This document shows, in pieces, positions 1 to 64,000 of a stretch of 64,000 nucleotides of DNA. Numbering within the stretch: the first letter of the stretch is position 1; every line of letters starts with the position of its first letter. Made by a program: the position numbers and the translations under genes. The DNA is from a virus. A model generated the notes under the pieces. The model was not told where the DNA came from. It did no database searches and saw only the letters and a list, made by a program, of their open reading frames with translations. Location of the stretch: positions 1 through 64,000 of IMG/VR virus record IMGVR_UViG_3300027836_000007, one strand, 5' to 3'.

Positions 1-110
1 CATAGCGCCTCTTCGTGACTATCATAGCGTTTGCGTCCACTTGATGCGGCATTAGCATAGTGTGGCATAGCTAGTATCGCTTTAAATGATGTGTGTAATT
101 GTGTAGTCAT
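1..110 (-). CDS. Hypothetical protein, runs off the window edge (MTTQLHTSFKAILAMPHYANAASSGRKRYDSHEEAL...)
   Basis: ATG at 110 lies 7 nt after a minus-strand TATAAT; frame open to position 1. Confidence 0.55.
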   Translation of the reverse strand, partial: MTTQLHTSFKAILAMPHYANAASSGRKRYDSHEEAL

Positions 111-117
111 AGCAGTA

Positions 118-145
118 ATTATAGCAGGTTTTGAGCTAATGTCAA
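118..145 (-). promoter_or_regulatory. sigma70-type promoter
   Basis: TTGACA(145-140)-N16-TATAAT(123-118). Confidence 0.7.
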
Positions 146-624
146 CCTCACTATATACCAATAGCCGCGAAGCGGTAGCGCGAAAAAAATTTTGAGCATC
201 GGAAGTCTATAGCTCAGTCCCAGTTCATTCCATTCACTGGTTAGCCATTCGTTTGCCAAGACACACGTCTCGCCAAACTCTGGGTATTGATATTAACTTA
301 TAGTGTTAAGGACCAAATGACACCAATGACTATGCCCAAGCCAAATGCCAAGATACAAAGCCCGATGACAACAGCTGAATACACAACCGTATCCTCTACT
401 ATGAATTCAACCTGTTCACGAGTAATCACAGTATCAAGTCCTTTTTATATACATGTACCATTAATGGATCTATGAGTAAAGCCAATGACAGTCTATCCTC
501 ACGTATATAGAACTCAGCATATGGCTCAACACTTACAGCTGATACATACTCAGCACATAACCATAGTTGCTCTTGTACTGAATACTCAGCTGATGTACGA
601 TAACAATATAAACGCATATGACAT

Positions 625-965
625 AGACCCCGCTGCAAGGAAGAAGCTTGCGCTTCCTCTCCGTGTATACAGTATATAGCTTATGACTACTGCTTGTATC
701 CACAATGGAAGCTAGAGTTTATATAGTGCTATGACAGTGTACACAGTTCAAAGCATCGTCGCTTGCGCGAGCTCTGCGGGCGGAACCTATATATGTATAA
801 CAGCTATAGTAGCATGTACACTGACAGTACTCAAATGGTTCGAGCTAATAAGATTGTTATTGGGCACCATAGCGCAGGGTGTAGAGGCGGTTATAGTAAA
901 GACCCCGCTGCACGCACCAGCATATACTAGGGTAGAACTACAGTAACACAGGAGACCCCGCTGCA
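625..965 (+). repeat. Three exact copies of the 13-mer AGACCCCGCTGCA
   Basis: Copies at 625-637, 900-912, 953-965. Confidence 0.85.
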
Positions 966-1273
966 CATGTGCGTAGGGAGGGCGGATTTGGGGCATTAGA
1001 GTAACCATTTTAACTATGCCAGTCTCGACCTCACGGTTCTGAAAAATTTTCTACCATGCCTAGCCCCACCATGGCCCGATTATGAGTCATTATCCAGAAT
1101 CCATCACACTTTATCACACAATTCAACACTTTTAGACACTTTTGTCAACTCTGCCCCTCTGTATATGACTCTATGCGCAAGGTGGGGTGATCTAGTTCAC
1201 ACATTCTTGCATGCATATAGTACGGACCTAATCCTATTAACCTATATAAGGAGCCCGAACCGTTAAATACTGT

Positions 1274-1465
1274 ATGACCTTTACTACTATAGCTAATGTA
1301 TATGTACGTGACAGACAGTATAATGTTCATGTCAGCATTAATGATCTTACTCGTGCTATACATATATTCAAGTATGATGAACGCCATACTATATGTGAAT
1401 ATGAACTGTTCAATAATCATTTTGATGCCGCGGATTATTTAGAATTATTGCTGAAAGGTAAGTAG
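1274..1465 (+). CDS. Small hypothetical protein
   Basis: 63-aa ORF; TAAATA at 1264-1269, 4 nt before ATG. Confidence 0.6.
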   Translation: MTFTTIANVYVRDRQYNVHVSINDLTRAIHIFKYDERHTICEYELFNNHFDAADYLELLLKGK

Positions 1466-1675
1466 AGGGTTCGAACCAAAGTAAATGCTAGAATTCGGGG
1501 CCGAGACCTTCAGCCCAAATCCGTTTTGTCAACCGGATTTCTATAACCCTTTTGTCAACCAGGTCGTTGTTTTCGCGCCACAGTTAGTTGGCGCTTACTA
1601 ACATAGAACCCGACGCCCACCCTCGCCGTCCATCCCCTTAAGCAGTTCGAACACTCTTTGTCTTTCTATGCTGCA

Positions 1676-1704
1676 ATTATAACGCATTTTGGGCATTCTG
1701 TCAA
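1676..1704 (-). promoter_or_regulatory. sigma70-type promoter, divergent from the 1748 promoter
   Basis: TTGACA(1704-1699)-N17-TATAAT(1681-1676). Confidence 0.8.
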
Positions 1705-1782
1705 ATCCTCTAGAGAGACCCTGCCGATCGTGTGGGTATTATTTTGGTTGACTGCCCCTGCTCAAAGTGCTATAATTATGAC

Positions 1783-2109
1783 ATGGAAAAGAAAAAGCGA
1801 ACTGCACGTTCAGACTCAAACTATATCATATATGCCGCTACCCATAATGGGCAGAGCTATATTGGACTGACCCGCAAAGGTACAGTCAGCATAGCCAAAG
1901 CCGTTAAGGAACGCTGGCGCAAGCATATATCACGTGCAAAGCACGAGGATAGGGCTTGGGTCTTGTATCAGTATATCAAAGGCGGAGCATGGACTGACTG
2001 GGAGCATACAGTCATAGACGTGATTAGAGGGCGAGCTGAAGCTTATGCATACGAGCGTGAGCTGGTCAAGCAGATGCAGCCCGAACTGAACGATCAATAC
2101 ATCGGTTGA
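1783..2109 (+). CDS. GIY-YIG nuclease family protein
   Basis: YIIY...SYIGLT, ERWRKH and ERELV...PELN motifs; start reassigned to ATG 1783, 6 nt after TATAAT. Confidence 0.75.
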   Translation: MEKKKRTARSDSNYIIYAATHNGQSYIGLTRKGTVSIAKAVKERWRKHISRAKHEDRAWVLYQYIKGGAWTDWEHTVIDVIRGRAEAYAYERELVKQMQPELNDQYIG

Positions 2110-2165
2110 CGCTTTCCCCAAAAGGCGTTATAATAAACACTTAAACACACACAGGAGCGAACTGT

Positions 2166-2882
2166 ATGACTTTTAAACTTCTTAGCACCGCTAATCCCAA
2201 AATCCAAAAGGGTACCAAGCTGGGCTACTTGTCCTTCATCCTACACTTGGCACCAGCTGACTTGAGCGGGCGCAATACCTGCCCTAAGGCAACGGCTGGT
2301 TGTAAGGCAGCTTGCCTCAACACTGCAGGACGCGGTGGTATGTTCAAAAAGGGCGAGAACACTAACATGATCCAAAAGGCTCGCATTCGTAAGACTCAGT
2401 ACTTCTACGAAGCCCGTGACTACTTTATGGCTGACTTATATGCTGACATCCAAAAGGGCATCAAGCTGGCTACCAAGTTGGGCCTTACTCCAGTGTTTCG
2501 TTTGAACGGCACTAGTGACTTGAGCTGGGAGAAGTACACCATCAACGACAAGAACTTGTTTGAATTGTTCCCTACAGTACAGTTCTATGATTATACAAAG
2601 GTTCTGGGTCGTAAGGTATCACAGTACAAGAACTATTTCCTAATCTTCAGCAAGGCTGATGGCAATGACAGCGATGTTGCAGAAGCTATCCTACAAGGTA
2701 TGAATGTAGCCGCTGTCTTTGATGCGGTGCCTGAAGAGCATATGGGCCGTCCTGTTATTAATGCTGACGAGCACGATTTGCGCTTCTTAGATGCTAAGGG
2801 CGTGATTGCTGGACTTAAGGCCAAAGGCCGTGCTAAGAAGGACTACAGTGGATTCGTAATCCGTTTGACAGAAGTGGCTTAA
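2166..2882 (+). CDS. GP88-like phage protein (Cys-cluster, radical-SAM-like)
   Basis: CPKATAGCKAAC, RLNGTSD and FYDYTK motifs typical of this family; GGAGCGAA RBS. Confidence 0.65.
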   Translation: MTFKLLSTANPKIQKGTKLGYLSFILHLAPADLSGRNTCPKATAGCKAACLNTAGRGGMFKKGENTNMIQKARIRKTQYFYEARDYFMADLYADIQKGIKLATKLGLTPVFRLNGTSDLSWEKYTINDKNLFELFPTVQFYDYTKVLGRKVSQYKNYFLIFSKADGNDSDVAEAILQGMNVAAVFDAVPEEHMGRPVINADEHDLRFLDAKGVIAGLKAKGRAKKDYSGFVIRLTEVA

Positions 2883-2926
2883 GGCTTTATAATACTAACA
2901 TCAACACACAATAAGGAGCGAAACTT

Positions 2927-3190
2927 ATGTATACGGTAATTGTTTTCAAAGCAGACAAGCGCAAGAAGACAGGTGAGCGCGAAGTACTGTACAAGGACTA
3001 TGACACTGACAATAAGTCAATGCTGGAGCATACAGTCAAGAACACCTGGCGAAGCTCACAGGGCTTCCGTTATGAGATACACCAGACTATGGTAGAGCGT
3101 ACTAACATGATGGGTGGCGGCAAGTATCAGGAACGCTTTGATACTCCTAACTATTGCTCACCCTCTTCTGAATCTTATTGGAGTATGTAA
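2927..3190 (+). CDS. Early hypothetical protein
   Basis: Own promoter and GGAGCGAA RBS; ends CSPSSESYWSM. Confidence 0.8.
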   Translation: MYTVIVFKADKRKKTGEREVLYKDYDTDNKSMLEHTVKNTWRSSQGFRYEIHQTMVERTNMMGGGKYQERFDTPNYCSPSSESYWSM

Positions 3191-3399
3191 TGGCACAAGT
3201 AGACGGACAGACAGTTAAAATTGGTGACTGGGTTTGCTTTAAAGCTGACATAGAGCAGTCAGGCAAGATCGTGGACATTAAGAAGAGCTACATGGGCCAC
3301 AGTCTTGTGCTAGAGAACGAGAATGGGTTCCATGGTGACTACATTGGTGGGCAAACAATAACCACAGAGCTAGCCAGTGATTGTTGGATTGAAGGTTGA
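3190..3399 (+). CDS. Early hypothetical protein
   Basis: ATG overlaps the previous stop (TAATG); its own stop lies in the next -35 box. Confidence 0.75.
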   Translation: MAQVDGQTVKIGDWVCFKADIEQSGKIVDIKKSYMGHSLVLENENGFHGDYIGGQTITTELASDCWIEG

Positions 3400-3452
3400 C
3401 GCTCTGCTCAAAAGGCAGTATAATAAACACTTAAACACACACAGGAGCAGAC

Positions 3453-3743
3453 ATGTTAACCATACAAGACGTCAACAAGGCAATCATGCTACAGACTTGG
3501 ACCAACACAGAGCTCAGCTCTATGATTGATGCTGTCAAGTGGAACAGAGAGCAACTGAGCAAGCGCATCAAACGTTCGATCGGTGTAGGCGACAATGTGG
3601 AGTTCACTAGCTCTAAGACAGGGCGCTTGACCCGCGGCTTTGTCAAGAAGGTAGCCATTAAGTATGTCACAGTGGACACGGGCTCGGGCTTGTGGAGAGT
3701 TCCAGCTAACATGCTGACAGTGGTTGACAAAGAGCTGGCTTGA
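3453..3743 (+). CDS. Early hypothetical protein (SH3-like beta-rich C-terminal half)
   Basis: Own promoter, GGAG RBS; VGDNVEF...GFVKKV...VTV...WRVP pattern. Confidence 0.8.
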   Translation: MLTIQDVNKAIMLQTWTNTELSSMIDAVKWNREQLSKRIKRSIGVGDNVEFTSSKTGRLTRGFVKKVAIKYVTVDTGSGLWRVPANMLTVVDKELA

Positions 3744-3757
3744 AGCTATAATTGAGT

Positions 3758-4092
3758 TAAGTTAGAAGATAAAGGCGATCCTCAAATGCAAGGACCCACG
3801 CGAAAGCAAAAAGGGTCGTAGCCAAAGGATACGAAGAGAGTTTGGAGACTCTGCCTCCCAAATTGAGGTTACCTAGACCACTAGGCGACTGGGATGATGA
3901 CAGTACCGACGGGCGCTGGTCAAGTCCAGGAGCATGAAGCAGGGGCAACCCGGAGTTGCGGTGGACAATCTAGGAGTAATGACCGTGCAGGCCTACGTGA
4001 GACGTTTGCGTAGGTAGAGACAGATGCACAATGGTTCCTCTCTACTATAAGGCATTCAGGTAGACCCTGATGTAAGTCCAATCCTATAGAGA
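3758..4092 (+). ncRNA. Candidate ~330-nt structured non-coding RNA
   Basis: Follows promoter 3724-3752; no RBS or ORF; many nested helices with GAAA and GCAA tetraloops. Confidence 0.65.
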
Positions 4093-4097
4093 CTTTT

Positions 4098-4126
4098 ATT
4101 ATAGCACGTTTTTGAGACCCTGTCAA
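4098..4126 (-). promoter_or_regulatory. Antisense sigma70 promoter pointing into the structured element
   Basis: TTGACA(4126-4121)-N17-TATAAT(4103-4098). Confidence 0.8.
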
Positions 4127-4218
4127 TACCCATGAGGCCGGCAGGGTCTTTTATTTTGAGTTGACGTTTTGGACGATGTGCGCTATAATACAAGCATACA
4201 CACTAAAAAGGATCCAAA

Positions 4219-4443
4219 ATGTTTACAAACTGTATTGCACGTGCTAAGTTAAACTACAACAAAAAATTAAAATGCTACAAACTGCTAGTTGCATTTGTTA
4301 ACGAAGGCGACAGCATTACACAACGCAACAGCGCATTTGTTAGCGGAGATTTGTGTGCAGATACTATTACAGCAGATTTGCAACGTGTATTGCTTACAGC
4401 AGAAAAAACACTGCGCACAAGTAACATTGTATTTGTAGAATAA
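4219..4443 (+). CDS. Early hypothetical protein
   Basis: Promoter 4161, AAGGA RBS. Confidence 0.75.
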   Translation: MFTNCIARAKLNYNKKLKCYKLLVAFVNEGDSITQRNSAFVSGDLCADTITADLQRVLLTAEKTLRTSNIVFVE

Positions 4444-4457
4444 AAAAAGGAGCGTTA

Positions 4458-4679
4458 ATGAAAGTAAAAGTAATAAACATAGAGGACGGTGGCTTTTACA
4501 AAGACGCTTATGTTAGCGGCAACTGCGTAAAGGTTACACTGCAACGCGGCAAGGCGATTGCTAGTTGCGAACAAATACTTATTTGGGACGAGGAGTACGC
4601 TGAGGACTGCTTTGACGAATGGATGGACTGCGCACTAGCAGGTGAAGAGGGTTATACTTACACAGAAGGAGCGAACTAA
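4458..4679 (+). CDS. Early hypothetical protein
   Basis: GGAGCG RBS; acidic C-terminus. Confidence 0.75.
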   Translation: MKVKVINIEDGGFYKDAYVSGNCVKVTLQRGKAIASCEQILIWDEEYAEDCFDEWMDCALAGEEGYTYTEGAN

Positions 4680-4868
4680 ATGAGTAACATTAGCAAGGCA
4701 ATTAAACTACAAGAGGCAATTGACAAACTACACGAAGCGGATGCGCTGATGCAGGAAGCATTAGGGGCAAGCGAAGAGTGCTTTGACTTACATTGTGCGA
4801 TAGAAAGCGTTGCGGACGACATTGCGGAGTACGCAGAGCAACTAGTAGAGATGCAAATAACCGAGTAG
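4680..4868 (+). CDS. Early hypothetical acidic helical protein
   Basis: GGAGCGAA RBS at 4668-4675. Confidence 0.75.
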   Translation: MSNISKAIKLQEAIDKLHEADALMQEALGASEECFDLHCAIESVADDIAEYAEQLVEMQITE

Positions 4869-4953
4869 GCTGTAGGGTTATACATAGCGCACTTGACATT
4901 TTGGACAGAGTGCGCTATAATAACAACATAGCAAATAAAGAAAGAGAGCGAAG

Positions 4954-5181
4954 ATGACAAAAGCACTAAACAAACGCATTAGCGAAGCATTTGGCAAAAT
5001 ATACGACATGGGAGACAGCGGGCTGGACTACATGGACAAGCATTGCGCATTAGACGAAGCGTTAATGGAATATTTTTACAATGACACTGTAGAGACACTT
5101 AGCAAAGCAGACAAAACAAAAATGGCTGACATGCTAGAGGAAATTGCTAGCGATGCGGAATTTGACTTAGAAGCGTTTTGA
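4954..5181 (+). CDS. Early hypothetical acidic protein
   Basis: Promoter 4893; GAGCGAA upstream. Confidence 0.75.
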   Translation: MTKALNKRISEAFGKIYDMGDSGLDYMDKHCALDEALMEYFYNDTVETLSKADKTKMADMLEEIASDAEFDLEAF

Positions 5182-5215
5182 GTGTATAATTAACACTTAG
5201 CAACAAAGGAAGTAG

Positions 5216-5377
5216 ATGACAACACGTGAACAAATTTTGGACTTGCTAGCACAGGTGGAGACACTGCTAGAGGAGACAACATGTGACGGCAGGCAACTAG
5301 CAGAGATGCAATGCTTTGAGGAAGTGACTACAGCGTTTAGCACACTAGTGCAAACGATTGACTACTACGTGGATTAA
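5216..5377 (+). CDS. Early hypothetical protein, 53 aa (not in ORF track)
   Basis: Promoter 5162, AAGGA RBS; MTTREQILDLL...IDYYVD. Confidence 0.7.
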   Translation: MTTREQILDLLAQVETLLEETTCDGRQLAEMQCFEEVTTAFSTLVQTIDYYVD

Positions 5378-5405
5378 TGTTATAATTGTTTTTTTAGGAG
5401 CGTGT

Positions 5406-5768
5406 ATGATTGCATTTAAAGACGTTGTGTGTAGCACAAACGGCAAGGGCTACTGGAGCGCAACTGCTAAGGCAGTTAACGTTACAGGGGCAACTGTTGC
5501 TTATGTTAATGACGAAGGCGACTTTGGAGAGTTGCGTGTGTACTTTAATAACTGGGACACAGACAAGCTGGGTCTGATTTACACAGACAAACAGTTTATG
5601 CGAGAGTTTAAGGCAGTACTTGCTACGAAGCTGGGCTTTACAGATAAACAGCTTAATAAACTTTGCTACAGCGAGCAGGGTATGCAGGGCGACAACTACG
5701 TGAGCATGGACATTTTGAGTGCAGACATTATTAATACACTTACAGAGATAGAGACGGTTAATGTTTAA
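5406..5768 (+). CDS. Early hypothetical protein
   Basis: Promoter 5358, GGAGCG RBS; start reassigned to ATG 5406. Confidence 0.75.
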   Translation: MIAFKDVVCSTNGKGYWSATAKAVNVTGATVAYVNDEGDFGELRVYFNNWDTDKLGLIYTDKQFMREFKAVLATKLGFTDKQLNKLCYSEQGMQGDNYVSMDILSADIINTLTEIETVNV

Positions 5769-5985
5769 TAACATACTACAGTGGGCGGGCACTGTGTGCC
5801 TGCTTACAATGTACGTGCTAATGTCTTTCTTTCCACAGCTACACCCCTACAATATTGCGGCGGGTGTACTTGGGGGAGCATGTTACTTGGTGTGGACCCT
5901 GCGTGTGCGCAATAGACCACAGCTAATAGTTAACGCTGTAGCAATAACCATTGGGCTAGCAGGGTTATACAAAGCCTGGGGTTGA
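5761..5985 (+). CDS. Small membrane protein (about 3 TM segments)
   Basis: Hydrophobic segments; stop codon lies in the -35 box at 5982. Confidence 0.7.
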   Translation: MFNNILQWAGTVCLLTMYVLMSFFPQLHPYNIAAGVLGGACYLVWTLRVRNRPQLIVNAVAITIGLAGLYKAWG

Positions 5986-6043
5986 CAGTTTGAGCTAACC
6001 CTGCTATAATACTTACATACAAACAAACATTGGAGCGAACCAA

Positions 6044-6325
6044 ATGGACAAATACGAAATTGTGGAACTGTTTGAATCTAACTTTATGCGTAGCACAGAG
6101 GGCGAGACAGGTGTCCGCAACCTAGAGAATGTATGCGAGGTCCTGGGCTACGGCCAAGGCTTTATGCGTAACCGTGCCATTGAGGAGTTCCTTACAGACA
6201 ACCCGGGTGCTGTAGAAGGCCTGTTCCAGTTTATCAGCGAGTGGGCATTGCGCAACACAGATTGGCAAGCAGGTATGGAGGATGCGCTTGATGAAGAGGG
6301 CCTGCTTGACGAGGTTGACGCCTAA
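6044..6325 (+). CDS. Early hypothetical acidic protein
   Basis: Own promoter and GGAGCGAA RBS. Confidence 0.8.
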   Translation: MDKYEIVELFESNFMRSTEGETGVRNLENVCEVLGYGQGFMRNRAIEEFLTDNPGAVEGLFQFISEWALRNTDWQAGMEDALDEEGLLDEVDA

Positions 6326-6376
6326 CCCAAAAGCTGTTATAATACTTACATACAAACAAACATTGGAGCGAAAACA

Positions 6377-6625
6377 ATGCTAGTCAAAGAACTTATTGAA
6401 TCCCTCAAGTACATGGATCAGGACGCAGAGGTCCACTTTGCTTACAACTATGGCGACCACTGGCGCACAGAGGTAGCTCCAAAGGTTAGTCAAGTCACCG
6501 AAGGCGTTGTGGAGTACAGTGACTACCACCGCATGGACAAGCTGGTTACAGACGAAGAGGACTGCTACGACGAAGAAACGGGCGACTACAAGACGGATGT
6601 CCGCAAAGTAGTCGTCATCGGTTGA
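6377..6625 (+). CDS. Early hypothetical protein
   Basis: Own promoter and GGAGCGAA RBS. Confidence 0.8.
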   Translation: MLVKELIESLKYMDQDAEVHFAYNYGDHWRTEVAPKVSQVTEGVVEYSDYHRMDKLVTDEEDCYDEETGDYKTDVRKVVVIG

Positions 6626-6681
6626 CGCTTTGTCCAAAAGACGTTATAATAAACACTTAAACACACACAGGAGCGAAACAA

Positions 6682-7173
6682 ATGGGTACACGTTCAATGA
6701 TTGCTATTCAAAACCCGTATAGCAAAGACGTCCGCGCAGTCTACTGCCACTGGGACGGCTACTTGGAGCACAACGGCTCTATCCTCAACAAACACTATTC
6801 AGCAAGCTCTAAAGTCAACAACCTCGTAGCACTAGGCGACTTGTCCAGCTTGCGTCCTGAGATTGGCATTCAACACGCATTTAGTTCGTTGGACGTGCCC
6901 AAAGCGGAGCAAGAGGCATACGATAAAGAGCACGGCAACTCCTGTACATTTTACACACGCGACAGAGGCGAGGACGCTCCGTTCAAAGTGTTCCCTACGC
7001 TTAAAAAGGCAGAGAGCTACTTTGAAGGCAGCTGGTGCGAGTACTTGTATGTCTTCAAATACAAAAAGTCCGACGACTACCAAAGCGGCGAGTGGCACTT
7101 TAAAAAGATGGGTGAGCGTTGGAAGAAGCTTGCCCCAGCACTTGCTAAACTCAAAGCAGAGGACTGCGCATGA
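6682..7173 (+). CDS. Conserved phage hypothetical protein (YCHWDGY motif)
   Basis: MGTRS...VYCHWDGY...EYLY pattern; own promoter and RBS. Confidence 0.8.
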   Translation: MGTRSMIAIQNPYSKDVRAVYCHWDGYLEHNGSILNKHYSASSKVNNLVALGDLSSLRPEIGIQHAFSSLDVPKAEQEAYDKEHGNSCTFYTRDRGEDAPFKVFPTLKKAESYFEGSWCEYLYVFKYKKSDDYQSGEWHFKKMGERWKKLAPALAKLKAEDCA

Positions 7174-7442
7174 CAGGGTTCCAATCAAAGAGGGCTTCGG
7201 CCCTTGATAAACTTACGGAGTACGGTATGAAGAAAGTGTACGTTGAGACTGTATTGATGCAAGAGCTTGAAGTTCCAGAGAACTGGGGGCGTGAAGATGT
7301 GTTTGACTTCCTTGCTGAGAACCAATCGTTCCGTACAGCGTTCCAAGGTGTAAGCAATGAGGACCAAACAGCCCGCATCCTCGATGTAGGCGTAATGATT
7401 GAAAAAGTAACCCAAATGGGAGAGGAGTGTTTTGATGAGTAA
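7170..7442 (+). CDS. Early hypothetical protein (true start may be downstream)
   Basis: ATGA overlap with previous gene. Confidence 0.65.
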   Translation: MTGFQSKRASALDKLTEYGMKKVYVETVLMQELEVPENWGREDVFDFLAENQSFRTAFQGVSNEDQTARILDVGVMIEKVTQMGEECFDE

Positions 7443-7614
7443 GATGAAAGACTTGACGTACGATATTGAAGCTATGTTCATTGAGGGCGAGACTCCCAGT
7501 GAGATTGCTCTACAGCTGGATATCCCACTTAGCTTGGTTAAGAGCACACTAGAGTCATTTGGTGTGGACACTAGGGATATCGCAGAGGACTTTGGCGACT
7601 ATCAGGGCGCTTGA
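7435..7614 (+). CDS. Small HTH-like protein
   Basis: GETPSEIALQLDIPLSLV resembles a helix-turn-helix. Confidence 0.6.
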   Translation: MSKMKDLTYDIEAMFIEGETPSEIALQLDIPLSLVKSTLESFGVDTRDIAEDFGDYQGA

Positions 7615-7664
7615 CACTTTGAGCTTTTGGTTGTATAATACACTTATACAGACAGGAGCACACA

Positions 7665-7805
7665 GTGAAGATTACAATCAAAGTATCCAAAAAGCACAGA
7701 GAACACTTTGTTCTCTTTGCCCAAAACACTCCCTTCAAGCAGAAGGTAGTGGCCAGCAAGGTCAAATTTAAACGCAACCCTAAGCACAAAGGACGCGAAC
7801 AATGA
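7665..7805 (+). CDS. Small basic protein, 46 aa, GTG start (not in ORF track)
   Basis: Promoter 7611, GGAG RBS; ends FKRNPKHKGREQ. Confidence 0.6.
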   Translation: MKITIKVSKKHREHFVLFAQNTPFKQKVVASKVKFKRNPKHKGREQ

Positions 7806-8032
7806 AACTAGACGGACTTACAGAGCACCAAGTAGAGCTCCTGGACACCATGTGGTCCATCGACGAGTTCACAGATTTAGAGGCTTGGATGGAGACTCTA
7901 AGCAAAGAAGATAAGGCTGAAGCAGAACTCCTACAGCGCCTAGTGATCCTTGAAGAGTTTGAAGCCATGCTGGCCACTAGCAAATACCCTGAAGCCAACA
8001 TGGTTATTGATAAGTTTCGGTTGACGAAGTAG
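7802..8032 (+). CDS. Early hypothetical protein
   Basis: ATGA overlap with previous gene. Confidence 0.7.
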   Translation: MKLDGLTEHQVELLDTMWSIDEFTDLEAWMETLSKEDKAEAELLQRLVILEEFEAMLATSKYPEANMVIDKFRLTK

Positions 8033-8083
8033 ACGTTGTTTGCTATAATATACACTTACACAAACAAATAAGGAGCGAAACTT

Positions 8084-8350
8084 ATGAACATTAGCACACT
8101 AGAGCAGTATGTGGAGCAGAAGAACAAATGGCGTTCTATCTTCAACCAAAAGCCACTGAGCTTGTTGAATGGTAAGGATCGCCAGAGCATTGCTAACAGC
8201 ATTGACAGCGAACTGAGTCCAGAGAACCTTACATGTGACGGCGAGTTGCGTGGCTCACAGGTTCAGCAGAAGTTCCGTTACCTTACTCGTTGTGCTGAAG
8301 AACTTCTCAGCATTGATCCTTCAGTAACTTTTTACGAAATGGGAGTCTAA
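8084..8350 (+). CDS. Early hypothetical protein (LSPENLTCDGE motif)
   Basis: Own promoter and GGAGCGAA RBS. Confidence 0.8.
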   Translation: MNISTLEQYVEQKNKWRSIFNQKPLSLLNGKDRQSIANSIDSELSPENLTCDGELRGSQVQQKFRYLTRCAEELLSIDPSVTFYEMGV

Positions 8351-8351
8351 G

Positions 8352-8942
8352 ATGCCTAATTGGTGTAACAACTATCTCGAACTAGAACACGAAGATCCTG
8401 CTATGATTGAGCGGGCCCGCAAAGCGTTCAACGAAGGTAAGCTCTTGGAAGAGTTCTGCCCAGTGCCAGCAAGCCTACACATCGTAGCAGGCTCTGTAGG
8501 TGATCCAGACGAACAGAAGAAGTTGGAAGAAGACACAGCCCGTAACCTAGAGGTCCATGGATATGGCAACTGGTATGACTACTGCGTCAACGAGTGGGGC
8601 ACCAAGTGGGATGTGGGCGGGGATGGTATGACTGCTGGTGAAGACAGCCCTAACGCAACTTCTATGGGATTCGACAGTGCTTGGGCACCACCCATTGCCG
8701 CAATGGAGAAGTTCCAGGACTTGGGCTTTAAGGTCAAGCTCATCTATTGGGAATCGGGCATGTGCTTTGCTGGCTTGTTTGATGAGAACGGTGATGACTA
8801 CTTGGACTACAGTGATATGAGTGCCGATGACGTAGAAGCCAATATCAATTCCGAAGTGGACGAGTGTATGTGCATCGTAGAGAACCTGCGTGAGTGGGAA
8901 GAAGATAACAAAGAAGAGGAAGAAGAAAATGAAACCAAGTAA
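8352..8942 (+). CDS. DUF1281/YubB ferredoxin-like domain protein
   Basis: MPNWCNN, WYDYCVNEWGTKWD and FDSAWAPP motifs. Confidence 0.7.
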   Translation: MPNWCNNYLELEHEDPAMIERARKAFNEGKLLEEFCPVPASLHIVAGSVGDPDEQKKLEEDTARNLEVHGYGNWYDYCVNEWGTKWDVGGDGMTAGEDSPNATSMGFDSAWAPPIAAMEKFQDLGFKVKLIYWESGMCFAGLFDENGDDYLDYSDMSADDVEANINSEVDECMCIVENLREWEEDNKEEEEENETK

Positions 8943-9089
8943 AGAAGCAATGGATCAATTGGACGCTATTTTGGCAAAATGGGCTAAAGATTCAAAAGAA
9001 AATGGTTGACAAGCAACCCAAAAGGTAATATAATTAGAACATGGACAAGAAGTTCATATTTTTTAACACACACAGAAGAGGTAATTCAA

Positions 9090-9446
9090 ATGGCTACAGA
9101 TAAATTGTTTAACATCGTTGGCGTATCTAAACTCAATGGCGAGTATAAAGTTCGCTTCGCAACTGATATCATGCGTATCAAGGTCCTGGCTAAGTCAGGT
9201 CATGAAGACATCCGCTTGGCAGAGCTTGATAAGCCTGTAACTAAGTTGGAAGCCGCAAAGCAGATTGCTTTGATGGACGAGTTCCAAGATGCGGCAGCTC
9301 AGTCTACCATTGCTGAGTATATCGAAGACAAGAGCCCTAAGGCTCCAAAAGCCAAGGCAGCTCCTGCTCCTAAGGCTAAAGCAACTAAGGCTCCTGCCAA
9401 GAAGGCAACTGCTAAGGTTGTTGAGAACGAAGACGCTCCGTTCTAA
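9090..9446 (+). CDS. Hypothetical protein with Lys/Ala/Pro-rich (histone H1-like) tail
   Basis: Promoter 9006, GAGG RBS; KAPKAKAAPAPKAKATKAPAKKA; start reassigned to 9090. Confidence 0.75.
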   Translation: MATDKLFNIVGVSKLNGEYKVRFATDIMRIKVLAKSGHEDIRLAELDKPVTKLEAAKQIALMDEFQDAAAQSTIAEYIEDKSPKAPKAKAAPAPKAKATKAPAKKATAKVVENEDAPF

Positions 9447-9628
9447 TCAATGCGGTACGGGTGCTCTCTAAGTCGTGACTATGAACCCTACAGAGTCGTT
9501 GTACGCGACTTCGAGAGTTCACCCGCAGGCCGCGTTCTATGTATTATTGCTCGTGACAACCAACACGAAGCTGAACAGATAGCACAATCTATCTGCGACT
9601 TACTAAACAAACAACTACCACAAACAAC

Positions 9629-9817
9629 ATGAACTGGGAACTATACGAGGTCTGGGCTGTCGACACTGACGGCAACGAGGATCTTATCGATACCACAAAG
9701 AGTCTTAAAGAAGCCAAGGAAATGGCTACATGGAACTTGGGTGAGGATTGCGTCGAGTGCGTGATCTATGCCGAAGATCCAGAAGGCGAATTGGTTGAAT
9801 TAGAACGCATTAAATAA
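9629..9817 (+). CDS. Early hypothetical acidic protein
   Basis: 62-aa ORF overlapping upstream ORF 9450-9632. Confidence 0.65.
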   Translation: MNWELYEVWAVDTDGNEDLIDTTKSLKEAKEMATWNLGEDCVECVIYAEDPEGELVELERIK

Positions 9818-9824
9818 GATTACC

Positions 9825-9903
9825 GGGCCTCTAGCTCATGCTTGGTTAGAGCAGTGGACTCATAATCCATTGGTGCGGAGTTCGACTCTCCGGGGGCCCA
9901 CCA
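9825..9903 (+). tRNA. tRNA with CAT anticodon, most likely tRNA-Ile2 (lysidine-modified) rather than Met
   Basis: Cloverleaf: acceptor GGGCCTC/GGGGCCC, anticodon loop CT-CAT-AA, GTTCGA T-loop, encoded CCA; resembles bacterial ileX. Confidence 0.9.
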
Positions 9904-9907
9904 TATT

Positions 9908-9982
9908 CTGGCGTTCGTTCAACGGATAGGACAAGGCTCTTCTAAAGCCTTAATGGGGGTTCGATTCCCTCACGCCGGACCA
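9908..9982 (+). tRNA. tRNA-Arg(TCT)
   Basis: Acceptor CTGGCGT/ACGCCGG, anticodon arm AGGCT-CT TCT AA-AGCCT, GGTTCGATT, CCA end. Confidence 0.9.
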
Positions 9983-10047
9983 CTAGCGGTTGACGACTCT
10001 GCCCAAACCGTGTATAATTAACACATAAACACAGCAAGGAGCGAAAC

Positions 10048-10431
10048 ATGGAAGCATTCAAAAGTTGGGAAGAGATGAGCACACTAGAGCAGTATGCTTG
10101 CCAGTTCTGGGACATGTATAAGGATGCCTACAATGTTCGTCCCCGCGGTATTGATACCAGCTCCTGGACTGAAGCTGAGTTCGAAGCTGAGTTTGTTCAG
10201 TTGGCCAAGACCATTGAAGCCAACTACAAGGAACAGCTGGAGTCCGAAGCCAAGGCTGTAGAGCGTTTCGAAGCACAGGTCCAGAGCTTCATTGAGTCGG
10301 GTGCTAAGGATCGCGCAACTGCTATCCGTTGGTTCCATGAAGCTGAAGGTAGCAATGGTGATGACGAGTACCTTTGCTTCTTGCTAGGATTGCCCTACCG
10401 CTACTTTGTGGTTGACGCCCAGCCAGTTTGA
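10048..10431 (+). CDS. Conserved phage early protein (D-x-YKDAY-x-x-RPR motif)
   Basis: Own promoter and GGAGCGAA RBS. Confidence 0.8.
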   Translation: MEAFKSWEEMSTLEQYACQFWDMYKDAYNVRPRGIDTSSWTEAEFEAEFVQLAKTIEANYKEQLESEAKAVERFEAQVQSFIESGAKDRATAIRWFHEAEGSNGDDEYLCFLLGLPYRYFVVDAQPV

Positions 10432-10471
10432 TAGTATAATAAACACTTAAACACAATAAGGAGCGAAACTT

Positions 10472-10672
10472 ATGTATGATATTGTAACAAACCCAATCCC
10501 AAAGAGCAAACTGTTTGCCACTCCAGCTACAGAGCAGGACCTGTTCAATCGCATTGAACAGCTATCAGGTGCTGAGAAGGCACTGGCATTCCAAATCGCA
10601 ATGATGACATTCAACTTGTGTAACCACTTGGTGGAAACAAAGATCCTGTCTAAAGAGGTGTTCGCACAATGA
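10472..10672 (+). CDS. Early hypothetical protein
   Basis: Own promoter and GGAGCGAA RBS. Confidence 0.8.
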   Translation: MYDIVTNPIPKSKLFATPATEQDLFNRIEQLSGAEKALAFQIAMMTFNLCNHLVETKILSKEVFAQ

Positions 10673-10847
10673 ACGATATCCTTTACTTCTTTTATATGAC
10701 TATGGAACTGTGGATCTTCCTGGCGATCCTCATGCTGGCCCTGTTCGTTGAAGAAGGCGTCATAGCATACGGCAAGCGCAAAACGGTTGACAATCCTGCG
10801 CTCCGATAGTATAATAACTACTTAAACAGCAAACAGGAGCGAACCCA

Positions 10848-11048
10848 ATGCGTACACAAACAAACAAACTGCTAGAGATGATGGACGAAGGACTTATCTC
10901 AGCACAGGCCATTGCAGAGATGGCACTGTCTTACATGTCAGAAGATGACGTGGCAGACATGATGCGTAGCAACGACATCCTGGACGAAGAAGATGACGGC
11001 CAGCCCGACGAACAGCAAGAATGGGCGGACTTTGACGCAGACTGCTAG
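10848..11048 (+). CDS. Early highly acidic protein
   Basis: Own promoter and GGAGCGAA RBS; ends DGQPDEQQEWADFDADC. Confidence 0.8.
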   Translation: MRTQTNKLLEMMDEGLISAQAIAEMALSYMSEDDVADMMRSNDILDEEDDGQPDEQQEWADFDADC

Positions 11049-11111
11049 TTGACACACTGCCCAAAAGGCAGTATAATAACTACTTACACAAACACAATGG
11101 AGCGCAACATT

Positions 11112-11438
11112 ATGATTACAGCAGAACAAGTACTAGAAGCCAAAGGCATTGCTTATACAGCGTCAGTGGACATGTACAACAAGATGGGCCGCAAGGACGC
11201 ATTTGCATGTGGCTTTGCGTGGGTAGACGTCTACGTGGACCGTACTAACTCAGCCCAAGCCAAAGAGCTTATCAAAGCAGGCTTCAAAAAGGACTATAAG
11301 CCCAAGTGCTTGTCAATGTGGAATCCAGGCGACCTGCCAGTCCAAAACATCGACATCAAAGAAGCAGGTGCGGACGCTATGGCAGAGTACCTCAGGGCAC
11401 TGGGACTCCAAGCGTACTCAGGTAGCAGATTGGATTAA
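11112..11438 (+). CDS. Early hypothetical protein (CGFAWV motif)
   Basis: Promoter 11049, GGAGCG RBS; start reassigned to 11112. Confidence 0.75.
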   Translation: MITAEQVLEAKGIAYTASVDMYNKMGRKDAFACGFAWVDVYVDRTNSAQAKELIKAGFKKDYKPKCLSMWNPGDLPVQNIDIKEAGADAMAEYLRALGLQAYSGSRLD

Positions 11439-11516
11439 TGCTATATCAGAACACGTTGACAAACAGCGTGTTCGAGTATATAATTAATTCTTTAACAGCG
11501 TAACAAAGGAGCGAAG

Positions 11517-12386
11517 ATGGCAAAAGTACATACAGCAATTAGCCTAGCAAAGGCATCGGCAGAATCCAAAAGTTTGGCTATGGAGCCAGTAGAGAAAGTG
11601 CTTACGGAAACAGACGAAGAGATTTTGAATCGCCTGCGCGAACGCTTTGAAATCCTCGACGACATGACACGTGCCGTTAAGAAGGGCGCAGTTCGCGCTA
11701 TGATTGTCACAGGCCCTCCAGGTGTTGGCAAGAGCTTTGGTGTAGAGAAGGTCCTGAGCAAGCATGATACATTCGCAGACATTGCTAACGACAGCAAGCT
11801 GAAGAAGTACGAAGTAGTCAAGGGCGCAATGAGTGCCATTGGCTTGTACAGCAAGCTCTATGAGTACAGTGACAAGAAGTCTATCCTAGTGTTTGATGAC
11901 TGCGACTCAGTACTGTTAGACGACTTGAGCTTGAACATTCTTAAGGCTGCTCTGGACACTAGTAAGAAGCGTATGATCCATTGGAACACTGACAGCAGAC
12001 TCTTGCGTAGTGAAGGTGTCCCAAACAGCTTTGAATTCAAAGGCGGCGCTATCTTTATTACCAACATCAAGTTTGACCACGTGAAGAGCAAGAAGCTTCA
12101 GGATCACTTGGAAGCATTGGAAAGCCGTTGCCACTACTTGGACTTGACTATTGACACCCAGCGTGAGAAGGTACTGCGCATTAAGCAAGTGGTTACTGAG
12201 TGTGGCATGCTGGATGACTATGAGCTTACTGATGCGCACAAGCTAGAGGTAGTAGAGTTCGTAGACGCTAACAAGAACCGTATGCGTGAGCTGAGCTTGC
12301 GTACAGTACTTAAGGTAGCAGACTTACACGTTAGCTTCCCAGACAAGTGGAAGAGCGTAGCAGAGATGACTTGTATGCGCCACTAA
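11517..12386 (+). CDS. P-loop (AAA-like) ATPase
   Basis: Walker A GPPGVGKS, Walker B ILVFDDCD, ALESR arginine-finger-like segment. Confidence 0.85.
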   Translation: MAKVHTAISLAKASAESKSLAMEPVEKVLTETDEEILNRLRERFEILDDMTRAVKKGAVRAMIVTGPPGVGKSFGVEKVLSKHDTFADIANDSKLKKYEVVKGAMSAIGLYSKLYEYSDKKSILVFDDCDSVLLDDLSLNILKAALDTSKKRMIHWNTDSRLLRSEGVPNSFEFKGGAIFITNIKFDHVKSKKLQDHLEALESRCHYLDLTIDTQREKVLRIKQVVTECGMLDDYELTDAHKLEVVEFVDANKNRMRELSLRTVLKVADLHVSFPDKWKSVAEMTCMRH

Positions 12387-12563
12387 GCGTATACAGCATA
12401 GCTAGCCAAGCAGCCTACAAGAGCTGTACGCTAGCGAGTAGTAGACACGCCAACGATTCGCTCCCGGTAACGTGTCAACGTAGTACAGATGACGCCAACA
12501 AGGCAACGTCTGGTAAGCACTAGGATAAATCCGATTCGCTCCCGGTTCCTAGTGCTTTTTTTT
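12387..12563 (+). ncRNA. Candidate anti-RBS small RNA (3'-UTR derived)
   Basis: Three hairpins; two loops carry the same 15-mer CGATTCGCTCCCGGT (12454-12468, 12532-12546); ends in a terminator. Confidence 0.65.
12515..12563 (+). terminator. Rho-independent terminator closing the early region
   Basis: Stem AAGCACTAGGA/TCCTAGTGCTT followed by a T run. Confidence 0.85.
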
Positions 12564-12911
12564 GGCCCCGGGGTCGGTAATTATATTATCGAAATGGTGA
12601 GGGGGTCCGACTATACATATTATTCTTTGTTGCTTTTTTACAACAGCGCATGCCTTTTTCCCACCCCATAGGTGCCAAATCACCCCACCAAAAGTTTAAG
12701 TACTATCTTTATTTTTTTCGCGAGCATCCTGCGCAAATAGCAAAGACCCAATCGGGCAAGCCTGCGGCCCGCTTGTTCGGGTGCTGCCAAGCACACGACT
12801 TCACTGTAGCTTATAGTAAAAACAACCCCACCCTCACTGTAAGTACTGGCTCAATTTTTTTTGCGCTAGAAAAATATTCCCCGCCCTGATGCCTTTCGCA
12901 TAAGTATTAGC

Positions 12912-13103
12912 ATGAACCAACAGGATAATCACACTGTACAAAAGGACGGTAAGTACTATCGTTACGACTCAGATTACGACTGTTTCTACCGTGTATACAC
13001 ACGTGATGAATATAATGAATTTCCCCATTGGGACAAGTACAGCTGGATCTACGTTGTTTTATTCTTGTCTGCCATTGCTTACTATGTTGAGTATGTGCGA
13101 TGA
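12912..13103 (+). CDS. Small protein with C-terminal TM helix
   Basis: TAAGTA 5 nt before ATG. Confidence 0.6.
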   Translation: MNQQDNHTVQKDGKYYRYDSDYDCFYRVYTRDEYNEFPHWDKYSWIYVVLFLSAIAYYVEYVR

Positions 13104-13321
13104 TGCGTCAATACTACATACTAACGCTTGATCCACGTGCAGGTGAAGTGTTTAACTTTATTCGTGACCATAAGCTAACAGTGGATGTACACTTGAATCG
13201 TACACGCTTTTGGATAGCTGAAGATACTAGTGTGCTTACAGAGTTCTTATTACGCTTTAGTGATTGCTGTCCGTATGTAGATACCTGTGCGGATTTGGCT
13301 ACAGGACTACGCCCACTGTAG
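13100..13321 (+). CDS. Hypothetical protein
   Basis: ATGA overlap; VHLNRTRFW motif. Confidence 0.65.
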   Translation: MMRQYYILTLDPRAGEVFNFIRDHKLTVDVHLNRTRFWIAEDTSVLTEFLLRFSDCCPYVDTCADLATGLRPL

Positions 13322-13561
13322 TAAGAATAGGGTTTTGTGTTTGGCTAGCTTGAACGCTACGCAGGCTTGCCAATAGTCATGACTCGTTCCATTGTGATAC
13401 GCCCAGTGACTATAGTGACTGCCCACATAGCGGTTAAGCCATACTTCCATACACTCTGTAGCATTGACCCAATCCCATTGTCCATCGTTAATGACAACAG
13501 GCCAAGGGGCGGTAGCTATATGCTCAAAAGGATGTAAGTCTGGTAAGTACATGCTGGGCAT
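13307..13561 (-). CDS. Hypothetical protein
   Basis: Start reassigned to 13561, TAAATA 5 nt upstream; ends TLFLLQWA. Confidence 0.65.
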   Translation of the reverse strand: MPSMYLPDLHPFEHIATAPWPVVINDGQWDWVNATECMEVWLNRYVGSHYSHWAYHNGTSHDYWQACVAFKLAKHKTLFLLQWA

Positions 13562-13923
13562 ACATTTATTTATAGTTGAGGCACGCAAGCTGTAACTTAT
13601 AAATTGCGTTTTACCGCTTGCTACTTCGTAGCTATTTGGCTTATGCGGCTCCGCGCTTCGCGGAGTCTCGGGCTATATGAGCGGGTATTAATCCACATGC
13701 TCATATGGCTCTATAACACCAACCCAATCACACACATGTAATTTAAAATCACTGTTTAATTTCATTGCGTAACTGTCGGCACAACGTTTGGCGTAAGTAG
13801 GGTCGCCTAACATGGGATCACCTACTAGATCCATGCTTTGTTGTTTTTGCCCTGTTTGTTGGCTTGAAGCCAGGACTCTATATCTAGTTGCCATTATTGT
13901 TTCCTCTGCTTGGTAAATACACA

Positions 13924-14139
13924 ATGCGTATATTTAATGTACTTATCAGTTTATTGCCCACTCCTTTGTTTATACTAGGATTTATTTGGGAAGTAACGCA
14001 CACGTCTAACATGTGTGGCAACACCTGGAGTATGCCCGCCATGTGGGCTATTATGGCTGTGGCGCACTTGCCCAGCTGGTTTGTTTGGTGGGATCAACGA
14101 ACGTTGGCCAAATATAGACGTCCAGTTAAACAACAGTGA
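13924..14139 (+). CDS. Small membrane protein
   Basis: TAAATA 4 nt before ATG 13924; two hydrophobic segments. Confidence 0.55.
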   Translation: MRIFNVLISLLPTPLFILGFIWEVTHTSNMCGNTWSMPAMWAIMAVAHLPSWFVWWDQRTLAKYRRPVKQQ

Positions 14140-14379
14140 TATAATCCATCTGCTACCAGGGTCATCACCTGGTACATTTCCCATAGTCTATCAGGATATT
14201 GTTGGTAGTACTCTGCGGGGCTTTCACCAATGTCTACAGCTAGATAAACACCTCTAGGGCCACCAATCCAAGTGTCCCAACGTGTATCGTCATGTTGGCA
14301 ACAGCAATAGTCAAGTCCTTGTATATTGGTATAGTCTGACTGTTGGGGCTCTACTGAGTCTAGCATACATCAACCAGGG

Positions 14380-15678
14380 TTAAGTTGCTACTGTTATGGT
14401 ACCTACCATGGCAAGGTGAATTTGACAGATATAGTAGAACGTTCCAGTATTGGTCACACGCCATCTTACAGTGCCAACAGCTACTCCGTTATTTTCTGCA
14501 GTTGAAACTCCATTAACTGTACCTGTGACTGCTGAAGTTTTAACCCAGAATGGATGCGTTGGGGCATTTACCACAAAGTCCACAACATCGCCTGTTCTAA
14601 ATGTCAGCGCAGGATCGTTACCACTTACTGCTCCGTTACGGTCGGTGCCGCTTAGAGCATAAGCTGTACTGCCAACGTTTGTTACATTAATTGTAAACAA
14701 TTCGTCTAAAGACAATCCTACATCACTGTTGTAGAAGTATTCGCCAGTGCCGTCATTGGTAAATGCGCCGCCACTGTAGTTCCATTGTAAGAATTGTCCG
14801 CCGGCGCCGCCGCTGTTGCCCGTTATAAATCTAACAGGATAATAAGTGCCAGCTGTCAGCAAAAAGTTGCGGCTATATGTGTATGCCGCGCCGCGCAGTC
14901 CGGGCTGTGCTATGGCAGCATTGCTGGTAGAATAACCAGTAAGGGCTGTAGCACCAATCCACAAATAACCAGCATCATCTGACGCTATGCCAAATCCATA
15001 CACACCTGTTGCTGTAGCTAGGAAATAACCTATATACTGATAGCTTGTTGAAAGAGCAGCCAGGGTGGTGTTTATGTTATTTGTTACTCCGGTGTTAGTT
15101 GAACCTGCAAGGGTAAAGAAGTTGACATTATCATTATAGTAACCAGATTGTGTGTACTGAACTAGACCAGCAGTTGGATAAATTGTTCCCCTAAACTGTA
15201 TAAAATCTATTTGAAATTGATCCAAGCTACTGGAACCAAAATCAAATCTAACGTTGGTTATGGTGTTGTCAGTCCAGTCTGTTCCGCCCGCAGTTAATGT
15301 TCGCATGTCCAGAGTAATCAACTGATAGTTTATACCGTCCCAAGCGGGTTCAGGAATTTGTTTATAGAATGATGCGCTGGCTGTATGCCCAGCTGTTGAG
15401 TAATAGACTTTACCGTCCCATAATGATCCAGCAGTTCTAAAAATAAAAATTTGAATATAAGGATACTGTCTACCACTAAAACTAACGTTCTTTGATAGTA
15501 TAGGATCAACGCCGGTTGACGTCAGTGATATGGTATTTGCGCCCTGGGTTATTGTTGCGTTAGTAGGAACCCATCCGTCAGCAGTACCGGTAAACTGAGA
15601 CAGTATAGGAGCTGCTGCTGTGGTTACTCCTGTTGGTACTACAGCAAAATTGTTTCTATGCCAAAGAGCTGGACGCAT
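14380..15678 (-). CDS. Putative virion adhesin: carbohydrate-binding-like, PA14/GLEYA-like and C-terminal cupredoxin-like domains
   Basis: PA14-like SDDAGYLWIG...LTAGTYYPVR; blue-copper-like HPFW...YYICQIHLAMVG; coupled to the tail fibre gene. Confidence 0.6.
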   Translation of the reverse strand: MRPALWHRNNFAVVPTGVTTAAAPILSQFTGTADGWVPTNATITQGANTISLTSTGVDPILSKNVSFSGRQYPYIQIFIFRTAGSLWDGKVYYSTAGHTASASFYKQIPEPAWDGINYQLITLDMRTLTAGGTDWTDNTITNVRFDFGSSSLDQFQIDFIQFRGTIYPTAGLVQYTQSGYYNDNVNFFTLAGSTNTGVTNNINTTLAALSTSYQYIGYFLATATGVYGFGIASDDAGYLWIGATALTGYSTSNAAIAQPGLRGAAYTYSRNFLLTAGTYYPVRFITGNSGGAGGQFLQWNYSGGAFTNDGTGEYFYNSDVGLSLDELFTINVTNVGSTAYALSGTDRNGAVSGNDPALTFRTGDVVDFVVNAPTHPFWVKTSAVTGTVNGVSTAENNGVAVGTVRWRVTNTGTFYYICQIHLAMVGTITVAT

Positions 15679-18395
15679 TAGGCAAATCCTGTCACTAAGC
15701 TGGCGTAGTAAGTTGTACCTATATAACTGATAGTCAACATGTCAACAGCGTTGGCCGCTGTGCTTAAAGTTTTAAATCCGCCTGCAAACCTCATTGTACT
15801 AGTTAGTGTAAACGGTCCGCCAGTTGCTGGCTGTGTAATGATCAATGTCAAAGATTGTCCGCTTACTGGAGTGTTCAATGCGTTGAGTGTAATGCTACCT
15901 GACAGGGTAATAGTCTGTACGTTGCCGTTGGCCGCATTTGGCGTTATAGTACCTGTAGTTGTACCGCCGGAAAAAACTACATCACGAGCATCGTTGGCAG
16001 TCATTGTGGTAAAACGTCCGGTACCTGCCGTAGTTCCGCCAATAGCTGGAGGACTTGCTAGGTATGTAGAAAAGCCAGTTCCACTTACAGTTGAACTTGC
16101 TGATAGTGTGGTAAACGCACCTGTATTAGGAGTTGTAGCTCCAACTGTACCATTATGTGCTCCATTAAGACTTACTGTTAATATACCTGCACCACTCAAG
16201 GTCATGATGTTGGTTACGCCACCGTACCATTTGAATTGCTCAGTAGCACTTGGAACGCTAAACCAAGTTGTACTACCTTCAATACCAATGGCAAAGTCTG
16301 CAGCTGAAGCTGAGTTACCTGGGTATAAAATAATCTTAGTACCAGCACTAATACCGTTAACAGTGGGTGCTGCAACACCGTTAGTGTTAAAATCAATACG
16401 GTTGCTAGTAGAACCGTTTAAATAAAGTTGACCTGTAGCCGCTGTGGCGTTACCTGTACCTGTTGTTTGTAAAGTGGTAAATCGTCCGGTGTTAGCAGTA
16501 GTGCCTCCGATAGCACCGGGACTTACTAAACTTAATGTACCGCCTAATGTTATGTTACCTGTACCAGTTACTGTACCTGATAAACTAATACCGCTGACTG
16601 TGCCGGTACCACTAACAGACGTTACAGTACCGCCAGTAGCACCACTAACACCCGAAAACACAAATGATGAGCCGTTCCATTGCAAGTAAGTGCTGGCTGT
16701 GGTCGGTGCCACAACAAATCCAGTTGTGCCTGCAGCTGTTTGTACAAGTAGTTGTCTTACAACGCCGCCTGCAATGTTAGTGGCTGTTGGCGCGGTAGAG
16801 CCCCATTGAAATGCTGAACCAGTCCACTGTAAGAATGTGTTGGTTCCACTTGCGGCAGCAACAAAACTTGTAGTATCAGCGGCTGTTTGATATGGAATTT
16901 GATTAGCAATACCGCCTATTATGTTAACTGATCTAGTGGCAGTAGTTGCTGAACTTGCTGATCCTACACTTAGATTCGACGCGGTTCCTGTAAAGTTTGT
17001 GCCGCCAAAAGTTGGTGTTGCACCGCTGTTTACGTTTTGATCTAGTGTACGATCAGCACCAGTTATAGTTAATGTTAGGCCACTATTATTAACACCAGTG
17101 CCACCATATGTTGAGTCAATGACGCTGCCGTTCCACGTACCTGCGGCAATAGTTCCAACTGTGACTATGCTGGATGAACCTACTGTTGGGCTTGCACCAA
17201 TTGAGTTATAACTGATTGTTATTGGTTCCGAACCATTAAATGTAGTGCCGCTAACCGCACCCGTACCACTATTATCAACAGTTAGTAGACTGTTAACTGT
17301 ACCTGAACTTGAGCCAATAGGAATTTTAACCCATTTAACACCGTCATAAATTACGTTATCGCCTACAGCAAATGTAACGTTACCTGCACCAAAGTTAACT
17401 GTACCTGCGTCTGTAGTAACAAATTCAAAACCGTTTGTATTGTAAGCACTTGAAGCATTACTTAATGTTGGAGTATTAGTTGCTGCAGACCAACCGCCTT
17501 GGAACACAATAGCTCCAGTAATGTTGGCTGCAATAACTCCTGAACCGTTAATAGTAATAGTAACACCGTCAACTTTAACACCACCTAACTGGTTGGTAGT
17601 TGCAGTGGCTAAACGAATAGCACCTGCTGTATTTGTCAGCCCTGAGTTAGCAACTGCTGGAACAGTAACACCACCTAATACACTTGTAGTAGCAGCCGGT
17701 AATACATATTGATTGCTACCGCTAATTACGCCAGTGCCGCTGATAGTAATACTAGTACCATCGACTTTAACACCTCCTAACTGTGTTGTACTTGCTGTGG
17801 CTAATCCAATAGTTCCACTAGTATTGTTAATACCGCTAGTACTAACTGCTGGTATAATAACGCCGCCTCTAACGGTGGTAGTTGCGGCTGGTAATGTATA
17901 AGTGTTTGCTCCACTAATAATACCAGTTGTTGGATTGATAGTAATCGTAGTTCCGTCAGGACGAACTCCGCCTATTACACTAGTCGTTGCTATAGGCAAT
18001 GAATACTGATTGCTACCGCTGATAACACCGTTGTTAATTGTAATACTAGTACCGTCAACTTTAACACCGCCCAATACACTAGTTGTTGCAGTGGGCAGTG
18101 AGTAAATTGGTATTGCTGATATTGCTGAGTTTACATCTGCTGTAAGAGCGTAGGGTACTAAATCTGCTGTAAGAGCGTAAGGCTCTAATGCGGTTTCTAA
18201 GTTTGATTCTAAGTTTGCGCTGGTAATAGCATTAGTCTGTACATAATCTTGCGTGGCTAATTTAAAACCGCCGGGAGTTTCCCCGTCCATATAACGGACA
18301 GTTATGTTGGTCGTATCGTTAACTAGTTCTCCGTTAGTATAACTCAGACTATCTAAATCTGATGCATCATACGCAGGTAATCTTACATGTTTCAT
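15678..18395 (-). CDS. Tail fibre protein
   Basis: 905 aa, G/T/S-rich, repeated LPxATTSVLGGVKVDGTSITI units. Confidence 0.8.
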   Translation of the reverse strand: MKHVRLPAYDASDLDSLSYTNGELVNDTTNITVRYMDGETPGGFKLATQDYVQTNAITSANLESNLETALEPYALTADLVPYALTADVNSAISAIPIYSLPTATTSVLGGVKVDGTSITINNGVISGSNQYSLPIATTSVIGGVRPDGTTITINPTTGIISGANTYTLPAATTTVRGGVIIPAVSTSGINNTSGTIGLATASTTQLGGVKVDGTSITISGTGVISGSNQYVLPAATTSVLGGVTVPAVANSGLTNTAGAIRLATATTNQLGGVKVDGVTITINGSGVIAANITGAIVFQGGWSAATNTPTLSNASSAYNTNGFEFVTTDAGTVNFGAGNVTFAVGDNVIYDGVKWVKIPIGSSSGTVNSLLTVDNSGTGAVSGTTFNGSEPITISYNSIGASPTVGSSSIVTVGTIAAGTWNGSVIDSTYGGTGVNNSGLTLTITGADRTLDQNVNSGATPTFGGTNFTGTASNLSVGSASSATTATRSVNIIGGIANQIPYQTAADTTSFVAAASGTNTFLQWTGSAFQWGSTAPTATNIAGGVVRQLLVQTAAGTTGFVVAPTTASTYLQWNGSSFVFSGVSGATGGTVTSVSGTGTVSGISLSGTVTGTGNITLGGTLSLVSPGAIGGTTANTGRFTTLQTTGTGNATAATGQLYLNGSTSNRIDFNTNGVAAPTVNGISAGTKIILYPGNSASAADFAIGIEGSTTWFSVPSATEQFKWYGGVTNIMTLSGAGILTVSLNGAHNGTVGATTPNTGAFTTLSASSTVSGTGFSTYLASPPAIGGTTAGTGRFTTMTANDARDVVFSGGTTTGTITPNAANGNVQTITLSGSITLNALNTPVSGQSLTLIITQPATGGPFTLTSTMRFAGGFKTLSTAANAVDMLTISYIGTTYYASLVTGFA

Positions 18396-18435
18396 CGGGT
18401 CATAATCCTTGATCAGGTATTGTATTTATCGACCC

Positions 18436-18458
18436 AAAAGAAAACCCCTTGCGGGGTT
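18436..18458 (-). terminator. Rho-independent terminator
   Basis: Minus strand AACCCC-GCAA-GGGGTT followed by T-rich tail. Confidence 0.75.
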
Positions 18459-18466
18459 GACCACTA

Positions 18467-18910
18467 TTACTTCTTAGAGTAATATTCGTAGTTAACGCTG
18501 GTTTTGTTTTCACGCAAGGTTTTGGCTCCGTTCTTGTGGTGGAACTTGCGGGCCATTTCTGTTTGGGGACTTAGTGTAACAATATTAGTAATGTCTTTGT
18601 ATTCACCTAATAACCATTCAGCGGCTGCTTTGATTAGAGCTTGTCCGGCCCCAGGACTATAACTCCAAATGGTGTAGAATACTGCTACATTGTGATCCTT
18701 GGGCATGTCTATTAAGTCCTGCTCGTCTTGAGGAATATCCTTCAACCACTGCATACAAGTGGCCGCTAGTATCTCATCGCCGGCACGTAGAATTAGTATT
18801 TCAGCTGCATCATTAATGCGCTGTTCAAGAGGAATGTGCGGACGCACAGGGTCATCTTTTATTAGACTAACCAACGGGTCAGTTAGTTCGCGCAAGTGAT
18901 ACAGTTCCAT
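18467..18910 (-). CDS. Hypothetical protein, GNAT/malonyl-CoA-decarboxylase-like fold
   Basis: AVFYTIWS...GAGQALI...IVTLSP. Confidence 0.5.
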   Translation of the reverse strand: MELYHLRELTDPLVSLIKDDPVRPHIPLEQRINDAAEILILRAGDEILAATCMQWLKDIPQDEQDLIDMPKDHNVAVFYTIWSYSPGAGQALIKAAAEWLLGEYKDITNIVTLSPQTEMARKFHHKNGAKTLRENKTSVNYEYYSKK

Positions 18911-18979
18911 TTCTTATTCTCTCCGTGTTTATTATATACGTACTTATCTCTTCCGGAGAAAATTAGTGTTATAGTAAGA

Positions 18980-20413
18980 TTACACTAGATCATCCCCGGG
19001 AAGGTTATTCAACAACTCTCTTAGTTTACTGGACTCAACTTGCGCTTTGACCTTAGGTACTGGAGTTAAACTGTTAGGATCAATTTCTCCAGTTGTAGCA
19101 TCTACTGTAGCACGATTCTTAATGCTGGCTAACAAACTAGATCCAGCTGATTGACTATGGCTATTTCCATAAGTATCTTCTTGTTCACAGTCACTAATAC
19201 GCAAACTGTCAATATTAAATTCCAAATCAATCTTTTGGCCGACACCACTCGAACTACGTGTTTTCATTAGTTGGATTTGATAACGTCCACGTTCACGCAT
19301 AGCCCGACTTGTAAAGATACCAAACACGTTATCCGCAGTCTGAATCTTTGACAAGCCGCCTGAAATATGACTATGGTCAAACTCTACTTCTTCAACAGCA
19401 CCACGATTTAACTGTGCCGCTGTGACAAACAAACAGCCTTTTTCCATTGCTAAGTTACGCAGTTCTTCACTTACATACTTGTCTTTGACAAACAAGTTTT
19501 CTGCGCTGATCTTCTTACCAATTGGCATGAGCAAGTCTAGATAGTCTACTAATAGTACATCTACCTTTCGTCCTAACTTAATTTCATATTCCTTAAGATA
19601 AGCACGAATGTCATTTGCGGTCTTCCCAGACGGCATATACTTCACTTGGAACTGTCCACTCTTCTTGCCAATCATTTTTACTTTCATTTCAACGTCATCG
19701 ATGTTCTTGAAAATATCTCTTGTTGGCAATCCTGTAATCATTGCGTCCACACGCATTGATACTAATTCTTCACTAAGTTCTAGTGTTAGATACACTACAT
19801 TAAGTCCTGCCAGTGCCCAGTTAACACCTAAGTTAGCCAAGAACAAACTCTTGCCTGCGCCTGATCCGCCAGCAAAGATGTTCAACTCTCCGCGGTTCAT
19901 ACCACCAAACAATTTGTCATCCACAGCTTTCCAGCCAGTGCTAATCTGTCCGTTCTTCTCTTTAATACGCATCAGACGTGCTCTAGGATCTTCAAAGTAA
20001 TCAGTACCCATGTCACGTTGTAGACCAATTTGTACTGCCGCTTTGATCTTTTCTTCTACGCTACCATACTCGCCTTTTTCCAACATGTCTGCCGATTCAA
20101 GGATAGCTTTCTCAAGTCCTTTATGTCTGGTAAATGTTTCAAAGTCGTTGAGCAACCAATCAAAGTGTTCTTCTTGTAAGTTCTCGGGAACTTTAAATGT
20201 GGACCCAGTGGCAGCATTAACAATATCTTGTGTGGGTACTATGTTATGATCCTTGACATATTGATTAATAAACTCAGCACCTTGCTGTAGTTTTCTATCA
20301 AAAAGTGTATGGTCAAAGATGGCTTGGCATCGGGCAAACGTTGCTGCATCGCTCAGCATCATTTCCAAATAAACTTTCTGTATGTCGTATCCGTAATCTG
20401 TATTTTGTTTCAT
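18980..20413 (-). CDS. gp41: DnaB-like replicative helicase (T4 gp41-like)
   Basis: Walker A GGSGAGKS, LELSE, VDYLDL, QLNR, MKTR. Confidence 0.9.
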   Translation of the reverse strand: MKQNTDYGYDIQKVYLEMMLSDAATFARCQAIFDHTLFDRKLQQGAEFINQYVKDHNIVPTQDIVNAATGSTFKVPENLQEEHFDWLLNDFETFTRHKGLEKAILESADMLEKGEYGSVEEKIKAAVQIGLQRDMGTDYFEDPRARLMRIKEKNGQISTGWKAVDDKLFGGMNRGELNIFAGGSGAGKSLFLANLGVNWALAGLNVVYLTLELSEELVSMRVDAMITGLPTRDIFKNIDDVEMKVKMIGKKSGQFQVKYMPSGKTANDIRAYLKEYEIKLGRKVDVLLVDYLDLLMPIGKKISAENLFVKDKYVSEELRNLAMEKGCLFVTAAQLNRGAVEEVEFDHSHISGGLSKIQTADNVFGIFTSRAMRERGRYQIQLMKTRSSSGVGQKIDLEFNIDSLRISDCEQEDTYGNSHSQSAGSSLLASIKNRATVDATTGEIDPNSLTPVPKVKAQVESSKLRELLNNLPGDDLV

Positions 20414-20432
20414 CTTTTAATTATACACTCTT

Positions 20433-21899
20433 TTAGTTAAAAACCCTAATTTTATATTGCCGTTCAAAGTTTTTAGCATCGGCATGATTATTCACCATAG
20501 GTTTGCCTTTGATATTTAAACTTGTATTGAGTAACATTGGACACCCTGTTTCTTTATACCATAATTCTAAGAGCTTTCTAAACGGGCTTCCATCGTCCGG
20601 TACAGTTTGTACACGTGAAGTTCCATCACGATGAATGATAGCAGGATAAAGCTGAGGATGCCTACAACGAGCGACCACTTGCATATACCTACTGTTATTC
20701 CAAGTGCGAGGCATATCAAAATACATATCAACATGCTCTTCGAGTATTGCTGGAGCAAAAGGTCTAAATTCTTGCCGTTGTTTAATTGCATTTACTTGAT
20801 CCTTTATATCGATGCCGCGGGGATCCGCTAGCAAACTTCTATTTCCCAATGCTCTGGGCCCAAATTCTGCTCGTCCTCGGGCCAATCCACATATTTTATT
20901 TTGTATAATATACTTTACAATTTCTTCGTTAGTAAATCGATATCCCATATCATAGCCTAAGAATGGTGTAAAGTTTTCCGGGCTAATACGCCAAGTTGGA
21001 TTATTTGCCAGTACAGCGCCTATAGCACTGCCAGCATCTCCTGGGTTGGGCATTATCCATGTGTTATCAAAAAATTCTCCGGTGTGTCTATTAGCAAGAC
21101 AGTTTAACGCACACCCTCCCATAAGTACTAGGTTTTTACTTTTAGTAAGTTTTTCTGCTTTACGTAATGCTTCTATAAAATAATGTTCGTAAACATATTG
21201 TGTACTAGCCGCAATTTCAAAACTATCCTTAACAGTTAAATCCGGGCGCCAAGATTGGCATCCTCTGTGGAGATTTTTCTTAAACGTAAATTTTTCAAAA
21301 CTTCCAACAAAGTCTGTAAGCATACTATGAAATAAATCTCTATTGCCATACGCACTCATACCCATAGTAATATACTCATCTTCGTTGGGTTTAAGCCCGA
21401 TGCGTTGTGTCATAGCACTATAAAACAATCCGATACTATGTGGATAACTTCGGCTGTATAGTTTTTTGAGATTATCACCTTGGCCGTGCCATATTGTAAA
21501 GGTTTCAAATTCGCCAATAGCATCTATAACTAACACACAAGCATCATCGAATCCACTTGTATAATAGCCTGCCGCGGCATGACTTAAATGATGATCTGTA
21601 TAGACTATAGGCGCACTTATTTCATGCCGGGCCATATAAATGTCAATATCGTTATCACGGCGTTTCCATCCTTGTCCTGCAAATAATTGTCTTAGTGTTT
21701 TCTTAAATGGCTTTTCATACCAGTAAATTTTATCAGGATAACCAAATTGCTTTGCGGCCGCCACTAATTCTTTACACAAATCTCTATCATTTTTTACGCC
21801 GCTATATCGTTCACTATGACTAGCAAATACTAATTTTTCGTCAGCAAACACAGCCAACGCCGCGTCGTGACTATTTGCGCTTATTCCCCAGCTAATCAT
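20433..21899 (-). CDS. Carbamoyltransferase (NodU/CmcH/TobZ family)
   Basis: HDAA, HHLSHAAA, DAIGE, GGCALN, EFGPRALGNRS, RPFAP, LLNTSLN. Confidence 0.92.
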   Translation of the reverse strand: MISWGISANSHDAALAVFADEKLVFASHSERYSGVKNDRDLCKELVAAAKQFGYPDKIYWYEKPFKKTLRQLFAGQGWKRRDNDIDIYMARHEISAPIVYTDHHLSHAAAGYYTSGFDDACVLVIDAIGEFETFTIWHGQGDNLKKLYSRSYPHSIGLFYSAMTQRIGLKPNEDEYITMGMSAYGNRDLFHSMLTDFVGSFEKFTFKKNLHRGCQSWRPDLTVKDSFEIAASTQYVYEHYFIEALRKAEKLTKSKNLVLMGGCALNCLANRHTGEFFDNTWIMPNPGDAGSAIGAVLANNPTWRISPENFTPFLGYDMGYRFTNEEIVKYIIQNKICGLARGRAEFGPRALGNRSLLADPRGIDIKDQVNAIKQRQEFRPFAPAILEEHVDMYFDMPRTWNNSRYMQVVARCRHPQLYPAIIHRDGTSRVQTVPDDGSPFRKLLELWYKETGCPMLLNTSLNIKGKPMVNNHADAKNFERQYKIRVFN

Positions 21900-22009
21900 T
21901 TGTATATAAACGGATCTCGTTTCCGCAGTTCTGCTAAACGTTTTTTAAATGATTGGCGTTGTCTCCACCAAGTAACAGGTTTTGATAAAAAATCAATTAG
22001 TGTTTTCAT
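21896..22009 (-). CDS. 37-aa basic peptide ending RKRDPFIYK (not in ORF track)
   Basis: AAGGA RBS; stop overlaps the carbamoyltransferase ATG. Confidence 0.65.
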   Translation of the reverse strand: MKTLIDFLSKPVTWWRQRQSFKKRLAELRKRDPFIYK

Positions 22010-23003
22010 TTTCTTCCTTAAACCATTTCTTTGCTCTCAATTGTATCTTGAGACTGTTGGATTCTTTAGCTTGTGTTATAAGATATAATGTTGCTAGCCG
22101 CCCTAGCTTGATTACAGCATCATTAACATCCTTTACACCTTCAGGCCAGTTTGGCATACTGACACTCCAACCATATTCTATTGCTTGTTCTAGCGTTAAT
22201 TTTCCTGCTTCGTCTTTATCAGGAACTAACACAAGTTCTTTACTTAACTGTTTTAGTAACCAGTTTTGACTATCTTTAATTTCAGCGCCTAGTAAAGCAC
22301 ATCCGTCAATACTTAGCGCATCAAACGGGCCTTCGCTAACAATTACGAATTCTCGTTTATCAGCTTGCGCATCTAAATTAAACACATACCCCGGTTGCTG
22401 TTCGCTTAGATACTTAGGTTTGGCATCGTTAATTGCCCGGGCAGTCCAACCTACTATTTCGTTTTTATACAAAAATGGAATAATAATCCTACTATTGAAT
22501 CCTATTTTATTAGTCCAATAGAACGGATAGGCAAACGGATCGATTCCGCGATCAACTAAGTATTTGACCGACTCGGCAAATTTTGTTGGAACAGCATAAT
22601 CTCCATCTGGGAGTTTCAAGAATGTACTCAACTCTTCAAAACTAATAGCATCTATTGGCAATGCTCTGACTTCAAATGTAGGTATAACTTGTCTTACTGT
22701 TGCTGTTGAGTTTTCGTTTAGTCTAAGTGCTTCTAAACGTAATTGAGATATAACATCGTCGGGCATGTTTAAATCCCGCATGAGTTTATTCATTTTTTGG
22801 CTGATAGTTCTACCAGGTTGCCAACTTGCCTTGAATCCGCAATTAAAACAATGATAGCTTACGGCATCGCCACCGTTCAAAATAAAGCCGCCACGTTGTC
22901 TTTTGTCATCACAACAGGGCGCATTAAAGCTGATCCAACCACTTGGAGTTTGTTTCCGCTTAGACGGAAGATATTGTAGTAATGTATCGGCTATGAGACT
23001 CAT
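21993..23003 (-). CDS. DNA primase (Zn-binding plus TOPRIM)
   Basis: APCC...HCFNC zinc site; EGPFD and PDKDEAG TOPRIM motifs. Confidence 0.85.
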   Translation of the reverse strand: MSLIADTLLQYLPSKRKQTPSGWISFNAPCCDDKRQRGGFILNGGDAVSYHCFNCGFKASWQPGRTISQKMNKLMRDLNMPDDVISQLRLEALRLNENSTATVRQVIPTFEVRALPIDAISFEELSTFLKLPDGDYAVPTKFAESVKYLVDRGIDPFAYPFYWTNKIGFNSRIIIPFLYKNEIVGWTARAINDAKPKYLSEQQPGYVFNLDAQADKREFVIVSEGPFDALSIDGCALLGAEIKDSQNWLLKQLSKELVLVPDKDEAGKLTLEQAIEYGWSVSMPNWPEGVKDVNDAVIKLGRLATLYLITQAKESNSLKIQLRAKKWFKEENENTN

Positions 23004-23016
23004 AGCACTATTATAC

Positions 23017-23853
23017 TTAACTTACGGTGATACTGTCAACCTTTCCGGTTAATCCCATAGGATTTTCTGTTGTTACATCTTCTTTCTTAGAGTTTTGGAA
23101 TCTAACTCTAAAATACTTGTAATCACCAACAGCCATAGTTACAGTAAAAGTTCCAGATGTTGCTGAAGTTAATTCTGGAAATTCATGTAGTCTTACTTCA
23201 GGTTTGAAAGCTTCTGTAGTAATAGTCGATTGTGCAGTACCTTCGATCCAAATAATTCCTTTGAATCCGGTATAACCAATTTCAAATGTTAGCTCTGTTG
23301 TTTTTTCGGCTTCGTAGAACGTTGCTGGAATTGCTGAAGATTTACTAACCGGCAAGCCGTCTAAATTAATTTCAGCTGTAAAATCTTTGAATACTCTGTC
23401 GTTTCTAAAGGTAGGCATTGCGTTACCTATTAACTGTATTGTACCAGTAGCACCAAATCTAGTGTCTCCGTAAAGCATAATATCGTTGCCGCCTTGAACT
23501 GCTGTAACGCTATAACGTAGATATTGGTCTTCTAATTCTACTAAGTCTTCCTGGGGGATTGTAACAGTACCAATACCTTTGTATGTTGTTTGATTTAACG
23601 GAGTTACAGTGTAAGGGCTATTAGCTAACTCAGCGCCTTGTGAGTCCATCACGTTAAGTAAGATGTTTGATAAGATTGCCAAGTCAATGCGCTTCTGATC
23701 AGCGTTCTTAACGTCAAACTGAATCGTATTATCGATCCCATTATATATTTTTACAGTTTTCTGATACACGTTTGTATACTCCGTAGTAAATCCTGCCACA
23801 TTGGCTAATAGCTCAATCCTATTTGGATATAAATAACTTGAAATTTTTTGCAT
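23017..23853 (-). CDS. Hypothetical, probably virion structural protein
   Basis: beta-rich 278-aa ORF; TAAATA upstream. Confidence 0.5.
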   Translation of the reverse strand: MQKISSYLYPNRIELLANVAGFTTEYTNVYQKTVKIYNGIDNTIQFDVKNADQKRIDLAILSNILLNVMDSQGAELANSPYTVTPLNQTTYKGIGTVTIPQEDLVELEDQYLRYSVTAVQGGNDIMLYGDTRFGATGTIQLIGNAMPTFRNDRVFKDFTAEINLDGLPVSKSSAIPATFYEAEKTTELTFEIGYTGFKGIIWIEGTAQSTITTEAFKPEVRLHEFPELTSATSGTFTVTMAVGDYKYFRVRFQNSKKEDVTTENPMGLTGKVDSITVS

Positions 23854-23880
23854 CTGGCAAGGATCCTTTATAAAGTATTT

Positions 23881-24255
23881 ATGGCAAAATTAAGAGACAA
23901 TATAGAACAAAACTTACCCTTTGTAAGCGTACTAAACTACGGTGAATTGGAATACGTAGGTATCATTATAAATCAGGATCAATATGTTACAAGTTTTTAC
24001 GACTTGGAAGCAATAAAAACTCCTGAGGAAAAAACACTATTTTTAGAAATAGGTGAAACTTGGTGGTGGGAAAGTAACCGTCAATTTCCAATAAGTATCA
24101 TTTGTAGGGATCAAATAACCCCATTTGCTTATGCTATTAAAACATTTAATAGTAAAGACGTTAGGGTAATTTTAGGACCTGTAGTAAACTTGATGAATTT
24201 AACACTTAAACGTGTTAAACGTAAAAGTGTACAACTAGTTCGTAAAACCCGTTAA
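23881..24255 (+). CDS. Conserved phage hypothetical protein
   Basis: YVGII...WWWESNRQFPI; start reassigned to 23881. Confidence 0.7.
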   Translation: MAKLRDNIEQNLPFVSVLNYGELEYVGIIINQDQYVTSFYDLEAIKTPEEKTLFLEIGETWWWESNRQFPISIICRDQITPFAYAIKTFNSKDVRVILGPVVNLMNLTLKRVKRKSVQLVRKTR

Positions 24256-24830
24256 CTGTACCCGTAACTAATACCTTCGCAAATTAAATTCATCTGCACT
24301 ACTACCACATGCGCATACGCAACAGCATGTGCTTTCTTAAAGTAGTATTCATCATTTTCAGGTTTCGTCCAAACTTCCGTCATCACCGTAGTCCAATCTT
24401 TCCCAATCAGATAACGTTTCGCTGGTCGAATCATTGCCAGTACTGCGGCCAATTGCTCTATAGATCTTGGCTTGCTTTGCCTCAGAATAGACCCATGACC
24501 ATTCACATGGAATAGGAGTTGGGTAAAGTCGTCTTGCTCTAGTAAGTCCCATAGTGGTTCAGTCTCCATTAGTTTTAACAGATGCTCTTTACTTTTTACA
24601 CCATCGTACACACCAACATTTAAGAAATCTATCTTAAAATAACCTCTATCTTCTGCTTGCTTATAATCTATTGTACTAAGTCCAGTAAGCGGATTGTACG
24701 GGATAGAAGTACAGAACACTCCAGTATTGTGCTTTTTAAAAGTTCCATTGTCTTCGATAGCCGCAACAACATGCTTGAATTTATCAAGTGCTAGTGTACG
24801 GTCTGCGAAGTCTATATCGATATCTGGCAT
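24252..24830 (-). CDS. Stand-alone DnaE (Pol III alpha) catalytic-core-like protein
   Basis: PDIDIDF, HNTGV, GYFKIDFL, LAMIRP and FKKAHAVAY motifs of family C polymerases. Confidence 0.75.
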   Translation of the reverse strand: MPDIDIDFADRTLALDKFKHVVAAIEDNGTFKKHNTGVFCTSIPYNPLTGLSTIDYKQAEDRGYFKIDFLNVGVYDGVKSKEHLLKLMETEPLWDLLEQDDFTQLLFHVNGHGSILRQSKPRSIEQLAAVLAMIRPAKRYLIGKDWTTVMTEVWTKPENDEYYFKKAHAVAYAHVVVVQMNLICEGISYGYS

Positions 24831-25024
24831 TAGTGTTGTGTTCCTGATTCAAATAGTAAAAGTGGAAGAGTCTCAACTAAGTACTCGGCATATTCGTCTG
24901 CTTCTTCGATAGTTTCAAATCCATTAAATTTTACGTATACTGAGTTATCTTCCTCGCATACAAGTACTTGTAAATCTAGTTGTACCGCATCTGGATTACC
25001 GCTTACGTGATTAGGGTCTGTCAT
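24830..25024 (-). CDS. Small acidic hypothetical protein
   Basis: Translationally coupled within the operon. Confidence 0.6.
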   Translation of the reverse strand: MTDPNHVSGNPDAVQLDLQVLVCEEDNSVYVKFNGFETIEEADEYAEYLVETLPLLLFESGTQH

Positions 25025-25713
25025 ATATTTGATTCCTTAACAACTTGTTTTACTAGTTCAGTATCAGCTTGCCGCTTTTTAAATTTGTTCATCCAGAATG
25101 GAATATCCATTACACTATTGATAGCCATTAATTGGTCATCACCTAATTTCTTTAGCATTTCTTTTCCGTTCGATGAATTCAATAATAACCACGGACTAAT
25201 CTTTCCATCTTTAATGTCGTATGTAGCACGACTTAAACTTACATACAAAAAGTAATGATTCCACGAAGCATTATTTGTTTCTCCCCACGACATCATATGA
25301 CTTATACTACGCTCTAGTGCTGTTTCCACACCTTCAGTTTTAATCAGATCTATAACATACTTGTCGTACAATTCTTCACGGCACCAATGATCTAATCTTA
25401 CACCAGATGTAACTACATAGTGTATAAACTTATCTGGATATAAAGGATTTACATTGCTAACAAAACTACCAAATTTTACAAATGCGTTGTAATACGGACT
25501 ACGAGCAAACTCATCGTAAGTCTTATCCTGTTTGGCATTTTGACTCATTCTATAAAATTTATTATATGTGTCATAGCCTAATACTACATGTCTTTCTGTT
25601 TTTGCTAATGCTCTACGCTTTTGCTCGCACACGTGCACTGCCAAAGTCTTTTCCTTAGAAAAAGTACTTTTACAGTATTGACAAGTAAACACACCTTCGA
25701 CTAGCGCCATCAT
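25021..25713 (-). CDS. Zinc-finger-containing hypothetical protein
   Basis: CQYC-x12-HVC N-terminal motif. Confidence 0.65.
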   Translation of the reverse strand: MMALVEGVFTCQYCKSTFSKEKTLAVHVCEQKRRALAKTERHVVLGYDTYNKFYRMSQNAKQDKTYDEFARSPYYNAFVKFGSFVSNVNPLYPDKFIHYVVTSGVRLDHWCREELYDKYVIDLIKTEGVETALERSISHMMSWGETNNASWNHYFLYVSLSRATYDIKDGKISPWLLLNSSNGKEMLKKLGDDQLMAINSVMDIPFWMNKFKKRQADTELVKQVVKESNI

Positions 25714-26189
25714 TTAAATTTCTTTGTAATTACAGAATCTTCCATGCCATATCGTTTGGCTAGCTCTTTTAGTTCTTTGTCAGTAACCATCTTTGCTAAG
25801 AGTTCGATCTCATCAATTTTACGATTAGGGTAGATTTCTGTTAAAAATTTTACTTTTTTACTATCGCTACCTGTTTTTTTCTTATGCCCAATCCATTCGT
25901 GATAAAAATGTGTTTTGTTATCGTAACTACACAAGCATAGCAATAGCCACATGAGCTTAGGGTGCTTTTGTAAAATATTCCAATTCTTATTGAAATACTC
26001 ATTTACAGTTAATACAAAGTGCCGTTGTACATCTCTATCGCTAGTCTTAGCATTACTAATATATCTATTTAAAATAAAAAATTCGCTCTTAAGACTCTTT
26101 TGTTGTTCAGCGTCCATGGCATCCCACAGTTCACGAACATTCTCGTCAACTGCGGATATCTTTTCTTTTAATTCGATTTTCTCACTCAT
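25710..26189 (-). CDS. Putative clamp-loader small subunit (gp62-like)
   Basis: FILNRYIS...VNEY...HPKL...WI pattern; replication context. Confidence 0.45.
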   Translation of the reverse strand: MSEKIELKEKISAVDENVRELWDAMDAEQQKSLKSEFFILNRYISNAKTSDRDVQRHFVLTVNEYFNKNWNILQKHPKLMWLLLCLCSYDNKTHFYHEWIGHKKKTGSDSKKVKFLTEIYPNRKIDEIELLAKMVTDKELKELAKRYGMEDSVITKKFK

Positions 26190-26808
26190 CTTTTGGTCTC
26201 AGTATAGCATCGAATGCCATGACAGTCCTGTGTCCAATACCTTGCCACGGATAAACAGTGTGCGGTAAATGGCTTGGAAATACTATAATTGTTCCAGGTG
26301 CCGGGTCATATTTCCACGTATCGTTCATAATAAATTTAGTAACATCTTTTGTTTGCGGTAATCTAAATAAAATTTGGCTATCACTAGGATTGCGGATGTC
26401 GCTTAACTCAGGTGCGCTAATGTAAATGTTGCCGCTTAAATTACCGCCTGGGTGAGTATGCATCTCTTGATAATCTCCCGAGTGTTGTCTTATAGTCCAA
26501 ATACTAGTTACTATAGGTTTACAATACTTTAATTCCTCAGTGCCGGATTGCTGAGATATCAATTCCATATATCCAATACAGATGTTTTCAAGCCAACTGA
26601 CTAACCAAGCAACATCCATGCCTATTGCGTTTGGATATACTTGTATTTGTTGGCCGCCTCTGATACTAATAGCTGGATTATTGGCATCATTTAGTTCTGG
26701 TCTGTTGTGTAATGTCTCGGCCAAACTGTAAATTTTACTAAATTCTACAGGTGGAACATTATCGATAGCTAGTACCGTAGGTTGGAAATATGCAACTTTT
26801 AACGCCAT
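26182..26808 (-). CDS. Putative 2OG-Fe(II) oxygenase (TIGR02466-like)
   Basis: HTH...SGNIY...FPSHLPHTVYP...R; start reassigned to 26808. Confidence 0.75.
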   Translation of the reverse strand: MALKVAYFQPTVLAIDNVPPVEFSKIYSLAETLHNRPELNDANNPAISIRGGQQIQVYPNAIGMDVAWLVSWLENICIGYMELISQQSGTEELKYCKPIVTSIWTIRQHSGDYQEMHTHPGGNLSGNIYISAPELSDIRNPSDSQILFRLPQTKDVTKFIMNDTWKYDPAPGTIIVFPSHLPHTVYPWQGIGHRTVMAFDAILRPKDE

Positions 26809-27098
26809 TATACTTTGTCCTTGCTTAGTCTGTATATCATTATAACACGATCCAAGGCCTTTTGTAAAGCAGGATGGGTAGGAGCCATTCTCCGAATTTC
26901 GCCCCACATTTTACTCTCCATTAAATGGTCATGTAATGGTCTACCATCGCCTGTCCTAGGATCAAATCTTGGATCTTCTGGACGATAATCCCAGCCGTGG
27001 ACTTGTCTAGTACTTGGATCTGCTCCAAATTCTCTAGCATATACTACGCCGTTATCTCGTTCGTATATATATTTTGCGCCTTCTTTAAGTGTTCCCAT
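26808..27098 (-). CDS. Hypothetical protein
   Basis: YIYERDNGVVYARE; coupled to next gene. Confidence 0.7.
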   Translation of the reverse strand: MGTLKEGAKYIYERDNGVVYAREFGADPSTRQVHGWDYRPEDPRFDPRTGDGRPLHDHLMESKMWGEIRRMAPTHPALQKALDRVIMIYRLSKDKV

Positions 27099-27233
27099 GA
27101 TATATTATTCCATATTCTTTATACAGCCACTTGACAAATTCTTCAAGTGTTTCTATTTTATCATCTTCAAATATTTCGTTTTTGACATACGTATCCATTC
27201 CGATTTTTAATCTTTCTAAAAAATCTTTGTCGG

Positions 27234-27740
27234 TCATAATATTTTATCCAATTGAATTATTTCGCTTTGTCTGCTGATTTCTTTAACAAAGTAAGCGCAA
27301 TCTGGTTTTTCTTGGAATCTAGTTGGTACTGCTAGTAGCTGGCCATTTTTCATCTTTGGGAAATACCATTTCACATCATTATAAAAATTTACAATTTCTA
27401 TCTTTTTAAATTCAACTCTAAAGCTACTTAGCGGGTTAAAAATTAATGCTTCGAATCCCCTATCGTTTAAACTAGTCAACGGCAATATTTCTATATCAGT
27501 AGCACAACTGCTATCTCCAACTGCTATTGACCAATCTATGGGCATAGTAACTTCGTCATTACCTATTCTAAGTACCATTGCTGGACTATTAAAACTTTCC
27601 AGAAATATTAACGGCATAAAAAAGAAATCTGGTTCTTTTGGATCTGAGTTATCCAGGACAGCAAATCTAGTACTATCGTCTACCTCGTCGGGTAAATTGT
27701 TTAATGAAAACGTCTTGTTATCTAATGTTAATATTTGCAT
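27234..27740 (-). CDS. Conserved phage hypothetical protein
   Basis: AAGGA RBS; 168-aa ORF after UvsW. Confidence 0.7.
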   Translation of the reverse strand: MQILTLDNKTFSLNNLPDEVDDSTRFAVLDNSDPKEPDFFFMPLIFLESFNSPAMVLRIGNDEVTMPIDWSIAVGDSSCATDIEILPLTSLNDRGFEALIFNPLSSFRVEFKKIEIVNFYNDVKWYFPKMKNGQLLAVPTRFQEKPDCAYFVKEISRQSEIIQLDKIL

Positions 27741-27746
27741 AATTCC

Positions 27747-29213
27747 TTATTTGTGCCAATCTATCTTTTCAATAGTGAACGGATACTTGGCATCCTTATA
27801 AAATTTCTTTCTTTCTGTAAGGTGCCGCTTGGCGTACTTACATGTGGAGGTGATGTCCCAGATTTGTACAAAGTCTTTGTCTTCGGCTTTTCGAATACCA
27901 CGACCAATTGATTGTATAACCCTCGTAAAGCTCTTTCCGGACTCCAGAAGAACCAGATTAAAAATCCTAGGGATATTAATACCCACAGCGGCCACACCAT
28001 AAGTCGCCACAATAATCTTGTTAGTGCTCGTTTTAATTTCGTCATATTCTTCTTTTCTATCTTTAGTCTTTACTTCGCCTGATATGAAAACGCTATCTTC
28101 GATTTCATTAATTAAAAATTTGCCTGAGTCAATTCTATTAACTAGAACTAATGTATTGCCTGTTTCTGATATTTTTTTAACTAGCTTACTAATATAAATC
28201 ATTCTATCTTCATCTGTAACAAGATATTTTAATTCATCGCTATAAGCCTTAAATTCTGGTAAATCAATCAACTGTACTACATTAACGTGACACGAACTTA
28301 GCACACCAATTTCTTGTAACTCGTGTGCTTTAATTCCGCCGACCACTGGCCCGATGCTGGCAAAGATTTGTTCGTATTCGAATTTTTCTTTAGGTACAGT
28401 ACCAGTTAATCCCCATCTAATTGGAGCATTACATAAGTTTTGTGTAAGTAAATTCTTCAATACTTCTGCTTTTGCCATATGTACTTCATCGACAATTACT
28501 GTTTTAACCCCGTCAAGAAATTCAGCAAGTGTAAGAATATCTTGTTCGTGATTTTTACTTTTCTTATCTAATATGTTCAACGACTGCCAAGTACATATGG
28601 TATGTGTCTTGTGTAAATCTTTGCGATCACCATAATAAACACCTACGTCTAATCCTACGTTAATAAAATCTTCTTCAGTTTGTTCTACTAAACTTTTGTT
28701 CGGCACAATAACAATACTTCGGCCATATTTTTCAGAAAGATGACTTAATGTCGCAGTTGTAATTGTTTTGCCAGCACCTGTGGCAATCTCTTGTAAGCTC
28801 TGCGTATTGAGTAAAAATGTGTTAACCGCATCAACTTGATAATCACGCAACATAATAGGCTGGCCTACTTGCTGATGTCCTTTAGGCCATACTTTGCCTA
28901 AGTCAGCCCAGTAAGTTTCTGTCACAGGTGTAAAGTTAATCTTTGGCGTAACTCGTAAGTCTTCTACTTCTTCTATATCAATGTTTAGTTTAGCCAGTAT
29001 GCTTAAAATTTGTTCTAGCTGGCTCAAATATCCATTGCCGCCGAGTCCAAATAAACTTACCATTCCATCCCAACGGCCTAATTTAAAAGCTGGATGATAT
29101 CGTGCGTAAGGTATTTCGTACTTAAAGGCGTTAGTTAACTTTTTACGGGCATCTAACGCTAACCCTTCAAGTTTAATGTTAACCTCGTCTCGAATGACTA
29201 GTTTTACTCCCAT
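27747..29213 (-). CDS. uvsW: UvsW-like SF2 helicase
   Basis: LRDYQ, ATGAGKT, DEVH, TGT, QSIGRGIR. Confidence 0.88.
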   Translation of the reverse strand: MGVKLVIRDEVNIKLEGLALDARKKLTNAFKYEIPYARYHPAFKLGRWDGMVSLFGLGGNGYLSQLEQILSILAKLNIDIEEVEDLRVTPKINFTPVTETYWADLGKVWPKGHQQVGQPIMLRDYQVDAVNTFLLNTQSLQEIATGAGKTITTATLSHLSEKYGRSIVIVPNKSLVEQTEEDFINVGLDVGVYYGDRKDLHKTHTICTWQSLNILDKKSKNHEQDILTLAEFLDGVKTVIVDEVHMAKAEVLKNLLTQNLCNAPIRWGLTGTVPKEKFEYEQIFASIGPVVGGIKAHELQEIGVLSSCHVNVVQLIDLPEFKAYSDELKYLVTDEDRMIYISKLVKKISETGNTLVLVNRIDSGKFLINEIEDSVFISGEVKTKDRKEEYDEIKTSTNKIIVATYGVAAVGINIPRIFNLVLLESGKSFTRVIQSIGRGIRKAEDKDFVQIWDITSTCKYAKRHLTERKKFYKDAKYPFTIEKIDWHK

Positions 29214-30382
29214 AATGCCCTTGTCTCAATAATTGGTTGTGTGTCTGTATAAGAAATTATAAGGTCACAATAACTTGCGTATACTGCGGTCTTTGTCTGT
29301 TTTAAACTACTGCCGATGGCAATGACACTCATTGGCTTCCAATCGCTTTTTAGGAAAAATTTCGGTATTTTTCCATTTTGTACTCCAACAACTTTTGTTG
29401 TGTTATCTAAGTTATAGTTGTATCCATTGTCTGCGATAAATTTATTAAACAGCACACCGTGTTCGGTATTTGGTAGTCTAAAATATATTCCTACCTGATC
29501 ATAAATTCTGTTATTTCGCAAACCTTCACCTAAAATTTCCAATTCTTCGGCACATTTTTTGTGGTCGTTACTGTCGAATACTACCAATGCCGGTAACCTT
29601 TGCAATTTTAGCAAACTTGCGATAACTTCGTCAAGACTTGTTTCTTTTTTATCAACCCAGATTTTACTGCCGGTTCTGTTGGCAATTTTTTCGGTCAAAT
29701 TTTCCGAGATTTTTTCAGGTTTTTTGACAAAATATTGGTACCGTATACTTCGGTCATTTATGATGTTATCATCGATGGGTGAGTCAATACCAAGGTCCGC
29801 AGTTATGTGTTTTTGAAAGTTAGCGTGTACAATGTTGGTTAGTAAAAACTGACTACGAATTTCGCTTTCTTCCCAAGATTTGATAATTTTGTAGAAATTA
29901 GTGATTTTTTCGTCGACATCAAACCCAAGTGGTTCTAACTCATTGACTAGTGTAATAATGTTCTTTTCAGTAAGGTCGGCTCGGTACTGCTTGCCGTTAG
30001 CCTGTTGAAAAAATCCAGTGATTTTCTTACTGAGACCGTTTACTGCTGTACGTATGGTCGACGAAAACGCAAATTCTACAACCAGCTGTGGTTCTTCTGC
30101 TGATAAGAATAACACCTTGGTCTTGTCAATAGTTCTAAAGGATTTAGACCAAGTTGGCACATCTAACGATATTGAAATTTCAGTTTGGGCTGATAAAAAT
30201 TTATTAGAATTATCTCGTAAAATCTTTACTAACAGTCTGCCTTGATTTTCCGTGATAAAATTTGGCATAGTAACAATCTTGGCCAGGCTCTTTAACACCT
30301 TAACATCGCGTTTTTCTAAAGTCTCTAATTCTGAAGTATTTTCAGTTAGTAATTTTATTAGAAGTTTATCTACAGTCATCAT
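29204..30382 (-). CDS. Hypothetical protein
   Basis: Long ORF; TTGACC-N17-TATAAT (30417-30389) ends 6 nt before ATG 30382. Confidence 0.7.
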   Translation of the reverse strand: MMTVDKLLIKLLTENTSELETLEKRDVKVLKSLAKIVTMPNFITENQGRLLVKILRDNSNKFLSAQTEISISLDVPTWSKSFRTIDKTKVLFLSAEEPQLVVEFAFSSTIRTAVNGLSKKITGFFQQANGKQYRADLTEKNIITLVNELEPLGFDVDEKITNFYKIIKSWEESEIRSQFLLTNIVHANFQKHITADLGIDSPIDDNIINDRSIRYQYFVKKPEKISENLTEKIANRTGSKIWVDKKETSLDEVIASLLKLQRLPALVVFDSNDHKKCAEELEILGEGLRNNRIYDQVGIYFRLPNTEHGVLFNKFIADNGYNYNLDNTTKVVGVQNGKIPKFFLKSDWKPMSVIAIGSSLKQTKTAVYASYCDLIISYTDTQPIIETRALWE

Positions 30383-30426
30383 AGTATTATTATACATAGG
30401 TTATTAGCAAAGGTCAACCTTTAGTG

Positions 30427-30460
30427 AAAAAAATAGGCCTCAATATTATTTAAGGCCTAT
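30427..30460 (-). terminator. Rho-independent terminator
   Basis: ATAGGCCT...AGGCCTAT stem plus T run on the minus strand. Confidence 0.65.
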
Positions 30461-30483
30461 GGTCTCGCTTTTGGGCGAATTGG

Positions 30484-30936
30484 TTATAGTGATGCGTCTT
30501 CCATACCAGCAACACGAAGTTTCACAATGTTAGTAATTTGCCACTGCTTCTGGTCTAATGCTTTTGTAATGCCTAACCACTTGTTGCGAAGTAAAGCAAA
30601 CTCGTTGATAATCTTTTCAAAATCGACTACATCTGCTTCACCTTCAACAAATTTTTCACAATCACGACTACTCAGGGCACGTTGATAGCTTTCTAAGTAT
30701 TTGCGAAAGTGTTGGCTCTTTAGACGGCGAAGTTCAATGTTCAAGTATTCTAAGATTGCTTCAATTTCTTGAAGTTGTCCAAATCGGTGCTCGACAATGC
30801 CAGGCATGTTAGCGGCCGTTTTCTCTAAATTACCCGAGATGCGAGCATCAATCTTTGCTTCAATTAATTCCGCATTGAAATGATCCACCGCATCTGGGAT
30901 ATAGGAAATATCTTTGGAAACCTTGTTATACCACAT
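30484..30936 (-). CDS. uvsY: UvsY-like recombination mediator
   Basis: Helical; KQWQITNIVKLRVAG C-terminus; downstream of UvsX. Confidence 0.7.
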   Translation of the reverse strand: MWYNKVSKDISYIPDAVDHFNAELIEAKIDARISGNLEKTAANMPGIVEHRFGQLQEIEAILEYLNIELRRLKSQHFRKYLESYQRALSSRDCEKFVEGEADVVDFEKIINEFALLRNKWLGITKALDQKQWQITNIVKLRVAGMEDASL

Positions 30937-31166
30937 TAGAAATCCAATTCTTTTACGTCGTCATCTGTATCTTCGTCGTCAAGATAATATTCAATAGCAG
31001 AGTCTAATATACTATCCACACCGGTTGATGCTTGCATTGTTTTATCGGAGACACCTAAGTCTGCCAATAATTCAACATAGCGTTCTGCTACCAGCTCTTG
31101 TTGTTTCTTTTCAATATAGTCAGCGAACAGTAACCAAATGTCACCGATTTGTGTTTCATTCAACAT
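30936..31166 (-). CDS. Small acidic hypothetical protein
   Basis: Coupled between UvsX and UvsY. Confidence 0.7.
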   Translation of the reverse strand: MLNETQIGDIWLLFADYIEKKQQELVAERYVELLADLGVSDKTMQASTGVDSILDSAIEYYLDDEDTDDDVKELDF

Positions 31167-32214
31167 TCTCGTCTATCTCCTCAGGAATGGTAGTTGTTTT
31201 TTCAGTCTTGATATGGAATTTTGCCATTATCATATCTAATTTATCATCTTTCCATTCTTTTCGGTAGAATTTGAATTCCTCACCGGTCTCTGGATCGACC
31301 CATTTAAGTCTATTACCTTCTTGTTTTAACAAGCCAGCTTTCTCGCACATATCGACCATTCCTGAATAAGGATTCATACCTGTTTCATATGGAATTTTAA
31401 TTTGTACAGTTTCAAAAGGCTTACTGTAACGAGTTTTCATAATTTTACAACTAGCACGAATACCCATAACGTCTGATACTTTATTGCCGTCCTCATCCTC
31501 TTTAAGTTTGAGTTTTTTCATAGCAACAACAATACTAGAAGCGTAAACAAACCCTTGTCCGCCACTAATCTTATCGTCTGGGTCAAACATGTCTTGTGAC
31601 GCATACGTGTGATTTGTACAAACCATACCTACGTTATAACTACCAAACATGTTAACACAGTTACGCACTAAACTTGTAAGTGCTTTAGGTTTACGGCCCA
31701 TGTCTCCCTTCATGTCACCAGCTTGAAACTGGTTAATGTCAGTAGGGGTAAGCAACATACCCAATGAGTCTATGACAAATAAGACTTTAGGACGCTCTGC
31801 CATTTCTTTGTACTCTTTCATGAATTCATGAATGGTTTTAGCCACATCATCAATCATGGCCATGTTGAGTTTAAGAAGTTTGTCTTCGCTAGTGTCTACA
31901 CCAAGTGCGTGTAGCCATTTTTCATCTAGCGCATTTTCTGTATCAATCAAGATAACATAAATGCCCTGTGCTTGTGCGTTGCGTACTAGATTACCTGAAC
32001 AGATAAATGACTTACCTGCGCCAGACTCTCCAGCAAATACAGTAACCTTACCCAAAGGAATACCTTTGTTAAAATCACCGCTGATTAGGTAGTTAAGCGT
32101 AAAGTTGCCTGTACTAACCCAATCTGTAGGATCGTTAAATCCTACACCAAGTCCGTCGATAGACTTAGTTAATGTTTTTCTAAATTTTGATAAGTCGAAT
32201 GCTTTAGTAGCCAT
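31156..32214 (-). CDS. uvsX: UvsX/RecA-like recombinase
   Basis: GESGAGKS, DTE, VIDSLG, TNHTY, SGG, KTR; start MATKAF at 32214. Confidence 0.9.
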   Translation of the reverse strand: MATKAFDLSKFRKTLTKSIDGLGVGFNDPTDWVSTGNFTLNYLISGDFNKGIPLGKVTVFAGESGAGKSFICSGNLVRNAQAQGIYVILIDTENALDEKWLHALGVDTSEDKLLKLNMAMIDDVAKTIHEFMKEYKEMAERPKVLFVIDSLGMLLTPTDINQFQAGDMKGDMGRKPKALTSLVRNCVNMFGSYNVGMVCTNHTYASQDMFDPDDKISGGQGFVYASSIVVAMKKLKLKEDEDGNKVSDVMGIRASCKIMKTRYSKPFETVQIKIPYETGMNPYSGMVDMCEKAGLLKQEGNRLKWVDPETGEEFKFYRKEWKDDKLDMIMAKFHIKTEKTTTIPEEIDENVE

Positions 32215-32216
32215 AA

Positions 32217-32408
32217 TTATTGATCCAATGGTAATGTATTCCACTCTTTAACTAGAGCGAGTACTTCTTCTTCTGTGTTACACAGTGTCTTTGTATTAGA
32301 CCAGTCTTCTTTTTTACTTCGGCCACCGATCTCAACCATCCAACCATTGTCATAACGATTGATGGTGATGCTTTCATTCACTTTTGCTAATTTTGCTAAT
32401 TTACTCAT
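32217..32408 (-). CDS. Small hypothetical protein
   Basis: AGGAG RBS. Confidence 0.7.
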   Translation of the reverse strand: MSKLAKLAKVNESITINRYDNGWMVEIGGRSKKEDWSNTKTLCNTEEEVLALVKEWNTLPLDQ

Positions 32409-32471
32409 AGTTATTCTCCTAATGATGATAACACGGGCGTACGACTAAGTCGCAGAGGCCCAATGCCGTTT

Positions 32472-33458
32472 TTACTTCTGACGATTGCGAATCATTGCCA
32501 AGATGTCTTGGGCACGTGAGTCGCCACCTTCTGCCGCAGGTGCCGCTGTAGGAGCCGGAGCTGCCTTAGCCACTGGAGTAGGTGTGTCATCTTCATCATG
32601 TGATGCCGCTGGAGCAGGTGCGGCTTTTGGAGCAGATGCCTTTTGTGGGTCACCTGTGTTCTGGCTCATGCCAGCTGGTTTAAAATACTGTCCCCAACGT
32701 TCCATGTCGTATGGCTCGCCGTCGACTGATGCTTCAAACATTTCTTTCATAACTTTCAATTCAACTTCGCTAGGCTTCTTAGGTAAGAAGTCATTCAAGT
32801 TAAACAAGCCATGTTGTTTGATAGCCGCTTGTTCGACATCGTTTAGTGGACGTGAACGACGTGACCAAGTACTAGTAGAGTAGTCGGCGTAACCGCCCTT
32901 GCTACCTTTCTTCATACGATAGTCAATACCGTTTGTAAAGTCAGTTGGCAAGTCTTCCAACTCTGGATCAACAAGTGCCGCACGGATACTTGTAAAGATC
33001 TGTGGACCAATAATAAATCTACGAATTGGATTTTCTGGTTGCTCATCACTCTTTTCGCCTAGGCCGTCTTCTGCGACAAAACCTTGGAAAATGTAACTAC
33101 GCTTTTTCCAGTACTTACGACCCATATCTTCTAATGCTGGGTCTTTAAACCAAGCACGTACTTCTGCCAAGATTGGGCAAGCATCGCCATACATTTCTAC
33201 GCATGGTACTTGTACGATTACTGGTTTACTTTCGGATTCACCTTTGATTCCAGCGAATGGCAATTTGATCATTGCTCGTTCTACCCAGAAAAATGTGTTG
33301 TCGGTGTTTCCATCAGGGAGGAATCGCAATACGGATTCGCCGCCTTCTTTTAGGTTCCAGAATGGATAAATGGATTTGTCTCCACCTGTTCTGTTACCGT
33401 CTGATCCTTTTGATTCGGATGCCTTAAGTTTTGCTCTAATTTCTGCTAAAGTTGCCAT
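32472..33458 (-). CDS. gp32: Single-stranded DNA-binding protein (T4 gp32-like)
   Basis: LRFLP, CPIL, YWKKRSY, DPE...PTD...G.DY, YADYSTS. Confidence 0.85.
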   Translation of the reverse strand: MATLAEIRAKLKASESKGSDGNRTGGDKSIYPFWNLKEGGESVLRFLPDGNTDNTFFWVERAMIKLPFAGIKGESESKPVIVQVPCVEMYGDACPILAEVRAWFKDPALEDMGRKYWKKRSYIFQGFVAEDGLGEKSDEQPENPIRRFIIGPQIFTSIRAALVDPELEDLPTDFTNGIDYRMKKGSKGGYADYSTSTWSRRSRPLNDVEQAAIKQHGLFNLNDFLPKKPSEVELKVMKEMFEASVDGEPYDMERWGQYFKPAGMSQNTGDPQKASAPKAAPAPAASHDEDDTPTPVAKAAPAPTAAPAAEGGDSRAQDILAMIRNRQK

Positions 33459-33527
33459 AATAGTTCTCCTTTAATATGCCTTTATGTGCTTTTGTTTGCC
33501 TAATATTTGTTTATGATCTACATAAAC

Positions 33528-33560
33528 AAAAAGCGCATACATGTTATTGTATACGCTTTT
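33528..33560 (-). terminator. Terminator-like hairpin
   Basis: AAAAGCG-x-ATACA...TGTAT-x-CGCTTTT. Confidence 0.55.
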
Positions 33561-33610
33561 ATTTAGTAAAGCAAGAGAAATCTTGCTTTAAATGTGAGTA
33601 TTTTACTCGA

Positions 33611-35896
33611 TTATCTACCTGCTAGACTGATAATCCTAGCCAAACTTTGATCTTCATTATATGTAATTGGCGAGCCAATTTCTTTTAACTTGCCTTCTAA
33701 ATGGCCGATATCAAAATTTGTTCTTTCTTTTGGTGCGGATTGTTCTTGAGAAATTCCTGCCATACGTAACATGTGTTGCTGTTCGTCACCGCTTGGATCT
33801 TTCATATCTATGAACTTAATGACCTTTATTAAATCTTCTGGATTAGATTGGCCAAACTCGCCATCTTCAAATGCTTTCTTAACTTTAATTTTAATGCGTT
33901 GGCCGCCTAAAGGAAAGTTGCCTTCGTCTTTGTTATAGAATCCACTAATGAATTTTAACATTGCTGGTAAGCCCATTTCCATTGGTTGTTCAAAGCCAAC
34001 ATCCTGAGGAGTCATTCCGCATTCATCAATAATTTCGGCAATAGTCTTTACGCTATTTCCAAAATCTAATTGTGTTTCTAATGTTGCGCCAGCTTTCTTA
34101 GCCATTGCAAGAGTTTTCTTTAGGGCTTGTCCACTAGCATTAGTTACTTTGCCGCGTGGATTTTTGTTGTCTGCTTTCTTCCAATCGCCTTCGTGTTTCC
34201 AACTCTTAACATTACCGTCAGCATCTTTTTCAACTGTGTCAGATGCTTCAGCTACTGGCGCTGGCTCTACTGGTGCCTCAGGAGCAGGTTCTGCCGGAGC
34301 AGCCGTTGGCTCTACTGGTGCCTCAGGAGCAGGTTCTGCCGGTGCTTCTGGAGCAGGCTCAATTGTAGTTTCATCACCATCAGGGAATTGTAATTCGCCC
34401 ATTAAATCTTCGTGATTAGTTTCGATCCAGCCTTTAATTAAATCGTTTAGGTCAGTCTCAGCAGGAGCTTCTCTTACTAAATCGATAAATTCAGGATCGT
34501 CAATCAATCCCTTAATGGAATTAATACCGTTGTCACCGTTAGGGCCAACTTGAGTGTTTAGTGCTAGCAGTTCATTTAACTTATCGATAGCAACTTTTCT
34601 TGCTTCTGGATTAGGACTTAGAATTTCATTTTTGTCTTCACGCACAATGTCGTTTAAGAATGATTCATACTGATCTTCTACAGACTCTTTCTTAAAATGA
34701 TGTTTCTTTGGTCCATCACTTGCGTAGCGATCGGCACCTGGATGATCGTCATGATCGTCTGTGTTATCAAACGAATCAGGATAACGTTTTTCATGCTTGG
34801 TGCCAGTAGCAGTCTTAGTAACCTTGCCGCCCTTATGTGTAGTGCCTTCTTCTTTATCACCATCAAATACTTCACCTAGTAAATCATCAGCACCTAATTC
34901 TAATATTGGTAACTCTGACTCGTCGACAAATTTATAAATGTAAGGAAATACTGCTTTTAATTCTTCGTTAAATGTACGTATAGTTAATCTATCAATTAAA
35001 TCATTTTGAATTTCTTCAGGAATCATTTGTTCTTCTTGTTCTTCAAATGCTTCTACAAATGACTCATAGTATGCTGGACGTTGTAACTTATGAATTGTTT
35101 CTTTAATTTGGTCGATGCGTTCTAGTACGCGATCAGTTACGCTACCCATTGCTTCGCTAACTTGTTCTTGGCGGCTGACAAATCCTTTAAATTTACGTAG
35201 GCTAGATAATTCTTCACTTAGTTTACTAATGTGTTTACCAATAGCATCGTAAGGTGTTCCGCCGTGTTTAATGTGTTCTGCTAATGCACGAGCACCGTTA
35301 AGGTGACGTGAACCATATTTAAAACGCTCGCCTTGAGCATTTTCAATGTAAATGCTTTCGATGTGCATTGTACGGCCTGCGGCTAACTCTAAGTTAATAG
35401 GTTGACTGTGCTTGACTACTAGTCTTGTATTTTCGCCTAAATCTTGATAGCTCATACGGGCATTGCCGTACATTTTGTTTTCCATTATAGCTGGCATAGC
35501 TTGTTGTTCCTTACGTTTCGCTTGAAACTCGTAGTCTCGTTTATCTAAGTTACTCTTACCGATGTTTTGTACATCAAAATTTAATAATCTATCTTTAGCA
35601 AATTGTCTAAAACCACGAATAAACTTAAAAGCGCCATGTCGAGTAGTATTTTCTTTGTCGTCAACTAAGTCGCCACTTACTTGTAGCACTACACCATCTT
35701 GAGCATCTAATGTAATAGCAATAGTTCCTAACGGTTCGCCGTCTTCTGTGTATTCGAACTCAAAGAAGCGAGCCTTAGGAATGTCTTCCTTTTTACTCAA
35801 TACCTCAGCATTTTCATCACCCATTTGGATGTCAGAAAAGCGGGTTTGTATCTTGCCATATAAATCTTTGGCGATTTTATCTAAATTTGCATTCAT
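33611..35896 (-). CDS. Large acidic hypothetical protein (late; possibly head-associated)
   Basis: Start reassigned to 35896, TAAATA 4 nt upstream; PAEPAPEAP repeats. Confidence 0.7.
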   Translation of the reverse strand: MNANLDKIAKDLYGKIQTRFSDIQMGDENAEVLSKKEDIPKARFFEFEYTEDGEPLGTIAITLDAQDGVVLQVSGDLVDDKENTTRHGAFKFIRGFRQFAKDRLLNFDVQNIGKSNLDKRDYEFQAKRKEQQAMPAIMENKMYGNARMSYQDLGENTRLVVKHSQPINLELAAGRTMHIESIYIENAQGERFKYGSRHLNGARALAEHIKHGGTPYDAIGKHISKLSEELSSLRKFKGFVSRQEQVSEAMGSVTDRVLERIDQIKETIHKLQRPAYYESFVEAFEEQEEQMIPEEIQNDLIDRLTIRTFNEELKAVFPYIYKFVDESELPILELGADDLLGEVFDGDKEEGTTHKGGKVTKTATGTKHEKRYPDSFDNTDDHDDHPGADRYASDGPKKHHFKKESVEDQYESFLNDIVREDKNEILSPNPEARKVAIDKLNELLALNTQVGPNGDNGINSIKGLIDDPEFIDLVREAPAETDLNDLIKGWIETNHEDLMGELQFPDGDETTIEPAPEAPAEPAPEAPVEPTAAPAEPAPEAPVEPAPVAEASDTVEKDADGNVKSWKHEGDWKKADNKNPRGKVTNASGQALKKTLAMAKKAGATLETQLDFGNSVKTIAEIIDECGMTPQDVGFEQPMEMGLPAMLKFISGFYNKDEGNFPLGGQRIKIKVKKAFEDGEFGQSNPEDLIKVIKFIDMKDPSGDEQQHMLRMAGISQEQSAPKERTNFDIGHLEGKLKEIGSPITYNEDQSLARIISLAGR

Positions 35897-35909
35897 GTTG
35901 TATTTATCA

Positions 35910-37505
35910 CTAATTACTTGAAATGAATATAGGTAACGGGGGTTCCCAGTCATCATTGAACCCGTCATCATCTACACTTATTGTATCAAAAACTGCTGGA
36001 TCCCACTCTGCCAGTATAACACTCATGCGTATAATAAGCAGTAAAGCCGCTACTAAGTCGTCGTGCTGTCCTTGTTTAGCTTTGAATGTTACACCCGAAG
36101 CAATATAAGATTTAAGTTCACTAATAAGTGTCTTGCTATAAATTTTCATCTTGTCTTCTTCGACAAGATACTTTAAACGACTACACGCTGAAATCTTGTT
36201 AGCAAACGTAGTGTTAAATCCTTTACGGAATTTCTTAACATGCCCTTTACGTGCGGGTTCTGAAACAAATAGGCCTGGAAATGTTTCTTCGCCTAGGTCA
36301 GCAATAACAACTAGAGCCGCTTCGCCAACTGTGTTGTTTTCCACACTCCAATAAATGTTATTGTTGTAGTCAGGGCCTACTTCGTCTTGAATGTATTTTA
36401 ATACATCTCTAAATATTTTAACTTGTCCTTGAACTGGTGTAAGGTTATGTTGCCATTCCGCTATTTGTGTAAAGCTAGGCAATTCAAATACTTGTATGCC
36501 AGCATAGTCGCCGCCGGTGCCTAAGCAAGGATCTAATGCTATTAAAAATAATGAACCCGGAACTGGCTTTTTAAACCAACGGACCTGTCCCATCTTAAGT
36601 ATTGGTTCGCGTCCTAACATTTCAGCTAATTTTAAACTGCTGACTAGTGTTTCGTCAAATACTAGGAATTCGCAACCGTACTCGCGACGGAAACGTTCTT
36701 CACCGATACGTCCAAGCTCAACTTCCTTCCACTTTTCATCTCTATCAGGATGCTCGTGCCACTCTGCTCGGAAGCCGTGAAATCCATTACGTCCTAACCC
36801 GTCTGTCTTCTCATTACCAAAACTATCAAATAAATCTTGACTTTCCTTCCAGATAGTAGCAAACGTATCTTCATCGCTGTTGGGCGTTGAAGTTAAAATT
36901 GCTCTACCACCAGTTGCTAGTGTTGGTGATATGGAAGTCCAAAACTCTTCCGCAATGTTTGGTTGAACGAAAGCAAACTCATCACAGTATAGTAAGGATA
37001 TTGACATACCGCGACCAGTGTTGCCAGTAGTAGTTGCTGATACAATTCTTGAACCATTATCAAACTCCATTGAACCTTTGTTGTAGTTTATAACGCCTGA
37101 GCGTATATAATCTGGGCACAGCTCATATCCGTAACGTATACGTTGCATGATTTCTTGTGCGCCTGTGTACTTGTGTGCGGCGACTAGAATAGTTTGATCT
37201 GGATGGAACATAGCGTACCATAGCAAGTAGCCCGCCGCGCAGGTTGTTTTGCCACTTTGCCGTGGCATCATATTAATGTTAAATCGGAAATCGTGGTAGC
37301 TATGTAACAGCCTGTCCTGGTAGTCGTAAGGTTCAAACTTTACCTTGCCGCGGACTGGATGTTGGATGTAAAAGAAATTCTTTACAAAATACATATACCC
37401 GTCGACGGGGTCAGAACACTTTAACAAATCGTTAATTTGCTCTTCTGTAAATGATTCCTGCTTGTGCGCCTTTTTAACAAGGACGCCTTCTAAACTTTTT
37501 GCCAT
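35910..37505 (-). CDS. gp17: Terminase large subunit
   Basis: PRQSGKT, LLYCDEFAF, STPN, nuclease DPCLGTGGD and HDD motifs. Confidence 0.93.
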   Translation of the reverse strand: MAKSLEGVLVKKAHKQESFTEEQINDLLKCSDPVDGYMYFVKNFFYIQHPVRGKVKFEPYDYQDRLLHSYHDFRFNINMMPRQSGKTTCAAGYLLWYAMFHPDQTILVAAHKYTGAQEIMQRIRYGYELCPDYIRSGVINYNKGSMEFDNGSRIVSATTTGNTGRGMSISLLYCDEFAFVQPNIAEEFWTSISPTLATGGRAILTSTPNSDEDTFATIWKESQDLFDSFGNEKTDGLGRNGFHGFRAEWHEHPDRDEKWKEVELGRIGEERFRREYGCEFLVFDETLVSSLKLAEMLGREPILKMGQVRWFKKPVPGSLFLIALDPCLGTGGDYAGIQVFELPSFTQIAEWQHNLTPVQGQVKIFRDVLKYIQDEVGPDYNNNIYWSVENNTVGEAALVVIADLGEETFPGLFVSEPARKGHVKKFRKGFNTTFANKISACSRLKYLVEEDKMKIYSKTLISELKSYIASGVTFKAKQGQHDDLVAALLLIIRMSVILAEWDPAVFDTISVDDDGFNDDWEPPLPIFISSN

Positions 37506-37519
37506 AACTTTATTTACAT

Positions 37520-37546
37520 AAAAAAAGCACCCCGGAGGGTGCTTTT
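37520..37546. terminator. Bidirectional terminator-like hairpin
   Basis: AAAAGCACCC-CGGA-GGGTGCTTTT. Confidence 0.75.
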
Positions 37547-37563
37547 GAGTAATGCTGCCGAAT

Positions 37564-37947
37564 TTAAATTAAATTAGAAACGCCTGCCTGGAATCTGCCA
37601 GAAGTGTTATTTGGAACGTTTAATTCCGCCGGTGCTGTTCGAGTATTTGGTAATGTATCGGTTGCTGGTTGTGGTCTTACTGGTTGTGGTTTAGATTTTA
37701 CTGCATAAACACCGCACCATTTAAATTTCCTTAAACCCTGTTTAACAGCCTGAGCGTATGCTTGGTTAAATGTTGCAGCTTCAATTGTTGGAATCTGATT
37801 TGGATCTGTCGCTGTTGCGGGTTGAGGAACGTTATTACTTGCAACATTCATTGCACTTTGAGCTGGGTCAGCGTTAGGATCTAGAACTTCAGCTTCTTGG
37901 ATTGCTTCTAATTTGTTTACTAATGCGCGGTATTGTTCGGCGTTCAT
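37564..37947 (-). CDS. Late hypothetical protein
   Basis: N-terminal YRALVNKLEAIQE, shared with the neighbouring gene. Confidence 0.65.
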   Translation of the reverse strand: MNAEQYRALVNKLEAIQEAEVLDPNADPAQSAMNVASNNVPQPATATDPNQIPTIEAATFNQAYAQAVKQGLRKFKWCGVYAVKSKPQPVRPQPATDTLPNTRTAPAELNVPNNTSGRFQAGVSNLI

Positions 37948-37949
37948 AA

Positions 37950-38492
37950 TTATCGTCCCTTAACTTCTTGGTATAACGTGCTTAAATGTGATACTAAATT
38001 TTCCATTTGAGCATGTGGTAAGCCTGCTTGACGTGGTCTATGGTCACCCATATTACCGTGTAAGTCTGGACCTTTCTTAAGCATAGCTGAGATCGGTTGT
38101 GTTGTTGTTTCCGGTTCTGTTGTAGTAGAACCAAATCCGCCATCACTTTGTTCTTCGCCTACTCCAACAACAATTTCATCATCGTTATGTGCATGTTGAG
38201 CTGGCTCTTCGCCACCGTTTTCAATATTCTTGAGTATGCCCATTAAATCACGGATGCCGCCTGCGCCGGTACCATTCATACTTATGTTCATGGTGACGTT
38301 GTCTGCTTGTTTTGGAGTGCCCATCATACCGCCCGGCATATTAGACATGCCAGGTAATCCGCATTCTTCTACATTTTCCTCACCAACTAACAATTGATCT
38401 TTGCTGACTAACTCTACGTCGTCTTTGGAAGTTTCGTCTACTCTATTTTGAATAGCTTCTAATTTTGCTACTAAGTCTCTATATTGGTTCAT
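37950..38492 (-). CDS. Late hypothetical protein
   Basis: N-terminal YRDLVAKLEAIQ. Confidence 0.65.
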   Translation of the reverse strand: MNQYRDLVAKLEAIQNRVDETSKDDVELVSKDQLLVGEENVEECGLPGMSNMPGGMMGTPKQADNVTMNISMNGTGAGGIRDLMGILKNIENGGEEPAQHAHNDDEIVVGVGEEQSDGGFGSTTTEPETTTQPISAMLKKGPDLHGNMGDHRPRQAGLPHAQMENLVSHLSTLYQEVKGR

Positions 38493-39115
38493 TGTTTTTC
38501 TCCTACAGTTTTAGCTGTTGGTACTTTTACTGTACGACTTCCAACAGGACTCTTTGTATTAATTGTTGTATTTGCTTTGGCTGATTTTTCACTTGGGGAT
38601 TTCTTTGCTAGGATAGCATCGTTAACTCCAGTATACTGTTCAGTTGTCTTTTTACGCTTACCTAATTCTTTTAGCAAACTCATAGTGTGCTTGTCACCAA
38701 CTAAATCTTGTGCTTCAGAACTAACTTCGTGATCTTTATTTAAAAGAGATTCGCCTGATTTTCCATCATTAGCATGATTAAGATCAAACTCTGCTTCTTC
38801 TCTCATATTACGAACTTTAACGTTAGTAACTGGTACTCCTAATGCTCCGCCTAGCGCACTACGTACTTGATCTGTTGTACTTGGATATGCTAGACACACG
38901 TCAAATACAGTAATACCAATGTTGCGTTGTGTTGGAAAATCTACATAAGTTTCGGCGATTGGCATACTTTTGCCCGCTGAGCATGATTCTACTTTGTACA
39001 TAGACAAAGCTTCTTTAATTTTTTTAGCGCAGTCTTTTGGACAGTCGCCGGCAATTTTAACCTTAAAATCGTAGGTTTGTTTGCTCTCTGTTAAGTACTC
39101 TTTAAATGATTTCAT
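38489..39115 (-). CDS. Late hypothetical protein (MKSFKEYLTE N-terminus)
   Basis: N-terminus resembles the capsid-targeting sequence of T4 internal proteins. Confidence 0.65.
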   Translation of the reverse strand: MKSFKEYLTESKQTYDFKVKIAGDCPKDCAKKIKEALSMYKVESCSAGKSMPIAETYVDFPTQRNIGITVFDVCLAYPSTTDQVRSALGGALGVPVTNVKVRNMREEAEFDLNHANDGKSGESLLNKDHEVSSEAQDLVGDKHTMSLLKELGKRKKTTEQYTGVNDAILAKKSPSEKSAKANTTINTKSPVGSRTVKVPTAKTVGEKQ

Positions 39116-39137
39116 TGTGTAATCCCGTTAACTATAT

Positions 39138-39629
39138 TTATTTCATATTGCGTAGTTTTTCAATTAAACTATTGCGATCTGTAATGATTACACCGTCGCC
39201 GTTTAAGTTAATGCCTTTATCGTCACCGATTTGCGCATCTTGATCCATCTTTTGTTTCTTAAGCTGTAGCTCAATCATCTTCAATTTTTTGTCAACTTTA
39301 GCTGATTTTGCATCAATTGCGTTCTTGAGCATAGTACCAGCAACTTCAAAAATACGTGCTGAATAACGTGCTTCTACATTCATGCCTAAGTCAATTAAGT
39401 CATCATAAGCATCTGTAGCACGTTGCGCGAGAGAATCAAACTCTGCGTCCGTAGCATCGCCTAAGCCTTTAACTGCTGGCAATGCGGCTGAGATTTTATC
39501 AAATTCGTCCATACTACGTAAGAATGGTTCAGGTTTAGAAATCTCAGCCTTAGCTTGTTTCTTTTCTTCCTCTTTGATAATTTTTTTACTCTCGGGAAGA
39601 TTTAGGAGTTCTTCAAGTTTTTTAGTCAT
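39138..39629 (-). CDS. Putative terminase small subunit
   Basis: Helical/coiled-coil 163 aa; ARIFEVA and ITDRNSL segments; near TerL. Confidence 0.45.
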   Translation of the reverse strand: MTKKLEELLNLPESKKIIKEEEKKQAKAEISKPEPFLRSMDEFDKISAALPAVKGLGDATDAEFDSLAQRATDAYDDLIDLGMNVEARYSARIFEVAGTMLKNAIDAKSAKVDKKLKMIELQLKKQKMDQDAQIGDDKGINLNGDGVIITDRNSLIEKLRNMK

Positions 39630-39636
39630 ACTTTAC

Positions 39637-40074
39637 TTATCCTCCACCATTATGGAATAAATCATTTTCGTTAACAACACGAAACTTAATGCCTTGCTGT
39701 TTACACCATAAATTAGCACTGGCCCACTTGGCTTGATTCTTAACAAACTGTGCTTGATTATATTTGTTTTTGCCCACACGTTCTAGTATTGATTGACTTG
39801 CTGGTTTTATTTCTATTAGTTCAACATGCATTTTTCCTAGCTTATCTACATATTGTATAAAGAAATCCGGCACATAGACTGTTTGTCTACCAGTTAGCGG
39901 GTCGCGATAAGGAATTTGTACAGCCTCACTTGCCCATTTTTGAACGCTGATATTTGTATCGCAAAATTTCATAAAACTAAATTCCCAGCTTGAGCGGTAT
40001 GTAGGAACTTTTGTTCCTATATACTTTTCTGGTTGAGTCATTTGAAATTTTCCACGAGCAAATTTGCTAGCCAT
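39637..40074 (-). CDS. gp4: Head completion nuclease (T4 gp4-like)
   Basis: YRSSWE, KWASE, YVPDF, EIKP, NQAKW. Confidence 0.85.
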   Translation of the reverse strand: MASKFARGKFQMTQPEKYIGTKVPTYRSSWEFSFMKFCDTNISVQKWASEAVQIPYRDPLTGRQTVYVPDFFIQYVDKLGKMHVELIEIKPASQSILERVGKNKYNQAQFVKNQAKWASANLWCKQQGIKFRVVNENDLFHNGGG

Positions 40075-40077
40075 ATA

Positions 40078-40446
40078 TTATACTAAAATATTTCTACTTT
40101 CGTATGTATCCGTAGTTTGTGCGATGCGATAACCTAATAAACTAGTTTTTTCTCTGTAGCTATTTAAAATCTGTGCTACTACTTGACTTAGTTGAACTTG
40201 TGTTAAGGCGGTAAGACTGTCAAGCAATTCAAATACATTAACACCATCGATTCTAGCTTGGTTTAATAATACAATGCCTGTACTTCTTGCGCTTTGTTTG
40301 TCAAAGCCGTGTTTTGTAAAAAAACCGATAACCGCATCAATTTGATTGCTGGGAAAACTAACCTTAGTAGTATAATATTTGTCAAAGAATTCTTTGACTT
40401 CGACGGTGGACCCTACTACTGTTGATAATGGTAAATTAGAAGACAT
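40078..40446 (-). CDS. Hypothetical protein
   Basis: 122-aa ORF in the tail operon. Confidence 0.65.
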   Translation of the reverse strand: MSSNLPLSTVVGSTVEVKEFFDKYYTTKVSFPSNQIDAVIGFFTKHGFDKQSARSTGIVLLNQARIDGVNVFELLDSLTALTQVQLSQVVAQILNSYREKTSLLGYRIAQTTDTYESRNILV

Positions 40447-40450
40447 ATTG

Positions 40451-41461
40451 TTATCTCGCTGTGTTTGTAAATGTAACTTGCTTTGCTGGTGTTACAGTTG
40501 ATATTGTTTGAGTTTCTGGAAACTGAAAGCCTTGTAAACCGTTAAGTGGTGCTGGACTTGGGCTACCGGTTACTTTAGATAAAATATTTGAACTTGTATT
40601 AACATCTTCTTTCTGACGAGTATTTAAGTATGTGTTAGTTTGTTCTACTAATGTATTCAACGTCAATGCGTTGCCTGACGGTGCTGTTTGTTCAGCAAAT
40701 GACGGACTAACTGGCGCAGCGTCAACATTACCAATTATTGAACTAGGTGTTTGATCATAATGCTCTAAACCAAACCCTTCCGGATCGCCGGCAGTTACTA
40801 AACCGCTACCATAGTTTACTGCTTCGTATTGAATAGAAATAGTATTATCGTGTGTAGTGTTTTGGCTGTAACTAACTTTATTGTGATTCCATGAAGAAAT
40901 AATTGGATTAATTAATGTATAGCTGACAAATTCGTGCCGGGCCATTTGGTATATTGTAATATAATTAAAGAAGGGCGTTGTACTACCGTTGTCTAAACCG
41001 TAAGGGTTATTGACGTAGTTGGAGTTTTTCATCGCAGTTCTTTTATAGGCGCCTGGATTACCGCTACTGGATGGATCAGCATAATAGTAGCTATAATAAT
41101 TTTGCCATAGTTGATTGACCAAACCCATGTTATCATCATGGAACGTCATGTTAATAGCGTTATATTTGTGCGTAGTTTGTACGTTTTTCTTTCTATTGTA
41201 TTGATTTAATGTTTCAACAGCAACCGTATAGTTAGGTAAATCTGTATCTTTAACCATTACATTGATTTCGTTTCTATGACGTTGAACTAGACTAATATCT
41301 CGTAACGCCGCAGGATTAATATTAAATGCCACGTGAAATAAGAACTTGTGCTTGGGCGCAAGTCTAAATTGGTCGTCTGTAAACACACGAGCCGCGTGTT
41401 GTTGGTCACGAAGTGTAACGTTGCTAGGACGATATAAAAACGAATTGGGTGTAAAGGCCAT
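40451..41461 (-). CDS. Tail-tube-like / baseplate junction protein
   Basis: LPNY...NQYNRK...INMTFHDD...YTLINPII tube-fold pattern. Confidence 0.55.
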   Translation of the reverse strand: MAFTPNSFLYRPSNVTLRDQQHAARVFTDDQFRLAPKHKFLFHVAFNINPAALRDISLVQRHRNEINVMVKDTDLPNYTVAVETLNQYNRKKNVQTTHKYNAINMTFHDDNMGLVNQLWQNYYSYYYADPSSSGNPGAYKRTAMKNSNYVNNPYGLDNGSTTPFFNYITIYQMARHEFVSYTLINPIISSWNHNKVSYSQNTTHDNTISIQYEAVNYGSGLVTAGDPEGFGLEHYDQTPSSIIGNVDAAPVSPSFAEQTAPSGNALTLNTLVEQTNTYLNTRQKEDVNTSSNILSKVTGSPSPAPLNGLQGFQFPETQTISTVTPAKQVTFTNTAR

Positions 41462-41508
41462 ACTAATATTTATTCAATATATTAACTGCGTACTTAATGA
41501 GTAGCCAT

Positions 41509-41530
41509 AAAAAAGCCCACCTGAGTGGGC
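41509..41530 (-). terminator. Rho-independent terminator after the tail tube gene
   Basis: GCCCAC-TCAG-GTGGGC-TTTTTT on the minus strand. Confidence 0.75.
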
Positions 41531-41537
41531 AATTTTA

Positions 41538-42161
41538 TTAACGTGAACCTGACGCTGTTGCCGCTGTACCTAAACGACGTTGTGTCGGAGCTGCCGATCC
41601 ACCGCTTGTTTGGATACAATTATCTGGTTGAATTGTTAAGTCAATTGTTAAAACATCTTGAGCACCGTAACCTAATGCGTTATACTGTGCTTGACGAATA
41701 TAGCAACCATAACATTCCCATGTTTCAAGAACGTTAGGAGTTTGTGCTCCGTTACCACCGTCTAACATTTCAACACGCATTAAGAACTTGTAGTCGCCGC
41801 CTGAAGCTGCACTTGCTTGTTCAAAGAAGTCGTATTGTTTTTGCATTTGTTCGCCAACTAGCTTGGACACTGAACCGGTTACATCATCACGTAACTTTAC
41901 AGTCATCTCAGCCCATGTTGGACGGCCAGCGTAGTTGATAGTTGAATTGTAAACCATAATTTTCTGGTTATCAAAGCTAACACTTGGTCGGGCCGCGTCT
42001 TGAACTTGTTTTGTTAATTCTGTTGTTGGTGTCGATACGCCAAAGTTTTCAAACATCACTCTAAAGCGATATTTTAACTTTGGCATTAACATACCTTGTG
42101 CACTAGCTGATTGATCCGATGCTAGCGGTACGGTAAATTTTGATAAACTTGCGATTGCCAT
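41538..42161 (-). CDS. gp19: Tail tube protein
   Basis: PKLKYRFRV, YAGRPTW, ETWECYGC; directly after the sheath gene. Confidence 0.8.
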   Translation of the reverse strand: MAIASLSKFTVPLASDQSASAQGMLMPKLKYRFRVMFENFGVSTPTTELTKQVQDAARPSVSFDNQKIMVYNSTINYAGRPTWAEMTVKLRDDVTGSVSKLVGEQMQKQYDFFEQASAASGGDYKFLMRVEMLDGGNGAQTPNVLETWECYGCYIRQAQYNALGYGAQDVLTIDLTIQPDNCIQTSGGSAAPTQRRLGTAATASGSR

Positions 42162-42174
42162 GTTATATGCTCCG

Positions 42175-45100
42175 TTATTGTGTTAGGCCAGCAATTTCGC
42201 CAGTATTTTTCAAGCGTAATGGAATGTAAATAAACTCCACTGCTTTTACTGGTTCAATAGCAACGTCTAAATATAGTTCGTTACGATCAATACGTGCTGG
42301 TGTGTTGTTGCTTGTGTCGCAAACTACAATGTAGTCATATAGAGCACGTTGTCCTACTAATTCTAGTAATAGACTTTCTGCCGCACCTTTTAGTTCGTCT
42401 CGTGTAATCTTATCGTTTGGTTCAAACACATATGGCTTGGCCAATAGTGAGAACTGACGACGTAGATAAATTACCAAGCGAGCTACGTTAATACGATCTA
42501 AGCTACTTGCGTTTCTAGCACGAGTATACTGTCCGTAGTTAACAAGCCCTGTGCCTGTAATAAATGTTAATGGGTTAATTTTGCTATCAGCAAGTGTATC
42601 ACGTTGTCCAGTGTTCAATGCTACTGACTGGAATTCACCTTCTGCTGTAATATAACCAACTGCTGTTGCGTTAGTAATACCACCGCGGCGTGTTCCTGCT
42701 GGAGCAAACCATGGATAAGAAACTTGGTCACTTAAAGCAATAGTACGTAACATCATGTGACTTGGAGGAACAACAATGTTGTTACCAAAGTTGTCACTAG
42801 TGTAGCCCCATGGATAGAAAATACCTAAGTATTCGTCTGAGCTTACTAAGCCAGTATCATTATCTTCTACTGCGCCAGCTGTGTTCTTGCCCCAGTTGTT
42901 CAAGCTAGTAGCATCACTAGTTAAACGTGCTGGTGTATCGCCAACTACGAATGCTGTTAAGCCTCTATCGTAGTTTAGACTTACTAACTCACCAATTAAT
43001 TCAGGATATCCTGGGCAAGCAATCAAGTTAAACACACGAGATTCTTCGTCACGAATTTCTTGATTGGCATTAACAAGTGCTTGTAGAGCTTGTACAACAA
43101 CTTTACGTTGTGCTTTACGTCCAAATGTTCCAACGCCATTTTCTTGGTTGCCAGACTCTGTAACCCAACGATGTGGATAGTAGTCAGTCATCAATTCGCC
43201 GTTGTTAAAACGAGCGTTTTCGCCGTTAACATCAACGTAATCACGTACAAATTTCTTAACGTTAAATCCGCTTCTACGCAAGTTCCATAACAACATACCT
43301 GTTGGATATAGTGCTGGATCTGGAGCGTCAAAGTCTAAGAAATTACTGTCTAGTAGTTCAACAATAGTGCTAGATGTTTGAGCAGTAGCAGTACCACCGT
43401 TTATTGCCCAACGAGCATCAGCAAATAAAATGCCGTCTTCTGTTGTTTGGTCAGTAGTGTCTACAGAAACCCATTTTTGTAAACTTACATTAAATTTGTA
43501 AATTGATGGATAGTTTTCAATGTCACTTGTGTCAATCCACAAGTCGCCTTGACGTAATGTTCCGCCATCTGGATTTAGTTTTGGCTTAGTAGCCGCTACC
43601 ATCGGGCCACCTGCCCAAGGCTCTTGACCACTGTTCCATGTATAATTTTGATAGCCAACCCATGTTGTACCGTTGTTAATCATGACATCAACTTCGTCGA
43701 CTAAACTGCTGTACCATAACTGGCCGTCAGCGGCTTCTGTTACCGGAGCAATTGCTGAAGTTGTAATATCTGCGTATGGGCTCCATAAACTAGCAACGTA
43801 CTCGCCTGCTGTTGCGCCTGCGTAAAAGTTTACAGTTGTTGAGCTGTTATTAACATTAAACACGGTAAACAAATCAGTAATAGCAGTACCAGTTGTATCG
43901 TCAAATAATATTTCGCCGCCGTCATTGTGAGTAATTACCACTGCGCCGGTTGTAGTCTTAGATACTGTAATTCTAGAAGTAATCGGCAAGCCGTCCCATG
44001 TAGCATCAGCTAGTTTTGCTGTTAGTGCGGCAATAAAGCCGTCAACTCCAGTTGAACCTGTAAATGATACGCTTAGTGCGTCGGACAATGTATCTTTGCC
44101 TTTTACAGTTTCTTGAATTGTGAATACATTACTTGTAGATGTTGTGAACGATGTAATTACATCAGATGTAATTGTTGTCGAGCCGGCAGATCTACGAGCG
44201 TAAACTTTGAATGTTGCTTCAGAAGCAGTTAATTCTTCGATATTTGACTTGATGTACAATGCGCCCTGTGCTAAATTGATACCGCCGCCTGATGAATCTA
44301 AACCTTTTAAAGCGTAAGCCGAATCTTGATAAATTGGGGCTGTTTTTTCAATCCACGCACCAGTTGCTTCGCTGTATACTTTAACTCTCCAACGCGAACC
44401 TAAGTTAGGCTCAGTTGTTTTAATCCATAAAGAACCAGTCGGATTGCCGTCATTATAAGTGCTTGGACTAATTAGACGTTTAAAGTTTGGTACTACAGTA
44501 TGAGTACTGATTTGTAATGATGGAGCTCTGTATGTGCCAGACGCCATGCCTACTTTAACTAACGCAGAACCTGACAGTACAATACTTACACCAGTTGAAT
44601 ATAATTCTAAACGGTTGTTAATAATTGCAGCAGTAACACCTGGGATTGCTGATGTTGCGTCGCCTTCGCCAGCGTCGCCTAGTTCAGCACCAGTCATGAT
44701 GTCTGTAACTAATGAGCTTAATGTAGTGTGTCCAGTATAAATGTATTCGTCAGTACCATTAATAGTGATAACAAACGCATCGCCTGATGCTAGTGTTGGG
44801 CTTGAAATTGAACCTTGTACCACTGGCCAGCTGGCACGCCATGCTGTTGAACCTACCGCTACCCATGTACCTGCTGGTGTTGCTGTTTTAGCTTTCTTAA
44901 ACCAAAGAGCATAATTGCCTTCGTCTAAAGTAATAGCATAATCGCCTACTGCGCCGATGCTTGCTTTAGGAGATGCTCCGTTGCCGCCGTTGCCAGCTTC
45001 TAATTTACTAGCTTCAGTAATGATTGTTGGGACTTGATTAACAAATGTTTGACCAGTGGTTACAGTTGCTTCTGCGCTGTTCCATTGGAAAATACCAAAT

Positions 45101-45531
45101 TTACTATTAGCAGTATCTAACCAATATTGGCCATCTACTGGTGAGCCAGCTGGTGCTTCGGACTGGGCATCTAATTGATCCAAGTCTAAATTAGCACGAA
45201 TAACATAAGCACGATTGCTTACGCCCAAATAGCTGTATGCTGTTTGTAGTCCGTATTCGTTCTGTTCGCCAGCATGAATAGGATTGTTGTTTGCGTCTGT
45301 TTTAAACGTAGGTGTACCAAACGTATCTGCCAAGTCTTTCTGACTTGTTAGCAAATATGTCTTGCCAGCATTGGCCGCTAGTGTGCCAGTTGCTGTTCCT
45401 GTGTTTGAGCCATTGGCTTTATTTTCAGCCGATGCTACGATGATTAAAGGGGTTGTGCCCGGTGCCGCTGGTGTGTAAAAACTTTCGTCTATTACGGTAA
45501 CTGCTACGCCCGGTGAACTTAATTGAGCCAT
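42175..45531 (-). CDS. gp18: Tail sheath protein
   Basis: SPGV N-terminus; PWFAPAG, RINVARL, FEPND, PVKAVEFI. Confidence 0.93.
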   Translation of the reverse strand: MAQLSSPGVAVTVIDESFYTPAAPGTTPLIIVASAENKANGSNTGTATGTLAANAGKTYLLTSQKDLADTFGTPTFKTDANNNPIHAGEQNEYGLQTAYSYLGVSNRAYVIRANLDLDQLDAQSEAPAGSPVDGQYWLDTANSKFGIFQWNSAEATVTTGQTFVNQVPTIITEASKLEAGNGGNGASPKASIGAVGDYAITLDEGNYALWFKKAKTATPAGTWVAVGSTAWRASWPVVQGSISSPTLASGDAFVITINGTDEYIYTGHTTLSSLVTDIMTGAELGDAGEGDATSAIPGVTAAIINNRLELYSTGVSIVLSGSALVKVGMASGTYRAPSLQISTHTVVPNFKRLISPSTYNDGNPTGSLWIKTTEPNLGSRWRVKVYSEATGAWIEKTAPIYQDSAYALKGLDSSGGGINLAQGALYIKSNIEELTASEATFKVYARRSAGSTTITSDVITSFTTSTSNVFTIQETVKGKDTLSDALSVSFTGSTGVDGFIAALTAKLADATWDGLPITSRITVSKTTTGAVVITHNDGGEILFDDTTGTAITDLFTVFNVNNSSTTVNFYAGATAGEYVASLWSPYADITTSAIAPVTEAADGQLWYSSLVDEVDVMINNGTTWVGYQNYTWNSGQEPWAGGPMVAATKPKLNPDGGTLRQGDLWIDTSDIENYPSIYKFNVSLQKWVSVDTTDQTTEDGILFADARWAINGGTATAQTSSTIVELLDSNFLDFDAPDPALYPTGMLLWNLRRSGFNVKKFVRDYVDVNGENARFNNGELMTDYYPHRWVTESGNQENGVGTFGRKAQRKVVVQALQALVNANQEIRDEESRVFNLIACPGYPELIGELVSLNYDRGLTAFVVGDTPARLTSDATSLNNWGKNTAGAVEDNDTGLVSSDEYLGIFYPWGYTSDNFGNNIVVPPSHMMLRTIALSDQVSYPWFAPAGTRRGGITNATAVGYITAEGEFQSVALNTGQRDTLADSKINPLTFITGTGLVNYGQYTRARNASSLDRINVARLVIYLRRQFSLLAKPYVFEPNDKITRDELKGAAESLLLELVGQRALYDYIVVCDTSNNTPARIDRNELYLDVAIEPVKAVEFIYIPLRLKNTGEIAGLTQ

Positions 45532-45636
45532 TTGTTGATCTCCAATGAATACGATTCCTACTTGTATTTAGTGGATTTTGGCAATTCGGCCTACATATAC
45601 CGCCGTAAAAAGGTTTCAAAAAGGCTTAAATAAAAT

Positions 45637-45963
45637 ATGAGACCATTATGTAGTTGTGGACGTAGTCCTGTAGCAATTAATTATTATAAAGAAGGCCAAC
45701 CTTTTTATAGAAAGTATTGTGGACCTTGTTTACGCGGTGTAAAAGCACCACGTTGGTCTACTGCTGGCTACAAAATAAAAAACACTTGTGATAAGTGCGG
45801 TTTTAAAAGCCCTTATTCAGAAGTGTTTAATGTGTTTCATGTGGACGGCGATTTAAACAACTGCCGCCACACTAATCTCAAGACTGTATGTTCAAACTGT
45901 CAGCGACTGCTTCATCGTGAAGGCGTGAAGTGGCGTCAAGGTGATCTTGTACCAGACCTTTAA
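45637..45963 (+). CDS. HNH-like zinc-binding protein
   Basis: CDKCG...HVDGDLNN...NLKTVCSNC. Confidence 0.7.
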   Translation: MRPLCSCGRSPVAINYYKEGQPFYRKYCGPCLRGVKAPRWSTAGYKIKNTCDKCGFKSPYSEVFNVFHVDGDLNNCRHTNLKTVCSNCQRLLHREGVKWRQGDLVPDL

Positions 45964-46576
45964 CTTGAGCAAACAAGTCATCGATTGATCCATTGTTATC
46001 TAGTATAGCATCAAACTTGGTTCCAACCCATGCTGTTTCGCTAGCATGTATACCAGCTTTTTCAAGTTTGCTACGGCTAGTAGACCATGAAAAATTACCA
46101 ACTTCGCCACGATTAGCATTGATAGCATCTTCGTACCATTCGGGTTCTTCGCCACGGACAACACGTACAACAATGCCGCCTGCTGATTTAATTGATTTAA
46201 TTTCGTTGGGGAAACGACAGTCTGAAATGACTACATCGTCCTTGCTGTTACGCAGTTTGTTTTCCAATGACGCAATCCAAATATCATCGTGAAATCCTCT
46301 ACGGCAAACTTCTGTGCCCCAATATTGTAGTACCCAGCGAGGAGTCAAATTAGGCATGTTCAAGCGTTCTGCCCACCATGGATCTACTTGTTCACGCCAT
46401 TCACGGGCGGATTTTGTGCGCCCTTCTAGCATTGTTCTGTCCCAACCAAATACATTGGCTACCGCATCTTTAAGAGTGTTGGCAAAACTTTCTCGTCGAA
46501 ATTCGTGAAAGTTAGTTAAGTAATCTGCTATTGTATCTTTACCAGAACCAATAAAACCGCATACGCCAATAATCAT
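45878..46576 (-). CDS. Deoxynucleoside monophosphate kinase (T4 gp1-like)
   Basis: GFIGSGKDT, PRWVLQYWGTE, SDCRFPNE, HASE. Confidence 0.88.
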   Translation of the reverse strand: MIIGVCGFIGSGKDTIADYLTNFHEFRRESFANTLKDAVANVFGWDRTMLEGRTKSAREWREQVDPWWAERLNMPNLTPRWVLQYWGTEVCRRGFHDDIWIASLENKLRNSKDDVVISDCRFPNEIKSIKSAGGIVVRVVRGEEPEWYEDAINANRGEVGNFSWSTSRSKLEKAGIHASETAWVGTKFDAILDNNGSIDDLFAQVKGLVQDHLDATSRLHDEAVADSLNIQS

Positions 46577-46635
46577 AGTAGTCTCCTAATGAACTACTAG
46601 TATATAACAGTTTTATTACAAGGTCAAACTATTTG

Positions 46636-47427
46636 TTAGCCAATTACAAATGTCATCGGGGTTCCGCCTGACACATATTCAACCAATTCTTTGTCCATTG
46701 CAGCCAATTCTTCTTTGCCGGCTGACAATAATGCTGTGCCGTTAAGGGTAATAGGACTTCCTGGACCAGCGATAGATCCAAACTTGCTACGTGCTTCACC
46801 TAGCATCATTTTAGCTACTGCTAGAGTATAATCTTTCAACCATTGCCCTGAATAAATGTCTTGCAGTAATACAAAATCAGGACGGTAGTTGTGTGTGCGA
46901 ATTAATACTTGTTCGCCTTCAGCAAAAGGACGTTGTAGTATTGTTAGTGTGTGATTACTTTGACGCCATTTAAATTCAATGTATGCGCCAAACATACGTC
47001 CTACTAATTTTTGATATCCGCTAAACAATTCGTATGTTGCTAGTCCACCCATCATACTTCCGCTCAACAAATAGCTGTTGGTATAAGCCAAGTTGAATGG
47101 TTCAAAAAGGGTACCGCCTGCCCCTAACCCACTTCTACTTCCTATTGCTCTTCTAAAAATACTCTGCACTTCTATTACTTCATTGGGCAAGCGGTACTCG
47201 TTTTGATCTTTAATTAATTCTAAAAACATGTAACTTTCTTCTACACTCGCTGAACTACGTTGTCTAAAACGTGCGATAGCACGATCTAAAGCAGTTTCAT
47301 AGTGCTTTGGATCTAGTTCAACTTCGACCATGCCGTCCGCCAGCATTGTACGCACATAATCAAACACTTTATTGCGTTCGATTGTGCTATCTGACAGTCC
47401 GGGATCGGTTGGGTAAGTATCTGACAT
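46636..47427 (-). CDS. gp13: Neck protein (gp13-like)
   Basis: VEVELD, WLKDYTLA, ARSKF...GPG...LNG; GGAG RBS before 47427. Confidence 0.75.
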   Translation of the reverse strand: MSDTYPTDPGLSDSTIERNKVFDYVRTMLADGMVEVELDPKHYETALDRAIARFRQRSSASVEESYMFLELIKDQNEYRLPNEVIEVQSIFRRAIGSRSGLGAGGTLFEPFNLAYTNSYLLSGSMMGGLATYELFSGYQKLVGRMFGAYIEFKWRQSNHTLTILQRPFAEGEQVLIRTHNYRPDFVLLQDIYSGQWLKDYTLAVAKMMLGEARSKFGSIAGPGSPITLNGTALLSAGKEELAAMDKELVEYVSGGTPMTFVIG

Positions 47428-47469
47428 AATAAGTTCTCCACTCATATTTATCTTACGATAAATATCACT

Positions 47470-48882
47470 ATGCCAAGAATATCATTATACCGACCAGAAA
47501 AAAGCAACGATTACAAGTTCATTGACCGCCAAGTTTCAGAGATGTTTCAAGCGGGTGGAACTGACGTTTATATACACAAATACCTGGGCCCTAAGCTGGC
47601 TACAGAGGGTACTGCTGACCAACCTATCTATAATGCGGTTAAAGAAACTAACATTCAAGATTTGCTGTTCTTAGAAAACCGCGATAGAAAATACGCTGAA
47701 GAAATTTACCGTATTCGTGGATTATATAATGTACAAAACATAGATTTTAACCTAAGTCAATTTGGTTTGTTTATTGACCAAGGCACATTGTACATGACTG
47801 TACATATTAACGATTTTATCAAACATCTTGGACGTAAACCTATTAGTGGTGATGTTATCGAATTGCCTCATCTACGTGATGATTTTGCTCTTAACGATTA
47901 CGATATCAGTTTGCCACGTTACTATGTTATTGAAGATGTGGGCCGTGCTAGCGAAGGATTTAGTGTTACTTGGTTCCCGCATTTGTACAGATTAAAACTT
48001 AACAAGATTACTGATAGTCAGCAGTTTGCTGACATATTAGACAAGCCTGCTAAAGATGCTAACGGTGATAGTTCTAATCAAACATTGCGCGAATTACTCA
48101 GTACTCACAGTAAAGAGCTGGAAATCAACGATGCTATTTTACAGCAAGCAGAAGCAGACGCTGGACAAAGTGGTTACGAAACTAGACAATTTTATACTCT
48201 AGCAGTTGATCCAACTACTGGCAAGCCAGTGCTTAATACTTCAGACACTTCCACGTTAGACGCTAGTATCACTAGCATTACTGCTCTTGAAAGTAACGCT
48301 CGTCCACAACGTACTGGCTACACTGGCTACTTGGTAGCTGACGGATTTCCTAGCAACGGTTATGACTTTGGACACGGAATTCAATTTCCAGAAAACCCAG
48401 GCCCGGATGATTTCTTCTTGCGTACTGATTACTTGCCTAACAGATTATACAGATTTGACAGCACACGTTGGGTTAAAGTTGAAGATAATGTACGCATGAC
48501 AATGACCAATACTGATACTCGTGCTACGCAGAAAACTGGATTTATTAATAATTCAACTTACATTTATAACGAGGCAGTAGTACAAGATTGGATCCAGCTT
48601 GCTGTTGGTGCCACAACAATTACAACCACTATCGATTATCCGCAGACAGCAGTATATCTAGTGTTGAAATTAGAAACTACAGAAATTGCCTTTACAATAG
48701 CAGACCACACTGGCATTGTTACCGATAACGGGTCTGGTAAAATATTAGTAACATTACCAATTATTGCCGCTGAGCAACAAGCAATTCCTTATGCGGGTAC
48801 ATGGAAATTAAGTCTATGTAATAATCGTGAAGCGCAAAGACAAAGTTTATCGAAAGCTCTTAGACCAAAGGCAGATTTATAA
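47470..48882 (+). CDS. gp14: Neck/head closure protein (gp14-like)
   Basis: LSQFGLFI, GDVIELP; divergent from gp13. Confidence 0.6.
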   Translation: MPRISLYRPEKSNDYKFIDRQVSEMFQAGGTDVYIHKYLGPKLATEGTADQPIYNAVKETNIQDLLFLENRDRKYAEEIYRIRGLYNVQNIDFNLSQFGLFIDQGTLYMTVHINDFIKHLGRKPISGDVIELPHLRDDFALNDYDISLPRYYVIEDVGRASEGFSVTWFPHLYRLKLNKITDSQQFADILDKPAKDANGDSSNQTLRELLSTHSKELEINDAILQQAEADAGQSGYETRQFYTLAVDPTTGKPVLNTSDTSTLDASITSITALESNARPQRTGYTGYLVADGFPSNGYDFGHGIQFPENPGPDDFFLRTDYLPNRLYRFDSTRWVKVEDNVRMTMTNTDTRATQKTGFINNSTYIYNEAVVQDWIQLAVGATTITTTIDYPQTAVYLVLKLETTEIAFTIADHTGIVTDNGSGKILVTLPIIAAEQQAIPYAGTWKLSLCNNREAQRQSLSKALRPKADL

Positions 48883-50342
48883 TGCAACATTTTTACGATG
48901 GACAAATAAGAAGATATCTCACACAAACTATTCGTGTGTTTAGTAATTTTGTTGTCAAATACGGTGATGGAACACTTGTGCGTGTACCTGTTATGTACGG
49001 CGATGCCGATAAACAAGCCGCTACTGTTGTACGTCAAAACTCAGAAAATAAAATTAACTCAGTACCTAAAATTGCTGTTTATATTTCTGGCCTGGCAATG
49101 GACACTACTAGACTAAGCGATTCAACTTATGTAGGTAAGGTACATGTGCGTGAACGTGATATTAACGGTGATGTTTACACTACTGGACAAGGTAAGAATT
49201 ATACTGTTGAACGTATGATGCCTACTCCGTTCAAACTTACAATTAAAGTAGACATATGGACGGCCAACACTGACCAAAAATTACAACTACTTGAACAGAT
49301 TTTAGTGTTGTTTAATCCAAGTTTAGAACTACAAACAACAGACAACTATATCGACTGGACTAGTTTAAGTGTTCTTAACTTAACCGGAGTTAATTGGTCA
49401 AGTAGACAAGTTCCAGTGGGAACAACTGACGCCATTGACATTGCTTCACTGACTCTCGAAACTCCAATTTGGATTAGTCCGCCAGTTAAAGTTAAACACC
49501 TTGGTGTTATTACAAAAATTATTACCAGCTTGTATCAAGGATCTAGCACAGATTCTACCTACATTGACGGATTAGGTCAACCGTTAACAAATCCAGATGT
49601 AACACTGTCTTCATTGTTGGCACAAGATGTTGTCACTATTACAGATTACAACATACAAGTGTACAACGGGCAAGCAATTTTATTAGCAAAAACTGAAAGC
49701 AGTGTTCCTAGAGAACCTACATTAGATATTCCTGTACGTCAAGGTACACCAATTCAATGGCAAGATGTATTCGATGTATATCCTGGCAAATACACTGCCG
49801 GGTCCAGCGCATTGTATCTAACACAGCCTAACGGGGTTGAAGTAGTAGGAACTGTTGCTATCAGCCCGTTAGATCCAACACTACTTACTGTGGCGTGGGA
49901 TAGTGACACTATTCCAAGTGATACACTAATTGATAGCCAAGGACGATTAGATAATCATCCAGACTATGGAGATGGTGTACAACATCGCAGTGGCAGTCCA
50001 GGAACATTTGATGCTATTGTTAATCCGCTTACATATAACCCAGCAACTCCAGATGCTGGTACTAGGTTGCTAATTGTAGAAGATATTGGCAGCGCAAATA
50101 ATAGCGTACCAGCTGCCGCTTGGGGTACGTTAGTTGCTAATGCTAACGATATTATTGAGTGGACTGGCACTGAATGGAATGTAGTGTTTAATTCTGTTCA
50201 AGAAACCAGCACTATGGTGTGGCAAACTAATATATACAAGAGCCAAGCAAACTTTAGAGTACAGTATGTCTGGAATGGCGTACAGTGGGCTAAGAGCTTT
50301 GAAGGCGAATATAGGGTAGGCGAATGGAGACTAGAGCTTTAA
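48882..50342 (+). CDS. gp15: Tail terminator / sheath stabiliser (gp15-like)
   Basis: HFYDGQIRRY, VPVMYG, PTPF, QLLEQILVLFNP. Confidence 0.75.
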   Translation: MQHFYDGQIRRYLTQTIRVFSNFVVKYGDGTLVRVPVMYGDADKQAATVVRQNSENKINSVPKIAVYISGLAMDTTRLSDSTYVGKVHVRERDINGDVYTTGQGKNYTVERMMPTPFKLTIKVDIWTANTDQKLQLLEQILVLFNPSLELQTTDNYIDWTSLSVLNLTGVNWSSRQVPVGTTDAIDIASLTLETPIWISPPVKVKHLGVITKIITSLYQGSSTDSTYIDGLGQPLTNPDVTLSSLLAQDVVTITDYNIQVYNGQAILLAKTESSVPREPTLDIPVRQGTPIQWQDVFDVYPGKYTAGSSALYLTQPNGVEVVGTVAISPLDPTLLTVAWDSDTIPSDTLIDSQGRLDNHPDYGDGVQHRSGSPGTFDAIVNPLTYNPATPDAGTRLLIVEDIGSANNSVPAAAWGTLVANANDIIEWTGTEWNVVFNSVQETSTMVWQTNIYKSQANFRVQYVWNGVQWAKSFEGEYRVGEWRLEL

Positions 50343-50773
50343 CAGATAGAATAGTATGTAGCGGAGCATTGTTCTACGCCAAGTCTACACGAAGATTTCT
50401 ACTGTTACAAAAAGCTCATGGTAAACATACTGGCACGTGGGGATTAGTTGGGGGTACAAACTTACAACACGAAAATCCATGGCAAGGTCTACAGCGTGAA
50501 GTCCAAGAAGAAATTGGATCTATGCCCGCAGTAATTAAAACAATTCCATTAGAAACATTTGTGTCTAACGATAAAATCTTTAATTTTCACACATACTTGT
50601 GTGTAATACAAGATGAATTTATTCCTGTATTAAGCGATGAACATTGTGCGTGGGCATGGTCAACTATTGATTATGCGCCAAAGCCCTTACATCAGGGACT
50701 GCGTAACAGCTTTTCAAACAAAACAATTCGTACTAAATTACAAACTGTATTTGATATAGTGGAGTTAATCTAA
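50324..50773 (+). CDS. NUDIX hydrolase
   Basis: Nudix box GGTNLQHENPWQGLQREVQEEIG. Confidence 0.88.
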   Translation: METRALTDRIVCSGALFYAKSTRRFLLLQKAHGKHTGTWGLVGGTNLQHENPWQGLQREVQEEIGSMPAVIKTIPLETFVSNDKIFNFHTYLCVIQDEFIPVLSDEHCAWAWSTIDYAPKPLHQGLRNSFSNKTIRTKLQTVFDIVELI

Positions 50774-51345
50774 TGATTAAAAAAGCAGAATGTTGGATAT
50801 TTCCGACCATTATAAATGTTTATAATTTGTTAGATGTGGTCGATCTAACAGAAGTTAACGAAAAAATTGAAGAAACTGAAGTAGTTAACACTTATCATAA
50901 GTTGTTTAATGGCAAGGGTTTAAGAAGTAACTCTTCTCAGTTTTTGGATTCAAACGCAACTCTCAAGAATGCTATTCAGGAATGTATAGATCTGTATGCT
51001 GATCAACTAGGACTATATCCGTGTAAACTAACCTATAGTTGGTGTAACATATATAGAGACGGCAGTACAATAAAGCCTCATCGACATGAACTCAGTTTAG
51101 TAAGCGGAGTATTTTATAGTAAAACCGATGATGATTCAGGGCAACTGGTGTTTGATAACCCATGTCAGCCTTTTAAAGTCAATGAAATTTCTACGAGATT
51201 AACTGAATACAACAGACAAGCATTTAACTTTGAAATTTCACCTGGAGATTTAATATTATTTCCCAGTTGGATGATGCATTATACTGAAAATAATTTTTCT
51301 AATCAACGATACGTGGTTAGTTTTGACACAGGATTAAAACAATGA
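50773..51345 (+). CDS. 2OG-Fe(II) oxygenase-like (TIGR02466 type)
   Basis: WCN...HRH...SGVFY...LFPSWMMH...R. Confidence 0.8.
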   Translation: MIKKAECWIFPTIINVYNLLDVVDLTEVNEKIEETEVVNTYHKLFNGKGLRSNSSQFLDSNATLKNAIQECIDLYADQLGLYPCKLTYSWCNIYRDGSTIKPHRHELSLVSGVFYSKTDDDSGQLVFDNPCQPFKVNEISTRLTEYNRQAFNFEISPGDLILFPSWMMHYTENNFSNQRYVVSFDTGLKQ

Positions 51346-51929
51346 GCTGGTTTATAAAAGATTTAAATTATACAAATGAGCCGTTTGCATACGCAACGGG
51401 TGTTCTTACAGATGATGAAATAAAATTAGTAGAAATATTGGCTAGCAAAAGTACTATGCAAGGAGATGGCGCTTTAGAAGGCGGTATTTCTGACGAGGCA
51501 ATACGTAAAAATAAAATTTCCTGGCTTGAAGTCTGTGAAGAGTCTAAAGACCTTTACATAAAAATATCAAATGTTGTTCAGCAGCTAAATGAAAGATTTT
51601 ATAGATACGATTTAACAGAAATGGAAAATTTACAGTATGCCGAATATCACTCAGATACACTAGGGCATTACACAACACACAGCGATGACGGTTACAAATA
51701 TAATCTTTTTAGAAAATTAAGTCTAAGTATTCAACTGTCGGATGAATCGGAGTATCAAGGCGGCGAATTAGTATTCCATCGATTTTCAACAAACCATCCA
51801 GAAGCCGCGCCTAAAACCAAAGGAACACTAATTCTGTTCCCTAGTTATGTACTACATGAAGTAACTCCTGTAACAGAAGGCGTAAGAAAAAGTTTAGTTT
51901 CGTGGGTAGTAGGGCCAAGATTTAAATGA
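51342..51929 (+). CDS. 2OG-Fe(II) oxygenase (PKHD/prolyl-hydroxylase type)
   Basis: HSD...RKLS...GGEL...HEVTPV...RKS. Confidence 0.88.
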   Translation: MSWFIKDLNYTNEPFAYATGVLTDDEIKLVEILASKSTMQGDGALEGGISDEAIRKNKISWLEVCEESKDLYIKISNVVQQLNERFYRYDLTEMENLQYAEYHSDTLGHYTTHSDDGYKYNLFRKLSLSIQLSDESEYQGGELVFHRFSTNHPEAAPKTKGTLILFPSYVLHEVTPVTEGVRKSLVSWVVGPRFK

Positions 51930-52552
51930 GATATTATATTGATACACTGTTTCCAACTTCGGTATATTATTCAGACCTTAACTGTATGGATAAACTGTTT
52001 GACTATGAACTCGATGTCTTTAAAATTTTTAAAGATATTGAAAACGATCCGCATCCGTTTGGCGAAAGTAGTTTAAGCACTTCCTTTTGGCACACTGAAC
52101 ACGGACACTTATACAACGATAGCAGATTTTCTGAGTTATCTTCAACTATACGTAAACAGGCAGTGTTATTCTGTGAAGCTTTGGGATATACTTCTTTAAA
52201 AGAAAATCAGTTAGTGTTCACAAACATGTGGGCAAACTTAATTGGACCTTACGATTATCATGCCCAACATATTCATAGTACTACTGGTAATGCTGCCATT
52301 AGTGGCGTATTTTATGTAGATTCCCCGCCTGGCGCAAAAATAAGTTTTGGTTCGCCTTATAGAGATTCCTACGAACCATTTAAGCCGTGGATTGATAATC
52401 CAGCAAATTTTTCTAAAGTATCATATGATTGTGTTCCTGGAAGATTAGTTATGTTTAAGTCTAATGTTTATCACGGTTATGATAGTCATCGTCAAGAAAA
52501 AAACAAAATAAGTATTCCATTTAATTTATCAATTATACCATATGCCGGTTGA
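51926..52552 (+). CDS. 2OG-Fe(II) oxygenase-like (TIGR02466 type)
   Basis: WAN...HIH...SGVFY...FKSNVYH. Confidence 0.78.
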   Translation: MRYYIDTLFPTSVYYSDLNCMDKLFDYELDVFKIFKDIENDPHPFGESSLSTSFWHTEHGHLYNDSRFSELSSTIRKQAVLFCEALGYTSLKENQLVFTNMWANLIGPYDYHAQHIHSTTGNAAISGVFYVDSPPGAKISFGSPYRDSYEPFKPWIDNPANFSKVSYDCVPGRLVMFKSNVYHGYDSHRQEKNKISIPFNLSIIPYAG

Positions 52553-53117
52553 ATATTTTTTTCCTACTCCTATATACTATTCTTTTGTAAAGAATTTAGA
52601 ATCGATTCACTGCGAAGTTGATTCTCATCTTGCGTCAGTTAAAGATATTGACTTGATAAATCCCTGGGGAGATACCGTACAAACGACATTTAAGTACAGA
52701 CAGCATAATCGTGTTTTAGATAATATGCCTACTCTGCTATCAGAAATTAAAGAAAATTGTCAAAATTTTTTAGAGACAATGAACCATCAAGTTGATAGCG
52801 TTGATATCGAACAATCGTGGTGTAATATTTCAAACAGAGATTCATTTCAACATTTTCATATACACGGAGCTATGGATTTGTCAGGTGTGTATTACCATCA
52901 GACTACAAGTAACGACGGGGACATTGTTTTTAGAAACCCGTCGCTAGTAAATAGATTTCATAAATTAACATATAATATTAACAATTCTGTCAACTATAAA
53001 CCAGAAGTTGGTAAAATTATATTATTTCCTAGTTTTTTAGAACATGCTGTATTTCATAATACTTCAGACGATAAACGAATTAGTATATCATTTAATATAA
53101 ACGTAAATTTAAAATGA
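52542..53117 (+). CDS. 2OG-Fe(II) oxygenase-like (TIGR02466 type)
   Basis: WCN...HIH...SGVYY...FPSFLEH...RISISFN. Confidence 0.8.
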   Translation: MPVEYFFPTPIYYSFVKNLESIHCEVDSHLASVKDIDLINPWGDTVQTTFKYRQHNRVLDNMPTLLSEIKENCQNFLETMNHQVDSVDIEQSWCNISNRDSFQHFHIHGAMDLSGVYYHQTTSNDGDIVFRNPSLVNRFHKLTYNINNSVNYKPEVGKIILFPSFLEHAVFHNTSDDKRISISFNINVNLK

Positions 53118-53734
53118 AAGAAAATTACAAAATTTTACGAAATTTCTTTAAAAAAGAAAAATGTTTAGAGATGACTACTAAACTTAGTAATTTATTACAA
53201 CGAGGAATTTATAGAAATCCAGATTCGTTATGTACTTTGAGTCCTGCGTTCTACGGAATATTTAATGACGAGATGATAGAAATTCAAAAAAATATCGAAA
53301 CACTAGTAGGAGAAGAATTATATCCATGCTATTCGTATGCTAGAATATATCAAAAACACGATATCCTCCCGCCACATACTGACAGACCAAGTTGTGAAAT
53401 TAGCCTTACCGTAACTTTAAATTATGAAAAACATACATGGCCAATTTGGTTGATAGATCAGGGACAAGTTACAAGTATTGAACTAGATATTGGGGATATG
53501 TTACTGTATAAAGGAACAGAAGTCATGCATTTTAGACACCCCATGCAAGGACAAGAGTTTCAATATCAAGTGTTTTTTCACTACGTTAAAAAACAAGGCA
53601 ATTACGCAAATTACAAATACGACTTGAATACAAGTTTACTATCAAACTTAGAAGCAGAAGAACAAAATTTCCCAGAATGGACTGATGATCAGCCGGACCG
53701 GATCATAAATAGAGACGATAAGGATACAAATTAA
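53114..53734 (+). CDS. 2OG-Fe(II) oxygenase-like
   Basis: YARIY...HTDRPSCEIS...GD...HFR...QVFFHY. Confidence 0.78.
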   Translation: MKENYKILRNFFKKEKCLEMTTKLSNLLQRGIYRNPDSLCTLSPAFYGIFNDEMIEIQKNIETLVGEELYPCYSYARIYQKHDILPPHTDRPSCEISLTVTLNYEKHTWPIWLIDQGQVTSIELDIGDMLLYKGTEVMHFRHPMQGQEFQYQVFFHYVKKQGNYANYKYDLNTSLLSNLEAEEQNFPEWTDDQPDRIINRDDKDTN

Positions 53735-53735
53735 T

Positions 53736-54341
53736 ATGAATACCAAACCATCTGAAATATTTTATTTAGAAGATGTACTAAGACAAAATACGTTTGACAA
53801 CATTGTTGCCGAATTAAAAAAACCAATCTGGCAATACGGTAGAGTTACTAATCCCGATCTGTGGGACGAGGATACAACAGTATTTTGGCAAGCCGATTTA
53901 AGTCTAAATACCCTAGTAGGGGAACAAGCATTTTATGAAATTATTGATAAATTGAACCAAATTGACTCTACTACACAGAATTACCAGTTTAAACTTTATA
54001 GTGCTATTGCTGGCGGTAAAACATTCGGGTTAGATGGCGGAATTCATACTGATAAAGACGTAGAATTTAACAACATGGGCGACGGATTCATGACCTTTTG
54101 TTTTTTCCCAAACAGAGAATGGAATCCAGAATGGGGCGGCGAGTTTCAGTTCTTTGATCAGGAAGGAAATATAATTGCAACATACTATCCTAAGCCAAAC
54201 ACATGTTTAGTATTTGATAGTAACATTCCGCACAGAGGGCTTGCACCTAATAGAGATTGTAAAAAGCTCAGGATGTACCTTTCTTTCAAAACATTTGTGA
54301 GTAAAAAATGGTACTTGGACCAAAATAACAATGATTCTTAA
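53736..54341 (+). CDS. 2OG-Fe(II) oxygenase (prolyl-hydroxylase type)
   Basis: HTD...WGGE...FDSNIPH...R. Confidence 0.8.
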   Translation: MNTKPSEIFYLEDVLRQNTFDNIVAELKKPIWQYGRVTNPDLWDEDTTVFWQADLSLNTLVGEQAFYEIIDKLNQIDSTTQNYQFKLYSAIAGGKTFGLDGGIHTDKDVEFNNMGDGFMTFCFFPNREWNPEWGGEFQFFDQEGNIIATYYPKPNTCLVFDSNIPHRGLAPNRDCKKLRMYLSFKTFVSKKWYLDQNNNDS

Positions 54342-55050
54342 TTTATTTTCATTACCGATATATAAAGTTAATATTTTAGATCAAATTGATACTGGTAATC
54401 TTGAAGAAAAGTTACAGTCTGAATTTGCTCGATCTTCTTCTGACCCAAGTGGTCTAGAAAAAAATGGCGGAGTAAGCACTTACGATACTAATTGTAATTT
54501 ACATTTGGAAGAATATACAAAAACAATATCAAATATTGTGTTACAACATGCTAGATTATATTGGAAAGTATTAGATGTTGATCCTAGATTAGAACCTAGG
54601 ATCGATCAGTGCTGGTCAAATATACATTATAATAAAAGCATTACTATAGAACATTCTCATAGTTTATATCCTATTGTTGCTACCCTATATGTAAAATCTG
54701 AAAAACATTCAGGAGATTTAGTAATGATAAATCCAATGGAGTATGGGCTAACTCATATTCCGTACGGAGTTGCTATTGAAAATAAAACAGAAACTTCTAT
54801 TAAAGTTTCGACGGGAGATTTAGTATTGTTTCCAGGGTGGATTAGACATAAGACAACAGAAAATCTTTCAGATCAATCTAGAATTGTATTAAGTTTTAAT
54901 ATTCATTACCAAGGAACATATCTTGCGTCAAACAGTGACTATCTTGTGGATCATACGGTACATACTAGCGAAATTGATCAGTTACAGAATAAAATTCTAA
55001 AATTAGAATTTATCATAGATCATATGCAACGGAGTTTAAAAAATGATTAA
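54331..55050 (+). CDS. 2OG-Fe(II) oxygenase-like (TIGR02466 type) with C-terminal coiled coil
   Basis: WSN...HSH...FPGWIRH...RIVLSFN. Confidence 0.78.
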   Translation: MILNLFSLPIYKVNILDQIDTGNLEEKLQSEFARSSSDPSGLEKNGGVSTYDTNCNLHLEEYTKTISNIVLQHARLYWKVLDVDPRLEPRIDQCWSNIHYNKSITIEHSHSLYPIVATLYVKSEKHSGDLVMINPMEYGLTHIPYGVAIENKTETSIKVSTGDLVLFPGWIRHKTTENLSDQSRIVLSFNIHYQGTYLASNSDYLVDHTVHTSEIDQLQNKILKLEFIIDHMQRSLKND

Positions 55051-55267
55051 AAAACCAAGAAGAATGCATTTAAATGAAAAAATACTACGTGTTCCTACGA
55101 AACTTTATGAAGAGCGACTAGCAATTTGTAAAACTTGTTACGCCTTCGATGCCGCTGGAGAAACAGGAGGTACTTGTAAAATTATAAATGTGCCTGTTAC
55201 AGCTAAATGCGCTTTAAAATCTGGTTCTTGTCCGATGGGATTCTGGTCGTCTAATTATGACAATTAA
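55043..55267 (+). CDS. Small Cys-rich protein
   Basis: RLAICKTC...C...C...CPMGFW. Confidence 0.7.
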   Translation: MIKKPRRMHLNEKILRVPTKLYEERLAICKTCYAFDAAGETGGTCKIINVPVTAKCALKSGSCPMGFWSSNYDN

Positions 55268-55958
55268 AATTGGTTACTGTCCTTGGTTTGAAAAAAATAA
55301 TCGAACTACAAATACTGCTCTTAACTATTATGGCTGGGCAGATTTGGCTTACTTTGATTTAGAACCGCTAGATACTTGGGAAAATTCAACAGCAAGGTAT
55401 CATCAGTGTCCTGCGTTTGTAAAATATGTAAAAAATACATTTGTATTAAGAAATACAGTAGATTTAGTATTGCACTGGGACAAATATAACCAAGTAGTAA
55501 GCACAAATTTACCCAAGGATGCGGCCGATGCGTTGGTAAGAACTCACTGGGGAGATTTTGATACTGACAAAGATCGCCCAATTGTTGCAATTAGTAATAG
55601 TTTTGTGTTTGTTGCAGATCAGCCAGTCTATGTCGAATTCTTACCTCCGTTTAATCATATTGATCATTCGTGGAGATTAATTCCCGGAATGTTTAATATC
55701 TTTTCGTGGCAACGGCCTGTAGTAACTACTATTGAAATGTTAACAGACGAAGTTATTCTAAAACGTGGTCAGCCCATGGCTTATATTAGATTTAGATCTG
55801 ACAACCCAAGTGATAAGTTTGTTTTGAAAAAAATAGAACGTACTGAACAACTAGAACATGCTGTAAACAGTTGTCTCACATTAAAACAATATATGCCAAA
55901 ATTAAGTTGGAAAATACATAACGCTATTAATAAGTTAAGGCCTAAAAAATGGCTGTGA
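55257..55958 (+). CDS. Hypothetical protein (CP motif; probable paralog of 61138-61899)
   Basis: QCPAF...IPG...LKRGQPM. Confidence 0.7.
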   Translation: MTIKIGYCPWFEKNNRTTNTALNYYGWADLAYFDLEPLDTWENSTARYHQCPAFVKYVKNTFVLRNTVDLVLHWDKYNQVVSTNLPKDAADALVRTHWGDFDTDKDRPIVAISNSFVFVADQPVYVEFLPPFNHIDHSWRLIPGMFNIFSWQRPVVTTIEMLTDEVILKRGQPMAYIRFRSDNPSDKFVLKKIERTEQLEHAVNSCLTLKQYMPKLSWKIHNAINKLRPKKWL

Positions 55959-57418
55959 AGAAAGTAGCGATTCTAGGCGGGGGCACTTCTGGCTGGCTAA
56001 CAGCAATATTTTTTAAAAAAGTTTGGCCGGCACTAGAAATTACAGTAATTGAAGATCCAAAACATCCTCCAATTATAGCAGGAGAAAGTTGCACAGCACC
56101 CTTTGTCGACTTGTTAGATTTTTTAAATATTGACGTAAACGACTGGATTAAAAAAGTAGATGCTTTTCCTAAATTAGGGGGAAAGTTTGAAGGCTGGGGC
56201 CCCAATAATTCTGATTTTGTACAACCGTTATTTTCTTCTTATAAGAATCGGTGGGATTATAAAAATCCAGAGTTTGGCAAAGATAATGTTCTACTCAAAG
56301 GATTACTTGCTACAGGTTTACCCTTACATAAGATTACGGTGTCTGGTCATTTATTAGAAAATAATATAACACCTTTTACTTCTACCGGATTCGTAACTAG
56401 ACCAATGTATCATTTTGACAGCAGAAAAAATGCAGAATATTTTAAAAATATCGGCAAATCATTAAACATTAATCTAATTTTATCAAAATATCAGTCTTGT
56501 AAAATATCCGATAATGGAATTGAAAGTTTAACTTTAGAAGATCAAGAAGTTTGTGCAGATTTTTATATCGATTGTAGTGGATTTAATCAGTTGTTATTAA
56601 AAAAAGCATTAGGAGTTGAATTTAAAAATTTTTCTAAATATTTCCCAGCAACTAGTGTAATAGCTTGGTGGGACGAATCAGATTTAAAACCATATTCAAG
56701 AATGATTGCCATGGATTATGGCTGGCGATTTAATATAGACTTACGGTCTAGAAGTGGAAACGGTTATGTCTACGACGGGTCTTTAATTTCATCAGAACAA
56801 GCACAACAAGAAGTTGAAAGAAAACTTAATAAATCCGTTAATTTAGTTGCCAAAGCATCTTGGCAAGCTGAAATGGCTATTGAACCTTGGCAGAAAAATG
56901 TAATAGCAATAGGACTTAGTTCAGGATTTTTAGAACCGTTAGGATCAGGTGGTCATACTATGATTGCCTTGACTTTACAACTACTTTCAGAATTTTGGAA
57001 CCCAGAAAAAGAAACACACGGCCATGCAACTACGCTATTAAATTCTCGATATAAAGACATTGTTGATGATACTGTAGATTTTATTTCATTACACTATCGA
57101 AATAACAGAAGTGATACTGAATTTTGGAGGAAACATTTATCGGAAGAAACTGTTCCTCAATCGTTAAAACTAAAAATTGAACAACTTAAATCTGGAAACT
57201 TTTACGATATTGGGGTTGCATACTCTTTAGAAAATTATGCCGTAGTATTACAAGCATACGAGTTAATTGATAAATCATTGTTAGCTAATATTATTCGTTA
57301 CAAAAATGAAAAGTATTTAGATCAATGTATAGAAGAATATAACTTACTAAACAATCAAGCAAAACTAATAATCAAAGACTGTATTCCTACAACAGAATGG
57401 AAAAAATTATATGATTAA
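55949..57418 (+). CDS. Tryptophan-halogenase-family flavoprotein, atypical active site
   Basis: GGGTSG, AGES, DAFPK, IDCSGF; WRFNID and FLEPLGSGG deviate from consensus. Confidence 0.85.
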   Translation: MAVKKVAILGGGTSGWLTAIFFKKVWPALEITVIEDPKHPPIIAGESCTAPFVDLLDFLNIDVNDWIKKVDAFPKLGGKFEGWGPNNSDFVQPLFSSYKNRWDYKNPEFGKDNVLLKGLLATGLPLHKITVSGHLLENNITPFTSTGFVTRPMYHFDSRKNAEYFKNIGKSLNINLILSKYQSCKISDNGIESLTLEDQEVCADFYIDCSGFNQLLLKKALGVEFKNFSKYFPATSVIAWWDESDLKPYSRMIAMDYGWRFNIDLRSRSGNGYVYDGSLISSEQAQQEVERKLNKSVNLVAKASWQAEMAIEPWQKNVIAIGLSSGFLEPLGSGGHTMIALTLQLLSEFWNPEKETHGHATTLLNSRYKDIVDDTVDFISLHYRNNRSDTEFWRKHLSEETVPQSLKLKIEQLKSGNFYDIGVAYSLENYAVVLQAYELIDKSLLANIIRYKNEKYLDQCIEEYNLLNNQAKLIIKDCIPTTEWKKLYD

Positions 57419-58895
57419 CAATTTAATAATTCTCGGCGGCGGAACTAGTGGACTAGTTAACGCAATTATATTAAAGTCTATCTACCAAAAGCTCAACATT
57501 ACTATAGTAAAGTCCTCTGATGTTGGCATCATCGGCGTAGGTGAAGGTTCAACTGAACACTGGGCTCGTTTTATGCAAGTTGCAGGAATCTCCGTACACG
57601 AACTGTTAAAAGAAACAGATGCAACGTTTAAATCTGGTATAAAATTTATCAATTGGAATGGAGACGATGACTATTATTTCCATAGTGTTCACAGTCAATT
57701 TTTAACAGAAAGTTACAATGGTTCTAATAATATATATTTAAACATGATTGCAGGAGGAAAAACTCACCACGATATTATTCCTGATAACATTCATAAGTCA
57801 GTTCATTACGAACCTTTAGAAGGAACAGTCAATCAATTTCATTTCAATACCATGAAACTTAATGATTATCTCATTAAGCAATGTTTAGTTAGAGATATAA
57901 AAATTATTGACGATACAGTAGACGATGTTATTTTAGATGACACGGGCCATGTTTCAAAACTAATAGGCAAGTTAGGTGAATATTCGGCAGATTTTTTTAT
58001 TGATTGTAGCGGTTTTAAACGTGTTATATCTTCTAAATTAGGTGCAAAGTGGGTAGACTGTTCAGACTATCTACCAATGAATTCAGCATTTGCATTCCCT
58101 ACAGAAAAAATGGAAGATATTCCTTCACACACCCTTAGCACTGCAATGAGTTCAGGATGGATGTGGCGAATACCAACTAATGATAGATTTGGAAATGGTT
58201 ATGTATATTGTGATAAATTTATTACAGACGAACAAGCTATTGCAGAAGCACAATCTGTATTTCAAAAGCCTATCAACATTGCAAAGACATTTAAATTCAC
58301 TGCTGGATATGTAGATAAATTTTGGATTAAAAATTGTGTGGCTGTTGGGCTGGCTGGGAGTTTTGTTGAACCGTTAGAAGCCAGTAGTATAGGAACTTCT
58401 ATTCAACAGGCATTTGGCATCGCCAACTCTTTAATAAATTACGAGGACGGTGATCAATCATTGATTGACAAATACAATTATGATTTTGAAAGCGTGGCTA
58501 AAAATATTATTGATTTTGTTCAACTACATTATATAACTAAAAGAGAAGATTCTGCTTTTTGGAAAAATTGTAAAAATTTAAAATTAACTGAATTTAATCA
58601 ACAAACATTAGAGCATTTTAAAAAATACGGTCCTAATACAACTTTCTTTAGTAAGCCATATATGCTTTTTAGGGAAGTAAATTGGTTATTAGTCATGCAC
58701 GGCTTAAAAATGCTCGACATAGAAAGTATAAAGAATATGATGTCACAACAAAATGACGATATATTGTTTTCAACAAACGAACTTCAAAAAGATTTTAGTA
58801 AATTTGTTGAAAAACAAACTATGATTACTCATAGAGAATGTTTAGAAATTTTAAAATCTAGAAACTCCGTTCATGTTATCAGTATGGAACAGTGA
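57411..58895 (+). CDS. Tryptophan-halogenase-family flavoprotein
   Basis: GGGTSG, GVGEGS, ATFK, IDCSGF, WMWRIP, FVEPLEAS. Confidence 0.9.
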   Translation: MINNLIILGGGTSGLVNAIILKSIYQKLNITIVKSSDVGIIGVGEGSTEHWARFMQVAGISVHELLKETDATFKSGIKFINWNGDDDYYFHSVHSQFLTESYNGSNNIYLNMIAGGKTHHDIIPDNIHKSVHYEPLEGTVNQFHFNTMKLNDYLIKQCLVRDIKIIDDTVDDVILDDTGHVSKLIGKLGEYSADFFIDCSGFKRVISSKLGAKWVDCSDYLPMNSAFAFPTEKMEDIPSHTLSTAMSSGWMWRIPTNDRFGNGYVYCDKFITDEQAIAEAQSVFQKPINIAKTFKFTAGYVDKFWIKNCVAVGLAGSFVEPLEASSIGTSIQQAFGIANSLINYEDGDQSLIDKYNYDFESVAKNIIDFVQLHYITKREDSAFWKNCKNLKLTEFNQQTLEHFKKYGPNTTFFSKPYMLFREVNWLLVMHGLKMLDIESIKNMMSQQNDDILFSTNELQKDFSKFVEKQTMITHRECLEILKSRNSVHVISMEQ

Positions 58896-59527
58896 TGGCT
58901 ATAGAGCAAAAGTCTTTTCCAAATTACGGGTATTCAATGTCAGTTTTGCCCGACGACGTGTTATGTATAATTAAAGAAGAAATTAATAATTTACAAACTA
59001 ACAGTAAAATTTATAAAAATCTAGCAGGGCATTTAGAATCGCAACATTATCTAACAGAATCTCGAAACACATTATCTCCAATTATTTTAGAAATGGCGGC
59101 TGAGTATCTGCTTTCTTGGAATTTTAAAAACGAAGTACTTAGAAATAATCCAAAGGCAGATGTTATCTCTTTTAAATTAGATGATATTTGGGTAAATTTA
59201 CAGAAAAAGACAGAGTATAATCCGTTACACGACCATTCTGGAGTTTTTAGTTTTGTTGCTTGGATCAACATACCCTACAATTTAGAAACAGAAATGAAAC
59301 TGCCGAATGTCGAATCTTCAAATAACCCGTTAGCAACAACTTTTAACTTTGTCTATACTAATGTGTTTGGAGAGATTATTGCCTTGCCATTTTTTGCTGA
59401 GAAAAAACACGAAGGAACTATCATTTTTTTCCCGGCAAAGTTAAAACATTTAGTTTATCCATTTTTAACTTCAGAAGAGCATAGAATAACTATTTCAGGA
59501 AACGTGTCCCTTAACACCGCTGTGTGA
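58892..59527 (+). CDS. 2OG-Fe(II) oxygenase-like
   Basis: WVN...NPLHDHSG...FPAKLKHLVYPF...RITISGN. Confidence 0.8.
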   Translation: MMAIEQKSFPNYGYSMSVLPDDVLCIIKEEINNLQTNSKIYKNLAGHLESQHYLTESRNTLSPIILEMAAEYLLSWNFKNEVLRNNPKADVISFKLDDIWVNLQKKTEYNPLHDHSGVFSFVAWINIPYNLETEMKLPNVESSNNPLATTFNFVYTNVFGEIIALPFFAEKKHEGTIIFFPAKLKHLVYPFLTSEEHRITISGNVSLNTAV

Positions 59528-59555
59528 TAATTACATATATCACATTAGGAGACAT

Positions 59556-61145
59556 ATGAGTAACGTGAATAAAATAGTGATAGTCGGTGGTGGTAGTGCT
59601 GGTTGGATGAGCGCAGCCACTCTGATTAAACATTTTCCAAATAAAGAAATTTATGTTATAGAAAGCCCCAATGTTCCCACTGTCGGTGTTGGTGAAAGCA
59701 CTATTGGGCAAATAAACGAATGGCTGTACGATCTTGATATCAAGGATGATGACTGGATGAAACAATGTGATGCCAGTTATAAGATGAGCATCAAGTTTAC
59801 TAATTTCTATAAAGAAGATGCGGGTGCCTTTCACTATCCATTTGGTGTTCCAGTAGTTGAAGCCAAATTTTTTCCGTACGGAGTCAATGACTGGTATGTG
59901 AGGAAATCTGTTCATCCTGAGATACCGGTTTCTAATTTTGCGGACACATATTTCCCCGCAATGACATTAATTAATAAAAATAAAATTACCGACAATAAAA
60001 ACAATGAAATACCAGGCTGGAACTTTGATCGAGATGTGGCCTATCATTTTGATGCGGCAAAGTTCGGTGCTTGGCTGAGAGATTCGTATGCTGTTCCTAA
60101 AGGGGTAACACATATACCTGCTGAAGTAACATCTATACAAACAAACAGCGAAGGTGTTGAACATCTTGTATTAGATAATGGCGATAAAGTTACTGCTGAT
60201 TTATTTTTAGACTGCACAGGATTTAAATCTATTATTTTAGATAAGACGATGAAGGTTCCTTTTGAAAGTTATAGTGATTTACTACCCAATAACAGTGCAT
60301 GGGCTACACGTATCCCATTTCAAGATAAAGAAAAAGAATTAGAACCGTTTACTAACTGTACTGCTATAGGTAATGGTTGGGTTTGGAATATTCCGCTATG
60401 GAGTCGAATTGGAACTGGATATGTTTACAGTGACGAATATATTTCAGACCAAGATGCATTAGAAGAATTTAAAGAATATTTACAAAAAGAAAGAGAAGTG
60501 CCAATTCCAAAATCTGTCATTGACTCTTTAGAATTTAAAAATATTAAAATGCGTGTAGGAATACACAAAGAAATTTATCACAAAAATGTCTGTGGTATTG
60601 GGTTAGCTGCAGGGTTCATTGAACCATTAGAATCTAATGGTTTGTATACTGTTCACGAATTTTTATTAAAATTAGTTGCAATACTTAATAGAAATTCTGT
60701 AAGTCAATTTGATAAAACTGCCTTTAATGAAGGATGTAGAGGAGATTTTAGAGCTTTTGCTGAATTCGTAGCCTTACACTATGCTATGAGTCACAGGGAC
60801 CAAACTCCTTATTGGCAGGCTGTGCAACATCGTGTATTTCCAAAAACTATGCCGTTGGGCGTATATGCTACATCTGGAATTGACAGTATAATACATAGAA
60901 AGTTTGTAAGCCATTTATATGATATGGACATGGGCGGCACGTTGATGATAGCAACTGGCATGAACTTGTTTCCGTTTGACAGTAGTCTACTAAAAAGAAC
61001 GCTGTTTAGAAATTCTAATGCAGAATATCTGACCTACTTACAAGATGTTTGTTGGCATAAATGGGATGCTGACTTAGATCAAAGAAATGAATTTGCTGAT
61101 TCTGCTCCAACACTATATCAATATTTAAAAAGCAAATATGATTAA
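59556..61145 (+). CDS. Tryptophan-halogenase-family flavoprotein
   Basis: GGGSAG, GVGEST, ASYK, DCTGF, WVWNIP, FIEPLESNG. Confidence 0.92.
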   Translation: MSNVNKIVIVGGGSAGWMSAATLIKHFPNKEIYVIESPNVPTVGVGESTIGQINEWLYDLDIKDDDWMKQCDASYKMSIKFTNFYKEDAGAFHYPFGVPVVEAKFFPYGVNDWYVRKSVHPEIPVSNFADTYFPAMTLINKNKITDNKNNEIPGWNFDRDVAYHFDAAKFGAWLRDSYAVPKGVTHIPAEVTSIQTNSEGVEHLVLDNGDKVTADLFLDCTGFKSIILDKTMKVPFESYSDLLPNNSAWATRIPFQDKEKELEPFTNCTAIGNGWVWNIPLWSRIGTGYVYSDEYISDQDALEEFKEYLQKEREVPIPKSVIDSLEFKNIKMRVGIHKEIYHKNVCGIGLAAGFIEPLESNGLYTVHEFLLKLVAILNRNSVSQFDKTAFNEGCRGDFRAFAEFVALHYAMSHRDQTPYWQAVQHRVFPKTMPLGVYATSGIDSIIHRKFVSHLYDMDMGGTLMIATGMNLFPFDSSLLKRTLFRNSNAEYLTYLQDVCWHKWDADLDQRNEFADSAPTLYQYLKSKYD

Positions 61146-61899
61146 CTTTATTAAAGAGCTGTTTTCTAAAAAGAAAGAAATTATTACTTTTAGTTGCAAG
61201 GACTGGGCTATACGAAAATATTCACCGGTTGAATTAGGGGAGCAAAAATTACCTCAGGAATATTTAGATTTACCTGTGGGGAAAATTTGCCCGTTTGAAA
61301 GAAAAAATCAAAGTTATCAACTTTCAGCAAGACAATGTCCGTCGATTAATTCTTTTTTAAAGTATGGATATGTTATCTCTGCTTGGTGCGATATAGAAAT
61401 TAGTTTTGAAGACGATCATGTGTACATCAAATATAGTAATTTAGATTATAATCACGATGTACACACAGAAAATCAATATCAAAAAATTATAGGTGATCAA
61501 TTTGATGTTAGACTAATTATAAAAATAAACAACCCGTGGCATATAAAAACCTTAGATGGATATAGTTGTTTCTGGATGCCAATTTACTATACAAATAAGA
61601 ATTATCAAGCTATTCCTGCTATAGTGGATACTGATTTGATGTTAAATGACTTACCAATTAATCTAGCATTTTTTGAAAAAAAATATACTTTGATAAAAAT
61701 GGGAGAACCCTTAGTTAAAGTTATTCCTTTTCGTCGAGAGCCAATTGACGCTGTAAGCAAAAAATACGACTCTGCTGATGAAAATAGATTTTTAAATATC
61801 CTGGGATTAAATGGACTTAGTAGATATAATTGGCGAGGGTTTATTACTGCAAAAAATAAGTTTAGTTTGGATAAAAAAGACTTAGACATTGAATCATGA
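61138..61899 (+). CDS. Hypothetical protein (CP motif family)
   Basis: QCPSI...NPW...IPAIVDTD...IKMGEPLVKVIPFRRE. Confidence 0.7.
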   Translation: MINFIKELFSKKKEIITFSCKDWAIRKYSPVELGEQKLPQEYLDLPVGKICPFERKNQSYQLSARQCPSINSFLKYGYVISAWCDIEISFEDDHVYIKYSNLDYNHDVHTENQYQKIIGDQFDVRLIIKINNPWHIKTLDGYSCFWMPIYYTNKNYQAIPAIVDTDLMLNDLPINLAFFEKKYTLIKMGEPLVKVIPFRREPIDAVSKKYDSADENRFLNILGLNGLSRYNWRGFITAKNKFSLDKKDLDIES

Positions 61900-62483
61900 T
61901 CAACTTGGAACCTATCAATCTTTGGCCTAGTTTAATACATAAATCTGTTTACCCTGGAGATTTGACAAATATTTCTAGTAAATTTTTGACACTCTTTAAT
62001 GAAAATTCAAATCATAATTTAGAAAAAAACGGTGGCAAGTCTACATACAGTACTGTAAACAACCTAATTACCGACCCAGTGTGCGGCAAACTAAAAGAAT
62101 GGTTAATTCAACAAAGTAAACTAGTTTGGGATTTATCTAATTTTGTTGATCGTCCAAGACGTGTGCATAGAAGTTGGGTAAACTTACATCCTCCAGGGGC
62201 ATGGACTGATGAACACGACCATGCAATGTGTCATCAAAACATTGTTGTTTATTTAAAACAACCTGAATTAGGTGGTAACATAATGTTTAAAGATCCTCTA
62301 CAATACACATTTTCTGGATTTCCAAAAAATAATAAAAATGACTGGACAACATTGGAAGTTAAACAGAACGATGTAGTTTTTTTTCCTGGATTTTTACATC
62401 ATAAAACAGAAATTAACTCTAGTCAAGAAGATAGAATGGTTATGACTCTAACTATATCCGTGGATATATTTGCTGATGAATAA
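61896..62483 (+). CDS. 2OG-Fe(II) oxygenase-like (TIGR02466 type)
   Basis: WVN...HDH...FPGFLHH...R. Confidence 0.8.
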   Translation: MINLEPINLWPSLIHKSVYPGDLTNISSKFLTLFNENSNHNLEKNGGKSTYSTVNNLITDPVCGKLKEWLIQQSKLVWDLSNFVDRPRRVHRSWVNLHPPGAWTDEHDHAMCHQNIVVYLKQPELGGNIMFKDPLQYTFSGFPKNNKNDWTTLEVKQNDVVFFPGFLHHKTEINSSQEDRMVMTLTISVDIFADE

Positions 62484-63066
62484 TTATAGAAACGTAACAT
62501 TATTAGGAAAAATTCCACTACTCACTAGTCAGTGGTCAGAATTCGATAACTATAAAAAAGACATCGTTGATCTTTGTTTAAAACTTGAAGTTCCTAATAC
62601 GATAGAATCTAATATAGCAGTTCATGCGAAATCAGATTTGTGGGAATCGTCTTTCGATTTTTTAGAAAAACAAACAGATATTAATAATTTAAAATTATGG
62701 CTGATACAGGAATCTACTGAATTAATCAATAATTTTAACAATAGTAATTACAGAACAGTTATAACAGAAAGTTGGGCACATGTTACTAGGGCAAGTGGAT
62801 ATCATAAACCTCATTATCACTGTGGCTCAACTTGGTCCGGCATTTTTTATGTTGCTGGTGAAACTAATAAAGGAGGAAGTAATAATTGGTACTTGCCTTA
62901 TTACGTAGAAAGACAGCCTGGGTTAGAATTTGCAGATAGTATGTACACTGTTAATTGCCAGCCCGGAACATTAGTGTTATTTCCCAGTATGCTACTTCAT
63001 GATGCTGATGTGTATCAAGGAACCCAACCGAGGATAGTTATTTCTTTTAATTCCATATGCTTATAA
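62470..63066 (+). CDS. 2OG-Fe(II) oxygenase-like (TIGR02466 type)
   Basis: SWAH...HYH...WSGIFY...FPSMLLH...RIVISFN. Confidence 0.8.
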   Translation: MLMNNYRNVTLLGKIPLLTSQWSEFDNYKKDIVDLCLKLEVPNTIESNIAVHAKSDLWESSFDFLEKQTDINNLKLWLIQESTELINNFNNSNYRTVITESWAHVTRASGYHKPHYHCGSTWSGIFYVAGETNKGGSNNWYLPYYVERQPGLEFADSMYTVNCQPGTLVLFPSMLLHDADVYQGTQPRIVISFNSICL

Positions 63067-63653
63067 TAGACGACGTTATTGTGTTAGACGATATTGTTCC
63101 TAAACAATATCAAGATTTGATAGAAACTCAAATGTTAGGTGACAATATACATTGGCACTACATGAGAGACATAACCTTTGATGTTGAAAAACTCAATGAG
63201 TTAAAGGTTACTGTTGCTAAACCTGCATTTGCTCACAAATTTTACGACAGGACTGCTGGGATTATTAGCCCTGGATATGGATTAGTATTGCCCATTGTGT
63301 ACAATGCTTGCGAAAAAATTAAGTTTCATGTAAACGAAGTTATTGCCGCAAGGAGTTTTTTAACTATTCCCCTTCCAAATCTAGAAAGCGCCCTAGATCA
63401 TCCGCATGTTGATAGAGAAGTTTCTCACATAGTAGTTCTATATTATGTTACAGATTCTGACGGAGATACTGTGATATATGACAAAACTTTTAGAGATGTC
63501 TCTCCTGATCATCTTAGAAAAGAAGATTTACAAATTTTTAAAAGTGTTACGCCTAAAAAGGGAAGAGCCATCGTATTTGATGGCTCTCGATATCACACTA
63601 GCACTAGGCCAACTACTGGACACAGATGTGTAGTTAACTTTGGTGTATGGTAA
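63057..63653 (+). CDS. 2OG-Fe(II) oxygenase-like
   Basis: PHVD...YYV.DSDGDT...PKKGRAIVFDG..YHTS..P..GHR. Confidence 0.8.
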   Translation: MLIIDDVIVLDDIVPKQYQDLIETQMLGDNIHWHYMRDITFDVEKLNELKVTVAKPAFAHKFYDRTAGIISPGYGLVLPIVYNACEKIKFHVNEVIAARSFLTIPLPNLESALDHPHVDREVSHIVVLYYVTDSDGDTVIYDKTFRDVSPDHLRKEDLQIFKSVTPKKGRAIVFDGSRYHTSTRPTTGHRCVVNFGVW

Positions 63654-64000
63654 TTATGTTGGTGGAAGGTAATTTCCTGGATCGCCTTCTGCACCTGGCT
63701 TAGGCACCGCACTTTTAACTGTTTCAATCGACTTAAACCATTGGCCAGTAGGCGATATAGTTCCTGTATCGCGAATCTCTTTAAACAACATATCTAATTG
63801 ATCTCCCATTGGAGGATACGCTCTCATTCGTTGCATATAAAATGGCTCAACTGGATTTCCAAATTCGTCTCTAGAATGGGAGTGTGGGTCAGAAAATTCG
63901 CCAGTTTCCTCACTATATCCCCAGCCAGTTTCACAGTTATCAGGGCAATCAACCCAGAAGAAATCTGTAGTTGTTTCAAAATCAGTTTCATCTGGTCCTA
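63654..64000 (-). CDS. Partial protein, tail-fibre-associated/chaperone-like; start lies beyond the window
   Basis: Frame open to the window end (FFWVDCPDNC...RMRAYPPMGDQLDML). Confidence 0.55.
   Translation of the reverse strand, partial: GPDETDFETTTDFFWVDCPDNCETGWGYSEETGEFSDPHSHSRDEFGNPVEPFYMQRMRAYPPMGDQLDMLFKEIRDTGTISPTGQWFKSIETVKSAVPKPGAEGDPGNYLPPT

What the first reader, a model, noticed from the sequence alone, without database searches (positions are those of the whole stretch)
3758..4092. Promoter-driven ~330-nt highly structured non-coding RNA candidate
Seen: this is the only + strand early promoter (3724-3752) not followed by a plausible ORF. The downstream sequence forms successive nested domains: CCTCAA/TTGAGG (3780/3863) enclosing GACCC/GGGTC with GC-GAAA-GC and TTTGG/CCAAA; GACCA/TGGTC (3876/3917); GTCCA/TGGAC (3924/3962) with GGG-GCAA-CCC; GTGCA/TGCAC (3985/4025) enclosing CCTACG/CGTAGG; and TCAGG/CCTGA inside a CTATA...TATAG stem. 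GNRA loops on the + strand indicate the functional strand. I do not recognise it as tRNA, tmRNA, RNase P or a clear intron. Inference: a large phage ncRNA, ribozyme or protein decoy made immediately on infection.
Basis: partly seen in the sequence, partly recalled or inferred. Interest (0 to 1): 0.8.

Follow-up and report, generated by a model that had tools for sequence, protein, structure and literature searches.

The report
Composite early non-coding RNA, lake phage
This promoter-to-terminator stretch of an uncultured giant lake-water phage makes a non-coding RNA built from three separately conserved folded modules, the largest being a ~190-base RNA carried once per genome by this phage group, uncatalogued and of unknown function.

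Summary
The feature is real, non-coding and on the + strand, but it is not one 330-nt domain. A perfect sigma-70 promoter (3724-3752) and a hairpin plus U-run (4114-4157) frame a ~400-nt transcript made of three modules that recur separately in related uncultured jumbo-phage contigs.

- M1 (3772-3856) is an 86-nt three-way junction that always lies just behind a promoter.
- M2 (3860-4049) is a ~190-nt multi-helix RNA.
- M3a (4049-4086) is a small trailer hairpin.

M2 has strong covariation: 94% of cells paired, 549 double changes against 165 in shuffles, slid controls about 40%. It is single-copy in five of five near-complete ~350-kb genomes. Relatives place it right behind an early promoter or at the head of tRNA arrays. 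It has no Rfam match, no codon signal, and no copy in cultured phages or in the GTDB pattern-matched loci. Short high-depth metatranscriptome contigs confined to M2 hint at an abundant RNA.

A perfect antisense promoter (4126..4098) is a copy of a common promoter/stem-loop cassette.

Function is unknown. My best guess is a stable trans-acting RNA that binds a protein. This scan has already found the M2 family on other genomes.

The parts
3724..3752 (+). Sigma-70-type promoter TTGACA-N17-TATAAT; predicted start near 3759. The initial transcribed AAGTTAGAAGATA resembles the ACAGTTAGAAAAG start seen behind relatives' promoters.
   Evidence: 12/12 match; same promoter-plus-leader layout in relatives.
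3772..3856 (+). Module M1, an 86-nt three-way junction. Helices: P1 3774-3776/3853-3855; P2 3778-3782/3826-3830; P3 3788-3789/3821-3822 and 3793-3797/3813-3817, capped by GC-GAAA-GC 3800-3807; P4 3837-3841/3848-3852. Possible pseudoknot CAA 3823-3825 with TTG 3842-3844.
   Evidence: 45 distinct copies, 42 of them 11-23 nt (mostly 17-23) after a promoter's -10 box; 91% column identity, 99.7% of cells paired, 48 double-change cells against 12 in shuffles, slid controls 20-51%; single copy in 3 of 5 complete genomes.
3860..4049 (+). Module M2, a ~190-nt conserved multi-helix RNA. Helices: P1 3865-3868/4037-4040; P2 3872-3876/3970-3974 and 3878-3882/3960-3964; P3 3889-3892/3926-3929 with inner hairpin 3903-3907/3912-3916; P4 3942-3944/3949-3951 (GCAA loop); P5 3982-3984/4033-4035 and 3985-3989/4025-4029; P6 3992-3997/4009-4014. 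Invariant junctions: CAUGAA 3933-3938 and AGUAAUGA 3975-3982.
   Evidence: model R1: 97 + 28 matches; covariation; one copy in each of 5 near-complete genomes; the single-sequence fold recovers P2-P6.
4049..4086 (+). Module M3a, a trailer element AAGGCATT-hairpin-TGTAAGTCCAATC with hairpin 4057-4061/4066-4070. In relatives it follows a tRNA CCA end, a CCA-ended RNA, or M2.
   Evidence: 8 distinct contexts; the stem is kept with different loops (UAGAC against GAAA).
4114..4157 (+). Hairpin GAGACCCTG (4114-4122) / CAGGGTCT (4142-4149) with a 19-nt loop, then TTTTATTTT. Probable intrinsic terminator of the + transcript. It is also the stem-loop part of a promoter/stem-loop cassette.
   Evidence: Read from the sequence; stem appears in the fold; same hairpin type next to -35 boxes in about 89 places in relatives.
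4098..4126 (-). Perfect antisense promoter TTGACA-N17-(TG)TATAAT, start near 4091, aimed into M3a/M2/M1. No RBS or ORF follows it.
   Evidence: 12/12, extended -10; same make-up as the - promoters at 145..118 and 1704..1676; the cassette is normally followed by RBS plus ORF, and the arrangement is kept in L011; no ORF.
3761..3770 (+). Remnant of the 5' strand of the outer closing stem P0. AGTTAGAAGA can pair weakly with TCTCTACT at 4039-4046, enclosing M1 plus M2.
   Evidence: -3.7 kcal/mol here, against a median of -14.3 kcal/mol for the flanks of 84 relatives.

Best explanation
Window 3759 to about 4157 is a host-RNA-polymerase-transcribed early gene for a non-coding RNA that joins three conserved modules.

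M2 is the core. It is this phage's copy of a single-copy, clade-wide, ~190-nt RNA of uncultured freshwater jumbo phages. I think it is a stable, trans-acting RNA whose invariant junction core binds a protein, host or phage, most likely one tied to tRNA or translation given its usual place at the head of tRNA operons. That core includes CAUGAA opposite AGUAAUGA, which could form a loop-E/sarcin-ricin-like AGUA/GAA platform.

In most relatives M2's two ends pair into a long outer stem that would protect the ends or mark a processing site. In this window the 5' strand of that stem has been replaced by M1. M2 is therefore made as part of a longer M1-M2-M3a transcript that ends at its own terminator.

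Shown: transcription signals, absence of coding, the module boundaries, the folds of M1 and M2, copy number, and genomic contexts. Inferred: stability, trans action, protein binding, and early timing.
For: - Signals: promoter and terminator.
- No ORF or codon pattern.
- M2 covariation: 94% of cells paired, 29 of 39 pairs with double changes, 549 double-change cells against 165 +/- 14 in shuffles, slid controls 39-46%.
- Strand: G-U pairs fix the + strand.
- Copy number: one M2 per genome in 5 of 5 near-complete genomes.
- Context, from 77 copies with at least 200-nt flanks: 31 have a same-strand tRNA within 150 nt (30 of them downstream, mostly 8-21 nt), 32 have a promoter ending at most 30 nt upstream, and 12 have M1 upstream. 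What lies downstream varies, so M2 is not a gene-specific leader.
- Outer stem: flanks of relatives pair at a median of -14.3 kcal/mol against -9.3 for mismatched flanks.
- Expression hint: in a lake metatranscriptome, contigs of 87-133 nt confined to M2 have depth 102-398, while flanking contigs reach at most 33. A second study shows M1 at depth 74.7 and M2 at 25-32.
- Junction stretches ATGAA and GTAATGA are invariant in the unbiased first set.
Against: - No experiment and no cultured phage carries it.
- The metatranscriptome data are assembled contigs. They give no strand or ends, depth is one figure per contig, and M2 is more conserved than its flanks, so more strains add up there.
- The proposed CAU/AUG helix beside the AGUA/GAA motif never covaries, and it is broken without compensation in at least three rows shown (CACGAA, CAAGAA).
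- The collection of M2 copies by a 19-nt pattern inflates the conservation of the 5' strand of P2.
- No partner protein is identified.
- The antisense promoter could mean the locus is regulated or silenced by convergent transcription.
Confidence: 0.4

Rival explanations
1. M2 is an RNA that acts without protein. Either it is a new ribozyme, for example helping to cut itself or neighbouring tRNAs out of the operon transcript, or it self-assembles into an RNA-only multimer as ROOL, GOLLD and manA RNAs do.
For: M2 has many invariant unpaired nucleotides in junctions, which is typical of catalytic or tertiary cores. Like GOLLD and ROOL it sits in phages next to tRNAs (PMC12286853). RNAs under 200 nt can form cages (bioRxiv 10.64898/2026.07.01.735769, abstract only).
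Against: No match to any Rfam ribozyme, GOLLD, ROOL or manA model, even at E up to 10. The P4 and P3 terminal loops vary freely (GNRA, UUCG, long inserts), so they are not fixed contact points. My mutual-information scan found no clear helix-length tertiary pairing.
Confidence: 0.2
2. M2, and perhaps M1, is a decoy against a host anti-phage system that attacks tRNAs or other stable RNAs, made early and in excess.
For: M2 is co-located with phage tRNA arrays, which are themselves thought to offset tRNA-targeting defences (general knowledge). It has an early consensus promoter, is single-copy and clade-wide, and shows hints of high abundance.
Against: ARAGORN and the Rfam tRNA models do not see M2 as tRNA-like. 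It has no anticodon-loop-like heptaloop. No defence target is known.
Confidence: 0.15
3. The region is mainly cis-acting. M1 is a promoter-proximal leader that changes the transcribing polymerase or the stability of whatever follows it, as the put RNAs of phage HK022 or 5' stabiliser hairpins do. On this reading M2 and M3a are simply its cargo here.
For: M1 starts 11-23 nt (mostly 17-23) after the -10 box in 42 of 45 distinct copies. It precedes unrelated cargo: M2-like RNAs about 17, RBS plus diverse ORFs 14, next promoter 6, other 8. It is 91% conserved with a supported fold. One metatranscriptome contig joins M1 to an ORF.
Against: M1 is single-copy per genome and absent from 2 of 5 complete genomes by blastn, which is odd for a general leader. 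Six copies stand alone before another promoter. No terminator or anti-SD expression platform follows it. This reading explains M1 but not the conserved M2.
Confidence: 0.15
4. The functional unit is a sense/antisense pair. The perfect - strand promoter makes an RNA complementary to M3a-M2-M1 that controls the + RNA through transcriptional interference or duplex cleavage.
For: The promoter at 4126..4098 is a 12/12 match with an extended -10 box. The same arrangement is kept in L011. No ORF lies behind it.
Against: The promoter plus hairpin is one of about 89 copies of a generic cassette that normally drives RBS plus ORF. It may therefore be a by-product of cassette shuffling. Only one other locus shares the arrangement. 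Covariation shows selection on the + strand fold only.
Confidence: 0.1

Closest known systems
Phage T4 rnaC and rnaD (species 1 and 2 RNAs) and the phage T5 stable RNAs
   Same: Small, stable, non-tRNA RNAs of unknown function encoded by large virulent phages in or beside their tRNA gene clusters and transcribed by host polymerase (from general knowledge, and named in earlier notes of this scan). 31 of 77 M2 copies lie within 150 nt of a tRNA.
   Different: blastn against 50,697 phage records gave only short chance-level matches (best E = 3), and none to a T4 or T5 record. M2 is longer, about 190 nt, with its own fold. In this window it is not in a tRNA cluster; it is fused to M1 and has its own promoter and terminator.
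GOLLD and ROOL RNAs (Rfam; PMC12286853)
   Same: Structured RNAs of unknown function, found in phages and lake metagenomes, often beside tRNAs.
   Different: They are 3-4 times larger. The Rfam models do not match. Multimer formation was not tested for M2.
RNase III processing stems of polycistronic phage transcripts (T7 R1.1 type)
   Same: In relatives the flanks of M2 form an outer stem (P0) that, stacked on P1, gives about 20 bp with an internal loop. Earlier notes of this scan read such stems as RNase III sites.
   Different: This is a resemblance only and cleavage is untested. In this window the stem is degenerate at -3.7 kcal/mol, so this copy is probably not released that way.
HK022 put RNAs and other promoter-proximal leader RNAs
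   Same: M1 is a folded RNA of about 86 nt fixed just downstream of a promoter and independent of the cargo.
   Different: No sequence relation is known. The effect on polymerase is untested. M1 is single-copy per genome.
Promoter-early stem-loop (PeSL) shuffling cassettes of T4-type phages (recalled from memory; paper not read here)
   Same: Each small early gene has its own consensus promoter abutting a stem-loop. The modules appear in different orders in related genomes.
   Different: Here the shuffled units include non-coding RNA modules as well as ORFs.

Membership tests
Any Rfam 15 family (riboswitches, ribozymes, RNase P, tmRNA, 6S, SRP, Y RNA/YrlA, GOLLD, ROOL, manA and others) | Covariance-model match at or near the gathering score | tested here: not met
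   (gathering score, whole window): only two tRNAs at 9825-9979. (E up to 10, 3600-4300): only chance-level hits far below the gathering scores. (13 relatives' loci): only tRNAs beside M2.
   The window scores 199.2 bits and was among the 11 sequences R1 was built from, so this match is by construction. The independent evidence is 96 other matches in the loci and 28 in 61, and pair conservation of 83-100% for P1, P2 and P3a.
Unnamed ~190-nt RNA of freshwater jumbo phages (M2) | One copy per genome | tested here: met
   One copy in the 106.8-kb contig and one in each of 5 near-complete genomes.
Unnamed ~190-nt RNA of freshwater jumbo phages (M2) | Long outer closing stem (P0) formed by the sequences directly flanking the core | tested here: not met
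   Relatives: median -14.3 kcal/mol, 68 of 84 at or below -10. Window: the 5' strand is replaced by M1, and the remnant pairs at only -3.7 kcal/mol.
Unnamed ~190-nt RNA of freshwater jumbo phages (M2) | Placed directly behind an early promoter or at the head of a tRNA array | tested here: inconclusive
   In the window the promoter is 107 nt upstream with M1 in between. 12 of 77 relatives share the M1-M2 layout. The nearest tRNAs are 5.8 kb away.
Riboswitch or gene-specific cis-regulatory leader | Constant position upstream of one class of gene, with an expression platform (terminator or SD-sequestering helix) | tested here: not met
   M2 is followed by tRNAs, promoters, other RNA modules or ORFs. 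M1 is followed by at least 9 unrelated ORF starts, RNAs or promoters, and no platform was seen.
Protein-coding gene | Conserved open frame with 3-base periodicity of substitutions | tested here: not met
   about 4 stops per + frame; a fully open frame in at most 8 of 71 sequences; variability 0.257/0.267/0.266 by codon position.
Y RNA / YrlA with a Ro (TROVE) partner | A Ro60-type protein encoded by the same genome, and a match to the YrlA model | tested here: not met
   PF05731 is absent from 5 near-complete genomes while the control genomes respond. No Rfam hit. A host Ro cannot be excluded.
T4 rnaC/rnaD and T5 stable RNAs | Sequence homology | tested here: not met
   No significant blastn match in the phage collection: none at E <= 1e-5 and only short chance-level hits at E 3-9.
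T4 rnaC/rnaD and T5 stable RNAs | Stable RNA processed out of a tRNA-operon transcript | not testable with these tools
   Only assembled metatranscriptome contigs were available, so there are no ends and no half-life.
Self-cleaving ribozyme of a new class | Site-specific self-scission | not testable with these tools
   Needs an in vitro assay.

The most novel reading that the evidence does not exclude
M2 is a new class of protein-independent RNA, either a ribozyme or a self-assembling RNA particle. It would be a core gene of a whole clade of giant freshwater phages and would act on the tRNA or translation apparatus. M1 would be a second new RNA class, a promoter-proximal element that reprogrammes the polymerase or marks phage transcripts.
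Probability: 0.15. Interest if true: 0.85.

Novelty: new variant of a known kind. Interest (0 to 1): 0.6.

Why it matters
Giant phages are known to carry tRNAs and translation genes, but their non-coding RNA content is almost uncharted. M2 has well over a hundred copies in public viral contigs. It shows strong covariation, is single-copy in complete genomes, and there are hints of high abundance in lake metatranscriptomes. That is the kind of evidence that has led to new riboswitch, ribozyme or RNA-assembly classes.

This window adds three things:
- The RNA can lose its usual closing stem and be expressed as a fusion.
- A second conserved RNA, M1, travels as a promoter-proximal module in front of both RNAs and ORFs.
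- RNA modules are shuffled like the small early ORFs.

The folds given here are ready for in vitro probing and cryo-EM without a cultured host.

Tried and rejected
- Known RNA family: cmscan on the window and on 13 relatives' loci found nothing but tRNAs.
- Coding, including short ORFs on either strand: rejected.
- A repeated element within the phage: single copy in the 106.8-kb contig.
- Cultured carriers:
  - No significant blastn match in 50,697 phage records: none at E <= 1e-5, only short chance-level hits at E 3-9.
  - Model R1 found only E > 0.08 hits in Phosso, Atu_ph07, PA5oct and SCTP-2.
- Bacterial or archaeal carriers: a 19-nt pattern gave 7 loci in GTDB genomes. None is a credible M2; the best scores 15.5 bits.
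- Ro/Y-RNA idea: no TROVE gene in 5 genomes.
- Tertiary or kissing pairs in M2:
  - Mutual information gave isolated column pairs (3891 with 3921, 3911 with 3926) but no helix. I could neither confirm nor refute the loop-loop contact reported earlier in this scan.
  - The CAU/AUG plus AGUA/GAA loop-E idea has no covariation support.
- Metatranscriptomes:
  - Run X2 covers the whole 1.3 kb at even depth, so it may be DNA or read-through and says nothing about the RNA's ends.
  - One X2 contig skips exactly 3861-4048 with two other letters in between, at depth 2.8. I read this as a strain lacking M2 there, not as splicing.
  - Parts of the stretch without cover in X17, X19 and X20 are not evidence of silence.
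- The IMG/VR motif catalogue of PMC10690425 (motifs of 29-151 nt) may hold pieces of M1 or M2. Its supplementary tables were not opened.

Full report
**Where the window lies.** The window is the first 64 kb of a 106.8-kb IMG/VR viral contig that CheckV rates 29% complete. It encodes a 1118-aa tail sheath that is about 40% identical to those of the jumbo phages Phosso, Atu_ph07 and PA5oct. The first 14 kb is a typical early region. It holds twenty + strand TTGAC-N17-TATAAT promoters, and 19 of them are followed within about 60 nt by an ORF: an AGGAGC-type ribosome site plus ORF, or in one case a leaderless ORF at 1784.

**Transcription unit.** The predicted start is near 3759. A 9-bp hairpin (4114-4122 with 4142-4150, 19-nt loop) followed by TTTTATTTT is a plausible intrinsic terminator, giving a primary transcript of about 400 nt. 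No ORF with a ribosome site exists on either strand. Rfam finds nothing at the gathering score or at E up to 10. Fold energy is only moderately better than for shuffled sequence: z = -2.25 on the + strand and -1.51 on the - strand. Energy alone would not settle the matter.

**The region is modular.** The 96-aa ORF upstream (3453-3743) has 49 relatives in viral contigs. blastn, nhmmer and a MAFFT alignment of their flanks show that the candidate RNA splits into pieces that occur in different places and orders.
- M1 is 3772-3856.
- M2 is 3860-4049.
- M3a is 4049-4086.
- The terminator/promoter cassette is 4090-4160.

In L011 and L017, M1 is followed by a small ORF, then a new promoter, then M2. 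In L034, L036, L044 and L045, M1 sits between the promoter and the ribosome site of the 96-aa gene itself.

**M2 fold and covariation.** An alignment of 11 copies found through the neighbouring protein, and therefore not selected by M2's own sequence, already gave 23 of 39 predicted pairs with compensatory changes. A covariance model built from it (R1) was searched against loci collected with a 19-nt pattern. It found 97 matches in 100 sources and 28 more in 61 others.

On 76 distinct sequences:
- 94.0% of cells form standard pairs, against 74.8% in shuffles and 39-46% when partners are slid.
- 29 of 39 pairs show double changes.
- There are 549 double-change cells against 165 +/- 14 in shuffles.

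Several pairs are G-U in many or all sequences, which fixes the + strand. There is no coding signal.

The supported architecture is:
- a closing P1;
- a long, sequence-conserved P2 with an asymmetric internal loop;
- a variable three-part P3 arm;
- a P4 hairpin whose loop varies freely (GNRA, UUCG or long inserts);
- a P5/P6 arm;
- invariant single-stranded junctions UUA, CAUGAA, GGAGAAGC, AGUAAUGAC and a P6 loop AGACG.

The single-sequence fold of the window's M2 recovers P2-P6.

GGG-GCAA-CCC, GTGCA/TGCAC and CCTACG/CGTAGG are conserved. GACCA/TGGTC and GTCCA/TGGAC are not, and they compete with covarying helices.

**M2 context and distribution.**
- Of 77 distinct copies with at least 200-nt flanks, 31 have a same-strand tRNA within 150 nt. 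Thirty of those tRNAs are downstream, mostly 8-21 nt away.
- 32 have a promoter ending at most 30 nt upstream, and 12 have M1 upstream (the tRNAs were confirmed by Rfam).
- In most copies the flanks pair into an extra outer stem P0. Examples are ACAGTTAGA...TCTAACTGT, CTATATTAA...TTAATATAG and CATATGTA...TACATATG. The median flank duplex is -14.3 kcal/mol against -9.3 for mismatched flanks.
- M2 occurs exactly once in each of five near-complete genomes of 345-383 kb.
- It was not found in cultured relatives, gave only short chance-level blastn matches in 50,697 phage records, and is absent from the seven GTDB loci that matched the 19-nt pattern.
- Those five genomes lack a Ro/TROVE gene.

In this window P0 is degenerate. 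Its 5' strand position is occupied by M1, and only a weak remnant at the very 5' end of the transcript can pair with 4039-4046 (-3.7 kcal/mol). P1 is reduced to 4 bp.

**M1.** A second pattern scan plus nhmmer gave 45 distinct copies.
- 42 of them begin 11-23 nt (mostly 17-23) after a -10 box.
- The element is 91% identical across copies.
- It folds as a three-way junction. On 35 distinct rows 99.7% of cells are paired, 7 pairs have double changes, and there are 48 double-change cells against 12 in shuffles, with slid controls at 20-51%.
- One covarying pair (C-G to U-A in six sequences) supports a short pseudoknot between the junction CAA (3823-3825) and the P4 loop TTG (3842-3844). This is modest evidence.
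- What follows M1 varies: M2 or M2-like RNAs about 17, a ribosome site with at least nine unrelated ORF starts 14, another promoter 6, other sequence 8.
- M1 is single-copy in three of five complete genomes and not detected in two.

M1 is therefore either a cargo-independent promoter-proximal leader or a small RNA gene of its own that lacks a terminator. I cannot decide between these.

**M3a and the cassette.** M3a (AAGGCATT-hairpin-TGTAAGTCCAATC) recurs in eight contexts: directly after a tRNA's CCA, after another CCA-ended RNA, or after M2. Its stem is kept around different loops, so it looks like a trailer or punctuation element.

The last part of the region combines the hairpin with a perfect - strand promoter at 4126..4098. 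nhmmer finds about 89 copies of this promoter-plus-stem-loop cassette in the collected loci, and there it normally drives a ribosome site and an ORF. The window holds two more of the same make-up, at 145..118 and 1704..1676. In this locus the cassette points into the RNA gene and no ORF follows it. The same arrangement is kept in L011. It may give an antisense transcript or may be a by-product of cassette shuffling.

**Expression.** Twenty public runs from 14 studies hold at least part of the stretch, six of them RNA libraries. Only assembled contigs could be laid, which show neither ends nor strand.
- In one lake metatranscriptome (X20) the contigs that fall inside M2 are short (87-133 nt) and deep (102-398), whereas flanking contigs reach at most 33.
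- In X17, M1 lies on a 923-nt contig of depth 74.7 that continues into an ORF, and M2 lies on contigs of depth 25-32.

This is a hint of an abundant RNA, not proof, because M2 is also the most conserved part and collects more strains.

**What it most likely is and does.** The shown facts fit a stable, trans-acting non-coding RNA: a single-copy, clade-wide gene with a conserved fold and invariant junctions, ends normally locked in a stem, placed at the head of tRNA operons or behind strong host-type promoters, with variable downstream neighbours.

I think protein binding by the invariant core is the most likely mode of action (0.4). The opposed AGUA and GAA stretches could form a loop-E-like platform, but this has no covariation support. 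Rivals are:
- a protein-independent ribozyme or self-assembling RNA (0.2);
- a decoy against tRNA-directed host defences (0.15);
- a mainly cis-acting role through M1 (0.15);
- a sense/antisense control unit (0.1), which could coexist with any of the above.

**Comparison with what is known.** By kind it resembles the unexplained stable RNAs of T4 (rnaC, rnaD) and T5, and by habitat and tRNA neighbourhood the GOLLD and ROOL RNAs. It is a member of none of these by sequence or model. The closing stems of relatives resemble RNase III processing sites, but this copy lacks one.

A 2023 catalogue of IMG/VR motifs of 29-151 nt (PMC10690425) may contain fragments of these RNAs; I did not check its tables. 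My two full-text paper searches turned up no paper describing the family.

Earlier notes of this same scan describe the M2 family on other genomes (e1-5375642, e1-5322397; e1-5318818) and describe the stem-closed cassette system. I reached the same fold, copy number and contexts independently. M1 had been seen only by first readers.

**Verdict.** The feature is real. The reading as a single 330-nt nested RNA is wrong in its architecture but right in its nature. It is an uncatalogued RNA family within a known kind of phage element, and its function is open.

Noticed in passing
window 1422-1672, - strand: About 250 nt between the perfect - strand promoter (1704..1676) and the ORF starting at 1420 has no ORF, yet it is conserved at DNA level in 19 related loci (E down to 5e-26). 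It may be another promoter-proximal non-coding RNA or a long leader. It contains GTTCGAAC-type palindromes.
   Followed up: partly
window 1784-2109, + strand: The promoter at 1748-1776 is followed after only about 8 nt by an ATG opening a ~108-aa ORF with a YIIY...YIG motif, which looks GIY-YIG-like. This would be a leaderless mRNA. No profile search was run.
   Followed up: no
window 100-240, 1660-1800, 4082-4222 and about 89 places in related loci: A recurrent cassette: a stem-loop of the type (A)ACCCTAC-NNNN-GTAGGGT(T/C) abutting the -35 box of a consensus promoter. At 1676-1776 and 4098-4189 it forms back-to-back divergent promoters. It recalls the promoter/stem-loop shuffling cassettes of T4-type phages.
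   Followed up: partly
L082, L086, L073, L024, L006, L004 (downstream of M2): Another conserved RNA-like module (GTCCCGGGAATCCACGC...GTAGGTGAAACTCC...GGGACGCCA) whose ends pair and which finishes in GCCA like a tRNA acceptor end. It is followed by M3a. A further module (GGGTGTTGGCC...AACATTAAACGAGG) follows M2 in L075, L057, L147 and L055. Neither matches Rfam in L124.
   Followed up: no
L148:88-515, - strand: Two tandem, diverged copies of M2, each with its own outer stem, lie directly upstream of a tRNA. This is the only multi-copy case seen.
   Followed up: no
L015:1429-1623, L209, L187, L201, L190: Diverged M2 variants behind M1 (GGTTACCAACTCCGGTAGG or GGTTAACTAGACC in place of GGTTACCTACACC). 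This shows that the pattern-based collection understates the family's diversity.
   Followed up: partly
window 3860/4049, run X2: One low-depth (2.8) metatranscriptome contig joins 3860 to 4049 with two other letters in between. It is a form that lacks exactly M2, which fits M2 being a cassette with sharp borders.
   Followed up: partly

Follow-up and report, generated by a model that had tools for sequence, protein, structure and literature searches.

The window analysed here is the 64-kb start of a virus contig of 106.8 kb that has 39.8% G+C and, by CheckV, an estimated completeness of 29%. In its tail sheath it shares about 40% identity with the jumbo myoviruses Atu_ph07 and PA5oct, and a search for near-identity of the locus with isolated phages returned no match. 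Small + strand genes at 1.7 to 12.6 kb form the early block; positions 1748-11484 of the + strand hold some 20 to 22 consensus sigma-70-type promoters (TTGACr-N17-TATAAT), two tRNA genes lie inside the block at 9825-9982, and past position 4150 no strong internal intrinsic terminator was found on this strand of the block. The - strand carries the structural genes downstream of it, most of them without a strong Shine-Dalgarno (SD) sequence. The last early gene of the window (11517-12386, + strand) encodes a T4 NrdC.10-like AAA ATPase (Pfam AAA / AAA_16), 39 to 40% identical to the annotated nrdC.10 genes of phages Acj9 and Aeromonas phage 25. Behind it comes a non-coding 3'UTR element of 177 nt (12387-12563, + strand).

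The octamer GGAGCGAA, called the tag below, occurs 13 times in the window, where 0.91 copies are expected and none of 100 shuffles gave more than 4; neither strand of the remainder of the 106.8-kb contig has a further copy. Eleven copies are on the + strand, all located 1 to 4 nt upstream of an early-gene ATG. They belong to the ribosome-binding sites (RBSs) of genes 2166-2882 (tag at 2154-2161), 2927-3190 (2915-2922), 4680-4868 (4668-4675), 6044-6325 (6032-6039), 6377-6625 (6365-6372), 6682-7173 (6670-6677), 8084-8350 (8072-8079), 10048-10431 (10038-10045), 10472-10672 (10460-10467) and 10848-11048 (10836-10843), and of the ATPase gene itself (11508-11515, with 1 nt between tag and ATG). Ten of the eleven are embedded in a repeated cassette consisting of a TTGACr-N17-TATAAT promoter, a CA-rich leader of about 20 nt and the tag; the exception, at 4668, is operon-internal and has no promoter of its own. 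Near variants at 4449, 4946, 5397 and 11099 (GGAGCGTT, GAGCGAAG, GGAGCGTG and GGAGCGCA) all retain GGAGCG or GAGCGAA.

At 12457 and 12535, the two remaining copies have the opposite orientation (- strand), so that the + strand reads UUCGCUCC, the complement of the tag; both copies of this anti-tag in the contig fall inside the element at 12387-12563, within a 15-mer, CGATTCGCTCCCGGT, that is present twice, at 12454 and 12532. An earlier reading made from the sequence only had listed the eleven exact tags, the four near variants and the two complements within a duplicated 15-mer, and every one of them was recovered in its place. We also considered the 15-mer as a minus-strand RBS and rejected this, one copy preceding a 12-codon TTG frame and the other having no start.

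Folding of 12387-12563 with RNAfold (z-score -2.9) predicts four hairpins, at 12401-12435, 12444-12476, 12486-12512 and 12515-12557, rather than the three initially proposed. The anti-tags are displayed by the second and the fourth, on the stems that the proposal had named. In the former, referred to here as hairpin 1 (12444-12476, + strand), an outer stem GACACG/CGTGTC is followed by an internal loop CCAA/UAA, an inner stem CG/CG and a 9-nt loop (12456-12464) containing anti-tag copy 1 (12457-12464, unpaired probability 0.90 to 0.99). In the latter (12515-12563 with its T-run, + strand), an 11-bp stem AAGCACTAGGA/TCCTAGTGCTT (12515-12525 / 12547-12557, -14.8 kcal/mol) and an inner stem CCG/CGG carry a 9-nt loop (12534-12542) with anti-tag copy 2 (12535-12542, unpaired probability 0.94 to 1.00), and the stem is followed by T8 (12556-12563). 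Both loops thus read A + UUCGCUCC, and with the natural 3' end included every anti-tag nucleotide is unpaired with a probability of 0.90 to 1.00, as the earlier proposal needs; when the fragment ends differ, loop 1 can partly pair with an upstream GCUAGCGAG stretch. The middle hairpin (12486-12512, + strand), with GCCAACAAGGCAA in its apical part, contains no anti-tag, and a motif resembling it is present in 9 of 73 two-copy relatives.

The last hairpin has the features of an intrinsic terminator, a G+C-containing stem with an immediate U-run on the transcribed strand. Its loop region, 21 nt with the inner 3-bp stem, is unusually large. It is the sole strong hairpin with a T-run on the + strand across 1-14400. 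Unless Rho acts first, the bulk of the RNA started at the early promoters is therefore expected to run to the element and stop there. No promoter for the element itself was found near 12300-12440. Rfam gave no match at the gathering threshold over the window, and none at E <= 1 over 12300-14400.

To place the element in an evolutionary context, we used relatives of the ATPase in IMG/VR (more than 598 in a first scan, and more than 600 related loci altogether). The 15-mer alone matches more than 119 contigs, which by our estimate is roughly the number expected by chance, and for this reason only ATPase-linked loci were used. Each of the best 80 of these (73 to 90% protein identity) has one to three copies of TTCGCTCC in the 180 nt that follow the gene, and GGAGCGAA is found upstream in all except a few having little upstream sequence. 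Among the 84 distinct loci of the window's clade (clade 1), 83 have TCGCTCC in the first 300 nt after the ATPase gene, at 6.5 copies per kb as against 0.028 per kb elsewhere in the same loci. Two anti-tag copies are present in 72 of the 84 elements, one in 10, three in 1 and none in 1, at a spacing of 35 to 120 nt, and any stop-free frame is found in only 7 of the 84.

The core GA-UUCGCUCC-C is invariant across clade 1, while the stems around it are not. The inner 3-bp stem appears as CCG/CGG, GUG/CAC or CUG/CAG, and the outer stems may be of wholly different sequence with complementarity kept. When 30 sequences of hairpin 1 are aligned, each of the 7 outer pairs is seen to have changed on both sides in a compensatory manner; 97.4% of cells are paired, compared with at most 37% when the partner is slid by 1 to 3 columns, and the covariation score was reached by none of 500 shuffles. 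For the terminator hairpins, RNAalifold on a MAFFT alignment recovered the invariant inner stem only, because internal-loop lengths vary, and was replaced by folding each sequence individually: 41 of 62 distinct hairpins, with 33 different arm sequences, fold with the loop fully open. Across the relatives, 100 of 144 motif copies are placed in a hairpin loop, versus 37 of 720 with shuffled flanks. These observations support the view that the element is a conserved structured RNA. The occurrence of G.U pairs (about 9 cells in hairpin 1 and 19 in the terminator stems), the restriction of unpaired cells to the terminal pair, and the T-runs behind the last hairpin in the listed relatives favour the + strand as the one that folds.

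If the loops pair with the tags, both should change together between lineages. A second clade was reached through locus L226, and its gene order and promoter kind are as in clade 1. Its early leaders carry GAGGGCA(A), and the hairpins behind its ATPase gene show GCCCUC, mostly as UGCCCUC, one to five times. The natural pair of this clade, a GAGGGCAA tag with GCCCUC loops, differs from the window pair at 4 of 8 positions, and all 4 differences are compensated. Leaders with GGAGCGA number 368 in clade 1 and 0 in the 51 distinct loci of clade 2, and those with GAGGGC or AGGGCA number 12 and 374, respectively. The 3'UTRs follow the same partition: TCGCTCC is found in 163 copies (83 loci) in clade 1 and in none in clade 2, and GCCCTC or TGCCCT in 4 copies in clade 1 and 151 (50 loci) in clade 2. 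One hybrid locus, L225, has leaders carrying both tags (AGGGCAA...GGAGCGAA), and its element, 3 kb behind the ATPase gene, combines one UUCGCUCC loop with one GCCCUC terminator loop.

A third clade (45 distinct loci, reached through L317) displays several further tag/loop pairs: AGGAGCUA(A)/UUAGCUCCU, that is, of the GGAGCUA/UAGCUCC type, CAGGAGCU/AGCUCCUG, GGAGCAA(A)/UUUGCUCC (a UUGCUCC-type loop), CAGGAGCA/UGCUCCUG and, once, the GGAGCGAA/UUCGCUCC pair itself. The RBS of the ATPase gene is matched over 7 to 9 nt in 37 of these 45 loci. When all three clades are taken together, 116 of 189 distinct loci have a complement of at least 7 nt between the ATPase leader and their own 3'UTR; reversing the 3'UTR gives 18, and permuting 3'UTRs among loci gives 50.5 on average and never more than 66 (200 permutations).

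Several observations limit this picture. Tag and loop switches are few and lineage-wide, and sign tests on independent pairs of the ATPase tree (189 loci) had too few informative pairs (0 to 3 in the same direction, 0 to 1 in the opposite one, p 0.25 to 1), with crude 6-mer traits and uncertain start codons as added noise. Within clade 2, the base flanking GCCCUC and the base after GAGGGC are uncorrelated (rho -0.04, p 0.8). Some relatives are partly discordant. In L196, the RBS GGAGCAA faces GUCGCUCC loops, with which it pairs with one mismatch. The GCCCUC loops of L260, L275 and L295 have lost their match to the majority of early RBSs there, which read GGAGAUC or GAGGAGCA, although they still match some leaders, including that of the ATPase gene in L295. 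In L294, L300, L304 and L306, an AGGGCAA target lies a few nt upstream of a separate SD, a position still within the footprint of the 30S subunit. More distant relatives (L227 to L229, 63 to 64% identical to L080 of clade 1, and L312, L315, L319, L321 and L325, 40 to 51% identical to L260) have ordinary RBSs and no recognisable element. The nearest isolated relatives by ATPase, the PA5oct group (48% identity), have no synteny behind the gene, and no comparison is possible there. The co-variation of seed and target site expected of a trans-acting base-pairing sRNA, and anticipated by the sequence-only reading, is seen between clades and in the two-tag hybrid; it is blurred in the discordant relatives, the sign tests had little power to detect it, and it is absent at the clade-2 flank. 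Clade-level matching and the hybrid nevertheless support RNA-RNA pairing well, and we regard pairing between the exposed loops and the tag as very likely.

The question arises as to which mRNAs are addressed. In clade 1, GGAGCGA is present on the ATPase leader in 63 of 83 loci (76%), compared with 17% of other candidate leaders, and most of the listed ATPase leaders that lack it hold GGAGCG. In clade 2, the ATPase leader is tagged in 33 of 50 loci, versus 28% of the others. In clade 3, the tag, usually a single copy per 12 kb, is confined to the ATPase RBS and absent from the other 6 to 30 leaders of each locus, with one lone flagged hit (L361). The proposal that the element marks the end of the early region describes the window, where it follows the last early gene, but is contradicted by L224 to L226, in which early genes carry on behind the element and it still follows the ATPase gene; its tie is to the 3'UTR of that gene. 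The frequency of ATPase tagging, the position of the element and the privacy of the clade-3 tag together designate the ATPase gene's own RBS as the constant partner. The original suggestion of many silenced early RBSs, the ATPase's included, is thus borne out as to complementarity, which extends to all 11 tags of the window, and has to be amended in that the ATPase RBS is the most constant target, and the sole one in clade 3.

The tag would also appear to reach beyond the ATPase. Three near-complete relatives (345 to 383 kb, 94 to 100% complete), which hold the early-block element seen in their loci, contain the 8-mer in 9 to 17 copies, as against 0 to 2 for a control word, and several of these copies are scattered at RBSs of distant genes. 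A paired site at 278913 / 278953 in one of them (G003) was considered as a second element and rejected, since it consists of two + strand tags, one of them an RBS. Judging from these distributions, clades 1 and 2 appear to have spread the tag over many early genes, and a regulon-wide reach appears specific to both; in the window's clade such a reach is plausible.

A known precedent for the constant partner is the icaR mRNA of Staphylococcus aureus, in which an anti-SD motif of the 3'UTR pairs with the SD of the same mRNA, blocks initiation and creates a substrate for RNase III (PMC3868564). Here too, a 3'UTR motif complements the SD region of its own mRNA (UUCGCUCC at 12457 and 12535, GGAGCGAA at 11508), and the same arrangement is found in 63 of 83 clade-1 and 37 of 45 clade-3 loci. 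The phage element differs in that its motif is placed in hairpin loops, one of which is that of the terminator, and is usually duplicated, and in that the tag extends past the SD into a private 8-mer carried, in the window's clade, by some ten further genes. Given that the ATPase RBS is the most constant partner, the ancestral role looks like self-control of the icaR type, and the regulon reach like a clade-specific extension.

Self-control might even be the whole function, the element acting as a 5'UTR-3'UTR clamp on the ATPase mRNA and the other ten tags being copied cassettes that are not addressed. The restriction of the clade-3 tag to a single ATPase RBS, the place of the element after the ATPase gene in every case, also in loci with further early genes downstream, the preference for ATPase leaders in clade 1 and the fact that leaders are long, near-identical cassettes are all in line with this scenario. 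Copying does not account, however, for an 8-mer that stays exact despite diverged leader flanks and that is also present at the cassette-less, operon-internal RBS at 4668, nor for tagged RBSs of distant genes in the near-complete relatives, nor for the hybrid L225 with its two tags and two loops; moreover, exposed tags of identical sequence would all be open to pairing with a free loop. We consider self-control alone unlikely.

Energetically, pairing appears favourable. The loop-tag duplex has an average energy of -14.1 kcal/mol, where a canonical anti-SD tail reaches -7.3 on these leaders. When each of the 11 leaders is cofolded with the element, the complete 8-nt tag pairs with it every time; the net gains range from -7.8 to -15.2 kcal/mol, the contact between loop and linear RNA being modelled only by opening hairpin 1. 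The tags are largely unpaired within their own leaders (0.48 to 0.87). One point counts against the reading: an 8-bp contact from a 9-nt loop requires that the weak inner stem be opened.

The scenario that we favour is the following. The 177 nt behind the NrdC.10-like ATPase gene would form the common 3' end of early messages, on which two hairpins, terminator included, would display A-UUCGCUCC loops able to pair with GGAGCGAA, a sequence overlapping the SD of the ATPase mRNA and of at least 10 other early mRNAs. As the duplex would cover both SD and spacer, 30S subunits would be kept off. With the element at the expected 3' end of most early transcripts, pairing is conceivable in cis, by 5'-3' closure of one transcript, or in trans, either between transcripts or from a nuclease-resistant 3' fragment, which, protected by the terminator, could outlast the message bodies. 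The build-up of early RNA would entail a build-up of loops, and early translation would in this way be subject to negative feedback with a delay. We infer an encounter of the RNAs in the cell, repression as its outcome and the accumulation of a stable fragment. We hold the reading as a whole, in which loops on the 3' tails of early messages pair with the tags, block the 30S subunit and exert delayed negative feedback, to be probable, though with less assurance than the pairing itself. The idea that it acts as a timer for the early-to-late switch is tentative.

The same pairing might have the opposite effect, shielding GGAG or the 5' end from a nuclease (RegB-like, or the host RNase E) or favouring re-initiation through loop closure, so that early expression is prolonged. 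The evidence for pairing supports this scenario and the repressive one equally, and in T4, where RegA is a translational repressor, the endoribonuclease RegB inactivates early mRNAs by cutting within the GGAG of SDs, the sequence 3' of GGAG being of importance, which designates early SD regions as nuclease targets in related phages (PMC3014915). Nevertheless, in all the cases characterised so far (icaR, CcsR) an SD duplex prevents the 30S subunit from binding, with or without induced decay, and a Pfam search for the RegA and RegB families found no match in the contig and the three near-complete relatives, nor in the control genomes, so that this search is without a positive control. We therefore find protection or activation improbable. 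Under the repressive reading, the apparent task is the same as that of RegA and RegB, a global post-transcriptional shut-down of early mRNAs via their ribosome-binding regions; the T4 agents are proteins, whereas the agent proposed here is an RNA.

Finally, the loops could bind a protein (an antiterminator, or an RNA chaperone at the terminator hairpin) or the 8-mer could be a double-stranded DNA operator used in both orientations, the RBS complementarity being incidental. Three points speak in favour: the sequence kept invariant (GA-UUCGCUCC-C, with 20 nt in hairpin 1) is longer than the core that would pair, one copy lies in the loop of the terminator, whose activity a bound factor could tune, and a double-stranded site would likewise be expected to change at all positions together. 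On the other side, the extra invariant G and C are the closing pair, and a protein site on RNA would not follow the RBS across three or more kinds of tag and a hybrid with two. An 8-mer complement would arise by chance within the 15-mer with a probability of about 1e-4, and stems that co-vary, the placement in loops and the T-run are left unexplained by a DNA operator. We very much doubt this hypothesis.

Returning to base pairing, the element can be set beside other antisense RNAs directed at SD regions. The c4 antisense RNA of phages P1 and P7 (RF01695) is made from the transcription unit of its targets, and its exposed segments pair with sites covering a downstream RBS; as a processed upstream RNA, it controls one immunity operon of a temperate phage. 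The element likewise would come from the same transcription unit as its targets and pair over the RBS, but it is a 3'UTR and terminator of a lytic-type jumbo phage and would address many RBSs, and the c4 covariance model gave no Rfam match. S. aureus RNAIII and other sRNAs with C-rich loops pair with the SD regions of several mRNAs through loop-displayed C/U-rich seeds. The display of such a seed is common to the element and RNAIII; there is no homology, RNAIII is separately transcribed, and its seeds match generic SDs rather than a private, extended tag.

The closest likeness in architecture (repeated 3'UTR hairpins, each displaying the same anti-SD loop) is with the Cuckoo/CcsR sRNAs (RSs0680, ar14, NfeR) of Alphaproteobacteria, which are hairpin arrays derived from a 3'UTR (PMC8034643, and PMC4615179 as cited there). 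Their loop motif, CCUCCUCCC, is a generic anti-SD, whereas the phage loop, AUUCGCUCC, matches a phage-private, lineage-specific tag. The CCUCCUCCC motif is absent from the loops of the element, which read AUUCGCUCC in the window and GCCCUC, UAGCUCC or UUGCUCC in relatives; the upstream gene is another one, and the ar14/RSs0680 covariance model had no Rfam match in the window or over 12300-14400. In E. coli, terminator loops are reported to have a role in sRNA action, there probably without base-pairing (PMC11979758). We found no description of the element in the literature. It is a variation on the known theme of anti-SD RNAs, outside the icaR, Cuckoo/CcsR and c4 families.

What the window and its relatives may then hold is a phage-private translational address, made of extended RBS tags and matching loops on a single 3'UTR/terminator RNA, that would effect an RNA-only early shut-off, could be recoded, and would have begun as self-control of the ATPase; taken in full, this remains a speculative proposal. 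The 8-nt address overlapping the SD would be private to the phage and re-coded several times, which would make of its versions natural orthogonal tag/anti-tag pairs, and these could serve as compact translational switches. The comparison of clades offers a plausible path from 5'-3'UTR self-control of a single gene, as in clade 3, to a regulon, as in clades 1 and 2. Should the pairing act in the proposed way, early protein synthesis in a large, widespread group of uncultured jumbo phages from aquatic environments would be controlled by an RNA, and not by proteins of the RegA/RegB type.

Within the element, the non-coding 3' UTR that follows the NrdC.10-like ATPase gene, the middle hairpin (window 12486-12512) has a conserved apical part, GCCAACAAGGCAA, which was found in 9 of the 73 two-copy relatives and is non-complementary to the tag, the extended RBS of the early genes. 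In alternative folds of window 12430-12464, the first copy of the anti-tag, the complement of the tag carried by loop 1, can pair with a GCUAGCGAG stretch lying 5' of it. This stretch might act as an internal tag mimic that competes for loop 1.

The converging early and late blocks are separated by 1.5 kb (window 12564-14093), where both strands hold small ORFs only (for example, 12912-13103 and 13100-13321 on the + strand, 13307-13588 and 13688-13924 on the - strand), together with C-rich runs (CCCCACC) and short repeats (three copies of TAGCAAAGACCCAATC); a search of this stretch against Rfam gave no match. Genes for tRNA-Met (CAT) and tRNA-Arg (TCT) lie inside the early + strand block (window 9825-9982). 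Most of the - strand late and structural genes (window 14380-64000) have no recognisable SD, or a bare GGAG or AGGA; early genes, by contrast, bear a tag that is both strong and extended.

In the near-complete relatives G003 and G001, the GGAGCGAA tag is also present 5' of distant genes (G003:C1:177780-177860 and 284260-284340; G001:C1:281080-281160; loci L400, L401 and L406), and is therefore not limited strictly to early genes. The products of these genes begin with MSEE(V/I)K or MTEEIK, and the upstream DNA is A/T-rich, resembling in L400 a late-type TATAAT box.

Two relatives of the sister clade, L260 and L275, carry AACUCCAC...GGAGAUC in most early leaders (for example, L260:3300-3340 and 8020-8060), with a CUCC stretch 6 to 8 nt 5' of the SD that could sequester the SD in cis. 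Both retain GCCCUC loops 3' of the ATPase gene, although matching RBSs are now few.

A hybrid relative, L225, carries both AGGGCAA and GGAGCGAA in its early leaders (L225:7440-7470 and 8920-8945), and its element (L225:9860-9945) combines one UUCGCUCC loop with a terminator loop containing GCCCUC. With two tags in the leaders and two matching loops in the element, this phage thus has two tag/anti-tag systems.
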